Origin: Bacteroidota bacterium
GTDB lineage: Bacteria; Bacteroidota; Bacteroidia; Flavobacteriales_D; Crocinitomicaceae
DNA: 55,203 bases
Assembly: GCA_016866415.1 (NCBI GenBank)
Contig: VGML01000001.1
Coordinates: 1 to 55,203, forward strand
Direction: 5' to 3'
Shown: positions 1 through 55,203 of the stretch, piece after piece
How positions within the stretch are numbered: the first letter of the stretch is position 1
How the letters are laid out: each line of letters opens with the position of its first letter
The notes under the pieces: model-generated
Database searches by the model: none
Seen by the model: the letters and a program-made list of their open reading frames with translations, nothing else
What the model was told of the DNA's origin: nothing
Position numbers and translations under genes: made by a program

Positions 1-1447
1 TATCTCCAAAATCAGACTGGCTAACTTCTACTGCTTGATCTTTCGAAACACTCTTTATTAATTGATCTTTACTCAGTTTTTGTTTGATTTCTGTAAAAGC
101 CAACTCAAGATTGATATCTTGTTCCACTGCAATTTGACGAGCATATAATTTTCTGTTTTCTTGTTCTTTCAAAATTTGATGCTTATTAAATTCTGAAACT
201 AAAATCATTGAAAAAAGAGTCAATAATAAAAACCTTTTTGCGCCATTATTAATTCGCGTTACTTGAAAAACAAAAAGAAGTATTAATGGAAATAAGGACG
301 AAAAGACAGCATTTTTTTGAAATAAAATTAAAAATGATGCAAATACGACCAATACAATGAAGAAGACCTTATTATTTTCTTTTGTTTTCAGAGATAAAGC
401 AAAAACTTTGTAAACCATAAAAAGCCCAAATCCGGTGACAAAAAGAGACAAATAAGAATAAATTGTCAAATCAAAAAAATCAAGAAAATTCAACGGAATT
501 ACAGAATATAGAACGATCATTTTTATGATTTCTATAATCGACCACCACCCAAGAATAAACCATATGAATAGAAAATAATTGCCAAACTTGACTCGTTTAA
601 TTATTTTTCCAATTAGCGCAAATGTGGCTGATCCGACAAGTACATTCAAACAGAAATCTAGAAAGTTTGAAAAATAACGATTGTAACCGAATAAATCAGC
701 CGAAATAAAAGTTTGATTTTCAAATATTTGTTCAATATCAATTACAAAAAATAAAAATCGAACTAAAAATAAAAACCCAAACGATAGGCCTATTTGAGTC
801 GAGTTAAAACTGAATTTATTGTAAAAACCAATTCCTAACAAAGCTATTGCAAAACAAATAAAAACCAATATCCATGGATTATCATTTTGCCTATTGGTAG
901 GAGAAATTACGGAAAACAGGTATTTACCTGAACTATTCTTAATCTGAAAACCTTCCGATGGATTCAAAGAAATTGTAAAAGAACTTTCACAGAGCTCACC
1001 ATTCGACCTGTTTTCTAAAAAAGCATTTTCATAATCGAATTCATTACGGATTTGATACGATACAACTATTTTCTTGTCCTTTTCTTGATAAACGCGGGAA
1101 TAATACCATCCGTTTTGAAGCCTATTTACTCCATCAGATGGAAATTGAATGTTTGTAAATTTGGAAATGGGAACTTTGTTTGTATTCCAATAAATAAGGG
1201 AATCTTCTTGGTATAAATGAACTAAAAAAGGTGTTTTTGCTGGATTGGAAAAATTTGTGTTGGAGGCCAATAATTTTTTCGCTGACTGCTGTAAATCCCG
1301 ATCCAATTGCGAAATCTTAGTTTGGAGTTTCTCGAAATCAATGGGGGTTTCTCTTGATAATCTGAATGCGACTAAAGCACTTAAAAACATGAATCCCGAA
1401 AAAACAAAAATACGTTGATCAAAAATCCATTTTAAAATGGTCTTCAT
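1..1447 (-). CDS. multi-pass membrane protein, N-terminal portion only (gene runs off the left edge); possibly the sensor module of a signalling protein
   Basis: Absent from the ORF track because there is no stop inside the window. The reverse frame appeared open, by partial hand translation, from the ATG at 1447..1445 (MKTILKWIFDQRIF...) toward position 1, and no competing ORF is listed in 1..1443. The ATG overlaps the udk stop as ATGA. Layout is an N-terminal TM, an extracytoplasmic stretch of about 180 aa, then about 7-8 hydrophobic helices (e.g. NPWILVFICFAIALLGIGFY, NYFLFIWFILGWWSIIEII). The function is a guess. Confidence 0.55.
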   Translation of the reverse strand, partial: MKTILKWIFDQRIFVFSGFMFLSALVAFRLSRETPIDFEKLQTKISQLDRDLQQSAKKLLASNTNFSNPAKTPFLVHLYQEDSLIYWNTNKVPISKFTNIQFPSDGVNRLQNGWYYSRVYQEKDKKIVVSYQIRNEFDYENAFLENRSNGELCESSFTISLNPSEGFQIKNSSGKYLFSVISPTNRQNDNPWILVFICFAIALLGIGFYNKFSFNSTQIGLSFGFLFLVRFLFFVIDIEQIFENQTFISADLFGYNRYFSNFLDFCLNVLVGSATFALIGKIIKRVKFGNYFLFIWFILGWWSIIEIIKMIVLYSVIPLNFLDFFDLTIYSYLSLFVTGFGLFMVYKVFALSLKTKENNKVFFIVLVVFASFLILFQKNAVFSSLFPLILLFVFQVTRINNGAKRFLLLTLFSMILVSEFNKHQILKEQENRKLYARQIAVEQDINLELAFTEIKQKLSKDQLIKSVSKDQAVEVSQSDFGD

Positions 1448-2067
1448 GAATCAAGATTTTGAATGAGCTGATTTCGCAAACTATCAAAGTCGGTATCCGC
1501 ATTATGGTCATTTCTAAAAATGAAATTTGCTCGGTTTCTATAGGGCTCTATGAATTGTTCGTAACACGGTAAAACGTGATTATCCCATTGATATAAAATA
1601 TCAGCGCGCTTATATCCACGTGTTTCTTGATCACGATAAAGTCGTCTATCCAGTTGAATTCCGTGGTCTACATCTACAAAAACGCTATAGTCAATCGCCT
1701 TAGAAACTTCCTTGTAATGAAACAAAAACAATCCCTCGACGATTAATAAATCGGCAGGCTCAATGGTAATTAACACATTTTTATCTGGGGGAGAATTAAA
1801 AAAATATTCTTTAACTTCAATTGGCTCTCCTTTAATCAACTGCAATAAATCAGAAGTTAATTTCGCTTCATTGAGAGCTTTAGGCAAATCGAAATTAACG
1901 ATTCCATTTTTATCCTTTGCTTGTTTCTCAATCGGAAAATAATAGTTGTCCATCGAAAAAACGGCTGTGCTTAAGTTAGAAAATGATTCAGACAACCTTT
2001 TCAGTAAAGTCGTTTTTCCAGAACCACTTCCTCCACAAATTCCAATAACAAAAGGATTTTTAGTCAT
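1444..2067 (-). CDS. udk: uridine kinase
   Basis: P-loop GICGGSGSGKTTL near the N-terminus, and the length and overall sequence are typical of uridine/cytidine kinase. The likely start is the internal Met (MTKNPFVIGICGG) at 2067 rather than the ORF-track start at 2103. Confidence 0.88.
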   Translation of the reverse strand: MTKNPFVIGICGGSGSGKTTLLKRLSESFSNLSTAVFSMDNYYFPIEKQAKDKNGIVNFDLPKALNEAKLTSDLLQLIKGEPIEVKEYFFNSPPDKNVLITIEPADLLIVEGLFLFHYKEVSKAIDYSVFVDVDHGIQLDRRLYRDQETRGYKRADILYQWDNHVLPCYEQFIEPYRNRANFIFRNDHNADTDFDSLRNQLIQNLDS

Positions 2068-2181
2068 ATTAAGTCTCGTACAAAGATAGAAAAATGAACA
2101 CAACTTTTTCGAAGTATTGAACGTTTATTAAAACACATTCAAATGAAAAATTGTAACTTTCCATTCAAATTATAAGATTAG

Positions 2182-2814
2182 ATGAAAATAATTAGTTCCA
2201 TTTTTATTTCGGTTTTGGTTGGTTTCTCTTGTTTTACTCAGATAAAAAAGGGAACCTCAATGCCTTTGAGTGACTTACAACTGTTAGATGTGAAAACAAA
2301 TGCGAAAACCATTTTAAAAGAAAATAAACTAGAAAAAGGTCTTATTATTATTTTTACTTGTAACACGTGTCCTTTTGTGGTTGGAACTCCTGACTTTCCG
2401 GGATGGGAGCGCCAATATAATACGATTTTCGATCAGGCTGTTAAACGCAATGTGGGTTTTGTCTTGGTAAACTCAAACGAAAAAAATCGCCAATTGGGGA
2501 TAAGTGAAGGTGTAGATTCAGAAAACCAAATGAAAAAACATGCAGAAGAAGCAGGATATCAAATGCCCTATTTATTGGATGAGAAATCTACTTTAGCCAA
2601 TGCTTTTGGTGCGAAAACGACCCCTCATGTTTTTCTATTTAACGAAGATTTGAAATTAGTGTATTCAGGATCCATTGATAATATTTGGGACAACAAAAGA
2701 AAGGAAGACATTCCTTATCTTATAAATGCAATTAACGGACTCAGTCAAGAAAAAAAAATAAAACCTTCCGCGACCCCTCCAAAAGGATGCAGCATTAAAC
2801 GCTATACCAACTAA
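2182..2814 (+). CDS. secreted thioredoxin-fold (redoxin / AhpC-TSA-like) protein
   Basis: N-terminal signal-like hydrophobic segment, a CxxC motif (CNTCPFV), and a TTPHVFLF segment typical of the cis-Pro loop region of thioredoxin-fold proteins. Confidence 0.7.
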   Translation: MKIISSIFISVLVGFSCFTQIKKGTSMPLSDLQLLDVKTNAKTILKENKLEKGLIIIFTCNTCPFVVGTPDFPGWERQYNTIFDQAVKRNVGFVLVNSNEKNRQLGISEGVDSENQMKKHAEEAGYQMPYLLDEKSTLANAFGAKTTPHVFLFNEDLKLVYSGSIDNIWDNKRKEDIPYLINAINGLSQEKKIKPSATPPKGCSIKRYTN

Positions 2815-2845
2815 TTGATAAACTAAATTTTATAATTCAAAGAAA

Positions 2846-3067
2846 ATGACAACTTCCATATACAAAAAACTAAAAAACGGTAAAGAGGGTACAATTTTCA
2901 AATCGGATAATATTGTTGAAACAAACTGTATTGTTTGCAATAAGAAAATATTAGAGCAAGAAGTTGTTTATCAAGCAGATGGATTGCACGATTGCTGTTC
3001 CCTAGAGCATGCTGTTGAGTATCTAAATGACAACCTTGATTCAATTATTTGGCAGTGGCCATTGTAA
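2846..3067 (+). CDS. small Cys-rich hypothetical protein (TRASH/YHS-like metal-binding pattern)
   Basis: 73-aa ORF in a short gap between same-strand genes. The pattern CIVCNKK...(17 aa)...CCSLEH resembles the C-x2-C...C-x3-C/H pattern of a TRASH/YHS zinc ribbon. No stronger evidence. Confidence 0.45.
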   Translation: MTTSIYKKLKNGKEGTIFKSDNIVETNCIVCNKKILEQEVVYQADGLHDCCSLEHAVEYLNDNLDSIIWQWPL

Positions 3068-3087
3068 AAATCACTAAAAACTAAACC

Positions 3088-5364
3088 ATGAAATTTTTAT
3101 TTAGCATTTCCCTTCTTTTTGCAACTGGAATTCTCTTTTCTCAAATCCAAGGAAATGGAGGTGTTCCAAAAGGATTGAAACAAAAAGATCTTTCTAAAAA
3201 AATTGATCATCGAACGTTTGCTCAACCAAATATTGAAGAACTTCGTGCAGAGGATGCTTTGGTGGACAATACAGGAACAGCACCTTGGAGATTCGGTTTT
3301 AAAAATTATACCAACTTAGGGTTAAATAATAGTGGGTCTTGGATTAATATACCAAATGGAGATAGAATTTGGTTATTAAAAGTCAGTTGCGAAAAAGCAT
3401 TAACTGTAAATTTAACTTTTTCAAATACAACAATCCCAGAAGGAAATGAATTGTATGTCTACAATGATTCAAAAGATTTTATTTTAGGAAAGTTCAATGC
3501 AAACCACATTTATAATGGTCAATTGGGAACGGAGTTAATTCCTGGAAACACTGCAATCATTGAATATTATGTAAAAAGGGGAACTGATTTGGGTAACGTT
3601 CAAATTTCAACGGTTACACACGGTTATCGAACGGCTGATGAGTTTCAAGCTAAGGCATTTGGCGGTTCGGGCGCATGCAACATGAATGTGAATTGTCCGG
3701 ATGGTTTACCTTGGCAATTAGAACGAAATAGTGCTGTAATGCTAGTTTCTGGAAGTAATGGTTTTTGCTCGGGAGCGTTAATTAACAATACATTAAATGA
3801 TGGAAAGCCTTACGTTTTAACTGCCAATCATTGTTATTCTGACCCTACAAACTGGATTTTCCGTTTCAATTGGCAGTCTGCTGATTGCAATAACCCTGCG
3901 GCATCACCTACTTTTCAATCATTAAGTGGAGCAGTATTGAGATCGAGAAGAACTCCTACTGATTTTTGTTTGGTTGAAATAACCGGTGGTCTTCAAGGAA
4001 ACACTGTTCCGTTAACATACAATCCCTATTTTGCAGGTTGGAACAACGCGGACGCACCACCAACATCTTCTGTTTGTATTCACCATCCTTCAGGAGATAT
4101 TAAGAAAATAGCATTCGATGATGCACCTGCTGTATCAAGTCAAGGAATGGGATCAAGCGAAGCTAATTCAACATGGACCGTAGAATGGGATCGAAATACA
4201 ACGACAGAAGGAGGTTCGTCGGGTTCTCCATTGTTCGATCAAAATCACCGAATCATTGGTCAACTTTGGGGTGGTGGAGCTTCGTGCACTAATCTAAGCG
4301 CTCCAGATTATTACGGACGATTACATAAATCATGGGAACCAGCAAATTCAACAAGCTCTAATCAATTGAAATTCTGGCTCGATCCAAATAATTCAGGTAC
4401 TGAGTTTATCGATGGATATGATCCATCAAACGCTACTCCTGTTGCTGTTGATCCAGGAGTTACAAATCCTCAAGGAGTATCAGGAACATTTTGTGGAGCA
4501 GAAGTAACACCCCAAGTTACTATTCAAAATAATGGTTCAGATGCTTTAACAACAGTTGATATTGTTTATGGATTTGATGGAAATCAAGATTTAGTGTTTA
4601 ACTGGATAGGAAACTTAGCTCAGTGGCAATCTACCGCTGTTTCTCTTCCTACAGCAACCTTAACGGCTGGAGCACACACTTTTGCAGCTGCTGTTTCAAA
4701 CCCAAATGCCGGATTAACGGATGAAAACAGTAATAATAACTCAGTAAGTTCATCCTTTACTATTGTTATAGGTGGTCAATCGGTACAATTAAATTTAGTG
4801 TTAGATTGTTACGGTTCAGAAACAACGTGGGAATTACAAAATGCTTCATCAACTGCAGTTTATGCCGGTTCAGGATATCCGGATGATCAACCGGGCCTTG
4901 TCACACTAGATCCTTGGTGCCTGAATGATGGTTGTTATACTTACTACATTATGGATAGCTACGGAGACGGAATGGATGGTGGGTTCTGGTGTCAAGAAGA
5001 CGGAAGCGTATCTATTGTTTTTGACGGCGAGGTATTAGCAGAAATTCTAGAGTCTGAGGCAGATTTTGGCGATCAAACTAGTTTACAATTTTGTATTGGA
5101 CAGTCGGGAATTGAATGGAACACAGACGAGTTGGTCTCATTATGGCCGAATCCAATTTCTGAAGGAATGATCAACATTCAAACTGGAAGTGAAGATGTAA
5201 GCGTGGTTTCTATTCTGACTATAAATGGGCAACGCTTATCATCCAAAACAAGTTCTTCTAGCCTTGTTCAATTCGATACCAATAGGCTAAGTCAAGGAAC
5301 TTATTTGGTAGAAATCGTTTCTGGAAAAGAAAGAAAAGTGTTGAAGTTTATTAAAACAAGATAA
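3088..5364 (+). CDS. secreted trypsin-fold serine endopeptidase (lysyl-endopeptidase-like) with T9SS type A C-terminal sorting domain
   Basis: Signal peptide. Catalytic His context LTANHC and catalytic Ser context GGSSGSPLF. The C-terminal ~80 aa (LWPNPISEGMINIQ...GTYLVEIVSGKERKVLKFIK) match the Por/T9SS sorting-domain pattern. Confidence 0.8.
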   Translation: MKFLFSISLLFATGILFSQIQGNGGVPKGLKQKDLSKKIDHRTFAQPNIEELRAEDALVDNTGTAPWRFGFKNYTNLGLNNSGSWINIPNGDRIWLLKVSCEKALTVNLTFSNTTIPEGNELYVYNDSKDFILGKFNANHIYNGQLGTELIPGNTAIIEYYVKRGTDLGNVQISTVTHGYRTADEFQAKAFGGSGACNMNVNCPDGLPWQLERNSAVMLVSGSNGFCSGALINNTLNDGKPYVLTANHCYSDPTNWIFRFNWQSADCNNPAASPTFQSLSGAVLRSRRTPTDFCLVEITGGLQGNTVPLTYNPYFAGWNNADAPPTSSVCIHHPSGDIKKIAFDDAPAVSSQGMGSSEANSTWTVEWDRNTTTEGGSSGSPLFDQNHRIIGQLWGGGASCTNLSAPDYYGRLHKSWEPANSTSSNQLKFWLDPNNSGTEFIDGYDPSNATPVAVDPGVTNPQGVSGTFCGAEVTPQVTIQNNGSDALTTVDIVYGFDGNQDLVFNWIGNLAQWQSTAVSLPTATLTAGAHTFAAAVSNPNAGLTDENSNNNSVSSSFTIVIGGQSVQLNLVLDCYGSETTWELQNASSTAVYAGSGYPDDQPGLVTLDPWCLNDGCYTYYIMDSYGDGMDGGFWCQEDGSVSIVFDGEVLAEILESEADFGDQTSLQFCIGQSGIEWNTDELVSLWPNPISEGMINIQTGSEDVSVVSILTINGQRLSSKTSSSSLVQFDTNRLSQGTYLVEIVSGKERKVLKFIKTR

Positions 5365-5372
5365 CTACGGTT

Positions 5373-6494
5373 TTGGCCGGGATTTACATTCACATTCCTT
5401 TTTGTAGAAAACGCTGCTCTTATTGTGATTTCCATTTTTCGACAACCTTCTCAAATTACAGAGAAGAATTAATCTCTGCTATTAATCGCGAGATTGAACT
5501 GCGTAAATATGAATTAAAGGAATCCATTGAAACTATTTATTTTGGTGGTGGAACTCCAAGCCTTTTGACAGAAGAAGAATTAAGTTCTATTTTAGAAACC
5601 ATTCGTAATTTATTTCCAATTAATCAAGAAGTTGAAATTACACTTGAGGTCAACCCGGAAGATGTTAATTTGGAAACGATAACTTACTGGAAAATTTTAG
5701 GTGTAAATCGGATTTCAATTGGACTTCAATCGTTCAAAGAATCTGACTTAAAATGGATGAATAGAGCACATGATTTAGAACAAGGATTTGAAGCGGTAAA
5801 CCTACTTAAAAAACAGGGCTTTGAAAATATTTCCGTTGACTTAATTTATGGGTTACCTGGTTTAACTTTACTCGAATGGGAGCAACATTTAAAACAAGTT
5901 ATCGCATTGAATATTCAACATATTTCAGCCTATTGTCTGACTGTTGAGAAGCGAACAGCATTGAATCATTTTGTGAAAACAGGAAAATTAAAAACACCTA
6001 GCGAAGACATCCAATCCGAACAATTTAATTTAATGTTGCGGGTTTTAAACCAAAACGGGTTTTTTCAATATGAGATTTCCAACTTTGCTAAACCAGTATA
6101 TGAATCCAAACATAACTCATCGTATTGGCAAAACAAGCCCTATTTAGGCGTTGGACCTTCGGCGCATTCGTTCGATGGAAAAACGCGAAGATGGAACATT
6201 TCAAACAACACCAACTATTACAAAAATGTTGGTACAAATGAATCGTGGTTTGAAATGGAAATCCTATCTAAAAACGATCAATGGAACGAACTTTTTTTAA
6301 CTGGTTTAAGAACCATTTTTGGGGTGTCTAAAACCAGTTTGTCAGAACTTGGAAAACTATCATCTTCAGAAATAAAAACCATGGGTTCTCTTAAAGAGCA
6401 AGGCGAACTCGTTGAAACTGAAAACGCATACATTTTAACCGAGAAAGGCCGACTCAAAGCCGATGGAATTGCGGCTTCGTTTTTTAGAATTTAA
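5373..6494 (+). CDS. hemW: radical SAM heme chaperone HemW (HemN-like, oxygen-independent coproporphyrinogen oxidase family)
   Basis: Radical SAM CxxxCxxC motif (CRKRCSYCDF) at the N-terminus, followed by GGGTPS and a HemN C-terminal-like region. Apparent TTG start. Confidence 0.88.
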   Translation: MAGIYIHIPFCRKRCSYCDFHFSTTFSNYREELISAINREIELRKYELKESIETIYFGGGTPSLLTEEELSSILETIRNLFPINQEVEITLEVNPEDVNLETITYWKILGVNRISIGLQSFKESDLKWMNRAHDLEQGFEAVNLLKKQGFENISVDLIYGLPGLTLLEWEQHLKQVIALNIQHISAYCLTVEKRTALNHFVKTGKLKTPSEDIQSEQFNLMLRVLNQNGFFQYEISNFAKPVYESKHNSSYWQNKPYLGVGPSAHSFDGKTRRWNISNNTNYYKNVGTNESWFEMEILSKNDQWNELFLTGLRTIFGVSKTSLSELGKLSSSEIKTMGSLKEQGELVETENAYILTEKGRLKADGIAASFFRI

Positions 6495-6516
6495 GTTCGA
6501 TTGCAATAAAGTCAAA

Positions 6517-7758
6517 TCACACTTTATCTAAGGCTTGACTAATATCAGCGATTAGGTCTTCATAATTTTCCACGCCTATGGATAATCTCACAAGTTTGTC
6601 GGTTATGTTCATTCGCTCTTTATCAGCAAAAGGAACATCTGCATGAGTCATTGTTTGTGGGTGTTCGGCAAGACTTTCAGTTCCACCTAGAGAAACAGCC
6701 AGCTTTATCAACTTTAACGAATCTAAAAAAGTAAAGGCCTGTTCTTCTCCTCCTATGATGTCAAAACTAATCATTGCACCTCCAGAAGTAAATTGTCTTT
6801 CAAAAATGGAAATTTCTTCACTTGATCCTGTTTCATGAATGAACCCTAAGTAATAAACAAATTCAACCTTCGAATGACTTTGAAGGAATTTTGCCACTTC
6901 AAAAGCATTCTTGGCTTGTTGTTCCATTCTAACCTTCAGTGTTTCCAGGCTTCTCATTAGTAACCAACCGTTCCAAGGCCCGGCCATGTTACCTAAAAAT
7001 GTACGCAAGCCCTTCACTCTTAACATGGTCGCTTTTGAACCTAAACAGGCCCCCGCTATTACATCAGAATGCCCGCCAATGTATTTTGTTGCGGAATACA
7101 AAACCAAATCTGCACCGTGTTTTAAGGGATGTTGCCAAATGGGTCCCATATAGGTGTTGTCAACGGATAAAATAATTTCACCATTTTCCCCTTCAAAATG
7201 ACGCTTAATTTCGGCACACATTTCAATGTCTATAAGCGCGTTCGTTGGATTAGCTGGCGTTTCTATATGAATCATTTTTAGCTTATCCTTTTTTCCAGAT
7301 GCATTAATTCGTTCAATAATTTCATGTTTTGTCTCTCCCGGATAAAATCCGATTGAATCAATGTTCATTTTCTTTAGAAAGTTATTTATAAAATGATCTG
7401 TTCCACCGTAAACCGGTCGACTATAAAGCAAAGTATCTCCAGGGCTCAAAAACTCAAGCATGGCTGTAGAAATAGCCGACATGCCACTTTCAAAAACCGC
7501 GCAATCTTCTGCCTTATCCCACAAAGACAAACGATTTTCCAATATTTCCAAGTCAGGATTGTTTATCCGGCTATAAATCAAACCTAGTTGCTCATTTTCT
7601 TCAGGTGCGCTAATACCATATGCTAATTGAAAAAACCGCTTACCCTCTTTTGCTGAACTAAAAACAAAGGTAGAAGTTTGAAATATTGGGCATTTGATTG
7701 CTCCCTCGGAAAGAGAAGGATCATAACCATAACTCATCATTAAACTTTCAGGTCTCAT
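6517..7758 (-). CDS. PLP-dependent Cys/Met-metabolism enzyme, methionine gamma-lyase / cystathionine gamma-synthase family
   Basis: PLP-lysine motif SATKYIGGHSDVIAG and family-wide similarity (NPTN, DNTY). Transcribed divergently from an Lrp/AsnC regulator. Confidence 0.85.
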   Translation of the reverse strand: MRPESLMMSYGYDPSLSEGAIKCPIFQTSTFVFSSAKEGKRFFQLAYGISAPEENEQLGLIYSRINNPDLEILENRLSLWDKAEDCAVFESGMSAISTAMLEFLSPGDTLLYSRPVYGGTDHFINNFLKKMNIDSIGFYPGETKHEIIERINASGKKDKLKMIHIETPANPTNALIDIEMCAEIKRHFEGENGEIILSVDNTYMGPIWQHPLKHGADLVLYSATKYIGGHSDVIAGACLGSKATMLRVKGLRTFLGNMAGPWNGWLLMRSLETLKVRMEQQAKNAFEVAKFLQSHSKVEFVYYLGFIHETGSSEEISIFERQFTSGGAMISFDIIGGEEQAFTFLDSLKLIKLAVSLGGTESLAEHPQTMTHADVPFADKERMNITDKLVRLSIGVENYEDLIADISQALDKV

Positions 7759-7898
7759 GTTATTTCTTTTTATTCCCCAAAATTATACCCATTCTTTATA
7801 AGTTTTTTTATAAAGAAAAACATACTATTATTTGCCTTATTCATAAAATATATTACTATTTTTATTCTTTTATAACGTAAATATTAGAATCTATTTCT

Positions 7899-8351
7899 AT
7901 GGAAACACTTGATGGATTAGATTACAAATTGCTTGAATTACTTTCAAAGAACGCTAAAGCCCCAACAAAATACTTAGCCGCAGAGATTGGTTTGTCGGTT
8001 ACACCAACTTTTGAGCGGATCAGAAGAATGGAGCGCCTTGGAATAATTACAGGTTATACAACTTTATTGGATAAGAATAAAATAGGTAAAGGTCTACGTG
8101 TGCTATGTCAGGTAACCTTAAAAGCACATAAAGAAGATTTGATTTCAATATTCGAAAAAGAAGTAAAATTATTGGATGAAGTAAATGAGTGCATGCACAT
8201 AGCGGGAAATTTTGACTATTTGCTCGTTGTTGAAGTAAAAGACATCCAATCCTATGAATTTTTTCTGAAGCAAAAATTGGCAAAATTGGAAAACATCTCC
8301 AATGTTCAGAGTTCCTTTGTTTTAGGCCAGATTGTCAAGTCGTTTTCTTGA
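7899..8351 (+). CDS. Lrp/AsnC family transcriptional regulator
   Basis: 150 aa. N-terminal HTH (LDYKLLELLSKNAKAPTKYLAAEIGLSVTPTFERIRRME) followed by a C-terminal RAM/AsnC-type ligand-binding domain pattern. Confidence 0.85.
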   Translation: METLDGLDYKLLELLSKNAKAPTKYLAAEIGLSVTPTFERIRRMERLGIITGYTTLLDKNKIGKGLRVLCQVTLKAHKEDLISIFEKEVKLLDEVNECMHIAGNFDYLLVVEVKDIQSYEFFLKQKLAKLENISNVQSSFVLGQIVKSFS

Positions 8352-8354
8352 CTT

Positions 8355-10097
8355 TTACAATCGAATCCCCAACTCCTTCAATTGCTTTTCATCCAATGGC
8401 GAAGGGGCATCAATCATCATGTCACGACCGCTGTTGTTTTTCGGGAACGCAATGTAGTCACGAATGGATTCCGAACCACCCATGGTTGCAACCAATCGGT
8501 CTAAACCGAAAGCCAAACCTCCGTGTGGTGGTGCACCGTACTCAAAGGCGTTCATTAAAAATCCAAATTGTGCTTGTGCTTCTTCTTTTGTGAAACCTAA
8601 AAGGTCGAACATTTGGGATTGCAAAGCTCTGTCGTGAATACGAATTGAACCACCTCCCAATTCTACGCCGTTCATCGCTAAATCGTAGGCATTCGCGCGT
8701 ACTTTTCCGGGTTCGGTAGAAATTAAATGGAAATCTTCCGGTTTTGGAGATGTGAACGGGTGATGCATCGCGTGGTAACGTCCGTTTTCCTCATCCCACT
8801 CCAACAATGGAAAATCCAATACCCACAATGGTTTGAACACATCGGGACTTCTCAATCCCAATTGATTTCCCAGGTGCAAACGCAATTCGTTCAATTGTTT
8901 GCGTGTTTTATTCGTTTCTCCGGAAAGCAACAACAAAAGGTCGCCCGGTTGCATATTCGCTTTTTCAGCCCATATTTTCAAATCAGCTTCTGAATAGAAT
9001 TTATCTACCGAAGACTTGTACGTTCCGTCAGCGTTGTAGCGCAAATAAACCATACCTTTTGCTCCGATTTGCGGGCGTTTCACCCACTCCGTCAATTCAT
9101 CAATTTGTTTGCGCGTAAATTCCGCGCACTTGCTTGAGTTGATTCCCAAAACGATTTCAGAGCTGTCAAAAACCACGAAGTCTTTTCCTTGCGCCTCCTT
9201 TGTTAAATCAACGAATTCCATTCCGAAACGGATGTCAGGTTTATCCGAACCGTATTTTTCCATCGCTTCGGCGTAGGTCATTCTCGGAAAAGCGCCTTCA
9301 AACTCAACGCCACGAACTGTTTTGAATAAATGCTTGATTAGGCCTTCAAAGGTATTTAACACGTCTTCTTGTTCCACAAATGCCATTTCACAGTCGATTT
9401 GTGTAAATTCAGGCTGTCTGTCGGCACGTAAATCTTCGTCGCGGAAACATTTCACGATTTGGTAATAACGGTCAAAACCTGAAACCATCAACAATTGCTT
9501 AAACGTTTGTGGTGACTGCGGTAAGGCATAAAATTGTCCTTCGTTCATACGACTTGGCACCACGAAATCACGCGCTCCTTCCGGAGTAGATTTAATCAAA
9601 ACAGGAGTTTCGACGTCCATGAAATTTTGAGAATCCAAATATTTCCGTGTTTCCAAAGCCACTTTGTTCCGCAAAATCAATTTCTGTTGTACCGGATTTC
9701 TTCTTAAATCCAAATAGCGGTATTGCATGCGCAATTCGTCGCCTCCATCGGTTTCATCTTCAATCGTAAAAGGCGGTAATTTCGCTGCGTTTAAAATTTT
9801 TAATTCCGTCACATTGATTTCAATTTCGCCGGTGGGAATGTTTTTGTTTTTGCTACTGCGTTCGATAACGATGCCTGTAACTTGAATCACAAATTCACGC
9901 CCTAATTTTCTTGCTTGTTCGCACAAATCGGCATTCACTTCCATGTTGAAAGCCAATTGCGTAATGCCATAACGGTCGCGTAAATCGGTAAACGTCATTC
10001 CACCTAAATCACGTGAACGTTGCACCCAACCTGCCAAAGTCACGGTAGTTCCAACGTGTTCCATTCTTAATTCACCACAAGTGTGCGAGCGATACAT
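8355..10097 (-). CDS. aspS: aspartate--tRNA ligase
   Basis: Full-length class IIb aaRS: the N-terminal OB fold ([10 protein letters not shown]), motif 2 ([18 protein letters not shown]) and motif 3 (GLAFGLDRL) are all present. Confidence 0.97.
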
Positions 10098-10194
10098 AAG
10101 CTAAAATTTTAAGGTGCAAAAGTAAGAAATTTAGGGTGGAGTTTCAAGTGTCTTTTTGAACTCTCCTTGACTTCTGAAAGAAGTTTAATTAGGT

Positions 10195-10400
10195 TTGTTC
10201 TTAATATTACACTTCTCTTCTGGAAATCCCCCGCCCAATGTTATTAATACTCAAGCTTCCTCAGCATGGTATAGAGGAGGGAATAATCCAGTCGGACCGG
10301 CAACCAATTACAACTTTTTCGGCACTAAATTGGACTGTCCGATTTATACCATCACTAGTAATCAAAACCGTATGAAATTGAACGGGATTGTAAGCTACAG
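10195..10400 (+). pseudogene. remnant of the N-terminal region of a tail-fibre-like / cell-surface repeat protein
   Basis: The segment AWYRGGNNPVGPATNYNFFGTKLDCPIYTITSNQNRMKLNG follows the pattern W-x3-GN...N-F-x-GT...TN-x2-x-RM-[KR]-[IL]...G, which I recall from the N-termini of Bacteroidota 'tail fiber domain-containing' surface proteins. There is no signal peptide and no credible start, and the frame runs into the 3' end of hflX on the opposite strand. Confidence 0.3.
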
Positions 10401-10473
10401 AAAAGGATTTTCTTATATACAGATATGTATTAAGTCGGTAGGGTCAAGATATAACAAGCTTATTAAAAACAGA

Positions 10474-11658
10474 TCAATACAAAAAGTTATTATACGGATA
10501 CCTTACTCGAAAGATTTCTTTCACCTGTTCATAAAGAACGGCTTTTAGTTCTTCGACGTTGTCTTTGTTTTGAGCGGAGATAAAAACACATTTCGTTTTG
10601 TTCATTTTCGACATCCACGTTCGTTTCAAGTATTCCAAGGAAGAATGATCTTCTTCCCCTTCTTCTAACTCAGGGGCTTGATAGGCATCAATTTTATTAA
10701 AAACAAGAATGGTTGGTTTTTCCGTTTTATCGATTTCATTTAGTGTTTCATTCACGACTTGAAAATGATCTTCGTAACTCGGGTGTGATATATCTAAAAC
10801 ATGAACCAACAGGTCTGCTTCACGCACTTCATCCAAGGTAGATTTAAACGATTCCATCAATTGTTGAGGAAGTTTTCGGATGAAGCCAACGGTATCTGTA
10901 AGCAACATCGGCATGTTGTCAATCACCACTTTTCGTACAGTTGTATCTAAAGTTGCGAAAAGCTTGTTCTCAGCGAAGACATCCGACTTGGAAAGTAAGT
11001 TCATCAAGGTGCTTTTTCCCACATTGGTATAACCAACTAAAGCAACTCGAACTAGTTGTCCACGGTTACTTCGTTGAACGGTCATTTGCTTGTCAATTTC
11101 CTTCAAGCGCTCTTTCATCAAAGAGATACGTTGCTGAATAATTCGACGGTCGGTTTCAATTTGCGATTCCCCGGGGCCACGAAGTCCTATTCCCCCTTTT
11201 TGACGTTCCAAGTGGGTCCACATGCGTGTTAACCGAGGAAGCATGTATTGTAGTTGAGCCAGCTCAACCTGTGTTTTTGCATGAAAAGTTCTTGCTCGAC
11301 GGGCAAAGATATCCAAGATTAAAATGGTTCTGTCGAGCACCTTGCATTGCAATTCACGCTCAATATTTCTCAATTGTGAGGGCGAAAGTTCATCGTCAAA
11401 AATGACCAATTCAACATCGGTCGCTTTAATGTAAAGTTTGATTTCCTCTAATTTACCTGTTCCAACATGCGTTCTTGGATTTGGATAAGGAAGCTTTTGA
11501 GTGAATTTTTCAATGGTAATAGCTCCAGCAGTTTCTGCCAAAAACTCAAGTTCATCTAAATGTTCTTGTGCTGTTTCTTCGGAAATATCGGAGGTGATTA
11601 CACCGACCAGCACACACGACTCTTCAACTGCTTCAACGGTAACGTGTCCTTCCTGCAT
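10474..11658 (-). CDS. hflX: GTPase HflX
   Basis: HflX N-terminal domain followed by a G domain with G1 GYTNVGKST, G3 DTVGF and G4 NKID. Confidence 0.93.
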   Translation of the reverse strand: MQEGHVTVEAVEESCVLVGVITSDISEETAQEHLDELEFLAETAGAITIEKFTQKLPYPNPRTHVGTGKLEEIKLYIKATDVELVIFDDELSPSQLRNIERELQCKVLDRTILILDIFARRARTFHAKTQVELAQLQYMLPRLTRMWTHLERQKGGIGLRGPGESQIETDRRIIQQRISLMKERLKEIDKQMTVQRSNRGQLVRVALVGYTNVGKSTLMNLLSKSDVFAENKLFATLDTTVRKVVIDNMPMLLTDTVGFIRKLPQQLMESFKSTLDEVREADLLVHVLDISHPSYEDHFQVVNETLNEIDKTEKPTILVFNKIDAYQAPELEEGEEDHSSLEYLKRTWMSKMNKTKCVFISAQNKDNVEELKAVLYEQVKEIFRVRYPYNNFLY

Positions 11659-11987
11659 TAGTTTCTCAACGATTTGACGTGTTTGATAACAAGATCAATG
11701 TTTTCTTTATTCTCCAAAAGCACCTTCATTGGAGGCATGGCATTTTTACCATTCACGATAATCTTTTCAATTTCCTGATCACTCAGTTTGGACATGGTTA
11801 AATCTTTAGCACCAGAGGCACCTAATTTCCCGTCCTCTCCATGACATGAAGCACAATGCATGATGAATAATGAAGTTCCTTTTTCTTTGGGAGTTTCAGG
11901 TGGCAACACATCGTTTTCTGACTGATTATTAGAACAAGCCACCAGCCCGAACAATAGAAAGAATAAGAAATAAATTCTTAGAACCAT
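11658..11987 (-). CDS. class I c-type cytochrome (lipoprotein-like signal)
   Basis: Heme-binding CASCH motif, a distal Met context (NAMPPM) and a signal peptide with a Cys (LVACSN). Overlaps the hflX start by 1 nt and the upstream membrane-protein gene by 10 nt. Confidence 0.78.
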   Translation of the reverse strand: MVLRIYFLFFLLFGLVACSNNQSENDVLPPETPKEKGTSLFIMHCASCHGEDGKLGASGAKDLTMSKLSDQEIEKIIVNGKNAMPPMKVLLENKENIDLVIKHVKSLRN

Positions 11988-12412
11988 CCTCCTCCTAAAA
12001 CTGTTCTAAATGGCCAAGGAATAGCTGCTAAAATCAATAACAAACCAATCACATACCACAATTTTATTGGTTTGAATTTTTCTTCAGGTGTTGCGCCTTT
12101 TTTGGATTTACTGTGACCAATTGTAACTAAAACGATGGCAATGATCATTAATAGTATGTGTTCCATTCCATAAAAGCGAAGAAGCGGATTTTTCATCCAT
12201 CCATCAATAAACTGAACCTTTTGAGACGTGACAAAATACTGAACTAACCCAATTAACAACTGCGTATGTAAAGTTACCATCGCAAAAAGATTTATCAATC
12301 TATGTTTCTTCTCAAACGTTTTGGATGTAAAGGCATTTACAATCGCCAAAAGCAATAAAATCAGAGCAACCCAACGTAATCCGGAGTGAGCGTTTGTCAA
12401 AATATTATTCAT
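11978..12412 (-). CDS. 4-TM membrane protein of unknown function, co-transcribed with the cytochrome c gene
   Basis: 144-aa ORF with four clear hydrophobic helices and the correct orientation within the lepA-hflX gene string. Confidence 0.6.
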   Translation of the reverse strand: MNNILTNAHSGLRWVALILLLLAIVNAFTSKTFEKKHRLINLFAMVTLHTQLLIGLVQYFVTSQKVQFIDGWMKNPLLRFYGMEHILLMIIAIVLVTIGHSKSKKGATPEEKFKPIKLWYVIGLLLILAAIPWPFRTVLGGGWF

Positions 12413-12424
12413 GTTATCTAGGTT

Positions 12425-14221
12425 TTAGTCGTTTAATTTTAATACTGCCAAGAAAGCTTCCTGAGGAACTTCCACGCGGCCTACCTGACGCATACGTTTT
12501 TTACCTTCTTTTTGTTTCTCTAATAACTTCCGTTTACGCGAAATATCACCACCATAACATTTTGCAGTTACATCTTTACGCAGCGCTTTGATTGTTTCAC
12601 GGGCAATTACTTTTGCACCAATGGCGGCTTGAATTGGAATTTCGAATTGTTGGCGTGGAATCAATTCACGAAGTTTAATACAAATTTTCTTCCCTAAATC
12701 AAAGGCATTACTTCTGTGAACAAGTGCAGATAAGGCATCAACCTGTTCGCTATTTAGTAATAAATCCATTTTTACCAAATCCGATTCTTTGTAGCCAATT
12801 GGATGATAATCAAACGAAGCATAACCACGCGAAACAGATTTCAATCGGTCATAAAAATCAAAAACGATTTCCGCTAATGGCATTTCAAAGGTTATCTCAA
12901 CACGATCTTGCGTCAAATAAACTTGGTTCCGTAATTCGCCACGTTTTTCAACGCAAAGCGTCATTATCGCACCAGTATATTCACTTTTGGTTATAACTTG
13001 TGCCTTGATATAAGGTTCTTCGATGCGATCCATTCCCGATGGGTCTGGTAATTCCGACGGATTGTTGACAATAAGCATCTTTTCGGTATCCTTTTTCATA
13101 TAGGCCTTGTAGGAAACGTTGGGAACAGTCGTGATAACCGTCATGTTAAATTCACGCTCTAATCGTTCTTGAATAATTTCCATGTGTAGCATTCCTAAGA
13201 AACCACAACGAAAACCAAAACCTAATGCTGCAGAAGATTCCGGTTCAAAAACCAGCGATGAATCGTTCAGCTGTAGTTTTTCCATCGAGTAACGAAGTTC
13301 TTCGTAGTCTTCCGTATCAACAGGATAAATTCCGGCGAAAACCATTGGTTTTACATCTTCAAATCCTTTGATAGCGGTTTCACAAGGATTTTCTGTTAAC
13401 GTAATTGTATCTCCGACTTTAACTTCTTTCGCTTGCTTGATTCCTGAAATAATGTAACCAACATCACCTGTTCCAACGACGCTTTTTGGAGATAAATCCA
13501 TTTTCAGAATGCCAATTTCATCCGCATTGTAATTTTTTCCAGTATTAAAAAAACGAACTTTATCTCCTTTTTTCAGAACCCCGTTCCGAATTCGAAAATA
13601 AGCGATAATTCCTCGAAATGGGTTAAATACCGAGTCGAAAATCATGGCTTGCAACGGCGCATTTTCATCTCCTTTTGGAGCAGGAATTCGATTGATAACA
13701 GCCTCTAAAATTTTATCGACACCCAAACCTGTTTTTCCAGAGGCGGGAATGATATCATCCACATCACAGCCAATTAAATCAATAATTTGATCCGAAACCT
13801 CTTCCGGCATTGCTCCCGGTAAATCCATTTTATTCAGAATCGGAATGATTTCTAAATCATGTTCTAAAGCCAAATATAAATTGGAAATCGTTTGAGCTTC
13901 AATTCCCTGCGATGCATCTACAATTAGTAAAGCCCCTTCACATGCAGCGATGGAACGTGAAACCTCGTAAGAAAAATCCACGTGTCCCGGTGTGTCGATG
14001 AGGTTTAAAATATAATCTTGGCCTTCAAACTTATAATTCATTTGAATGGCGTGGCTTTTAATGGTAATTCCGCGTTCTCGCTCCAAATCCATATCGTCAA
14101 GTGCCTGAGCCTGCATTTCACGTTCAGAAATAGTTCCAGTAGTTTGCAACAAACGATCGGCGAGCGTACTTTTACCGTGGTCAATGTGAGCAATGATGCA
14201 GAAATTTCGAATGTTCTTCAT
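12425..14221 (-). CDS. lepA: translation elongation factor 4 (LepA)
   Basis: [19 protein letters not shown]1 motif, [13 protein letters not shown], and the LepA-specific C-terminal domain (...[18 protein letters not shown]). Confidence 0.97.
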
Positions 14222-14311
14222 ACGATTGCAAAAATAGCGTTTAAATTGCTAATGTAGAATGGAAAAATAAACACAAAGGCAACCTAAGTCGATAATTATC
14301 TAAATTTACGT

Positions 14312-14542
14312 ATGACAAATTACACAGAATACATAGGATATGTGGCATCAGCACTTGTACTGGTTTCATTTTTAATGAAAAACATCACATATCTTAGGAT
14401 TATAAACACGATAGGTTGCGGCTTTTTCATTATATATGGCCTCTTGCTTCCATCTGCTCCGATTATCATCACAAATGCTGCAATTGTACTTGTTAACTTG
14501 TATTATTTATTTAAAATGACTCGGTCAGAGATTAAAAATTGA
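14312..14542 (+). CDS. small (76 aa) membrane protein
   Basis: Two to three hydrophobic helices, located in an intergenic gap with no competing ORF. The family assignment is uncertain. Confidence 0.55.
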   Translation: MTNYTEYIGYVASALVLVSFLMKNITYLRIINTIGCGFFIIYGLLLPSAPIIITNAAIVLVNLYYLFKMTRSEIKN

Positions 14543-14544
14543 CT

Positions 14545-15588
14545 TTAAATAAATCGTTCGGAAGAAATTTCTTTGGAAATAGTTATTCCATCGATTAAAT
14601 AATTTGCAAATTCTCGGGATAAGGTTGGGGCCATCATATACCCTTTTGTTCCGAGCCCATTAAAAATGAAGAGTTTTGAAAATTCAGGGTGTTTACCCAA
14701 AATAGGCCGTCTGTCTAAAACAGTTGGACGAACACCCGCATGTTGAGACATGATGGTTCGTTTAAAATCCCCTATAACATTAAGATTGGAAAGAAGTAAT
14801 TCTTTTCCTTCATCAGTTGGGGCGAGAGAATAATTGTTCCATTCATAAGTTGCGCCTATACGAAAAACACTATTCCCAAGAGGTAAAACAAAGCATTTAC
14901 GGTTCAAAGATTCGTTATCCGGAATTTCATTTGAAGAAATGGCGAGTGTTTGTCCTTTTGTTTGTTGAATTGGTAATTCTGCAAAAAACGGAAGTTCTTT
15001 ATTTTGATAACCACAACAAAAAATGATGTGATCATAGTTTTTCCCTTTGTAAACGCCTTCTTCTGGATTAAAATCGTTTAAAGAAAAAGATTCTTTCAGT
15101 AACATTCCATTTTTTTGAAAAAACAAAAGGTTTGATTGATAAAATTTCTCAGAATCAAGCCAAAAAGCATTTTTCACGCGACCAGAACCAAACGGATTGT
15201 TTGCTCTATCGTAGTTATTGTCTTCATCAGTAATGAGACTCAAGTAGTTTTCAAATTCTGGTAAATTTTGTTTCTCCACCCAACTATTCCGTTCCTGTTC
15301 AGAAGAAAAAAGTCTTCGAATGGTAATCGGGTGAAAAAGCGTTGTGTCTAATTTTTTCTCTAGTGATATATAAAATTCTTTCGCTTCAGGAAGAAACTCA
15401 TCTAATCTCCAAGATTTATTCATGCGGCGAAAAACCATAGGATTACCCATTCCTGCCGCAACAGATGTGGCATGGTTCTCTCCTTTGTCCAAAACGGTAA
15501 TGTGGTGACCTAATTCTAGTAGTCGTTGTGCCAGACAACTTCCCGCCAAGCCAGCGCCAACAATCAATATGTTTTTTTTGTCCATCAT
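14545..15588 (-). CDS. FAD-dependent oxidoreductase (DAO family)
   Basis: N-terminal dinucleotide-binding motif ILIVGAGLAGSCLAQRL and a C-terminal GLGTKGYMMAP motif typical of DAO-family flavoproteins. Confidence 0.8.
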   Translation of the reverse strand: MMDKKNILIVGAGLAGSCLAQRLLELGHHITVLDKGENHATSVAAGMGNPMVFRRMNKSWRLDEFLPEAKEFYISLEKKLDTTLFHPITIRRLFSSEQERNSWVEKQNLPEFENYLSLITDEDNNYDRANNPFGSGRVKNAFWLDSEKFYQSNLLFFQKNGMLLKESFSLNDFNPEEGVYKGKNYDHIIFCCGYQNKELPFFAELPIQQTKGQTLAISSNEIPDNESLNRKCFVLPLGNSVFRIGATYEWNNYSLAPTDEGKELLLSNLNVIGDFKRTIMSQHAGVRPTVLDRRPILGKHPEFSKLFIFNGLGTKGYMMAPTLSREFANYLIDGITISKEISSERFI

Positions 15589-16310
15589 GATTGCGCAAAA
15601 GCGAGTGAAATAACACTTATTTTTAAATGTTCATTGGATTTCAATAGTTCGTTCGCAAGGGATTCAATCGTTGAACCAGTTGTGATAACGTCATCAACCA
15701 AGGCAACGTGTTTGTATTCAGAAAGATCTTGGCTCTGGAAAACGGTTGCTACATTTTCCCAACGTTCTTGATTGGATTTTTTAGTTTGACTTGAGGTGTG
15801 TTTACGTTTTGAAGTTTTGTTTTTAATGATTGAAACACCGAGCTCGGAGTTAATCCCTCTTGCTAGAAGTTCACTTTGATTATATCCCCGAATAAATTCT
15901 TTCTTATGATGTATAGGAACAGGAATAAGTGCGTCTAAATCTGAAAAAAGTGCACTTTGCTTTAGTGTCAAACCAATCTTTTTCCCTAAATCTATTCCTA
16001 ATTTCTCCTTGTGTTGATATTTTAATTGGTGCAACATTTCACGGATTGCTGTTTCTGAATTGAAATAATACAAAGCGAATGTTTTTTCGAGCTTAACCCT
16101 TCCCCAGAATAACTTGTCTAGAGCAGAACTTTCTTTGAACTCCTCAAAATAGGTCCGTTTCAATTCTAGTTCGCAAAGACCACAAACGTGTTTTTCATTT
16201 GTAGTAAGTTCTGATTTACAGAATAAACAGCACTCTGGAAAGATGATCGCACCAACCTCTTTTAAGGGCTGAAAAATAATTTTTTTAACTGAAAGTGTAA
16301 TTCTATCCAC
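15585..16310 (-). CDS. ComF family protein (phosphoribosyltransferase domain)
   Basis: N-terminal double CxxC zinc-finger pattern (CCLFCKSE...CGLCELE) and a C-terminal PRTase motif VALVDDVITTGSTI. Overlaps the downstream oxidoreductase gene by 4 nt. Confidence 0.8.
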   Translation of the reverse strand: MDRITLSVKKIIFQPLKEVGAIIFPECCLFCKSELTTNEKHVCGLCELELKRTYFEEFKESSALDKLFWGRVKLEKTFALYYFNSETAIREMLHQLKYQHKEKLGIDLGKKIGLTLKQSALFSDLDALIPVPIHHKKEFIRGYNQSELLARGINSELGVSIIKNKTSKRKHTSSQTKKSNQERWENVATVFQSQDLSEYKHVALVDDVITTGSTIESLANELLKSNEHLKISVISLAFAQS

Positions 16311-16761
16311 GCTTTGCGTTCATTTGAACAAATATATGTTAAAAACCACCACTCTTTTTATAAAAAAATACGAATCGATAGTTTTAATTTAGAGGAAAGA
16401 AATCGATAACAAATTTTTGAAATCAAGCAAGTGTTTTTTAGAATAAAATTTATCAAAAAATTGTTTTTTTAATGTGAATATCTTTGAGAGATTGTTGAAA
16501 ATCGCTAGAAGGTTTATTCACTATGGATTACAGAAATTAGTGTTGAAAACAATGAACAAATGTTGATTTCTTTGAATTTAAGACTCGTATTTTTTGACAA
16601 AATTTGTACGCCCGATAAGACGCTGTTGAAATAGGTGAGGCAAAACAAAAGAAAACAAAAAATTATCGGGAAAAACAAAAAATTTTAAGGTTGATTTGTG
16701 AAAGCATAAAAAGCTTAAAGGGAAAGTTACCTTAATAAAAATGTGACTAAAAAATACAGAT

Positions 16762-17742
16762 ATGGCAAGCCAAGTTGTTGAACCAATTTTACTGGAAAAT
16801 AATAATCGATTTGTATTATTTCCAATCCAACATGACGATATTTGGAGCTTTTATAAAAGAGCCGAAGCTAGTTTTTGGACGGCAGAAGAAATTGATTTGT
16901 CTCCTGATATTATTGATTGGGAAAAGAAATTGAATGATGACGAGCGCCATTTTGTAAAACATGTTTTGGCATTCTTTGCTGCTTCTGATGGAATTGTAAA
17001 TGAAAACTTAGCTGAGAATTTCCTTTCCGAGGTTCAATATACGGAAGCTAAATTCTTTTATGGTTTTCAAATCACCATTGAAAACATTCACTCTGAAACA
17101 TACTCGCTTCTTATTGACACCTACATAAAGGATACAGCGGAGAAAAACCACTTATTCAATGCGATTGACACCCTGGACTGTGTAAAGAAAAAAGCGGATT
17201 GGGCTCTGCGTTGGATTGAGAAGGGGTCTTTTGCTGAAAGATTGGTTGCGTTTGCAGCAGTGGAAGGAATCTTTTTTTCTGGCTCTTTCTGTTCGATTTT
17301 CTGGTTAAAGAAAAGAGGGTTGATGCCCGGGTTATCGTTTTCAAATGAATTGATTTCTCGCGACGAAGGATTACATTGTGATTTTGCCTGTTTACTATAT
17401 ACGAAACACCTAATTAACAGACTACCAAAAGAGCAAGTTCAACAAATCATCACCGATGCCGTCGAAATAGAAAAAGAATTTATTCTTGATGCGCTTCCTG
17501 TGAAGTTAATTGGAATGAATAGCGTTTTAATGAGTCAATATATTGAGTTCGTTGCCGATCGCTTGTTGTTAGAGTTAGGAAATGAAAAAGTTTATAATGT
17601 TTCCAACCCATTTGACTTCATGGAAATGATTTCAATTCAAGGCAAGACAAACTTTTTTGAAAAACGAGTAGGAGAGTATCAAAAAGCGGGAGTGCTAGCA
17701 GGAAAAGAAAACCAAACATTTAGTTTGGACGAAGAATTTTAA
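16762..17742 (+). CDS. nrdB: class Ia ribonucleotide reductase small (beta) subunit
   Basis: Di-iron/tyrosyl radical ligand contexts ([34 protein letters not shown]) and an acidic-aromatic C-terminal tail (FSLDEEF) for binding to R1. Confidence 0.95.
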
Positions 17743-17764
17743 TAGAATTAATTTAAGTTTAGAG

Positions 17765-20125
17765 ATGTACGTAGTTAAAAGAGACGGAAGAAAAGAAGCT
17801 GTGAAATTTGATAAAATCACGGCACGAATTGTTAAAATGTGCTATGGCTTGGATCCTTTAGTGACACCTGAGTTAGTTGCAATGAAGGTAATTGAAGGAA
17901 TTTATGATGGTGTATCAACATCGAATTTGGACAATCTAGCAGCAGAAGTTGCAGCGGCAAAAACCATTGATCACCCAGATTATGCTTTGTTAGCTTCTCG
18001 AATTGCTGTTTCTAACTTACATAAGGAAACGAAGAAAACCTTTTCTGAAGTAATGTTTGATTTGTATCATTACATTGATCCAAAGACCGGGCAAAAAGCA
18101 TCTCTGTTGGCTGAGGATGTTTACAATGTGGTTATGGACAACAAAGATGTTTTGGATTCAAGCATTATTTACGACCGTGATTTTCGTTATGACTACTTTG
18201 GTTTTAAAACATTGACACGTTCCTATTTGATGAAACTTAATGGGGAAATTGCTGAGCGACCACAACAAATGTTGATGCGTGTTTCATTAGGAATTCATAA
18301 AACAGACGTACAAGCAGCTATTAAAACATACAACTTAATGTCTGAAGGCTGGTTTACACATGCTACACCAACATTATTTAATGCCGGAACACCAAAACCG
18401 CAAATGTCGTCTTGTTTCTTGTTGACAATGAAAGAAGATAGCATCGAAGGAATCTATGATACGTTAAAATCATGCGCTCAGATTTCTCAGTCAGCAGGTG
18501 GAATTGGGTTAGCTATTCACGATATTCGTGCTACGGGGTCCTATATCAAAGGAACAAATGGAACATCAAACGGAATTGTGCCTATGTTACGTGTTTTCAA
18601 CGATACTGCGCGTTATGTTGACCAAGGTGGAGGGAAAAGAAAAGGTTCATTCGCGATGTACATTGAGCCTTGGCACGCTGATGTTTTTGACTTCTTAGAT
18701 TTAAAGAAAAATCACGGTAAAGAAGAGCAACGAGCACGCGATTTGTTTTACGCACTTTGGATTCCGGATTTATTCATGAAACGTGTAAAAGAGAACGGTG
18801 ATTGGACTTTGATTTGTCCGCATGAGTGTCCAGGTCTTTCTGAAACACACAGTGCTGAATTTGAAGCGCTTTACACGAAATACGAAAAAGAAGGAAAAGG
18901 ACGTAAGACGATCAAAGCTCAGGATTTATGGTTTAAAATACTTGAATCTCAAATCGAAACAGGAACGCCTTACATGTTGTATAAAGACGCAGCGAATGCT
19001 AAATCTAATCAACAAAACTTAGGAACAATCAAGTCGTCAAACTTATGTACTGAAATAATCGAATACACGGCTCCTGATGAGGTTGCTGTTTGTAATCTAG
19101 CATCTATTGCTTTGCCTAAATATGTGACCGAAAACGGAACTTTCGATCACGATAAATTATTCGAAGTAACATATCAAGCTACGTTGAACTTGAATAAAAT
19201 CATTGATGAAAATTACTATCCTGTTGAAGAAGCAAAAAATTCGAACTTGCGTCACCGACCTATTGGTTTAGGAGTTCAAGGATTGGCTGATGCGTTCATC
19301 ATGATGGGATTTCCATTTGAATCTGAAGAGGCAAGAGTTTTGAATCGCGAGATTTTTGAAACGATTTATTACGCTTCGATGACTGCTTCTAAGGATTTAG
19401 CAAAATTCAACGGTCCATATGAAACATATGAAGGTTCACCCGTTTCAAAAGGAATTTTCCAATTTGATATGTGGGGAGTAACGCCAACTGCTCGTTGGGA
19501 ATGGGATGTTTTGAAAGAAGAAGTTAAGACACATGGTGTAAGAAATTCCTTATTGCTTGCTCCGATGCCAACTGCATCTACCGCTCAAATCTTAGGAAAT
19601 AATGAGTGTTTTGAACCATATACATCAAATATTTATACACGTCGTGTTTTATCAGGTGAGTTTATCATTGTGAACAAACACCTTCTGAAAGATCTTGTCA
19701 GAGAAGGTTTGTGGAATAAAGACATGCGTCAAAAAATTGTTGCAGCGAATGGTTCTATCCAAAACATCAATGAGATTCCTCAACGACTGAAAGATTTGTA
19801 CAAAACAGCTTGGGAAATATCTCAAAAAGCAATTATTGATCAAGCTGCAGATCGTGGAGCATACATCTGTCAAAGTCAATCCTTGAATATTTTCATGGAG
19901 AATGCAAACTTTGGTAAGTTGACCTCCATGCATTTCTATGGTTGGGAAAAAGGATTGAAAACAGGAATGTATTACCTCCGAACAAAAGCCGCTACAGATG
20001 CGATTAAGTTTACTATCGACAAATCAGTAGTTGAAGAGTCGGCTGCTCAATCCATTGAAGATCAACAAGCCGCAATCGCTTGTTCACTTGACAATCCAGA
20101 AGGATGTGAAATGTGTTCCGGGTAG
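17765..20125 (+). CDS. nrdA: class Ia ribonucleotide reductase large (alpha) subunit with N-terminal ATP-cone
   Basis: ATP-cone ([22 protein letters not shown]), active-site contexts ([22 protein letters not shown]) and a C-terminal redox-shuttle Cys pair (CEMCSG). Confidence 0.96.
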
Positions 20126-20274
20126 AAGCGACGCCAGTCGGTTATAGACGGAACGGAAATTCACGAGCTTGTTCTCGCTAAATGTGTTCCGGGTAGAAGC
20201 GACGCCAGTCGGTTATAGACGGAACGGAAATTCACGAGCTTGTTCTCGCTAAATGTGTTCCGGGTAGAAGCGAC
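20111..20274 (+). repeat. 71-bp direct tandem repeat, 2.3 copies; the first copy begins inside the last 5 codons of nrdA
   Basis: The unit atgtgttccgggtagaagcgacgccagtcggttatagacggaacggaaattcacgagcttgttctcgctaa starts at 20111, 20182 and 20253 (the third copy is truncated after ...gaagcgac). The copies look identical by eye. Confidence 0.9.
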
Positions 20275-20307
20275 AGAATTCGGAAAGATAATAAATATTA
20301 AAAATCA

Positions 20308-20343
20308 AGAAACCTCATTCATTTCTGATGAGGTTTCTTTTTT
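20308..20343. terminator. intrinsic terminator between convergent nrdA and the LTA-synthase-family gene
   Basis: Perfect 11-bp stem agaaacctcat/atgaggtttct with a 9-nt loop, followed by a T-run on the plus strand. There is an A-run upstream, so it is potentially bidirectional. Confidence 0.8.
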
Positions 20344-20427
20344 ATGTCTCAACTAACTAATAGTTCAAAGGATTAAATACTGAAAAACGTCTTATTATCT
20401 TTTTGTCCTACAGTCTAAAAATCAATA

Positions 20428-22308
20428 TCACTTCTTATCCAGCCCATCAAAATTTTTAAAGTACTCTAGAAATAAAGCCTCACTGTGGCTTTTTGACTTT
20501 TGAAACTTAGTCTTGGTAAACGTATTTTCCGTGTAACTTTTGCTATCAAAATTATAGAGCAAACTTCCTTTCGGATTAATGAAACCATATCCGCGGATTG
20601 TGGCGTGGAAAGCGAATTGTTTTACATTTGGACTTAGTAAATCCTTACTGAATTTGAATGCATCCGATTTGATTCTTAACTGATGCAGCAATGTTGCGGC
20701 TAAATCTGCTTGGGATCCAATGTTTTTATAAACAGAGCCTCGTTTAGACTTTTGGACAGGCTCACCATAGATGAGAATTGGAATTCTGAAAAACTTAGTG
20801 CTGTAAGGTTCTGGAAACTCAGGAGAGCCATGACTATGGTCTGCTACAAAAACAAAAACCGTGTTTTTATACCACTTTTGTTTTTTCGCTTTTTTAATGA
20901 ATTCTCCGATGCATTTGTCCGAATATTGAATGGAATTCATGAAATCCGACTCCGCCCCTTTCCATTTTTCTTTTCCTGTTTTGGGATAATCGAACGGGGC
21001 GTGCGTGCTTCCCGTAAAAGCGCATTGCATAAATGGTGGCTTACTTGAATTAATTTCTTGAAGAAAGAATTTGAATAAATCCTTGTCGTGATATGTCAGT
21101 TTTCCGTGTTCAAGGCCAGCGGGAAAATCATCCTCATCCAAAACCTTATCAAACTGATGTTCGACAATAAAACTTTCGATGTTCCCATACTTCAAATCTC
21201 CCGCAAACGTGTAGGAAGAAAAATAGCCATACGGTTTCAGTAATTGATTGATTGATTTAATCTTTCTATGTTTTTCTGGGTATAAGGAGATTGCTACTTC
21301 TGGAATTCCGGGATAACCAGCAAGAATGGATGTGTTTCCAATTTCTGAAGTTGTATTGGTTGCGTAAATGTTGGAGAATAAAACGCCTTCTTTAGCTAAT
21401 TTATCAAAATTTGGTGTTGCCCCTTTTGTATTACTCAAACATCCGATTGCATTTGCCGTCCAACTTTCGAGAATAACAAAAACGAGATTTGGTTTGGAGT
21501 CTGTGAGAATGTAATTTTCATGATTTCGGTCAAAATCGAAAAGCGGCTGAACTATTTTTTCGGATTTCCTTTCTTCTATTTTTGGTAAAATATCGCTGAA
21601 ATCTGTTTTCATGTATAGAAAATAGCTATTCCCGAAGAAATAAGTCGAATTGATGGAAACATCATTTATTTTATGTTCTTTTGAAAAACACGCCGAATCA
21701 ATGTTGATAGGAATTTGCTGCCATCCTCCTCGGGCAAACAAAAAACAAAAACCGATTAACAAGGGAAACGCAAGCAACAGAAATGAACGGTCTTTCCAAT
21801 TTGCTGCTACAACTTCAAATCTTCTAGCAGGAAGTAATTTTTTAATTATAAAATAGGCCACAATTCCTTCAAATAATAAAAACAAAGTGAAATAGATCGT
21901 CATTGAATAATCTGCCGTTCTGAACACCTCATCTGGGTTGGAAAGATGCATAAAAACCCGAGATGTCAATTTGTGATTCCACTCGAAATATGCATTTACT
22001 TCTGCACTGTGTATGATGGAAACAGCCAAAATTTCAATTCCAAAAACGACATAAAATAAAATTCGAAGCCCTTTGTGATTATTGAATTTTAGCAAAAAAA
22101 CAACAAAAAGAGGAATAACAGACAAAAAACCAGCTGTTGCTAAATCCAATCTTAACGAATAGATGAAAATTAAGGGAAAACTAAAACTCGCTTTTTCAAA
22201 AACATCGTAATGAATAATAGAAAAAAGAAGCCTCTGAACATCAAAAAGCAAGATCCAAAAGACGAGCAGCAGCAGAAAATTTCGAATTAATATTTTTGTA
22301 ATATTCAC
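20428..22308 (-). CDS. LTA synthase family / sulfatase-type (alkaline phosphatase superfamily) membrane protein
   Basis: About five N-terminal TM helices, then an extracytoplasmic sulfatase-like domain (VFVILESW, ...TNTTSE..., VFVADHS). Confidence 0.8.
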   Translation of the reverse strand: MNITKILIRNFLLLLVFWILLFDVQRLLFSIIHYDVFEKASFSFPLIFIYSLRLDLATAGFLSVIPLFVVFLLKFNNHKGLRILFYVVFGIEILAVSIIHSAEVNAYFEWNHKLTSRVFMHLSNPDEVFRTADYSMTIYFTLFLLFEGIVAYFIIKKLLPARRFEVVAANWKDRSFLLLAFPLLIGFCFLFARGGWQQIPINIDSACFSKEHKINDVSINSTYFFGNSYFLYMKTDFSDILPKIEERKSEKIVQPLFDFDRNHENYILTDSKPNLVFVILESWTANAIGCLSNTKGATPNFDKLAKEGVLFSNIYATNTTSEIGNTSILAGYPGIPEVAISLYPEKHRKIKSINQLLKPYGYFSSYTFAGDLKYGNIESFIVEHQFDKVLDEDDFPAGLEHGKLTYHDKDLFKFFLQEINSSKPPFMQCAFTGSTHAPFDYPKTGKEKWKGAESDFMNSIQYSDKCIGEFIKKAKKQKWYKNTVFVFVADHSHGSPEFPEPYSTKFFRIPILIYGEPVQKSKRGSVYKNIGSQADLAATLLHQLRIKSDAFKFSKDLLSPNVKQFAFHATIRGYGFINPKGSLLYNFDSKSYTENTFTKTKFQKSKSHSEALFLEYFKNFDGLDKK

Positions 22309-22466
22309 TTAACAAAGGTATGAATTCAATTTAACTTGTCTTTTTAGTTAACTAACTGTCATTTTAGTCCATCTTATTAGGTTTCAGATTAGAAGATTTA
22401 TCAAGATAACCGAACAAGCAATCTCTAATCAATTCATACGTTTATTTAACACAACAACTTATCTTC

Positions 22467-25400
22467 GTGTTAATGTCCTTTCGACTAACGTTTTTTCTAC
22501 TTATCCTGTATTTTCTGCCCAAGTTTTTGGTGGCGCAGGAAGGAAGTTGGCGTGAACTGAGAAGACAGGTAGGAACTGAGGTAATTCAACTAGACACATT
22601 GAGTATTTATCCGAATTCATTTGTTGTGAAAAAAGGAGAAATTCCGTTGTCGGAAAAAGAGTATGTTGTTGATTATTTTAAAGGTACTTTTCAACTGAAA
22701 AAACCAATTTCAGACACACTTTATTTTACCTTTCAGGTTTTTCCATTTCAACTCACTCAAAGTGTTCGTAAACGAGAAGAAACAATCATTTACAATCAAG
22801 ATAAAGGTGATAGAGATCTTTTTAAAATTGAAAACAAGGTAACAGTCAACGATCTATTTGGCGGAAGTGAATTAAATAAGAAAGGAAGCATTTCACGCGG
22901 AGTTTCCTTTGGAAACAATCAAGATCTTGGGATTAATTCGTCTTTGAATTTGGAGTTGAACGGTGAACTTACTCCGAATTTGAAGGTTTTGGCCTCTGTT
23001 TCGGATGCTAATCTGCCAATACAACCAGATGGAAACACCAATAAACTACAGGAGTTTGACCAGGTTTTTATCCAGGTATACAACGATCGTTTGAAAGTTG
23101 TTGCTGGAGATTTTTGGATCAGTAAGCCGATGGGTTATTTTTTGACTTATAAAAAACGTGGACAAGGATTAACTTCCGAATTCAAATGGAATACGGCTAA
23201 AAATAACGAGTGGAAAACCCAAATTAGTGGCGCTTTATCCAAAGGAAAGTTCAATCGACAAATCATACAAGGAATTGAGTCAAATCAAGGGCCTTATCGA
23301 CTTCGCGGAGCTGAAAACGAACCATTTATTTTGATTTTGGCAGGAACAGAGCGAATTTACATTGATGGTCGTCTTTTGGAAAGAGGCCAAGAGTTTGATT
23401 ATGTGATTGATTACAATTCTTCTGAGCTTACGTTTACCTCTCGCAACCTCATTACGAAAGACACACGAATCGTCGCAGAATTTCAGTATTCAGATCAAAA
23501 CTATGCAAGATCCCTAGTTCAAAATTCGACCACATACACGGGCAAGAAACTCAATTTTTGGATTAATGCGTATTCTGAACAAGACGCGAAGAATCAATCG
23601 TTACAACAGGAATTGAGTGGATCACAGAAACAATATTTAACTCAAATTGGTGATAGTTTGGAGTTAGCACGAATTAATAGTATCGATTCTGTCGGGTTCA
23701 TTGATAATCAAGTGCTCTACAAAATGATTGATTCGTTGGGATATGATTCCGTTTTGGTTTATAGTATAAACCCTGATTCAGCTAAGTTCAGAGCGTCATT
23801 TCAATTCGTAGGACAAAACAAAGGTGATTACGTGCTCGATAATTTTAACGCTTTTGGTAAGGTTTTTCGATGGGTTGTTCCAATTGGCGGAGTTCCTCAA
23901 GGTGATTATGCGCCAAGTCGACTGATTATCACACCAAAAAGAAAGCAGTTGGTGAGTTCTGGTATTTCAATTCGGTTATCTCCAAAAGTTTCTCTTGAGT
24001 CTGAAATGGCTCTTTCGACGAACGACTTGAACTCCTTTTCAAAACTGAATAGTTCAGATGATCAAGGATATGCCAACCGAACAAAAATCAAATCGGCGCT
24101 TCCTTTTGGAAAAGACACTACTGCGGGTTGGCAACTTGAAAATGCGGCAGAAATAGAACTTCTATCGACTCATTTCAGTCCGATTGAGCAATATCGAAAA
24201 GTGGAATTCGACCGTGATTGGAATACGCGTAACAAAGGATTTGTTGGTTCTCAGCGAGTTGCGAATTTGTCATCTACGTTGAAAAACAAGCGAAATGGAT
24301 TTATGAATTTGGAAGGCCAACATTTCTCAATTGGAAGTGACTATTTCGGGAATCGCTTGGCATCAGAGGGAAATTGGAGGCAGCTAGGTTGGTCTGCAAA
24401 ATGGGATGGTAGTTTTCTTTCTTCTAAAAACAAACAATCGAATGTAAACCCTAGTCAAAATTATTCGGATAATATATTTTTAAGACATCGCGCAGATATT
24501 TCGAGGGATTTTAAATCAATAAAAATCGGATACATTGACGATCACGAGCGAAATGAATTTCGAAGTTCATCCAATAAAATAAGTCCATTGAGCTACCAAT
24601 TTTTCGATTATCAATTTTATCTTTCAAGTGGTGATTCCTCCAAAACGTTTTTCAAGCTTTTTTATCGTGAGCGTTTCGACCAACGAGCAGATAGTTCTCG
24701 CTTAAAGCCTGTAGCTAAAGCAATTACCGCAGGAGGTGAAATCAAACTAGCCGAGTTAAAAAACCAACGATTAAATATCATTGCTGCGTATCGTTCATTG
24801 CGAGTTTCAGATACTATTTTACTTGTTCAAACGCCTGAAAACTCAATGGTTGGAAGAATTGACTACGAGGCAAGGTGGTGGAAAAATGCATTGACCTGGA
24901 ATACGTTTTATGAGATGGGATCGGGCTTGGAACAAAAACGCGAATTTCAATATTTGAAAGTAAACGATGGGCAAGGAATTTATGCCTGGGTTGATTACAA
25001 CGGAGACGAAATCAAAGATCTAAACGAATTTGAAATAGCCCAATTTATAGACCAAGCGAGCTATGTTCGAATTTTTATTCCGAGTAATACCTATATAAAA
25101 ACGTATTCAAATGAGTTCAATCAAAGCATATTTTGGAGACCGGAGCGAATATGGACAAATAAATCAACTTTTTATAAATTCCTTTCCCGCTTTTCCAATC
25201 AGGCACGCGTCCGTATTAATCGAAAAATCAACGCTTTTGATCCAAATGAAGCCTTCAATCCGTTTGCGACAACAATTAATGACCAAAATTTAGTGAGCAC
25301 CAATTCGACGCTGAAAAACTCTCTTTTTTTCAACCGAACATCAAGTATTATTAATGCAGAATACAGTATTCAAGATGTGCGCGCAAAAACCCTACTTGCA

Positions 25401-25946
25401 AGTGGGTTCGATTCAAAGCACAATGCGTCTCAAGAATTTTCTGTGCGATGGAACATTCGGCCAACTTTTTCAATCGAGGTTAAAGGTCTACTTGGAACAA
25501 AGGAATCATTTGCAGATTATACTATCGGAAGAAACTATAAATATGATTACAAGACGGTTCAACCAAGTTTGATTTATCAGCCCTCAACGATTTTTAGAAT
25601 TTCCCTTGATGGAAGAATTTCAGAAAAAGGAAACGCGCAAGAATTGGGAGGAGAGAAGTGTTCGCTTTTAGAGCTGAGAAGTAATTTGAAATACAATCAA
25701 ACGGAAAAAGGCAGTTTTCAGGCAGAATTTAAAACCGTTCGGATGAATTTTGAAGGAAATAATAATTCTGCGATCGGATTTGAATTGTTGGAGTCACTGA
25801 AACCAGGAGTTAACTATACCTGGAACATCAGCTATCAACGAAACGTTTCTAAAAATCTACAACTTTCCATTCAATATTTAGGAAGAAAATCAGAAAATTC
25901 TCGCTTGATTCAAAGCGGAACGATGGAAGTACGTGCGTTTTTCTAA
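22467..25946 (+). CDS. large (1159 aa) predicted outer-membrane beta-barrel-type protein, function unknown
   Basis: Signal peptide, a long run of alternating beta-strand-like sequence rich in Y/F/N/S, and a C-terminal aromatic residue (...MEVRAFF) typical of OM barrels. GTG start in the ORF track. Confidence 0.6.
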   Translation: MLMSFRLTFFLLILYFLPKFLVAQEGSWRELRRQVGTEVIQLDTLSIYPNSFVVKKGEIPLSEKEYVVDYFKGTFQLKKPISDTLYFTFQVFPFQLTQSVRKREETIIYNQDKGDRDLFKIENKVTVNDLFGGSELNKKGSISRGVSFGNNQDLGINSSLNLELNGELTPNLKVLASVSDANLPIQPDGNTNKLQEFDQVFIQVYNDRLKVVAGDFWISKPMGYFLTYKKRGQGLTSEFKWNTAKNNEWKTQISGALSKGKFNRQIIQGIESNQGPYRLRGAENEPFILILAGTERIYIDGRLLERGQEFDYVIDYNSSELTFTSRNLITKDTRIVAEFQYSDQNYARSLVQNSTTYTGKKLNFWINAYSEQDAKNQSLQQELSGSQKQYLTQIGDSLELARINSIDSVGFIDNQVLYKMIDSLGYDSVLVYSINPDSAKFRASFQFVGQNKGDYVLDNFNAFGKVFRWVVPIGGVPQGDYAPSRLIITPKRKQLVSSGISIRLSPKVSLESEMALSTNDLNSFSKLNSSDDQGYANRTKIKSALPFGKDTTAGWQLENAAEIELLSTHFSPIEQYRKVEFDRDWNTRNKGFVGSQRVANLSSTLKNKRNGFMNLEGQHFSIGSDYFGNRLASEGNWRQLGWSAKWDGSFLSSKNKQSNVNPSQNYSDNIFLRHRADISRDFKSIKIGYIDDHERNEFRSSSNKISPLSYQFFDYQFYLSSGDSSKTFFKLFYRERFDQRADSSRLKPVAKAITAGGEIKLAELKNQRLNIIAAYRSLRVSDTILLVQTPENSMVGRIDYEARWWKNALTWNTFYEMGSGLEQKREFQYLKVNDGQGIYAWVDYNGDEIKDLNEFEIAQFIDQASYVRIFIPSNTYIKTYSNEFNQSIFWRPERIWTNKSTFYKFLSRFSNQARVRINRKINAFDPNEAFNPFATTINDQNLVSTNSTLKNSLFFNRTSSIINAEYSIQDVRAKTLLASGFDSKHNASQEFSVRWNIRPTFSIEVKGLLGTKESFADYTIGRNYKYDYKTVQPSLIYQPSTIFRISLDGRISEKGNAQELGGEKCSLLELRSNLKYNQTEKGSFQAEFKTVRMNFEGNNNSAIGFELLESLKPGVNYTWNISYQRNVSKNLQLSIQYLGRKSENSRLIQSGTMEVRAFF

Positions 25947-25948
25947 TT

Positions 25949-26446
25949 TTACCGTGGTTTTGGGCCGATGTATTCCATACATGGATTTAGGCCAACGAAA
26001 CATTTCTCAGATAAAGTAATTGTAACATTGGTTTTATCTTTCACTTCAAACGTAAAATCAGGTGTCGCTTTCCATGATTCGACCACTTCAACACCAACAA
26101 AAGCATACATTTCACTATCCGGTTTACGGAATTTTTGTTGAATTTCTTCGATGGTCAACATTTTATCTGAACGAAAAACCCTGTAATTTCCTGACTTTAG
26201 CTTTCCTCCCCACTTTCCTAATGAATCCAAGGAAATCCATTTTTCAAGATTGTACAACTTTGAATCATCACTCAGTTTATAAATAACTACTTTTTCATTT
26301 GCGTAAGGCGTTTTCGTTCCTTTTGCCATTTCTGCTGTTGGTTTTGCGCCACCGCAATATGGTTTCCAAGTTTCAACAACCAGAGCTACTTTCTGAGAAG
26401 AGCAAGAAGTTAGAACAAGTAGCATTAGAATGCTTAAGTATTTCAT
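25949..26446 (-). CDS. lipoprotein of unknown function
   Basis: Lipobox-like signal (LLVLTSCSS). 165-aa ORF convergent with the preceding gene. Confidence 0.55.
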   Translation of the reverse strand: MKYLSILMLLVLTSCSSQKVALVVETWKPYCGGAKPTAEMAKGTKTPYANEKVVIYKLSDDSKLYNLEKWISLDSLGKWGGKLKSGNYRVFRSDKMLTIEEIQQKFRKPDSEMYAFVGVEVVESWKATPDFTFEVKDKTNVTITLSEKCFVGLNPCMEYIGPKPR

Positions 26447-26485
26447 ACGTGTTTTTTGAAACGTTAAACTAAAATCTTGCCAAAA

Positions 26486-27643
26486 TTAACCAATAAGCTC
26501 CAATGCTTTGTATCGTGCCTTGGAATCAGCAGTTACATAATTTTCGTAAGTTGGAGTTAAGATATTATCACAAGCATTAACCACGTTTTCATTGAGTTGG
26601 GCGATTTCAACAAAACTGATTTTCTTGTTCAAGAATGCGTCCACGGCAATTTCATTGGCAGCATTCAACGTACAAGCAACAGTCCCATTTTCATACATTG
26701 CACGATATGCTAAATCTAAATTCTTAAAAACAGTTCTATCTGGGGCCTCGAAAGTCAATTGTGGATAATCTAAAAAATTGAAACGTTGAAATTCGGTTTT
26801 AAAACGATTCGGATAAGTTAACGCGAATTGGATTGGTAATTTCATATCAGGTAAGCCCATTTGAGCTTTCATACTTCCATCTTCAAATTGAACCAACGAG
26901 TGAACGATGGACTGAGGATGAACAATTACGTCAATTTGTTCTGCATTTAACCCAAACAACCATTTTGCTTCAATTACCTCCAGCCCTTTATTCATTAAGC
27001 TCGCTGAATCAATGGTAATTTTTGCGCCCATCGACCAGTTCGGATGCTTTAAAGCTTGGTTAAGTGTAACGGTTTGGAGTTGGTCTAACGAAAATCCTCT
27101 AAACGGCCCACCCGAGGCAGTCAAATAAATCTTTTCAATCGGATTGTGAAACTCACCTACAATGCACTGAAAAATAGCGGAATGCTCAGAGTCGACAGGA
27201 TAAATATTTACGCCTTTTTCCTTTGCAAGTTTGGTAATCAATTCTCCGGCAACGACCAATGTTTCTTTATTGGCAAGCGCAACTGTTTTTCCTGCATTGA
27301 TGGCGTGTATTGTAGGCTTCAATCCAGCATAACCAACGAGCGCCGTTAAGACTGTATGAACTTCATTGGATTCAACAGCCTGACAAAGAGCATCTTCACC
27401 GCAGTAAACATGAATGGCTTCATTTTTTAATGCTTCTTTGACAAGTGGGTACTGACTTTCATCTCCAATTACAATCGAATTTGGTTGAAATCTAAGTGCT
27501 TGTTCAATCAATAAAGCAGCATTTTTACCAGCGGTTATAACTTGTAAATCAAAATATGCTGGATAAGCAGAGATAACCTCTAGTGCTTGTGTTCCAATGG
27601 AGCCTGTTGAACCTAGAATAGCAATTCCTTTTTTCTCTGACAT
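26486..27643 (-). CDS. dxr: 1-deoxy-D-xylulose-5-phosphate reductoisomerase
   Basis: NADPH motif ILGSTGSIGTQ, then LANKE, DSEHSA and the HPNWSMG motif. The likely start is MSEKKGIAILG at 27643 rather than the ORF-track start at 27688. Confidence 0.95.
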   Translation of the reverse strand: MSEKKGIAILGSTGSIGTQALEVISAYPAYFDLQVITAGKNAALLIEQALRFQPNSIVIGDESQYPLVKEALKNEAIHVYCGEDALCQAVESNEVHTVLTALVGYAGLKPTIHAINAGKTVALANKETLVVAGELITKLAKEKGVNIYPVDSEHSAIFQCIVGEFHNPIEKIYLTASGGPFRGFSLDQLQTVTLNQALKHPNWSMGAKITIDSASLMNKGLEVIEAKWLFGLNAEQIDVIVHPQSIVHSLVQFEDGSMKAQMGLPDMKLPIQFALTYPNRFKTEFQRFNFLDYPQLTFEAPDRTVFKNLDLAYRAMYENGTVACTLNAANEIAVDAFLNKKISFVEIAQLNENVVNACDNILTPTYENYVTADSKARYKALELIG

Positions 27644-27723
27644 ATTGCAAAAATAACACTTTGGGACCTCAAAATGATAATGAAACATATTATTATGCTA
27701 AATTCGGTCCGAAAAAACGATTT

Positions 27724-28088
27724 ATGGAAGATTGAAAAATAACGGTGGAAATCATCGTTAACAAAGGAATAGATTCTGTTTGGAATAGTTGGGCGGAACC
27801 TAATCACATCCATAATTGGAATCACGCAAGTGATGATTGGCATACTATTCGTGGAAGCCAAAGATGGGGGTTTTGGCTTTGATTTCGAGTCAAATTATAA
27901 AGTTGTAAATGAAAAATCCGAATTGACTTACATCAGGATCGACGGGAGAAGAGCTACTATAATTTTTCAACAAAAGGGGACAGAAACTAAAGTCACAACC
28001 ACCTTTGATTCTGAAAATGAAAATCTAGTTGAACTTCAAAAAGCAAGCTATTTTGAATAATTTCAAGAAATATGTGGAATCAATTTAG
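27724..28088 (+). pseudogene. degraded SRPBCC / AHSA1 (Aha1-like) domain gene
   Basis: Three frames together rebuild one family-like protein. The first gives MED*KITVEIIVNKGIDSVWNSWAEPNHIHNWNHASDDWHT, with an in-frame TGA at codon 4. After a +1 shift the second gives EAKDGGFGFDFESNYKVVNEKSELTYIRIDGRRATIIFQQKGTETKVTTTFDSENENLVELQK. After another shift the third gives AILNNFKKYVESI*. A stretch expected between WHT and EAKDG is missing. Confidence 0.6.
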
Positions 28089-28973
28089 AATTTCGTTGAC
28101 ATTTTGCTTAATTCGTTCACAAATCTGATCTGTAGGTAAGTCATTGTCATCTTCACCAAAAGGATCTTCGATTTCTTCAGCTAATACCTCCATACTCACT
28201 AACGCGTAGAAAACAAAAGTTGCGATAAAAGCTGAAAAATAACTGAATTGGTTAACGAATGCCAAAGGCAAAGTAATGACATAAATAAAGATGAACTTTT
28301 TAATGAATAGACTATACGAATAGGGTATAGGTGTGTTTTTTATCCGCTCACATGCACCGAGAGAATCAATAAGACTGTTAATATTTTTATCAAGAATTAA
28401 CCATTCAATATCTGAGACGCGACCTTTTGATTTTAATTCATATAGCTTCGATTGTAATAGATTCATAAAGAAGATGGGTTTGTGGTCAGCGCGAATGTAG
28501 TTGTCTTGTTCATTTGATTCATTAAACTCAATCTCCCCTTCGTTCGTTTTGTCTCGTAAATGGTTTTTTGCGCTATAGCAAAAATTACAGATGGTCTTAT
28601 TGAAAAAAGTTTTTTCTTTTTTCAATGACTCAATAGCGTTTATTTTTAGCGCTAGATTTCTACTATCATTTACAATAGCGCCCCATAATTTTCTACCTTC
28701 CCACCAACGATCATAAGCGGTGTTGGTTCTGAAAACGAGTAAAAGTGAAATAACAAACCCGAGTAAGGAATAAACGGCGATTAAATTTTTTAGAAATCCA
28801 GCTTTTGGAAAAAAATGTAATTCGGCAAAGGTTATAGCAAGAGATAAAACCCCAATATAAATCAGTTGTTTCCAAAGCATACGAACCGTATCACTTTTAG
28901 AAAAAGAAAAGATTAATGTAAACCAGTTTTTTGGATTATAACTTATCATTTGAATAATTCTAAATAAGCACAA
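28080..28973 (-). CDS. bestrophin-family (UPF0187/YneE-like) anion channel
   Basis: Hallmark FRTNTAYDRWWEGRKLWG motif following two TM helices, and later TM helices with a conserved acidic C-terminal region. The start may be the internal Met at 28949. Confidence 0.8.
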   Translation of the reverse strand: MCLFRIIQMISYNPKNWFTLIFSFSKSDTVRMLWKQLIYIGVLSLAITFAELHFFPKAGFLKNLIAVYSLLGFVISLLLVFRTNTAYDRWWEGRKLWGAIVNDSRNLALKINAIESLKKEKTFFNKTICNFCYSAKNHLRDKTNEGEIEFNESNEQDNYIRADHKPIFFMNLLQSKLYELKSKGRVSDIEWLILDKNINSLIDSLGACERIKNTPIPYSYSLFIKKFIFIYVITLPLAFVNQFSYFSAFIATFVFYALVSMEVLAEEIEDPFGEDDNDLPTDQICERIKQNVNEILN

Positions 28974-29029
28974 ATCTAAAATTCTTTTCGCATTTATTTT
29001 TACCTTCGTTTAAGTTGAAAATGTAATTT

Positions 29030-29998
29030 ATGGAAATAACGCCTGAATTAGAGAAAAAACTAGACCTACTTCAAGAAAAGTACAGCGGTTTAGGTCAAGA
29101 TTTAATGTCTTATTTGGATGGTCTGCTTTATGCAGATGTAACAACCTATTGGGATTACATTGAGTTAGACACCTTGTTAAGTCTTCAAAAACCTAAAACC
29201 CGATTTCCTGATGAGGTGGTTTTTATTATGTATCATCAAATTACAGAGTTATACTTTAAACTTTCTTTAAGGGAATTTAAACAAATAGGTGAAAAAACAG
29301 ATATTGATAAAACGTTTTTCATAGAAAGAGTTACTAGAATAAATCGCTATTTCGAAGCATTGATTAAAAGTTTTGAAATCATGATTGAAGGCATGGAGCG
29401 CGACCAATTTCTTAAGTTTCGCATGGCACTTCTTCCCGCAAGTGGTTTTCAGTCTGGGCAATATCGTGAAATTGAAATTTGGAGCACCAATTTTATTAAC
29501 CTAGTCGCCAAGGATCAGCGTTTAAACTTTAATGCATCCTCTTCCATTAAAGAAATGATAGAACATATTTATTGGAAAGAGGGGGCTACAGAGGTTTCGA
29601 CCGGTAATAAAACACTCACTTTGACTCAGTTTGAGGAGAAATATATGGACTCATTTATTGAACTTGGAGAAGCATGTAAAAAACAAAATCTGTGGCAGGT
29701 TTACCTTCGTTTAAATAAAGATGATAAGGAAGATCAAACAGTCAAAGCTGTATTGAGAACAAATGATATAAATGTCAACGTCAATTGGCCATTAGCTCAT
29801 TATAAATCGGCTGTTCGTTATCTTGCAAGAGACACAGAAGATGTTGCCGCAACAGGAGGTACCAATTGGCAAAAATACCTGCCTCCGCGTTTTCAAAAAC
29901 GAATTTTTTATCCAGAATTATGGTCTTCAGAAGAAATTGAAAACTGGGGTAAGGGTTGGGTTGAGGAAACGATTAGAGGATTTAAAAAACCTCTTTAA
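29030..29998 (+). CDS. kynA: tryptophan 2,3-dioxygenase
   Basis: YWDYIELDTLLSLQKP...DEVVFIMYHQITELYFKL matches the conserved TDO N-terminal helices, including the heme-proximal region. Later there are SGFQS and YRE-type motifs (PASGFQSGQYREIE). Confidence 0.85.
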   Translation: MEITPELEKKLDLLQEKYSGLGQDLMSYLDGLLYADVTTYWDYIELDTLLSLQKPKTRFPDEVVFIMYHQITELYFKLSLREFKQIGEKTDIDKTFFIERVTRINRYFEALIKSFEIMIEGMERDQFLKFRMALLPASGFQSGQYREIEIWSTNFINLVAKDQRLNFNASSSIKEMIEHIYWKEGATEVSTGNKTLTLTQFEEKYMDSFIELGEACKKQNLWQVYLRLNKDDKEDQTVKAVLRTNDINVNVNWPLAHYKSAVRYLARDTEDVAATGGTNWQKYLPPRFQKRIFYPELWSSEEIENWGKGWVEETIRGFKKPL

Positions 29999-31676
29999 TG
30001 TATATTTTAGAAAAGTCGATTATACCAGAATTGTTAATTTGAAAATCACGAACACGCAAATTCACAATTACAAATATATCCTCACTGAAAATAGGGACCA
30101 TTGCTGCCTTTTCAACAAGAACTTTGTCTAGGGCGTTTTGTAATTTGTTTCTCTTTAACAAATCTCTTGTCCGTTCGATTTGTAGGTAAATTGAGTCGAA
30201 TACTTTATCATTAAAATTATTATAGTTGCTTTCCTCGCTAGAAAAACCCGTTTTATTTCCATAGAAAACCCTAAAATACGCTTCTGCATCTGGGTAATCT
30301 GGTACCCATGCAGACTTCCAAATTTTAGCTTTTCCCGATAAAATAGCTTTGTGTTTTTGATCTAATGAACAATATTTTACATCTAATTCTATACCTATAT
30401 TTTCTTTTAGTTGCCTAACTATTTCTCTTGACCATTTATCGGTAATTCCGCCTTTTTGAGCATTTATATAAAAGGTTAGCTTTGGAAAATGGTTATTTTC
30501 ATCATAGCCCGCTTCAGTCATTAATTTTTTGGCAATTGTCGGATTGAACAACAAAATTTCCGTGATGTTGGGTTTATAATAATCGTTATTTGGTACGAAG
30601 CCATTAATTGCGTAATTTCCTTCTCCGTTCATTGCATCATAACAAATTCTTTTTCTATCAATAGCCAATAAAAATGCCCTTCTAACCAATTCATTATTAA
30701 AAGGATAACTTGAACAATCAAAAGACAAATAATTTATTTTTGTTCCCTTTTTTACAACAACTCTGTGTAATAGGTTTTTTCCCTTCTGAGCGTCTGCTAA
30801 CGATCCAAATGTGTGATCCAATTCGTCAACAGGAAGCTGAAATAAGATGTCTGCCTCTTTTTTCGAAAAAGACATATATTCTGAACGTATTCCTGAAGAA
30901 TTTAAAATACGCACTTCAGCCAAAAAAGGAAGCTGGTTTCCGTAACGATCTTTTTTCCAATAAGAATTGTTTCGTTCTAATATTATTCGACTTTTTTCGG
31001 ATGATTTGAGTAAAAAAGGCCCTGTTCCTATTGGATGATAAATTATATCATCTTTGTACTTTGAAAATACAGTTTTGGAAAAAACAATCAAACTCGGATG
31101 CGTCAATAACTTTTGAAAGTTTGGATAATTATCCGTAAGACTCAATTGTAACGTCGAATCATTAATCACTTTTATTCCCTTAACTCCGCTCTCTGGAACA
31201 TGATTCGAAGAATTTTTATAATATGCTTGTCCTCCCACTATTTTATCTCTTAAAAGTGAACCAAACGAATTCCATTTATTTGCTGAACAAGCGAAGGAGA
31301 GAGAAAATTTAACATCCTCGGCTAACATTTTTAATGCACCTACAGATTCATCACTATGAAAATAAACATCATTTCTTAATCCAACAGTTATTGTTTTTCC
31401 ATCTTGAGATGTCTTAATGCTTTTGGCGAGATTATGAACTATTTTACCTTTTTCATCAAGAATAAAGAGTGGTTCAAAAATTTGTGAAAGGATTCTTTGA
31501 TTATAAACAGTAGGTGAGTAAAGCGGAAAAAAAACATCGGTCTTTTCAGGAGTGAAATAGGTGAAAACACCCCCATACTTTTTTCCTCCTAAAGCAACTT
31601 TATCATCTAGTTTTTCTTTACATGAAAATAAAAGAATGGCGATTCCAAAAAAAAATGCACTTGGTTTAGAAATCAT
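29982..31676 (-). CDS. ABC-transporter solute-binding protein, family 5 (peptide/nickel type), lipoprotein; no cognate permease or ATPase in the window
   Basis: Lipobox (LLFSCKE). The length and sequence pattern fit SBP_bac_5 (e.g. ...NNSYWKKDRYGNQLPFL..., ...WVPDYPDAEAYF...). The 3' end overlaps kynA by 17 nt in convergent orientation. Confidence 0.78.
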   Translation of the reverse strand: MISKPSAFFFGIAILLFSCKEKLDDKVALGGKKYGGVFTYFTPEKTDVFFPLYSPTVYNQRILSQIFEPLFILDEKGKIVHNLAKSIKTSQDGKTITVGLRNDVYFHSDESVGALKMLAEDVKFSLSFACSANKWNSFGSLLRDKIVGGQAYYKNSSNHVPESGVKGIKVINDSTLQLSLTDNYPNFQKLLTHPSLIVFSKTVFSKYKDDIIYHPIGTGPFLLKSSEKSRIILERNNSYWKKDRYGNQLPFLAEVRILNSSGIRSEYMSFSKKEADILFQLPVDELDHTFGSLADAQKGKNLLHRVVVKKGTKINYLSFDCSSYPFNNELVRRAFLLAIDRKRICYDAMNGEGNYAINGFVPNNDYYKPNITEILLFNPTIAKKLMTEAGYDENNHFPKLTFYINAQKGGITDKWSREIVRQLKENIGIELDVKYCSLDQKHKAILSGKAKIWKSAWVPDYPDAEAYFRVFYGNKTGFSSEESNYNNFNDKVFDSIYLQIERTRDLLKRNKLQNALDKVLVEKAAMVPIFSEDIFVIVNLRVRDFQINNSGIIDFSKIYIKEVF

Positions 31677-31704
31677 TTTATAAAGTTAAATGATTTCTTT
31701 TAAA

Positions 31705-34065
31705 TTAATTTTCCGATCTAACCAAATGAATGAAACCGTGACCTTCCAGTTCTTGACCTGCTATTCCAACTCCAATGTACTTAAAGAAATAAACACCATT
31801 CTCAGATTCACCGCCATCCCAAGATGGATTATTATTTACTAAATCTTCACTTGTTTCATCAAAAACTACATTTCCCCAACGGTTAAGAATAATTAATTGC
31901 AGAGATTTCAAGTTCAACCAATCCAACTCAAATAGATCATTTAATCCGTCCTTGTTAGGAGTGAAAACATTAGGTGCTTCAATAATTGGGTCTGGGAAAA
32001 TACAACTTCCATCATCTACTGTTGCGTATGGGTTGTAGTTATCTGCTTCTAAATTTGTACATCCACAAACCGTTGATACAACACCTATAACACTTGTATC
32101 TGAACAAAATTGTCCTTGTTGTACAATAAGTTGAATTGTGTATGCTTGATTCATCAAAGAATCAGTAAAGACGTGTGTGAAACCACTTAAATCAGTCGTA
32201 GTGTTTGTAGTACCATCGCCCAGATTCCATAAATAAGCAGTTCCATTTTGACTCGTGTTTGTGATCGTAACCTCCAACGGAGAACATCCGGAAAGTGGAG
32301 ATACACTAAACGATGCAACTGGAGGATCGAGTAAATCAACAAAAACACTGTCATTAACCGAACAAACATTGTCCGTAACAGTAAAATAATACCAACCGGA
32401 AGGAATATTCTCCCAAACAGAGGCGTCAATAAAGTTAGGGTTGTTAGCCCCCGGTCCCGTCCAATTGTAAGACGGAATACCTGTTATTCCTGTAGCTAAT
32501 CCCCAGACCACGCCTGTTGGTTGACAACTAGAAGGCACAGTCCCCATAGTATCAATTGCAAGAGTTTGATTCATGGTAATTGTAACCGTATCTATATTAG
32601 AAAAATTACATTGGTCTGTTGCAGTTACTAAATAGGAAATCGTTCCATTTTGCGATATAGAGCCATAAATTGTATCGCCTGTGCCCGCGGGGACGCCGCC
32701 AATATCTGTCCATTCAAAATCATACGGTGCGTAGCCTCCCGATGCTGAAGCAAACAAAGGAATATTATCTGTTGCACATTGAACAATAGGGTCGTTTTCA
32801 GAAATATTGATAATTGGACCTTCACCTATATAAATCGTTCCTGATGAAAATATCGTGTCATTACATGGATTAATAATTTCAACTGTAATAATTACTGACT
32901 CAAATCCCTCATTAATACCATCTTGAGTAGGAATTAGTGTTATTACAACAGAATCTTGCCCAGGTAGAAAAATGATTGTGTCAGGCAAGGAGTTATAGTC
33001 AACCCCCTCTATTGCATCTCCCGTTATGGTATAGTTTATCATTAATGTATCATCAAGTTGTCCGACTGGACGAGTAAAGATAAAATTAGCATCAGTACAG
33101 CCTTCAACAATTGTTGTATCACCAGAAACAGTTGCAACAGTAACCGCAACAGCATCAGAAGCAAAACTACCGGCCTCTAAGAACACACCGGAGTCATAGG
33201 ATTGGTCTCCAACGTTTGATATGGCAAGTTTAATATGATAAGTTTGATTACACTGAACTGACGCCGCAGCTGTTAGAACTACCGTTGTTCCATCATATTG
33301 AATGGCCGTTCCATAAGTTGATCCGTTGTCATTAAACACATAATATGCAGTGTTAGAGGCGTCTCCAACATTATTAATGGTTACAGGAATTCCACCAGGT
33401 ATAACTGCTACATTTGCCCCGCCAGCAGGATAACCAGCAAGTGTATATGGGCCAGATATTCCCGGCCCCCACAAAAAAAGCCCAAAAGCATCATTGAATG
33501 ACGAAGGAGAAAATTCTGGATACTCATCTGAACCAAAAATGTATCGGAAACTCATAGTATCTCCTGATGGAACAAAATCAAACTCTAAAACAGTTCCATT
33601 TGTAACTGTACCATTAGCAATTGCATTTAGGTGTGGGTCTGTTGAAACATTTGTGGTAGCTGGAGCATTGTTAGTAAAACTAGTTGAATTATTAGGTCCT
33701 TGTGCACCAATCCCATTTCCAGTTGTTAAAAGCATTCCAGCGTTGAAGGGAAAAGCAGGATTATTATTAGTGAATGAAGTGATGTTACTTACAGGGGTGT
33801 TCGCATTTAAAGGACTTCCGTTAATTGTAATATTGGAAGCAGTTACGCCAAACCCTAATAAAACATTGTTTACTAACTGGGAGGGCGTCTGTGCCGTATT
33901 AACAAGGATGTTTTGGGCTTTTATCACTAGACAATTTACTGTAATTACAAGGGCAATGAAGAATATCTTTTTCAAAACAAAAGTATTAGTTAATACATAA
34001 GACAACCGAAAAGTAAAATTGGTTGCATGTAAAATTAATGTTTTGTTTTTATACTTCAAAATCAA
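31705..34065 (-). CDS. large secreted surface protein with a choice-of-anchor-L-like N-terminal domain, Ig/PKD-like repeats and a gliding-motility-associated (T9SS type B) C-terminal domain
   Basis: The C-terminal motif NVFTPNKDGLNDLFEL...LIILNRWGNVVF is the signature of the CHU_C / type B sorting domain. The N-terminal region LVNNVLLGFGVTASNITINGS...EFDFVPSGDTMSFRYIFGSDEYPEF matches the choice-of-anchor L pattern. The true start is probably the TTG at 33975, giving (M)KKIFFIALVITVNCLVIKAQ. Confidence 0.8.
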   Translation of the reverse strand: MILKYKNKTLILHATNFTFRLSYVLTNTFVLKKIFFIALVITVNCLVIKAQNILVNTAQTPSQLVNNVLLGFGVTASNITINGSPLNANTPVSNITSFTNNNPAFPFNAGMLLTTGNGIGAQGPNNSTSFTNNAPATTNVSTDPHLNAIANGTVTNGTVLEFDFVPSGDTMSFRYIFGSDEYPEFSPSSFNDAFGLFLWGPGISGPYTLAGYPAGGANVAVIPGGIPVTINNVGDASNTAYYVFNDNGSTYGTAIQYDGTTVVLTAAASVQCNQTYHIKLAISNVGDQSYDSGVFLEAGSFASDAVAVTVATVSGDTTIVEGCTDANFIFTRPVGQLDDTLMINYTITGDAIEGVDYNSLPDTIIFLPGQDSVVITLIPTQDGINEGFESVIITVEIINPCNDTIFSSGTIYIGEGPIINISENDPIVQCATDNIPLFASASGGYAPYDFEWTDIGGVPAGTGDTIYGSISQNGTISYLVTATDQCNFSNIDTVTITMNQTLAIDTMGTVPSSCQPTGVVWGLATGITGIPSYNWTGPGANNPNFIDASVWENIPSGWYYFTVTDNVCSVNDSVFVDLLDPPVASFSVSPLSGCSPLEVTITNTSQNGTAYLWNLGDGTTNTTTDLSGFTHVFTDSLMNQAYTIQLIVQQGQFCSDTSVIGVVSTVCGCTNLEADNYNPYATVDDGSCIFPDPIIEAPNVFTPNKDGLNDLFELDWLNLKSLQLIILNRWGNVVFDETSEDLVNNNPSWDGGESENGVYFFKYIGVGIAGQELEGHGFIHLVRSEN

Positions 34066-34099
34066 TCCTTTTTAGCAACTTTGAATATCTTATTTTTTA

Positions 34100-35494
34100 A
34101 TGATGATAAAAACACAAGAATATATTCAATCGGAAAAAGAAAAGTTTGTTTCCGAGCTGTTGGATCTACTTAAAATCCCATCTATTTCTGCCGACCCTGC
34201 TTTTAAAAATAACGTCATGAATTGCGCAGAAAGACTTGCCGAAAAATTGCGTGAAATCGGAATTGAAAAAGTTGAAAGTTGTCAAACAGCAGGTTATCCA
34301 ATTGTCTATGGAGAGAAATTAATAAATCCAAATTTACCGACTGTTTTGGTATATGGACATTACGATGTGCAACCTGCAGATCCAATCGAATTGTGGGCCT
34401 CTCCTCCATTTGAACCCGTAATCAAGAAAACAGAAATACATCCCGAAGGGGCCATATTTGCAAGAGGGGCGTGCGACGACAAAGGACAAATGTTCATGCA
34501 TGTTAAGGCGGTCGAAGCTATGCTAAAGGCAAATGAACTACCCTGTAACGTAAAATTCATGATTGAGGGGGAAGAGGAAGTTGGAAGTGAAAACTTGGGG
34601 ATTTTTGTAAAAAACAACAAAGAGAAACTAAACGCTGACATCATTCTAGTTTCAGATACAGGGATGCTTGCAAACGACACGCCGTCGGTTACAACAGGTT
34701 TAAGAGGATTAAGTTATGTAGAAGTTGAGGTTACTGGACCAAATCGAGATTTACACTCCGGGTTGTATGGTGGTTGCGTGGCAAATCCAATCAATGTCTT
34801 GGCTCAAATGATCGCTTCTTTACATGACGAAAATGGAAAAATCACCATTCCTGGATTCTATGATAAAGTTGTTGAATTATCAGATGAAGAACGCGCAGAA
34901 ATGGCAAAAGCACCATTTTCTCATGAAGAATATTGTAAAGCATTGGATTTAAAAGATGTGATGGGGGAGGCTGGTTATTCGACTCCTGAGCGCGGTTCTA
35001 TTCGGCCAACATTGGATGTGAATGGAATTTGGGGAGGATATACGGGAGAAGGTGCTAAAACCGTTATCGCTTCCAAAGCTTATGCGAAGATTTCAATGCG
35101 TTTGGTCCCTGATCAAGATCCGGAAGAAATAACACTATTATTCAAAAATCATTTTGAAGCCATTACACCTAACGGCGTGAGAGTTGTTGTTAAACCTCAT
35201 CATGGAGGAGAGGCAGCTGTTACACCAATCGATTCAGTTGGATACAAAGCAGCAAGCTTGGCTTATGAAAAAGCGTTTGGTAAGAAACCAATTCCTGTTC
35301 GAAGTGGAGGAAGCATTCCAATTGTTGCAATGTTTGAAAAAGAATTGGGATTAAAAACCATTTTGATGGGTTTCGGCTTGAATAGTGATGCAATCCACTC
35401 ACCAAACGAACACTACGGACTATTCAATTTTTACAAAGGAATTGAAACCATACCTTATTTCTATCACTTTTTTACCGAATTAAATGCAAAATAA
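34100..35494 (+). CDS. M20-family dipeptidase
   Basis: M20 metal-ligand contexts (LVYGHYDVQP, ARGACDDKG, IEGEEEVGS, ...HSPNEH) and a dimerisation-domain insert. Confidence 0.85.
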   Translation: MMIKTQEYIQSEKEKFVSELLDLLKIPSISADPAFKNNVMNCAERLAEKLREIGIEKVESCQTAGYPIVYGEKLINPNLPTVLVYGHYDVQPADPIELWASPPFEPVIKKTEIHPEGAIFARGACDDKGQMFMHVKAVEAMLKANELPCNVKFMIEGEEEVGSENLGIFVKNNKEKLNADIILVSDTGMLANDTPSVTTGLRGLSYVEVEVTGPNRDLHSGLYGGCVANPINVLAQMIASLHDENGKITIPGFYDKVVELSDEERAEMAKAPFSHEEYCKALDLKDVMGEAGYSTPERGSIRPTLDVNGIWGGYTGEGAKTVIASKAYAKISMRLVPDQDPEEITLLFKNHFEAITPNGVRVVVKPHHGGEAAVTPIDSVGYKAASLAYEKAFGKKPIPVRSGGSIPIVAMFEKELGLKTILMGFGLNSDAIHSPNEHYGLFNFYKGIETIPYFYHFFTELNAK

Positions 35495-35957
35495 AAATCA
35501 AATTCTTTCCTGGTTTTCTATTCTTGTTCTTCTTACTTCGTGCAGTTTTCAGCAACCGGTATTCATAAAGTATGAGGGCTTTGATATGGGAAAAATGGAC
35601 ACGAAAACGGTATCTTTTACTATCAAAGCAAGCATTTACAATCCAAATTGGTATACCTTGAAAGTAAAGCCTTCTTCGCTGGATGTTAGCGCTTCGGATG
35701 GAAAACTTGGAACGTTGTACTTGGATGAAAAAGTTAAAATGAAAGGAAGAAAAGAAACATCAATAGAAGCTCCTATGCACATCGATTTGGAGAAAGGAAT
35801 AATGATGAAACTAATGTCATTTAGCTTAAAAGATTCTGTGAAAATCAGCTTGAAAGGTGACGTTCGTGGCGGTGTGTTTTTCATTACAAAAAAAATCCCT
35901 ATGGAGTTTTCTAGAAGTGTTTCACCAAAAGATTTGAATCCTTTTAAACGAAATTAA
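35484..35957 (+). CDS. LEA-2 / NDR1-HIN1-like lipoprotein
   Basis: Lipobox (LLTSCSF), then the beta-sandwich pattern typical of LEA_2 proteins (F.I.A.IYNPN...LDV...G..LG). Moderate confidence only. Confidence 0.5.
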   Translation: MQNKNQILSWFSILVLLTSCSFQQPVFIKYEGFDMGKMDTKTVSFTIKASIYNPNWYTLKVKPSSLDVSASDGKLGTLYLDEKVKMKGRKETSIEAPMHIDLEKGIMMKLMSFSLKDSVKISLKGDVRGGVFFITKKIPMEFSRSVSPKDLNPFKRN

Positions 35958-35960
35958 TTT

Positions 35961-38771
35961 ATGCTTTCTGCCGACGTTCCAAAAAAACTCTTTCTACTCG
36001 ATGCTTATGCGTTGATATATCGCGCCTACTTTGCCTTTGCTAAAAACCCGCGCGTTAACTCAAAAGGGCAAAATACCTCTGCTGCGTTTGGTTTTACCAA
36101 TGTGTTGATTGATGTTATAAAAAACGAAAAACCTTCGCATTTGGCTGTTGTTTTTGATCCTCCTGGTGGTTCAACGCATCGAATCGACGGGTTTGACGCT
36201 TACAAGGCACATCGAGAAGAAATGCCGGAAGACATTCGTTCCATGATTCATCCGATTAAACAGATTGTGGAAGCATTCAACATTCCAATTATGGAAGTTC
36301 CTGGTTATGAAGCGGATGATGTGATTGGAACCGTTGCTAAAATTGCTGAAAAACGAGGTTATATCACCTATATGATGACCCCCGACAAAGATTACGGACA
36401 ATTGGTGTCGGAAAAATCATTCATTTTCAAACCCGGTCGAGGGGGAAATCCTCCTGAGATTTTAGGTGTCAAAGAAGTCTGTGAAAAGTTTGAAGTTGAA
36501 CGCACCGAACAAGTAATTGATATTTTAGGATTGTGGGGTGATGCTTCGGATAACATTCCTGGAATACCCGGAATAGGTGAGAAAACCGCTAAAACGTTGA
36601 TTGCCAAATACGGCTCAATGGAAAACCTTTTCGAACATACACATGAATTAAAAGGTAAACAACAAGAGAATGTAATTAATTTCAAAGAGCAAGGTTTAGT
36701 TTCTAAAATGTTGGCAACCATCATCACTGATTTAGATGTAGAATTCGATGAAGAAAAACTAGTAATGTGTGAAGTTGATACAGAAAAAGTCAAAGAAATT
36801 TTCACGGAACTGGAATTCAGAAATTTAGCCAAACGTCTCATCGGAGAGGAGATTGTTGTTTCATCTTCGCCAAGCAATTCAAGTGATACAGGTCAACTCG
36901 ATTTATTTGGAATGCAAAGCATGGTGGAACCACAAGAACCCATAGAAACCGTAAATTACAAAACCATTGTTACCGAGCGCCCGAGCTACCATTTAATCAC
37001 AACTCCAGAAGAGCGAAAAGAGTTGTTAGAATTGTTGTTGAAACAATCGCAAGTGTGCTTTGATACGGAAACTACCGACATAGATGCGTTACATGCTGAT
37101 TTAGTAGGTTTTTCATTTTCTTACAAAGCACGAGAAGCTTTTTATGTGGCAGTGCCTAAAGAATTTGAGTCCGCGAAAAAAATAATTCATGAATTTCTTT
37201 CGTTCTTCGAAGATCCTTCTATTGAGAAAATCGCACACAACATCAAATACGATTTAAAAGTATTGCAACGCTATGATGTTCAGGTAGCCGCCCCGACCTT
37301 CGATACTATGGTTGCGCATTACCTAATTAATCCAGAAGCAAAGCAAGGTATGGATTTTCTTGCAACGTATTACCTGGGTTATCAGCCAATTTCTATTGAA
37401 ACCTTAATTGGCAAAAAAGGAAAAGGTCAAGGAAATATGGGCGATTTAAAACCCGAAGAAATTTCCGATTACGCTTGTGAAGATGCCGACATAACGTTTC
37501 AGTTGAAACAATTATTTGACGACGAAATCAATAAACCGCATCTTTTTGACTTGTTTTATAAAATGGAAATGCCACTCGTGGAAGTGTTAAAAGACATGGA
37601 ACACGAAGGAATTGCAATCGATGTTAAAGCACTGGAAGATTACTCAAAAGACCTTGAAAAAACCTTGGTTGACCTAGAAAAGGAGATCAAAGAAAAGGCA
37701 GGAATGGACTTCAACATCGATTCACCTAAACAATTGGGTGACATCTTGTTTGAAGTGCTGAAAATCTCAAATAAGGCTAAAAAGACCAAAACAGGGCAAT
37801 ATGCTACTTCTGAGGACATTTTACAGAAACACGAGCACGATCACCCGATTATTCCATTGATTTTGGAATACCGTCAATTGCGAAAATTGAAAAGCACGTA
37901 TGTCGACACATTGCCCACCATGTGTGATAAATCAGATGGCCGCATCCATACCAACTTCATGCAAACGGTTACAGCGACAGGTCGTTTGAGTTCCAATAAT
38001 CCCAACCTTCAGAATGTTCCGATCAAGTCTGAAAAAGGACGTGAAGTTAGAAAAGCATTTGTTTCAAGAAGCAGTGAATACAAATTGATGGCGGTAGATT
38101 ATTCTCAAATCGAGTTGCGCATCATTGCTGCATTAAGCGGAGACAAAAACATGATAAATGCCTTCCGAGAAGGTCACGATATTCACTCAGCGACGGCTGC
38201 CAAAGTTTTCAATATAACAATTGATCAGGTTACACGAGAACAACGTGGGGCGGCGAAAGCAGTGAATTTTGGCATTATTTACGGGCAATCCGCCTTTGGT
38301 TTGGCTCAAAACTTAAATATTTCGAGAACTGAGGCAAAATCGATTATTGATAGCTATTTCGAACAATATCCGACTATCAAATCCTACATGGAAAAAACAA
38401 TCGGCCAAGCGCGTGAAATAGGTTACGTGGAAACAATTATGAAGCGAAGAAGGTATCTTCCGGACATCAATTCTGCAAATGCTGTTGTTCGTGGTTATGC
38501 AGAGCGAAATGCCATTAATGCTCCAATTCAAGGTTCAGCTGCCGACATCATCAAAATGGCGATGGTTGCCGTTCATAAAGCCATGGCAAAGGAAAACGTA
38601 AAATCTAAAATGATTTTGCAAGTGCACGATGAATTGGTTTTCGATGTGCATGTTTCCGAAGAAATGCTGATGCAGGTTCTCGTAAAAGAAGCGATGGAAA
38701 ATGCCATTCAATTAGCCGTTCCGATGGAGGTTGAATTGAAATTGGCGAAGAACTGGTTGGAAGCGCATTAA
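35961..38771 (+). CDS. polA: DNA polymerase I
   Basis: 5'-3' exonuclease domain (LLDAYALIYRAYFA, GDASDNIPGIPGIGEKTA), 3'-5' exonuclease domain (FDTETT), and Pol A motifs (DYSQIELRI, RRxAKAVNFGIIYG, QVHDELVF). Confidence 0.97.
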   Translation: MLSADVPKKLFLLDAYALIYRAYFAFAKNPRVNSKGQNTSAAFGFTNVLIDVIKNEKPSHLAVVFDPPGGSTHRIDGFDAYKAHREEMPEDIRSMIHPIKQIVEAFNIPIMEVPGYEADDVIGTVAKIAEKRGYITYMMTPDKDYGQLVSEKSFIFKPGRGGNPPEILGVKEVCEKFEVERTEQVIDILGLWGDASDNIPGIPGIGEKTAKTLIAKYGSMENLFEHTHELKGKQQENVINFKEQGLVSKMLATIITDLDVEFDEEKLVMCEVDTEKVKEIFTELEFRNLAKRLIGEEIVVSSSPSNSSDTGQLDLFGMQSMVEPQEPIETVNYKTIVTERPSYHLITTPEERKELLELLLKQSQVCFDTETTDIDALHADLVGFSFSYKAREAFYVAVPKEFESAKKIIHEFLSFFEDPSIEKIAHNIKYDLKVLQRYDVQVAAPTFDTMVAHYLINPEAKQGMDFLATYYLGYQPISIETLIGKKGKGQGNMGDLKPEEISDYACEDADITFQLKQLFDDEINKPHLFDLFYKMEMPLVEVLKDMEHEGIAIDVKALEDYSKDLEKTLVDLEKEIKEKAGMDFNIDSPKQLGDILFEVLKISNKAKKTKTGQYATSEDILQKHEHDHPIIPLILEYRQLRKLKSTYVDTLPTMCDKSDGRIHTNFMQTVTATGRLSSNNPNLQNVPIKSEKGREVRKAFVSRSSEYKLMAVDYSQIELRIIAALSGDKNMINAFREGHDIHSATAAKVFNITIDQVTREQRGAAKAVNFGIIYGQSAFGLAQNLNISRTEAKSIIDSYFEQYPTIKSYMEKTIGQAREIGYVETIMKRRRYLPDINSANAVVRGYAERNAINAPIQGSAADIIKMAMVAVHKAMAKENVKSKMILQVHDELVFDVHVSEEMLMQVLVKEAMENAIQLAVPMEVELKLAKNWLEAH

Positions 38772-39024
38772 GTATTGTTGGTCTATTGTAATTAAAATTA
38801 TTGTTTCTTTCAAAATAGATTCAATTTGTTATTGATTCAAATAACCTTTTTCACTAACCTAAATAGGCGGAAATTCAATGGGAAAATGACTTATTTGATG
38901 ATGACCAACAAATTAATTTCAGAGATTAAATGTGTGATGATTACCAGCCTATAACAGCGAATAACCGCAACAAAAACTGCGATTGTCTGCAATCCGTTAA
39001 ACAATAATGCGGAAAACAGTAGCT

Positions 39025-39058
39025 AAAATAAAAATAAAAACGTGCCTAATTAGGCACG
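39025..39058 (-). terminator. intrinsic terminator closing the RT/LRR/MoxR/VWA operon
   Basis: The 18-nt perfect palindrome cgtgcctaattaggcacg (39041..39058) is followed, on the minus strand, by TTTTTATTTTTATTTT. It lies about 180 nt downstream of the VWA gene stop. Confidence 0.65.
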
Positions 39059-39240
39059 CTATAGGTTGCTGAGTTATTACTTTATAAGCTCTGCTTAATT
39101 TAAATTCAAATTCGAGGCTAAAGTAACCCATAAAAATAGCTACTTAACTTTATTCGAACATTAATCAAGATAGGCGAATCGCCTACCAAAATGCTAAAAA
39201 CCTTCTCGCAACCACAACAAAGTTAAAAAAACAATGGGGA

Positions 39241-40410
39241 TTAATCAATAAGATGTAAAACTCGGCCCTTTAAATGGTCTGTGTTATCATTATTTCCATA
39301 AACACACCAAAGAACCGGGACTTTGCATTTAATCGTGTTTGGGCCATAACCATCTGTGAAATAAATTAATCCTGTATAGCCAGAGCGTTGGTTAATCCAC
39401 GAGATTACAGGATCAAAGTTTGTGCCCCCTCCGCCTTTGAGAGTTGGTGGCGTTTTGAATTTTCTAAACTCATAAGTCATTTGTATTTGAGCGTCGCACT
39501 CAATAATTGTAATTGTTGTACCGGTTCTACTAATCTGTTGAATTTCATGCCAAAACAGACTTAAGGTTTCTTTGTCTATTGAGCCAGATGTGTCAATTGC
39601 AACAACTATTCGTTTCAATTTCTTTATTTTGACACCCGGATTCCCTTCGAATCGTTTGCTTTCCTTTCTTCTTGTTGACCTCAAAACTGTTCGGCCACAC
39701 GATGAGTTGAATAACCGCAATATTTGCTTCCAAGAAACTTTCGATGGGGAAGTTGTTGACTCTATAGCTCGTTGAATCTCTTGAGGGAGATTACCATAAT
39801 CCATAGATTTTGCTTTCGCATCCTTTATAACTCGATTAATAACTCTGTCGCTTGGTCTTTCTCCGTTCGAACCCCAAAACTCATGAATGCCTCTTGTTGT
39901 TGCATTTTTTTTACAGTCGTTCAGCGCACTAAAACTTATTGGATGAAGCTCTTTCGCGGAGGGATCTGTTAGCTTTAAAAGCGCATTGTAATAATACTCC
40001 ATTGTTTGTCCTTCCAATAAGTTTAAATCTGGAAACATTGTCAATAGTATTGCCCCTTTAGGAAGAGGCCAAGGGTCAATGTATTGATTTACAACCAAAT
40101 CCGCTGCGACATTTTCAAGAAATGGGTCTTTTTTTTGACCGCGAAACAAATGTTTGAATAAGATATGTAAAACTTCATGCTTTAAAACGCCTATTCGTTC
40201 ATTTTCGGATAGTTTATGAATGAAAAAATCAGGATTTATGCTTAAAAACAACCGTTCTTCCTTAAATGAAACCGCCAATGTTTCTATTTGTGGCACAAAA
40301 ATACGAGTCAGACTCGATATTACATGCGCATAAAACGATTCGTTTCTAAGGAGTTTTATTACCGAAGAAGAAACAATGGAATCTAAATTCTTTATTTGAT
40401 CTGCAGACAT
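39241..40410 (-). CDS. VWA-domain protein with an N-terminal zincin-like (HExxH) putative metallopeptidase domain (DUF2201-type architecture)
   Basis: HEVLH at aa 78-82 (nt 40165..40179) inside LKHEVLHILFKH. MIDAS motif DTSGS at aa 273-277 (VVAIDTSGSID). The C-terminal LIYFTDGYG is typical of the VWA-like DUF2201 domain. The start overlaps the MoxR stop by 1 nt (TAATG). Confidence 0.85.
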   Translation of the reverse strand: MSADQIKNLDSIVSSSVIKLLRNESFYAHVISSLTRIFVPQIETLAVSFKEERLFLSINPDFFIHKLSENERIGVLKHEVLHILFKHLFRGQKKDPFLENVAADLVVNQYIDPWPLPKGAILLTMFPDLNLLEGQTMEYYYNALLKLTDPSAKELHPISFSALNDCKKNATTRGIHEFWGSNGERPSDRVINRVIKDAKAKSMDYGNLPQEIQRAIESTTSPSKVSWKQILRLFNSSCGRTVLRSTRRKESKRFEGNPGVKIKKLKRIVVAIDTSGSIDKETLSLFWHEIQQISRTGTTITIIECDAQIQMTYEFRKFKTPPTLKGGGGTNFDPVISWINQRSGYTGLIYFTDGYGPNTIKCKVPVLWCVYGNNDNTDHLKGRVLHLID

Positions 40411-41552
40411 TAAATCATCTTCACAAATTGAGCTAAAACTTCTTGATTGGCAATGACTTTATTGATTGTTACCATAGATGGGGAACCGTGTAGCCTTGCT
40501 TTTATCAAATCCTGGTGAAATGCATACCTTAAATCGCCTGGAACGATGGTTGATTTTAATAAACTTATTAACGCTTGTTCGCAATTATCCAATGGTATAT
40601 AATTGGATTTAAGCTTAATAACTATTCGAGCCAATAAAGTATTTATTAAATCTAGGCGAACGCCTTGTTCAGAAAAAGTTAATCGTTTTATCCAATCTTC
40701 AATTGTTGCGTTATCAGCTTCCAGGAATTCATCTGGAGAAGGGATTTGATTTAATGTATCCTCAACGAAATTGATAAACGATTCTGCGGACTCTAAATCC
40801 AAGCAACCTTTAGCCAATACTTGAACCAAACTTTTTTCTTGAATCAAATCTGGGATAAGCTTAATTTGACTGAAGAACTGAACAAGAGTTCTTGGTGTCG
40901 TTCTTCGCATTGTAACCATTTCGGGATAGGTTAGCACAAAGTTAACTCCACGCTCATCAATTCCTGCTTCTAAAGCCCATTCTGCCCATGCTTTTTCATC
41001 AAATTTTAATGTAATGTGGATCATTCTAGTAAGCATCGCCTCATCCATTGGGGTAACGGAATAATCCCCAGAGTCAGGATTCGCTGTTACAACAATTTGC
41101 CAATTTTTTGGTAAAGACCACGAAAACATCTCAAAGTTTTGTAAAAGCTGCATCGTTCCCCGCAAAATTCGATCATCTGCACGATTAATGTCATCGAGGA
41201 GTAAAATTCCTGGTCCTTCATCTGTTGGAACCCACTCTGGAGGAAGGTAAACAGTTCTTTCATCTCCAAAAATGGTTGGGTCTGGATCAATTTTGAAAGG
41301 AAGTCCGTGCAAATCACCCATCTCCTCGAACTGGGCTGGAGCGCAATATGCTACCTTCCATTTTTTACTTCTAGCCAAGTCCATGGCTATTTCCGTTTTA
41401 CCCAAACCATGTGTTCCCCAGATACATATTGGGGTAGGGCGTCTGCCTGATTGAGCTTCAAAAACTAAATTGGACTCAAGAATTTTCTCTAATAATTGAA
41501 ATAACTCCTTTCCATTGACTTCTGCCCCGTAGCAATCTTGATTTTGACTCAT
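40410..41552 (-). CDS. MoxR-type AAA+ ATPase (AAA_5 / CbbQ-NorQ-like)
   Basis: Walker A GTHGLGKTE (aa 46-54), Walker B ILLLDDINRA (aa 116-124), and a sensor region VVTANP. The ATG overlaps the stop of the LRR gene as ATGA. Confidence 0.85.
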   Translation of the reverse strand: MSQNQDCYGAEVNGKELFQLLEKILESNLVFEAQSGRRPTPICIWGTHGLGKTEIAMDLARSKKWKVAYCAPAQFEEMGDLHGLPFKIDPDPTIFGDERTVYLPPEWVPTDEGPGILLLDDINRADDRILRGTMQLLQNFEMFSWSLPKNWQIVVTANPDSGDYSVTPMDEAMLTRMIHITLKFDEKAWAEWALEAGIDERGVNFVLTYPEMVTMRRTTPRTLVQFFSQIKLIPDLIQEKSLVQVLAKGCLDLESAESFINFVEDTLNQIPSPDEFLEADNATIEDWIKRLTFSEQGVRLDLINTLLARIVIKLKSNYIPLDNCEQALISLLKSTIVPGDLRYAFHQDLIKARLHGSPSMVTINKVIANQEVLAQFVKMI

Positions 41553-42790
41553 AAATCCAAATAACTTGTATCTAAAGATAGTAAATTATGCTTTTCCTCT
41601 ATACTAAAGAAATTTCCTCTAAGCCTTATGGTGGTTCTAGATAAATCAGAGGTTTTATAAAAACTTAAAAACTCGGTTAGGCAATTATCTTCTAAATCTA
41701 GATAAACCAAATTGGTCAAGTTTTTCATAGATGCGGGTAGTTTGCGTAGTTGGTTTTTTCTTGAATCAAGACGTGATATTCCGCGCCAAAACAATTCGCC
41801 CTCTGGCAGGATCTCAAGTTTATTATGAGAACACAATAATTCACTTAATGAGTTTAAATTCATGAATTCTTTTGGAATGGATGAAATATGGTTGTGACTA
41901 ACATCTAAATATTCTAAATTAAGACACATAATATTCATCTCTAGAGGAAAAGTCGATATTTCATTGTCCCTTAAATTCAATCTTTTTAAATTTCTTGGTA
42001 ATTCCGAGAGATCAAAACTTGTAAAAAAACAACTTGACAGGTCTAGTTTTTCCAAATTATCCATATCTGAAAGCCCTTTTATTTCATTCAATTTATTCAT
42101 CGAAAAATCAAGCTCTTGAATGCTGTTTGGTAAAAAGCCTAGGCTGATGCTTGTAAGTTTTAGGCTGTCATTGAAAACAATGTTCGTAAGTTTAGAGTTG
42201 TTTTTCGTTAATTTCGGTAGTTGACTCAAACTGCACAATCTAAACTCCACCGAACTTAAAGCAGTTGCCAAGCTTAAATCTTTTGGAAGTATTTCTCCAT
42301 TAACGCTAATAAATGTCAGCTTTTCAATTGATTTGGACGAATAAATGGAATTCAGCTGATAATCAGAATCTAAATCATAAAATGAACATGATTTTATTTG
42401 ATTTGCAATTAATGGGAAATCTAAATCAAAGGTGTTTCTCAATGCTGATTCACAATTAATAATTAAGTTTTCTATACATAAAGCATTAACTAGTTGACTA
42501 ACAACACCATTGGGGATTTCAGAAATTTTAGCGTCCAAAAGCAGTGTTTTTGGTGCCGGTAAAAAGTGGTTTTCCAAACGAAAAAGGCCCTTTCTTATCA
42601 TTGAAGGGTGACTTCCATCAACACTAAACGCAATTAAAAACAAACAATCCAAATCTGATAGTTCAATTCGATTTGACCAAATTTCATCTACAATTTCATT
42701 CGGAAATATGGATATAAAAAACCCATTTTGATCCATGTTTTTAACATCATGGAGAATGTTCAATAGCTGTTCTTTTGAAAACTGATCCAT
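41549..42790 (-). CDS. leucine-rich repeat protein
   Basis: The C-terminal ~250 aa are consecutive 22-24-aa LxxLxLxxNxLxxLP repeats (e.g. LEKLDLSSCFFTSFDLSELPRNLKRLNLRDNEISTFP, LEYLDVSHNHISSIPKEFMNLNSLSELLCSHNKLEILP, LVYLDLEDNCLTEF). The N-terminal ~150 aa are unassigned. The start is 6 nt after the RT gene stop. Confidence 0.8.
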   Translation of the reverse strand: MDQFSKEQLLNILHDVKNMDQNGFFISIFPNEIVDEIWSNRIELSDLDCLFLIAFSVDGSHPSMIRKGLFRLENHFLPAPKTLLLDAKISEIPNGVVSQLVNALCIENLIINCESALRNTFDLDFPLIANQIKSCSFYDLDSDYQLNSIYSSKSIEKLTFISVNGEILPKDLSLATALSSVEFRLCSLSQLPKLTKNNSKLTNIVFNDSLKLTSISLGFLPNSIQELDFSMNKLNEIKGLSDMDNLEKLDLSSCFFTSFDLSELPRNLKRLNLRDNEISTFPLEMNIMCLNLEYLDVSHNHISSIPKEFMNLNSLSELLCSHNKLEILPEGELFWRGISRLDSRKNQLRKLPASMKNLTNLVYLDLEDNCLTEFLSFYKTSDLSRTTIRLRGNFFSIEEKHNLLSLDTSYLDL

Positions 42791-42796
42791 TCGTAT

Positions 42797-45700
42797 TTAT
42801 TTGGGCGTTTTTATGGGTATTTCTAAAGTTCTGCCTTGTTGAATTAACTGCTGTTGGAGGGCTAAAATTTCCTTTTCGTTTATATAAAAATAAGGTCTCA
42901 GATCTATTATTTCTATTTTAGTTAATAGATTTAATAAACTCGTTATTTCTTTTAAACTAAGATATCCGGTTTCCCTTGCATAAATTATCTTTAAATTAGG
43001 GAAAATAGGATTTAATAAGGTTGGGGTGTTATAACTGAAGAAATTTCGAGTATTATCCACAAATAAGTTCTCCAAAGAAGGTATGTTTGGTAGTTTACAA
43101 TTCACCGAAGTATAAGATAAATTCAACGTTTTTAGGTTTTTAAATGATTCTAAAGCTGTCAAATCGTGATGATAACCACTAAACGATAAATCCAAATACC
43201 TGCAATTTTCTTTGTTCTGTTTAGCTAATTCAAGCGAATTGTAATAACCATTACTGTTAAATATACCTTGCTTGGTCGCTTCACTTAAAAATGTTTTTCT
43301 AATTATATTTGGCATACCTGCCCTCGTTGTGCTTTCTTGATAAAACACCTCTGATTCAAAACTAGAAATCACATGAGATTTCTCAAGCGCGGTTTCTTCG
43401 CAAGTAAAATAGCGATACTCGCCATCAGATTGAGAAATATGGGTTCCTAATTTATGTATAACAAAATGAAATTCAGCTGGCGTTAGAAAGGATAATAAAT
43501 AATCGATAAGTTGATTGAAAATTGAATCTGATTTTACTTGTTTGGTTGCTAGTTTTTTAGGTAAAAAGACAAGTGTTCGGGCGCTAATTTTACAAGCTTT
43601 TAATAAAAAAGCTGGGTTTTCCTTTAGTCGTTTTGAAGCAAAAACCATTGAATAAGGGTTCCTTTTTATTGCAATTAACATAACTTCCTCATCATTCTTT
43701 AATTTTGAGGGAAGGTGCTTAGCTGCAATTTCACCTGACGCCAGCATTGTCATCACTTTATTTCTTGAGTTATCACTGGCGGAGTAGAGCTTATGTTTTG
43801 CAAACACCCCGTGTTTTATAATATATGGGCGATTTAATGGGCGATCGTCTGAAGGTGGAATTGTTGGTGGTTTTGATTCTTTCTTGTGAGAAAAAATATC
43901 CAAATCTGATAGTAGATTTTCCTTTCCTAGTCGCGTCTTTTTTTCTGAATGAATTTTTTGATTAAAGTTGACTTCTGTCCAATCCATTATAGGGCCTTTT
44001 TCGCGCTTGAAGCGTTCAGGGTTAAATAAAAGCTTGTCTTTTTTATAAAAACTTTCCAAGGGGACGCTGAGTTTGTGTACATCAAACTGAAGAGCGAACC
44101 CAAGAAGTGGAAAGCCAGAAACTCGCTTAGAGTAAATCAAATTCGTGGTTAATTTAGATGCGTGTGGCTTTGAATTGTACCTATTTATAGCATATAATTT
44201 TGGGAAATGCTCCTCTATTTGTCCTTTTTTAAGTTCTTTTTCGTTTTCATTAGAAAGCACTAAAATTAACTCATCAATAAAAATTTGGTTTTTTGGGATT
44301 ATTGTTTGTATGTTCTGATGTCTCTCCTCAATCGAATCAAAAGGATATGTTACGTGTAAATACGTCTGTTCATTTCCTATTCGTTTTTCCCCCAACACTT
44401 TAACAAGAATGTTTGGTCGATGGAATTCAACAGATGTTGCAGGAAGGCTGGTAAAAGATGTGCCTGGATGAAGTAAATGATAAAGATCTGGTTTTACATG
44501 AAAATCACCGATAAATTTGATGTTTGGTATCCAAGAAAAATCAATAATCAAACTTTTTAAATGAATGTTTTTAAGGTCACTTGCATTGAAAACATATTGT
44601 TTCAAAAATATATTTTCTTGATGGTTGTTGTCCCGTTCCAAAGAATTTAAATGCTCGTTTAAAGGCGTGATTGAGCCAAATGACATTTTCAGCCGATGGA
44701 TAAGTTGATTGATTTGTTCATGATTCGTCTCAAACTCGATAAATAAATGAATCGCTTCTAGCTTACTGAGTCGATTAAATAGTTCCTTTGAATCTATTTT
44801 ATTAGTCCCTATCTCAAATCTAACTTTCAAGAATTCAACGGCGTTTTTGGAATCAATTAACTCGTTTAATTCGTGGTCACTACTCACCGTACGCCAGCTT
44901 TCTCCTCCTAAAGCGGATAAATAAATTTCACCCAAAGATTTTTGGCGTTCAAAAATCAACTGATCTGCCGTAAGTTCATGCGATGACTGGAGTAACCTTT
45001 TCCATGGAATATCTAAAAGCTTTAAGTCTTTATTTTCTTCTAAACGAATATGTTTTACTCCTTTTGGTAGGTTATTTAATTTTATTGATTCTAACTTATT
45101 ATTTCTTAAATCAATTCGCTTTACAGGGGCGATTTCGGTTAAATTAACGTGTTTTAAATTGTTGTTGTATAATAGAATTGATGAAGCATTAACGTTTTTT
45201 AATGAAAAAGAAAATTCTTCGAAATTCAAATTAGATAAATCAACGGAGAATTTTGACAATTGAATACTATCCCAAAGAGTTTTTGAAATCATTGGTTTTT
45301 TTGTCATTTCCTCAGACATTACGAGTCTAATAGAACAAGCGCCAACTATTGCCTGAAAATCCTCGTTTAAGGGCGGATTCAAATAATAATCTATGGAGCG
45401 ATTATTAGTTAATTCAAACTTTTGTTTTTTGTTAACTGATAAAGAAAAAGTTTTGCTGGAAATATAACAGGCGGTGTTATGGTTTATTTTCTTTTTGATT
45501 CTTTGATCAAAACTCAAAAAACAAATTGCCTTTCTGGCTATTCTACCTTTGGTTGAACGTTCTTTCGATAAGTGAGCTAAATCAGACGTCCAATACAAAC
45601 CTACTCGATTGTAATAACGATAACCATTTTCATCAGCCAAACCATTGAAATGAGGATCAAACGGATATCTTATTCCCAGAACCCTTCTGTCTTCAAAGTT

Positions 45701-47050
45701 CGTTTCTTTTATAAAGTTATTAAACTCATCCATGGTTGGTAATCGCCAGCCCGGGTTGTTTTTCAATGCTAATTCAATTGACTCCTCTGTAAAAAGTTGA
45801 ACGGACTTATTTTTTCTATCTATCGATGGATAATCTGTTTGGGTATCATCATCCGAAATTCGCCAAAAAAGACCTGCAATAAAAACCGAATTATTCTTGA
45901 TTTTAAAGTCTTTGTTCTCTAGCTCGCTTATATAATTTGTAGCATCCCCAACGGTTTTTCCTAATGCAAGAAACCTTTTTATTATAGATAATTCCCCTTT
46001 ATATCTTTTAAATTCAGGGTCAACTTTATTTACTTGAAGCACCCAATTAACTTTACCGGCTAATTCAAGCAAAAAGCTGTTTATATTGCTATGAGTTCTT
46101 GAAACGTGGTCCAATCCAAATTTTTTAAGATAATACATTTGCATTCGAAGACCTCGTTTAAAAGCCCTTCCCGCCGAACGTTTTTCGTTTACAACTATTC
46201 CCGTTACCGTTTGTCTTTTGTGTCTTTTGAGAACTTTTGTTTTTGATTTCTTTAGTTTCAACGACTTTTTATAAAGTTGGTGTTGTACAAATTTTATAAC
46301 TTGTTTAGAAACAAGTTCTGAATTTGAACCTGAAACGGTAATGTCATCCGAATAACGAGAATAACATAAGCTTTTATTCACACAAAATTCCAACATTTTT
46401 TTATCAAAACTAACGAGGTAAGAATTAGCAATATATCCGCTTGTTGGACTTCCTTGTGGTAAAAAACCATTAAGTGTTGTAGATGAAAGCACTTTTTTAG
46501 CTAATCCACTTATAATCAGCTGTTTCTTGTCTTCTGTTTCGTCTTTTTCAATAATCCCCAAATGAATCAAATATTTTACCTTGAGATTAAGAATATCAAA
46601 CCAGAATAATTCTATTTTATTTTTTGGAATACTATTAAAAAAATTAGATATATCGAGCTTAACTACGACATCTTTCCCGATATGGAAATTAGCATTTTTA
46701 ACAACACTAGATCCTTTTAAATAAGCTGTTGAAGATCTTGTTGGAAGGTATTTGTATTTAATATTTCGAGATAATACTGGATAATCACGGTGTTTTTTTA
46801 GGGTGTACAACAAATTCAAAAGTTGCTTTTGAATTTCCTTTAAAAGCGGTTTAGGCTCATAAAGTATTCTTTTGGTGCCGTCATGCTTCGGTATTACATG
46901 TTTGATATAGCATTCTTCGCTTAATTCTTCTGAAAGTTCTAATTCATGAAGTAGTTTTAAGGCATTGAATTTTAACCGAGTTACATTGAAATCTGTTTTT
47001 AAAAAATCATTTACACTAATTTGAACTATTTGATTATTTTGATCAATCAT
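42797..47050 (-). CDS. 1417-aa multidomain protein: N-terminal retron-like reverse transcriptase fused to a FISUMP/lectin-like domain, LRR blocks, a DUF4116-like repeat and unassigned regions
   Basis: RT motifs: IPKHDGTKRILYEP (motifs 1/2), NANFH (retron-type NAxxH, aa 119-123), VVKLDISNFFNSI (A), LPQGSPTSGYIANSYL (B), YSRYSDDITVSG (C; YSDD at nt 46343..46354), KLKKSKTKVL (D/6) and QTVTGIVVNEK (VTG, aa 282-284). FISUMP-like region aa ~385-580: FWRISDDD, NPGWRLPTMDEFNNF, GLYWTSD, ACSIRLV. LRR block aa ~595-685. DUF4116-like region aa ~1095-1165: EEVMLIAIKRNPYSMVFASKRLKENPAFLLKACK. LRR block aa ~1280-1385. Confidence 0.85.
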   Translation of the reverse strand: MIDQNNQIVQISVNDFLKTDFNVTRLKFNALKLLHELELSEELSEECYIKHVIPKHDGTKRILYEPKPLLKEIQKQLLNLLYTLKKHRDYPVLSRNIKYKYLPTRSSTAYLKGSSVVKNANFHIGKDVVVKLDISNFFNSIPKNKIELFWFDILNLKVKYLIHLGIIEKDETEDKKQLIISGLAKKVLSSTTLNGFLPQGSPTSGYIANSYLVSFDKKMLEFCVNKSLCYSRYSDDITVSGSNSELVSKQVIKFVQHQLYKKSLKLKKSKTKVLKRHKRQTVTGIVVNEKRSAGRAFKRGLRMQMYYLKKFGLDHVSRTHSNINSFLLELAGKVNWVLQVNKVDPEFKRYKGELSIIKRFLALGKTVGDATNYISELENKDFKIKNNSVFIAGLFWRISDDDTQTDYPSIDRKNKSVQLFTEESIELALKNNPGWRLPTMDEFNNFIKETNFEDRRVLGIRYPFDPHFNGLADENGYRYYNRVGLYWTSDLAHLSKERSTKGRIARKAICFLSFDQRIKKKINHNTACYISSKTFSLSVNKKQKFELTNNRSIDYYLNPPLNEDFQAIVGACSIRLVMSEEMTKKPMISKTLWDSIQLSKFSVDLSNLNFEEFSFSLKNVNASSILLYNNNLKHVNLTEIAPVKRIDLRNNKLESIKLNNLPKGVKHIRLEENKDLKLLDIPWKRLLQSSHELTADQLIFERQKSLGEIYLSALGGESWRTVSSDHELNELIDSKNAVEFLKVRFEIGTNKIDSKELFNRLSKLEAIHLFIEFETNHEQINQLIHRLKMSFGSITPLNEHLNSLERDNNHQENIFLKQYVFNASDLKNIHLKSLIIDFSWIPNIKFIGDFHVKPDLYHLLHPGTSFTSLPATSVEFHRPNILVKVLGEKRIGNEQTYLHVTYPFDSIEERHQNIQTIIPKNQIFIDELILVLSNENEKELKKGQIEEHFPKLYAINRYNSKPHASKLTTNLIYSKRVSGFPLLGFALQFDVHKLSVPLESFYKKDKLLFNPERFKREKGPIMDWTEVNFNQKIHSEKKTRLGKENLLSDLDIFSHKKESKPPTIPPSDDRPLNRPYIIKHGVFAKHKLYSASDNSRNKVMTMLASGEIAAKHLPSKLKNDEEVMLIAIKRNPYSMVFASKRLKENPAFLLKACKISARTLVFLPKKLATKQVKSDSIFNQLIDYLLSFLTPAEFHFVIHKLGTHISQSDGEYRYFTCEETALEKSHVISSFESEVFYQESTTRAGMPNIIRKTFLSEATKQGIFNSNGYYNSLELAKQNKENCRYLDLSFSGYHHDLTALESFKNLKTLNLSYTSVNCKLPNIPSLENLFVDNTRNFFSYNTPTLLNPIFPNLKIIYARETGYLSLKEITSLLNLLTKIEIIDLRPYFYINEKEILALQQQLIQQGRTLEIPIKTPK

Positions 47051-47124
47051 TTTACTTTCTTCTCAATACTAAAATAATAAATAAACAATGAAAGAAAACG
47101 CATCAAGTAGATTGTAAATACAAA

Positions 47125-47139
47125 ATAGACGGCGTCTAT
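47125..47139. promoter_or_regulatory. candidate operator: perfect inverted repeat ATAGACG-G-CGTCTAT upstream of the RT gene
   Basis: 7+1+7 palindrome about 75-90 nt upstream of the RT ATG (47050). A third copy of the half-site TAGACGG sits at 47194..47200. No protein-binding evidence. Confidence 0.3.
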
Positions 47140-47269
47140 AATATTGAAATAAAATAATAAAAAACTATAAAAAACAAGCCTTAATTGCGGGTTTAGACGG
47201 GTTTTTTATTTATTTCCTAATGTTTACATTAAACATAACCCTATCGCTTATTAAATCGCTTCTATTTGA

Positions 47270-49144
47270 TTATCTGCCTAAATAAATCAATAAAACGGAC
47301 ACATCGCTTGGTGAAACACCTGAAATTCTTGATGCTTGACCAATTGTTCGTGGTGCAATTGAAGAAAGTTTTTCAACCGCCTCTGTGCTCAAACTTTTTA
47401 ACTGTCTAAAATCAATGTCTTCTGGTATCAAAACATTTTCAAGTCTACTTAATTTAGCAGCCATTTCTTCTTCACGGTCAATATAACCTTCATATTTTAA
47501 TTGAATTTCTGTTTGAGAGGGGATATCTTCGTGTAAAAAACTCATTTCCAAACACTTATTATTTAATTCGGGTAAAACATCCGCTATTTCTTTAAGTTGA
47601 ATTTGCGGACGAGTTAATATGCTGGTTATTTTAACTTGCTGATTAATTGGTGAGGAGTCTTTTGACAATAATAGAGGATTTACCTCTGCAGGAGTGATTC
47701 CAAGCGTTCTTAGGTATTTCTTAAATTCATTTGTTCCTTGAATTTTCTTATTGACACGCTCCATTTGTTCATCGTCTGCTAAGCCGAGCTGATGTCCAAG
47801 AGGCGTCAGGCGGATATCGGCATTATCCTGCCTTAATAAAATACGGTATTCAGCTCTACTTGTAAACATGCGATAAGGTTCTTTCGTTCCCTTTGTGATT
47901 AGGTCATCTATCAAAACACCAATATAAGCTTCACTTCGGGAAAGAATAAATGGCTCTTTTTCAACACGTTTTAGATGTGCGTTTATTCCTGCCATTAATC
48001 CTTGACATGCCGCTTCTTCATAGCCTGTCGTTCCATTGATCTGTCCTGCGAAATACAGATTTTCTATTTTCTTAGTTTCGAGGGTATGTTTCAATTGAGT
48101 TGGGGGAAAATAGTCATATTCGATAGCATAACCCGGTCGAAACATTTTAGCGTTTTCAAAACCAGGAATGGATTTCATAGCCTTCAATTGGACATCTTCA
48201 GGCAAAGAAGTACTAAATCCATTTACGTAAATCTCAACCGTATCCCACCCTTCAGGTTCAACAAAAATTTGATGTCTATCGCGCTCCGCAAAACGATTGA
48301 TTTTATCTTCAATACTTGGGCAATAACGAGGGCCTGTGCTTTGAATGGACCCGTTAAACATCGGAGACCGATCAAAGCCTGATCTTAACAATTCATGGGT
48401 TTCTGTGCTTGTATAGGTTATGTAACACGGTCTTTGGTTTGGTAACGCTTTTGTGTTTCCGAAACTAAACTTAGATGGGTTTTCATCTCCATGTTGTAAC
48501 TCCATTTTAGAATAATCTAAAGACCTTCCGTCAACTCTTGGCGGCGTGCCGGTTTTCATTCTTCCTGCTTCGAAGCCCATAACAATTAAGTCTTCTGTTA
48601 TTCCTGTTGCTGCTCGTTCTGCTGCTCGCCCACCTCCAAATTGTTTTTCTCCTAAATGTATTAATCCGTTTAAAAACGTTCCATTAGTAAGGATAACTGA
48701 ATCTGCATAAATGTTAATTCCAAGACTTGTTTTAACACCAACGACACAGTCGTTTTCTACAATTATGCCATTACACATGTCTTGCCAAAAATCCACATTT
48801 GGGTTTTGTTCCAACAAAAGCCTCCATTCTGCTGCAAACAACATTCGGTCATTTTGTGTTCTTGGCGACCACATAGCAGGGCCCTTAGAAAGATTAAGCA
48901 TGCGGAACTGAATGGCGCTTTTATCACTTACAACTCCAGAGCCTCCACCTAAAGCATCAATCTCCCTTACGATTTGTCCTTTAGCAACGCCTCCCATGGC
49001 TGGATTACAACTCATTTGAGCAATGGTATTCATATTCATGGTTAGTAACAACACTTTACTACCCATTTTAGCTGCCGCATTTGCCGCTTCACAGCCCGCA
49101 TGACCAGCACCAACAACTATTATATCGTATCTTTCTAACATCAT
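47270..49144 (-). CDS. mnmG: tRNA uridine 5-carboxymethylaminomethyl modification enzyme MnmG (GidA)
   Basis: FAD motif [15 protein letters not shown], then [13 protein letters not shown], and the full-length family pattern. Confidence 0.97.
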
Positions 49145-49187
49145 TAATGTTTCACGTGGAACAAAATTATTTCATTTAACTAAAGAA

Positions 49188-49616
49188 TTAATTTGTTTCA
49201 CGTGAAACAAATTTTCCTAAATAATAATTTTCTTTATCTCTCATTACTAATATATCCTCATCTGATTTATCGTTATATCCGCAAAGATGAAGAACCCCAT
49301 GGTAAATTACACGACTTAATTCTTTACTAAAAGAAACATGAAAAGTTTTACTGTTATCTTCAACTCTATGAACTGATATAAAAAGATCACCTGAAATTAT
49401 TGCTCCTTCAGAATAATCAAATGTAATTATATCTGTATAATAGTCATGATCCATGTAAGAATTATTCATCTCTAATAAATATTCATCATTACAAAAAACG
49501 ATAGTGATTTCACCCAACTCAAATTTCTCTGATTTAATTAAGTCATTAATTGTTAAAACAAAAAATTCCGAGTCAAAACCCGGAATTTCTATATCTAAAA
49601 ACTCAAACTCTATCAT
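49188..49616 (-). CDS. ybeY: rRNA maturation endoribonuclease YbeY
   Basis: Zinc-binding motif HGVLHLCGYNDKSDED (H-x3-H-x5-H/D type) and a length of 142 aa. Confidence 0.9.
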   Translation of the reverse strand: MIEFEFLDIEIPGFDSEFFVLTINDLIKSEKFELGEITIVFCNDEYLLEMNNSYMDHDYYTDIITFDYSEGAIISGDLFISVHRVEDNSKTFHVSFSKELSRVIYHGVLHLCGYNDKSDEDILVMRDKENYYLGKFVSRETN

Positions 49617-50026
49617 TTCACAAAATAGATATTCACGCTGTTACCAATTCCGTCATAGATAACATCATCAGCTAAATTTCGCATGAGAAAAATTCCTCTC
49701 CCACTTTCTTTAAGAAGATTATCTGGCGAAGTTGGATCGGGTAAATCGTCAAACTTAAAGCCCTTGCCCTCATCTTTTATACTAAAACAAAATTCTTCAG
49801 ACTTGTCACCGACGGCTACATCGACAAATAATTCCTTGTTCATTTCGTTTCCGTGTTGAATAGCGTTGTTAACGGCTTCAGTAACTGCAACTAAAACGTT
49901 TCCGTAGGCATCCTCCTGAACACCAAGTCCAGTGCATACACGATCAACTAAGTTCTCTACATCCACCAATGCGTTAAAATCCGATGGTAATTTTAACTGT
50001 TCAATTATTGTAAATCCTTCTTTCAT
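49613..50026 (-). CDS. HATPase_c-type anti-sigma-factor-like Ser kinase (RsbW/SpoIIAB-like)
   Basis: N box (EAVNNAIQHGN) and G boxes (DEGKGF, GRGIFLM) of the GHKL ATPase fold in a 137-aa protein. Overlaps the ybeY start by 4 nt. Confidence 0.7.
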   Translation of the reverse strand: MKEGFTIIEQLKLPSDFNALVDVENLVDRVCTGLGVQEDAYGNVLVAVTEAVNNAIQHGNEMNKELFVDVAVGDKSEEFCFSIKDEGKGFKFDDLPDPTSPDNLLKESGRGIFLMRNLADDVIYDGIGNSVNIYFVK

Positions 50027-50050
50027 AGATAGTTACAAGAAATATTAATT

Positions 50051-53000
50051 CTAATTTCCATTGAAATACTGATTTGCTTTATCCTTATAATACTTCTTGT
50101 ATGTTGGATCTGCAGACTTCAATAACTCAATTTGTTTTAACTTTTGTTTGTTATACTCATCAAATCGAATTTTGTTACCATAATTATCATCTTTTCCTGA
50201 TTTAGACTCACGTTTTTCTTCAAACCCTCTTTCCATAAGTGCTTTTTCACTTTCTAGTAAACGCGTCATAATATCTCGCTGACGATTAATCATTTCTTTG
50301 TTAATATTTCGATTAATCAAATCCTTTTCCTGCTGCTCCAATTCCTTAATCAAAAGATTAAGTTTGTTTCCTAAGCCTTGTCCTTCTTTGTTCATTTCAT
50401 TTCTTAGCTGCTCCAGCTTTTGACGAATTGCTGTTTGTTCAGCTGCCATCTTCGCAATTTCTTTATTTCCTAAGCCCAACATATTTTGACCGCTATTACT
50501 TGGTTTACTACCTGGTTTATCACCCGGCTTGTCACCTGCCTTTTGTCCACCTGGATTGGGTCCTTTCTGCATTTGCTCCAACTGTTTTTTCAACATTTCC
50601 TTCATGTCTCCTGTTGACATTGACGAACCAGGTTTCGGACGACCTTTACCAGGATTATTGCAACTTCCGTTTCCTGGTGTCTGTGATTGCATCTGAGCTT
50701 GCATGGACTGCAACGCTTCGTTCAATAATAAAGCTAGGTTATTATAAGATGTCATTACCAATTGCTGATGCTTTCCTAAATCCTTCTTCCGACGGTCTTC
50801 GATGTCTTCGATTGAAGCCTGATGATTGGTTTCTATCGCATTCAACTCTTTGTCTATAAAACTCGCTATTTTCGGCTGTCTTTTAGCTAAAGCCAACAAA
50901 CTATCTTTTACAATCTTTGTATCATCTATAATTCTTCGTTGTCTACGTCCATATTTAAGATATGCGGGGTCAGAAGTGCTAACACGACCCATTTTATTCA
51001 TCAAATCTTCTTGATCGAAACTAAGCGTCATTAAACTCTCTAAAATATTTCGCAAGGCATCCATGTCTTCCTCCTGCTGCTTTTGATTCGCTTTTTGTTG
51101 TTGCTGATCTAATTGTTGGGCTAGTTGTTCCATTTGATCACTGGCTTCCTTTTGTGATTCTCCAGCTTTCTTGCTCTTTCCTTTTTCAAGACTTTCTTTA
51201 GATTCGTTTAATTCATTAGAAATCTTTTCTTCTTGTTCTTTCGTGTCTCCTAAATTCATAGGATTATCCAAATCCTTATTAAGTTCATTCAGCTTATTTA
51301 AGTCGTCTTTTAATTGATCAAACTTCTTATTGATTTCTTCTTGCTTTTCGACTGACTTTTCTTCGCTTATTTTTTTATTCTCTATTTCTTTTTTTAATTC
51401 TTCTTGTTCTTTAGCTAGTTCTTTTAATTGTTTCTCTATGTCATCAATCTTTTCATTTACTTGAAGTCGCTTTAACATTTCCAAACTACGATCCAACTGC
51501 TTTTTCATGTCTTCAGTAGACTGATCCAGTTGATCCAGTTTATCTTTGATATTTTCCTTATCGTTCTTCTCTAGTAACTTCTCTAAATCTTCTAACAACT
51601 TTTTAAGCTCGTCATCCATCAACTGATCTAAGAGTTTTTCGATCATTTCCTGTTTCTCTAAAAGCTCTTTATCTATTTCAGACAATTGGTTTTTCTCCTC
51701 CGTACTTTGATTAATGTCATTTTTGATCTGCTCCAAAGACTCAATTAAGTTCTTCTGTTCATCTTGAAGTTGATTCACTTGATTCATTTTATTCCAATCA
51801 GATGACTTGGAATTTAACGCTTCTTTTTTGAGTTTTTCCACTCTTCTTTGGAATTCATTCGTTTTTTCTAATAAATCCGTCAAACCCTCTTTGGTTTTCT
51901 CTTGATCTTCGTTTCTCTTTTCAATCAATTCATCGAGCGTTGGAAGTTTGTATGTGTATGATTGACTGCGTGAAGACTTACTACCATTTACACCATCGTT
52001 ATCAGAAACAACAAAATAATATTCAATTCGATCTTTCAATTGTAATTTCTCACGACGGAAATCAACTGCAAATTCATACGATATTTGTGTTCCTGAAACA
52101 GGTCTAACCATTAGTTTTTGATCCCTAGAACTTCCATTTTCACTTATAATCTTATAAACGAAATACAAACTTTTCAATCCATAATCATCTCCGATCTGTC
52201 CTTTAAAATAACGAACTCCGTCTGCAACACTGTCCTTGAATTCTTCAACATCAATGGTGGGAGGAGCATCTTTAATGACTGAAATAACATAATTCACGCT
52301 GTCTATTTTATTCTTGAAAGCGTTATACAATTTGAATTTCAGCTTTGATTCATTGTTCACTTTCTTATTCAGTTTAAACCCTAATTCTGTTTGAATTTGT
52401 TTATTTCCGTTCCAATTAACTTCTACTTTTTTAGTATTCTTAGTTAAAACACTCCATTCTATTTGAGTTCCTTCTGGGATAGTTAAATCACCAGCGTTTT
52501 GAATAACCTCCGGCGTTTTTCCTAAATAACTTGGGTATGCCAATTTTGCTTCTAATTTTCCTAATATTGATTTACCGATGACATTTAATTGATATTTATC
52601 ACTCGTGTAATCGTTTGCAGTGAAATAAAAAAACGAAGATTCTTTTGGCTTTCGAATGATTCCTTTGAAAAAGTTCTTTGAAACACGATCCATTAAAAAC
52701 TTGCCGTTTTCACTAATCATGTATACATTTTCAGGGAGTGAAGATCCTTTAAGAATCAAACTTATCTCAGCATCTTGTCCTTCTTCAACGGTTAATTTAT
52801 TCTCATTGAGATAAAATTGAAAAGGAGCGTATTCTTCATTGTAATTCACCACACGCTCTGTTCCTTGGGTAATTAAACTTGGAACGAAAACAGCCAACAA
52901 AACAAAAACAGTAAAAATGGGTAAAAGGTAACGTAGGTATTTTTTATTTTGTCTGAAATCGATTGCGGATGTAAACGGAATTACATTCAATTGCGCGGAC

Positions 53001-53407
53001 TTCTGAAGAACACTAGCTCGAATTAATTCTAAATTTCCTTCATTTTGATCCAATGCATCATTTAGTTGAAGGGTGTTTTTTAGTCGATCTGATATCTCAG
53101 GAAAAAAAGAGCCTATAATTTCTGAAGCTTGGTAGCGATTAATTCGTTTTCCAAATGAAACAAGTTTAGAAAGTGGAATGAATATATAACGAACTAATAA
53201 TAAAACATTTACAGCTATAAAACCAAAAAATAAAAAAGCTCGCGTTCCAGAGCTAAAACGTCCAACATACTCCAACGTAGTTGTTAATAAAAAGGAAAAC
53301 AGAAAAAACAAAGTGAATAAAAGAATACCCTTTATCATTTCGTTTTTATAGAACTTCCGAATGAAAGCGTCTATTTGGTCCAACAAATGTTCAAACGAAC
53401 TGGTCAT
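50051..53407 (-). CDS. large membrane-anchored coiled-coil protein (DUF4175-like)
   Basis: N-terminal TM helices, a beta-rich middle region, then about 400 aa of E/K/Q/L-rich heptad-like sequence. There is also a low-complexity GQKAGDKPGDKPGSKP tract. The family name is from memory of similar ~1100-aa Bacteroidota proteins. Confidence 0.65.
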   Translation of the reverse strand: MTSSFEHLLDQIDAFIRKFYKNEMIKGILLFTLFFLFSFLLTTTLEYVGRFSSGTRAFLFFGFIAVNVLLLVRYIFIPLSKLVSFGKRINRYQASEIIGSFFPEISDRLKNTLQLNDALDQNEGNLELIRASVLQKSAQLNVIPFTSAIDFRQNKKYLRYLLPIFTVFVLLAVFVPSLITQGTERVVNYNEEYAPFQFYLNENKLTVEEGQDAEISLILKGSSLPENVYMISENGKFLMDRVSKNFFKGIIRKPKESSFFYFTANDYTSDKYQLNVIGKSILGKLEAKLAYPSYLGKTPEVIQNAGDLTIPEGTQIEWSVLTKNTKKVEVNWNGNKQIQTELGFKLNKKVNNESKLKFKLYNAFKNKIDSVNYVISVIKDAPPTIDVEEFKDSVADGVRYFKGQIGDDYGLKSLYFVYKIISENGSSRDQKLMVRPVSGTQISYEFAVDFRREKLQLKDRIEYYFVVSDNDGVNGSKSSRSQSYTYKLPTLDELIEKRNEDQEKTKEGLTDLLEKTNEFQRRVEKLKKEALNSKSSDWNKMNQVNQLQDEQKNLIESLEQIKNDINQSTEEKNQLSEIDKELLEKQEMIEKLLDQLMDDELKKLLEDLEKLLEKNDKENIKDKLDQLDQSTEDMKKQLDRSLEMLKRLQVNEKIDDIEKQLKELAKEQEELKKEIENKKISEEKSVEKQEEINKKFDQLKDDLNKLNELNKDLDNPMNLGDTKEQEEKISNELNESKESLEKGKSKKAGESQKEASDQMEQLAQQLDQQQQKANQKQQEEDMDALRNILESLMTLSFDQEDLMNKMGRVSTSDPAYLKYGRRQRRIIDDTKIVKDSLLALAKRQPKIASFIDKELNAIETNHQASIEDIEDRRKKDLGKHQQLVMTSYNNLALLLNEALQSMQAQMQSQTPGNGSCNNPGKGRPKPGSSMSTGDMKEMLKKQLEQMQKGPNPGGQKAGDKPGDKPGSKPSNSGQNMLGLGNKEIAKMAAEQTAIRQKLEQLRNEMNKEGQGLGNKLNLLIKELEQQEKDLINRNINKEMINRQRDIMTRLLESEKALMERGFEEKRESKSGKDDNYGNKIRFDEYNKQKLKQIELLKSADPTYKKYYKDKANQYFNGN

Positions 53408-54046
53408 GGTTTGTTTTCAGCTAATTTAACTCAATAACGCAAAATGATGAAATTGTTTGCATTTTTTAAGTATTTTTCTCAATGCAAAGAACATAAAAAA
53501 AGTTTGAACACAACTCAATCATTTATTCGATCAATTTTTCTTAAGAAATAAATAAATAAAATTTTTCTTAAGATTTTTATTCTTTTTATTATGCTTGTTG
53601 ATATGTTACAAAATTTTTAATGGAATGTTAGGAATTTACATGATTAACATTTTTATTTGCGTTTTTAACAAAAAAGAAATAACTAACTATTTTTAAATCA
53701 ATTATATAACAATAAATCAATATTTAATAAATTAGTAACAACGTTTAAAAATAAAAGCTATTGTTAATATCATTTTCGTTTATAATTCGTGTCAAAGTTT
53801 TGTAAAATTCGAGCTAAAAAAAGGTTGCTCGTTCAATAATGTTTTGGTTAGGAAAAATAGTTTAATAATCCTAGAAATATCTTTTAAAAGTTTTGAACCT
53901 TAATTAACAAATCATGCTGTTTTTTTGTTGAAAGAATGCTTTTTACAATTCATATTGAATAGCGTTTTCAATAAAAACTAAATTCTTCCTTGTTTAAAAC
54001 TTGACACATTTGTTAATTCAAATTACTTTTACAAAAACAAACGACG

Positions 54047-54484
54047 ATGTCAGAGAAAGTAATTCCAATCGGTGCAGATCATGCCGGTTTTAGTCTCAAA
54101 GGAAAGATAGTTCATTTTTTAGAATCAAAGGGTTATAACGTTCAAGATTTTGGATGTTTTTCTAAGGAAAGTATTGATTATCCTGATTTTGCTCACCCGG
54201 TAGCAGAAATGGTTGAACAAAATAGTGGTATGTTGGGAATTTTAATTTGTGGTTCTGGAAATGGAATTAACATGACTGCTAACAAACATAAAGGAATACG
54301 AAGTGCGCTATGCTGGAATAAAGAAATTACAGAACTTGCCCGTCAACACAACGACGCTAATATCATCGCTTTACCTGCACGTTTCATTTCAGAACAAGAG
54401 GCTATTGAAATAGTTGACACTTTTTTAGGCACAGCATTTGAAGGAGGAAGACATCAGCGTCGTATCGATAAAATTTCTTGTTAA
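54047..54484 (+). CDS. rpiB: ribose-5-phosphate isomerase B
   Basis: IGADHAGF...ILICGSGNGINMTANK...RSALCW...HNDANIIALPARF...GGRHQRRIDKI matches the RpiB/LacAB family, including the catalytic Cys context. Confidence 0.93.
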   Translation: MSEKVIPIGADHAGFSLKGKIVHFLESKGYNVQDFGCFSKESIDYPDFAHPVAEMVEQNSGMLGILICGSGNGINMTANKHKGIRSALCWNKEITELARQHNDANIIALPARFISEQEAIEIVDTFLGTAFEGGRHQRRIDKISC

Positions 54485-55113
54485 TGCAGATTAAATTTTT
54501 TTTCTCACTAGCCATCTTATTTTCGTTAAGTAAATTAATTTCTCAGGAAAACTACCATTATAAATTCAACGGTTCAAAAGACACTTTTTTCCTCAGGGAT
54601 TATGCAAATTCCTTCTATACAGAAAAAGGGTTTCCTGTAAATTTAGATGGTGCTTTTATCATAGAGCCAACAAAAAAACACCAAACATGGGCAGTTCATA
54701 CGCTTGATACGGTTCGAAGAACTACCGCTACTTTTCTAATAGCAAACTATGAAATCAATCCAGAAACACAGGAGCGCGAAAAAGTTATCATTGATAAATT
54801 TATAGTGAAAATCAAAGGGGCTATAAAACCTGTCTTATGGTTGGGTAACTCAGTTTCAGGTGAAAAAATTGATACAACAGCTTTCAATGTTCATGTGGAA
54901 TTTGATAATGATTCAATAAAAGCAGAATATAAAATAGAAAGTTTTGATTTGGTATATGGTTCCACTATTTTTTCGTCAATAGGTAAAAGTCTTACCAAAA
55001 GCATGATTGATTTTATACTTGCTCTTAAAAAAGATGAAAAAGTTTTGTTGGATGTGACATGCTCAGATTTACGCGGAACAAAGAAGCAAATAAGAGGGAG
55101 CTTTGTTAGGTAA
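54478..55113 (+). CDS. secreted hypothetical protein
   Basis: 211-aa ORF with a signal peptide (FFFSLAILFSLSKLISQ). Overlaps the rpiB stop by 7 nt. No recognisable motif. Confidence 0.5.
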   Translation: MLMQIKFFFSLAILFSLSKLISQENYHYKFNGSKDTFFLRDYANSFYTEKGFPVNLDGAFIIEPTKKHQTWAVHTLDTVRRTTATFLIANYEINPETQEREKVIIDKFIVKIKGAIKPVLWLGNSVSGEKIDTTAFNVHVEFDNDSIKAEYKIESFDLVYGSTIFSSIGKSLTKSMIDFILALKKDEKVLLDVTCSDLRGTKKQIRGSFVR

Positions 55114-55203
55114 CGGTTTCGGGCTTTACGTTGGTGGGCTTTTGAAACCGTAAACTGTCTGCCAGCACCAACGTTTATTAGTTGCTCAAATGTTTGTATT
55201 CGC

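Follow-up and report, generated by a model that had tools for sequence, protein, structure and literature searches.

A four-gene locus in a 55,203-nt stretch of DNA from a Bacteroidota bacterium (the window; contig VGML01000001.1) is, judged from its sequence, likely to be a retron of an uncatalogued type, which combines an RNA gene at its 3' end, a reverse transcriptase (RT) fused to a scaffold, an LRR protein, a MoxR ATPase and a zincin-VWA protein, and which would represent a retron grafted on a module. We consider it highly probable that the locus is a retron with a new set of partners, and we lean slightly towards an anti-phage role by analogy with other retrons; that the zincin is an effector released by the MoxR-VWA pair is doubtful. 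Retrons are bacterial RT elements that produce a small DNA, mostly in the service of defence against phages. All of the evidence is sequence inference from assemblies of uncultured genomes. A preliminary description of this DNA had placed the RT system outside known classes; the locus, however, has what defines a retron at the sequence level, including a cognate msr-msd-like RNA, and 'new retron type' is therefore the right label.

Operon structure and gene products

The four minus-strand genes, their tight junctions (a gap of 6 nt, then overlaps of 4 nt and 1 nt), their motifs and the terminator were all found as previously described.

42797..47050, minus strand: gene 1, 1417-aa ORF; retron RT (residues 1-355) and a C-terminal region of ~1,060 aa
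41549..42790, minus strand: gene 2, 413-aa ORF; cytoplasmic LRR protein
40410..41552, minus strand: gene 3, 380-aa ORF; MoxR-type AAA+ ATPase
39241..40410, minus strand: gene 4, 389-aa ORF; zincin-like and VWA protein

Gene 2, which is found in every complete locus, matches LRR_8 (1.9e-14) and LRR_4 (5.9e-14) in Pfam. Gene 3 matches AAA_5 (6.6e-06) and carries a Walker A (GTHGLGKT, residues 46-53) and a Walker B motif (LLLDD, residues 117-121); since the latter reads DD instead of DE throughout the family, ATP may be turned over slowly or for regulation alone. Gene 4 matches DUF2201_N (1.3e-13) and DUF2201 (1.3e-18), with a zincin-like HEVLH motif at residues 78-82 and a VWA MIDAS motif (DTSGS) at residues 273-277. 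The YSDD motif of the RT, both Walker motifs, HEVLH and MIDAS are invariant in the 15 loci compared, and the MoxR and VWA/zincin pair that had been proposed is supported. The gene 4 product was modelled with AF2 (pLDDT 82.7), and its C-terminal half has matches to VWA folds with probability 1.0; the structure search with this model gave no match confirming a peptidase for the zincin half. Of the Pfam families anticipated for the operon, RVT_1, DUF4116, LRR, AAA_5, and DUF2201_N with DUF2201 were obtained; in PADLOC, gene 1 was matched by retron RT profiles and genes 2-4 by no model. Domains of the classical toxin, nuclease, TIR or pore kinds were not found, in agreement with the initial reading of the operon.

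The RT domain of gene 1

45986..47050, minus strand: RT domain, with NAxxH (NANFH, residues 119-123), YSDD (233-236) and VTG (282-284)

By its profiles, motifs and PDB matches, which agree with the retron-like flavour noted before, the RT domain of gene 1 is a retron RT. RVT_1 spans residues 53-285 (Pfam, 2.9e-19); the best PADLOC profiles are RT_III-A (2e-71, 239 bits) and Ec107-like (2e-65, 219 bits), the top NCBIfam models are those of retron RTs (St85, Ec67 and TIR-RT), and all of the 14 PDB sequence matches are retron RTs. The NAxxH, YSDD and VTG motifs, which are hallmarks of retron RTs and of which the VTG region was tied to msr recognition by Mestre et al. (PMC7736814), are kept across loci, with NAxxH reading NARFH in L003. 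Full-length homologues of gene 1 comprise P0001-P0021.

Two other origins of the RT were weighed. Large multi-domain fusions are typical of UG/Abi/DRT-type defence RTs, and a partial Drt2 match was obtained in NCBIfam; that a non-retron RT of this type was fused to accessory domains is most improbable, as the Drt2 match scores 61 bits where the cut-off is 390, and covers the catalytic core only, retron profiles score 3-4 times higher, and NAxxH, VTG and a cognate retron-like RNA are present. A group II intron or remnant has a negligible probability; the NCBIfam model group_II_RT_mat gave a weak match of 51.6 bits against a cut-off of 300 bits, Rfam found no intron RNA domains in the window, and the RT is stably linked to three genes across loci of 32-39% identity, unlike autonomous introns. 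The sub-cut-off score, the lack of intron RNA domains and the stable gene linkage effectively refute this candidate.

A conserved RNA gene downstream of gene 4

From the stop codon of gene 4 to the terminator there are 180 nt, which the preliminary description had passed over; they are not a spacer and hold a conserved, structured RNA gene.

39064..39213, minus strand: retron msr-msd-like ncRNA from a1 to a2, ~150 nt, between gene 4 and the terminator
39218..39225, minus strand: candidate Bacteroidota -7 promoter box TAACTTTG, TAnnTTTG pattern
39205..39213, minus strand: a1 inverted repeat GGTTGCGAG, pairs with a2
39194, minus strand: candidate branching G, within invariant UUUUAGC
39169..39187, minus strand: P1 hairpin GGTAGGCG-AUU-CGCCTATC, candidate msr stem-loop
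39081..39165, minus strand: candidate msd (template) region from alignment and folds, boundaries inferred
39064..39073, minus strand: a2 inverted repeat CTC-A-GCAACC, pairs with a1
39029..39060, minus strand: intrinsic terminator, stem 39060..39039, then a T run

The RNA was found in 18 of 18 complete related loci and is conserved across loci whose proteins share only 32-39% identity. A covariance model scores the window RNA at 121.7 bits (E 2.4e-25), the RNAs of 16 complete four-gene loci at 97-150 bits and those of L004 and L162 at 39-45 bits, always at the same position and on the same strand, after gene 4; in RT-less loci the model finds no RNA, and among the loci searched the RNA co-occurs exclusively with the RT. 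In 14 of the 16 distinct RNAs, the TAnnTTTG pattern, which we take to be the Bacteroidota -7 promoter consensus, lies 29-34 nt 5' of the candidate branching G; the RNA gene probably has its own promoter. The strong terminator that had been said to close the four-gene unit is real (a 9-bp stem containing 5 G-C pairs and then a T run, with an equivalent hairpin and T run in most other loci), but it ends the RNA gene after gene 4 and, with it, the operon.

Several features of the RNA are those of retron RNAs. The a1/a2 duplex has a mean of -16.1 kcal/mol for cognate repeats versus -8.3 +/- 3.4 kcal/mol for non-cognate ones, and the pairing persists despite sequence change between loci (covariation). 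The 7 nt 5' of G39194 pair with the 7 nt 3' of an invariant AAAG G (97/112 pairs versus 39-66 when slid), and G39194 and this second invariant G thereby face each other across the stem; two opposed Gs are also present in the consensus retron RNA (PMC7736814 Fig. 2B). The P1 hairpin is 99% paired, with compensatory changes at 3-4 of 8 pairs; it is the CGAUUCG hairpin that recurs in the upstream RNA of the stand-alone retrons treated below. The msd region consists, in order, of a variable hairpin (missing from L163), the box GAAUUUGAAUUUAA (39113-39100), a short hairpin P3 (39096-39086) and UAUAAAG. In the three helices that were tested, pairing holds for 91% of cells versus 37-51% when slid, and the covariation score of the RNA is 0.273 versus 0.138 in shuffles, with none of 500 shuffles reaching it.

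The RNA gene lies at the 3' end, ~8 kb from the RT start; this is not the usual retron layout, and it was counted against the retron reading, as were the lack of an Rfam match and the weakness of the similarity to the RNA of the stand-alone retrons. The element might instead be a structured 3' UTR or a small regulatory RNA, with an RT that works without multicopy single-stranded DNA (msDNA), as some defence-associated RTs do. Its place after the last gene, the lack of any significant Rfam match, and an msd without one long uniform hairpin, whose variable hairpin is lost in L163, fit such a view; we nevertheless regard it as very unlikely because all retron RNA hallmarks (covarying terminal repeats, a UUAGC G that ends the closing stem and faces a second invariant G, and a conserved msr-like hairpin) occur together, because the RNA upstream of the closest canonical retrons likewise has UUAGC and the CGAUUCG hairpin, and because the element is missing from RT-less modules, with the RT retaining the VTG region tied to msr recognition (PMC7736814).

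The C-terminal scaffold of gene 1

The ~1,060-aa scaffold comprises, in order, a lectin-like region, an LRR block, an orphan domain of ~400 aa, two DUF4116 repeats and a second LRR block.

45572..45874, minus strand: weak Lcl_C (DUF1566, C-type-lectin-like) region with invariant GWRLPT...YWTS
43736..44983, minus strand: orphan central domain, residues 690-1105
43406..43693, minus strand: two DUF4116 repeats (Pfam, 2.5e-17 / 1.5e-19)
42851..43204, minus strand: C-terminal LRR-like block, from weak LRR_4 and profile similarity

With regard to the lectin-like/DUF1566 assignment made earlier, Lcl_C was recovered below the family cut-off (Pfam, E = 0.005) and Fib_succ_major gave no match in gene 1 in the Pfam domain search; the assignment is thus weak, and the invariant columns of the region are W435, R436, L437, P438, Y486, W487 and T488. 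The LRR arrays that had been reported hold for gene 2 and weakly for gene 1, in which LRR_4 has an E value of 2.2 and residues ~1283-1400 resemble an LRR protein in a profile comparison (E = 3e-4). C-type-lectin-like folds are the usual targets of diversity-generating retroelements (PMC8632793), and the weak Lcl_C-like region of gene 1 could be taken as a variable target, with the 3' element as template repeat. We hold this to be scarcely conceivable, as the RT profile matches are to retrons and not to diversity-generating elements, GWRLPT and YWTS are invariant rather than hypervariable, and no repeat between 38900 and 47300 connects the RNA with the lectin-like region. The lack of any template/variable repeat pair in this interval, where the longest repeats are <=33 nt at 70-90% identity, effectively refutes the candidate.

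The orphan central domain is predicted by AF2 to be confidently folded (pLDDT 73.8, pTM 0.77), and it is without a known relative; Foldseek gave no match in PDB (best E 0.96) or BFVD, and when 1.84 billion representatives were searched exhaustively with HMMER, the domain turned up in 10 proteins only, of which five are full-length RT fusions and the others are shorter. It had been suggested that the effector may reside in the unassigned ~400 aa of the RT protein or in the zincin domain; the orphan domain has no detectable enzyme fold.

Conservation and genomic setting

The same four genes occur in the same order at 32-39% RT identity between unrelated flanks, and the unit is therefore not a chance arrangement; conservation of the gene neighbourhood, which had been proposed as a check, was thus found for all four genes and for the RNA. 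The ATPase is 65-92% identical across the family, whereas the RT fusion and the LRR protein are 28-40% identical. The gene 1 family is very rare (about 21 clusters at 90% identity) and patchily distributed, with flanking genes that differ from genome to genome. The neighbours of the locus in the window are the housekeeping genes mnmG, ybeY and polA, with no defence island, and in L163, L165 and L166 the locus directly follows rplL. The housekeeping setting and the lack of a toxin-type domain were both counted against the main reading.

These observations bear on the possibility that the locus is a retron by descent which now serves as a non-immune unit. The MoxR/VWA-zincin/LRR module would then remodel or mature proteins for a cellular process, and the RT with its small DNA would have a regulatory or scaffolding part. 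MoxR-VWA pairs are known mostly as maturation chaperones, and most of those studied act as such machines; the housekeeping setting, including the position after rplL, the lack of PADLOC matches for genes 2-4 and of a toxin domain, and the very strong conservation of the ATPase, unlike that of fast-evolving immune sensors, point the same way. We consider a non-immune unit unlikely, given the patchy occurrence between differing flanks, the extreme rarity (the 21 or so clusters, and 10 representatives among 1.84 billion), the fast divergence of the RT fusion and the LRR protein, and the location of some RT-less relatives on plasmids or beside a 1,651-aa AAA_16 STAND-like gene. Furthermore, phage defence has reportedly been linked to every characterised retron type.

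Proposed mechanism

In the usual retron logic, guarding or sensing falls to the RT and its DNA, and the effector function to the partner; the flow suggested in the preliminary description, from LRR/lectin sensing through MoxR-VWA licensing to an RT output, would run against this logic. If the locus is an anti-phage retron, the RT may prime on the 2'-OH of G39194 and copy the msd part of the RNA into msDNA, and the RT-msDNA complex, tethered via the fused scaffold and the LRR partner, would silence the MoxR/VWA-zincin machine. A phage that interferes with the msDNA, or whose proteins bind to the repeat surfaces, could then release ATP-driven remodelling via the VWA MIDAS site, which would activate the putative zincin peptidase, the sole candidate effector, and the infected cell would cease growth. 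A retron RT/RNA/DNA complex that holds a toxic effector sequestered until a phage trigger has been described (PMC12548924).

Comparison with known systems

No match to the locus was found among catalogued retron types, PADLOC models and the portion of the literature covered, in which a recent description may have been missed; the combination, which the preliminary description did not recognise as any catalogued system, is indeed absent from the 13 types of retron that Mestre et al. 2020 list. Among these types, III-A/Ec107-like gives the best RT scores and shares with the locus NAxxH, YSDD and VTG as well as the a1/a2 repeats and branching-G context of the RNA. Type III-A is defined, however, by a PRTase-like gene and a winged-helix partner, neither of which the locus has; the locus differs further in its ~1,060-aa RT fusion and in having its RNA gene at the 3' end of a four-gene operon. 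Retron type XI, in which the RT is fused to a trypsin-like protease, likewise has a C-terminal fusion and a candidate peptidase effector, but the peptidase candidate here is a zincin on a separate VWA protein with an ATPase, and the fused region is without a protease.

The MoxR-vWA conflict systems of Kaur, Burroughs, Iyer & Aravind 2020 (PMC7159879) likewise pair a MoxR AAA+ with a vWA protein that has an intact MIDAS; in some of them the vWA component carries a peptidase as well, and a thresholding role has been proposed for the couple (PMC7159879). The VMAP component of those systems was not detected at our locus; PMC7159879 has no DUF2201 entry and none that joins the couple with LRR proteins or a retron, and the RTs described there belong to diversity-generating elements.

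The nearest relatives found are stand-alone retrons of Crocinitomicaceae/Flavobacteriales (L012, L014, L015 and L087), with RT domains 39-44% identical to that of the locus and RNAs that share UUAGC, the CGAUUCG hairpin and a following UUG. These retrons have their RNA immediately before a 368-369-aa RT, with a1/a2 repeats of 17-18 nt; the conserved neighbour, seen in L012, L014 and L015, encodes a cold-shock-domain protein of ~148 aa and is transcribed divergently, and there is no MoxR, VWA or LRR gene. The covariance model matches weakly, immediately upstream of the four RTs (20-24 bits, E 1e-3 to 8e-3 on 40 kb), and three of the four have the CGAUUCG hairpin and long a1/a2 repeats (-26 to -28 kcal/mol) on either side of UUAGC; for L015, a different UUAGC served as anchor in the automatic a1/a2 search. 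These likenesses weakly suggest that the locus RNA is homologous to the upstream RNA of the stand-alone retrons.

Uncharacterised RT-less AAA_5/LRR/DUF2201 modules of Bacteroidota, found on Cytophagales plasmids and in marine Flavobacteriaceae, carry orthologues of the ATPase (425-485 bits, 50% identical) and of the zincin-VWA protein (283-367 bits), with the Walker A, DD Walker B, HExxH and MIDAS motifs, next to one or two LRR proteins. They differ from the locus in having no RT, no RNA and another gene order, and their LRR proteins show repeat-level similarity only, without the orphan central domain. Such modules are far commoner than the RT-bearing unit, which argues that the module is the autonomous core and the RT an add-on; the retron RT and RNA thus appear to have been grafted onto a pre-existing ATPase/LRR/zincin-VWA module. 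Retrons are modular and have co-opted existing defence modules such as Septu in Ec78 (PMC7736814, PMC12819146). According to the latter, type I-A (Ec78/Ec83) likewise joins an RT and its RNA to a module that exists alone; the type I-A module consists of an ABC-type ATPase and an HNH nuclease (Septu), whereas the locus has AAA+ MoxR, zincin-VWA and LRR proteins, and its RT, unlike that of type I-A, is physically fused to a large scaffold.

Organization of the operon

The preliminary description of this DNA had proposed four packed minus-strand genes closed by a terminator, and the window does contain the four open reading frames, with a gap of 6 nt at the first junction and overlaps of 4 nt and 1 nt at the next two. 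A terminator hairpin with a T run does close the unit, but an RNA gene that lies between gene 4 and this terminator had been overlooked. The features of the locus are as follows.

42797..47050, minus strand: gene 1, RT fusion, ORF of 1417 aa with Pfam RVT_1 and two DUF4116 repeats
41549..42790, minus strand: gene 2, LRR protein, ORF of 413 aa with Pfam LRR families
40410..41552, minus strand: gene 3, ATPase, ORF of 380 aa with Pfam AAA_5
39241..40410, minus strand: gene 4, zincin-VWA protein, ORF of 389 aa with Pfam DUF2201_N and DUF2201
39225-39218, minus strand: TAnnTTTG box, in the window TAACTTTG
39213..39064, minus strand: RNA element, window copy, with the candidate branching G at 39194
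39060..39039, minus strand: terminator hairpin with a 9-bp stem that includes 5 G-C pairs, and a T run after it

The Pfam matches expected from the sequence (RVT_1, DUF4116, LRR, AAA_5 and DUF2201_N/DUF2201) were all obtained, while the lectin-like assignment proved weak (Lcl_C, E = 0.005); likewise, the LRR arrays proposed for two of the genes are supported in gene 2 and are weak in gene 1. The catalytic motifs that had been noticed, i.e., YSDD in the RT, Walker A (GTHGLGKT) and Walker B (LLLDD) in the ATPase, and HExxH (as HEVLH) and the MIDAS motif DTSGS in the zincin-VWA protein, are present and invariant across 15 related loci. Walker B reads LLLDD, not the usual DE, at residues 117-121 of the ATPase (window 40410-41552) and in every member of the family, including the RT-less loci L168 and L172; the catalytic glutamate is therefore replaced family-wide, and the invariant DD suggests that ATP use may be slow or switch-like. 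A PDB sequence search gave no match for the ATPase or the zincin-VWA protein, even with a 26-sequence profile. In the predicted model of gene 4, the C-terminal half matches VWA folds with probability 1.0, and the zincin half gave no informative structural match.

The reverse transcriptase and its fused region

On profile and PDB matches, the RT of gene 1 groups with retron RTs over other RT classes, as its retron-like flavour had suggested. The best PADLOC profiles for gene 1 were retron RT_III-A (2e-71, 239 bits) and an Ec107-like profile (2e-65), and the best 25 PADLOC matches of the RT were all retron RT profiles; the best NCBIfam models were those of the retron St85, Ec67 and TIR-RT families, and all 14 matches of residues 1-355 in a PDB sequence search were retron RTs. 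Two hallmarks of retron RTs according to Mestre et al. (2020; PMC7736814), NAxxH and VTG, are kept. The NAxxH motif of region X, between RT2 and RT3, is NANFH at residues 119-123; among the 13 loci aligned over this RT region, 12 read NAxFH (NARFH in locus L003). The VTG triplet of region Y in RT7 (residues 282-284) is invariant in 15 loci.

Three other classes of RT were considered and rejected. Profile scores and the absence of intron RNA exclude both the UG/Abi/DRT defence RTs (Drt2, 61 bits against a cut-off of 390, with the best 25 PADLOC matches all retron) and group II introns (TIGR04416 maturase, 51.6 bits against a cut-off of 300, with no Rfam intron RNA in the window). A diversity-generating retroelement is excluded by the lack of a template/variable repeat pair, and no repeat longer than 33 nt was found in 38900-47300. 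The profile and repeat searches thus did not place the RT among group II introns or diversity-generating elements, which the preliminary description had named as evidence that would count against its reading.

The remainder of gene 1 (residues 356-1417) is conserved over its whole length. Residues 690-1105 have a confident predicted fold (pTM 0.77, core pLDDT above 90), for which neither Pfam nor Foldseek against PDB and BFVD returned a match or structural neighbour. Among 1.84 billion representative proteins searched exhaustively, only 10 contain this domain; five of them are full-length RT fusions from our homologue set, and the other five are shorter and are read as fragments of the same family.

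Conservation and genomic setting

Homologues of the full-length 1417-aa RT fusion fall into 21 clusters (32-98% identity), and their named sources are Bacteroidota assemblies only (Crocinitomicaceae, Flavobacteriales and Cryomorphaceae). The order RT fusion, LRR protein, AAA_5 ATPase and DUF2201 protein was found in every contig of sufficient length, and the genes flanking the operon are unrelated from contig to contig. The RT homologues thus keep their LRR, MoxR and VWA neighbours in constant order among differing flanks, which bears out the co-conservation that had been predicted, and the four-gene unit is conserved and mobile. Between the window copy and the other loci, identity is 65-92% for the ATPase, 49-82% for the zincin-VWA protein, 32-67% for the RT fusion and 28-69% for the LRR protein. 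A metagenome scan added at least two further full-length loci among the matches listed, which were mostly ordinary retron RTs. In the window, the operon is flanked by mnmG/ybeY and polA, inside a housekeeping region, and in L163, L165 and L166 the RT gene begins about 20 nt after rplL.

Several loci depart from the basic arrangement. In one subclade, a fifth gene abuts or overlaps the RT start; its conserved product of 330-408 aa contains an HExxH motif (VLHELVHALD) and is without a Pfam match (L001:6946-8004, L005:3184-4263, L009:4896-5894, L010:4897-5910, L160:4779-5990 and L161:4768-5994). The window has no such gene. At L001:14878-15880, and likewise in L086, the zincin-VWA gene is in two pieces of 214 aa and 91 aa, which may stem from a frameshift, from decay of this copy or from an error in the assembly. 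A second, unrelated pair of VWA_2 and AAA (Mg-chelatase/AAA_5-like) genes lies upstream of the retron operon at L003:5167-7740 and L006:2052-4625, with an extra minus-strand ORF between this pair and the RT in L006. Elsewhere in the window, a 1,159-aa ORF at 22467-25946 (plus strand) had no Pfam match at E <= 1e-5, and a 1,118-aa DUF4175 protein is encoded at 50051-53407 (minus strand) in a stretch of strong composition skew (AT skew down to -0.32 and GC skew of -0.25 in 49-53 kb).

A structured RNA gene at the 3' end of the operon

An intergenic comparison across loci revealed that the DNA downstream of gene 4 is kept even between loci with proteins that are only 32-39% identical, whereas the DNA upstream of the RT (47051-47269) is alike only among close relatives. 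The pattern TTTTAGC...CGAnTCG matches 18 of about 170 loci, always on the operon strand and directly after gene 4, and these 18 matches represent 16 distinct RNA sequences; TTTTAGCNTNNNGNNNNNCGANTCG is a DNA pattern for the element that is suited to metagenome scans. From its 5' end, the RNA gene consists of the TAnnTTTG box, the terminal repeat a1, a 3-6 nt spacer, UUUUUA-G-C, hairpin P1 with a CGAKUCG apex, and UUG, followed by a variable hairpin, the box GAAUUAGAAUUGAA, an optional hairpin P3, UUCnAAAG-UAAnAA, the terminal repeat a2 and the terminator. The TAnnTTTG box, found in 14 of the 16 RNA sequences at 29-34 nt before the key G, matches what we take to be the Bacteroidota -7 promoter consensus and is a candidate promoter of the RNA gene.

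The sequence UUUUAGC is invariant, and its G is the candidate branching G. The inverted repeats a1 and a2 retain their pairing despite sequence change, as judged by per-sequence duplex folding: across the 16 RNAs, cognate duplexes have a mean of -16.1 kcal/mol vs -8.3 +/- 3.4 for cross-lineage pairs, and 10 of the 16 cognate pairs are stronger than every non-cognate partner. Anchored counts, which together with duplex folding served to test the repeats and the closing stem, showed that the 7 nt before the UUAGC G pair with the 7 nt after the G of the invariant AAAG in 97 of 112 cells, as compared to 39-66 in slid registers. With this pairing, the two Gs oppose each other at the inner end of the closing stem, which is the arrangement in the consensus retron RNA as given in the legend of Fig. 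2B of PMC7736814. In a 14-sequence alignment, three column-placed helices are 91% paired vs 37-51% when slid, and the covariation score is 0.273 vs 0.138 in shuffles, with none of 500 shuffles as high. The strongly supported P1, a candidate msr hairpin, shows 99% pairing and compensatory changes at 3 of 8 base pairs, and is the only helix recovered by MAFFT and RNAalifold on the raw alignment; the putative msd part consists of the variable hairpin, conserved boxes and the optional hairpin, without a single long stem. At L163:9861-9960, a natural minimal variant has every element but the variable hairpin and still scores 96.8 bits with the covariance model.

Rfam gave no match in the whole window at gathering thresholds, and only noise in 38950-39300 at permissive thresholds. 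The best permissive match, to the DUF3800-I RNA (39031-39147, minus strand; 19.8 bits, E = 1, gathering score 44.2), is not significant. This motif is linked to DUF3800 genes. DUF3800 itself is a partner of retron type VII in Mestre et al. (PMC7736814).

Relationship of the RNA to that of sister retrons

A covariance model, built from the 14-sequence alignment without the a1/a2 pairs because their register varies among sequences, scored 97-150 bits at the position after gene 4 in 16 of the 18 complete four-gene loci and 39-45 bits in L004 and L162, the most divergent two. It had no further strong match over 1.58 Mb of related loci, no match in the RT-less modules, and no match of any kind upstream of the window RT (47051-47269). 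The sole other matches, which were weak (20-24 bits), lie directly upstream of the RT and on the same strand in L012, L014, L015 and L087, i.e., the closest stand-alone retron RTs (39-44% identity). The upstream RNAs of L012, L014 and L087 have the textbook layout of a retron RNA, with an a1 of 17-22 nt, 2 nt and then the G of UUAGC, a hairpin with the same CGAUUCG apex as the window element, and an a2 just before the RT start; their a1/a2 duplexes reach -26 to -28 kcal/mol. L015 is near-identical in sequence, but the automatic a1/a2 search anchored on another UUAGC. Given this link, the best reading of the window's 3' element is that it is the same kind of RNA as that of the sister retrons, relocated to the end of the operon. 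That it might instead be a structured 3' UTR or a small RNA, and not a template for msDNA, is unlikely because the hallmarks of a retron RNA occur in combination and because of the link to the sister-retron RNAs. The RNA gene lies about 8 kb from the RT start, 3' of gene 4, so that the locus departs from the usual retron layout, in which the RNA is upstream of and contiguous with the RT; the upstream position is typical of retrons and no mechanistic requirement.

Three of the sister retrons also carry a divergently transcribed gene for a protein of about 148 aa with a C-terminal cold-shock domain (L012:1245-1691, L014:5098-5547 and L015:3254-3700, all minus strand), which adjoins the RNA and the RT (e.g., L014:5831-7104; the RT is 368-369 aa in L014 and L015). 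The RTs of these three loci match best to type III-A profiles, not to type V, which is the cold-shock-associated type.

ATPase, LRR and zincin-VWA modules that lack an RT

Orthologues of the ATPase (50% identity) are found on plasmids of Chondrinema litorale (NZ_CP111045) and Fulvitalea axinellae, in the order zincin-VWA, ATPase and LRR protein of about 930 aa, plus a 475-aa LRR protein in Chondrinema; no RT was found in these plasmid modules. At least 3,618 homologues of the zincin-VWA protein were detected at E <= 1e-10, far more than for the RT fusion, and the contexts sampled include a marine Flavobacteriaceae module of ATPase, 893-aa LRR protein and zincin-VWA, and a second in which a 285-aa LRR protein follows the zincin-VWA gene. 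Profile searches confirm that the ATPase and the zincin-VWA protein are orthologous to those of the RT-less modules, with shared motifs that include the DD Walker B. The LRR proteins are similar only at the level of repeats, and so are the fused region of gene 1 and the large LRR proteins of these modules. The most economical reading of these sequence relationships is that a retron RT and its RNA joined a pre-existing ATPase/LRR/zincin-VWA module. Retrons are modular and have co-opted stand-alone modules such as Septu, as described in PMC7736814 and PMC12819146.

The RT-less triad of marine Flavobacteriaceae (L172-L174:140-5128, minus strand) lies back-to-back with a 1,651-1,662-aa AAA_16 (STAND-like) gene, a possible hint of a defence neighbourhood. 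In L175-L177 (e.g., L175:2276-3573), the genes that follow the pair of short zincin-VWA and 285-aa LRR proteins are a Tc-R-P/PTP-NADK-like gene, a NADAR gene and, in L175, also PD-(D/E)XK and UvrD-type helicase genes.

Proposed mechanism and implications

The mechanism proposed here starts from observed components, their conservation, the structure of the RNA, its co-occurrence with the RT, and the RT-less relatives, and takes its steps from characterised retrons as presented in the introduction of PMC7736814 and in abstracts. The RT would prime on the 2'-OH of G39194 and copy approximately 39165..39081 into msDNA; the RT-msDNA complex, on a scaffold with the LRR partner, would restrain the ATPase/VWA-zincin machine, and phage interference would trigger ATP-dependent remodelling via the MIDAS site and thereby activate the zincin.

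A role of the whole unit outside immunity is a real possibility, supported by the housekeeping gene context, by the lack of any toxin domain found in the unit, and by MoxR-VWA pairs being mostly known as chaperones. The apparent grafting of a retron onto the ATPase/LRR/zincin-VWA module is circumstantial evidence for an immune role of that module. We regard it as a tentative and rather doubtful reading that the module is itself an immune machine, in which LRRs would act as pattern receptors and the MoxR-VWA pair would license a metallopeptidase, and to which the retron of this rare family would have been added as a second sensor based on nucleic acid, with an RT tethered covalently to the receptor scaffold and an RNA transcribed from its own promoter at the end of the operon. 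Public data contain thousands of homologues of the zincin-VWA protein, and the three inspected RT-less contexts are all from Bacteroidota.

If the retron interpretation is true, the locus would represent a 14th kind of retron partner set, with the largest RT fusion among them. A template RNA gene could then be moved to the distal end of an operon, probably under a promoter of its own; RNAs placed in this way would escape pipelines restricted to RT-adjacent DNA, which may account for some of the retron clades without a known RNA. The much commoner RT-less module becomes a candidate immune system of Bacteroidota. Finally, the compact, well-defined RNA and its 16 natural variants provide ready material on which to test msDNA production and editing tools based on retrons in Bacteroidota.

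Comparison with known systems

The novelty check with PADLOC proposed in the preliminary description, for which no match or only a generic RT match had been anticipated, held for genes 2-4, for which PADLOC v2 returned no model, retron accessory models included; the RT matched retron profiles, with RT_III-A best. The PRTase-like and winged-helix partner genes of type III-A have no Pfam or PADLOC match in window genes 1-4, and the flanks are mnmG and polA. More generally, the partner and fused domains of retron types I-XIII (PMC7736814, Table 1) are absent from the window locus, none of the 13 types has LRR, MoxR, VWA or zincin partners, and the terms LRR, leucine, VWA, MoxR and metallopeptidase are missing from Mestre et al. 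(2020; PMC7736814).

With the MoxR-vWA conflict systems of Kaur et al. (2020; PMC7159879), the locus shares a MoxR-type AAA+ ATPase with Walker A and B motifs (here LLLDD) and a vWA domain with an intact MIDAS (here the invariant DTSGS). It differs in that VMAP, the third component of their ternary systems, was not found, with no further Pfam families in genes 1-4 at E <= 0.01, and Kaur et al. describe no DUF2201 or LRR-partner variant. A literature search for a retron with MoxR and vWA, incomplete in its coverage of recent work, returned only this paper, which does not hold the present combination; searches for an RT with DUF2201 and for a retron with DUF4116 returned nothing, and DUF2201 alone nothing relevant. 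The claim that this gene combination lies outside the catalogued systems is thus upheld for the sources searched, while a recent description is possible. As far as sequence can tell, the locus has the RT motifs, the terminal repeats and the candidate branching G of a retron, together with a putative msd part, and departs from retrons in the usual upstream position of the RNA; it has neither the partners of type III-A nor those of any other listed type; it is therefore filed as a novel retron variant, i.e., a putative retron that its partner set places outside types I-XIII.
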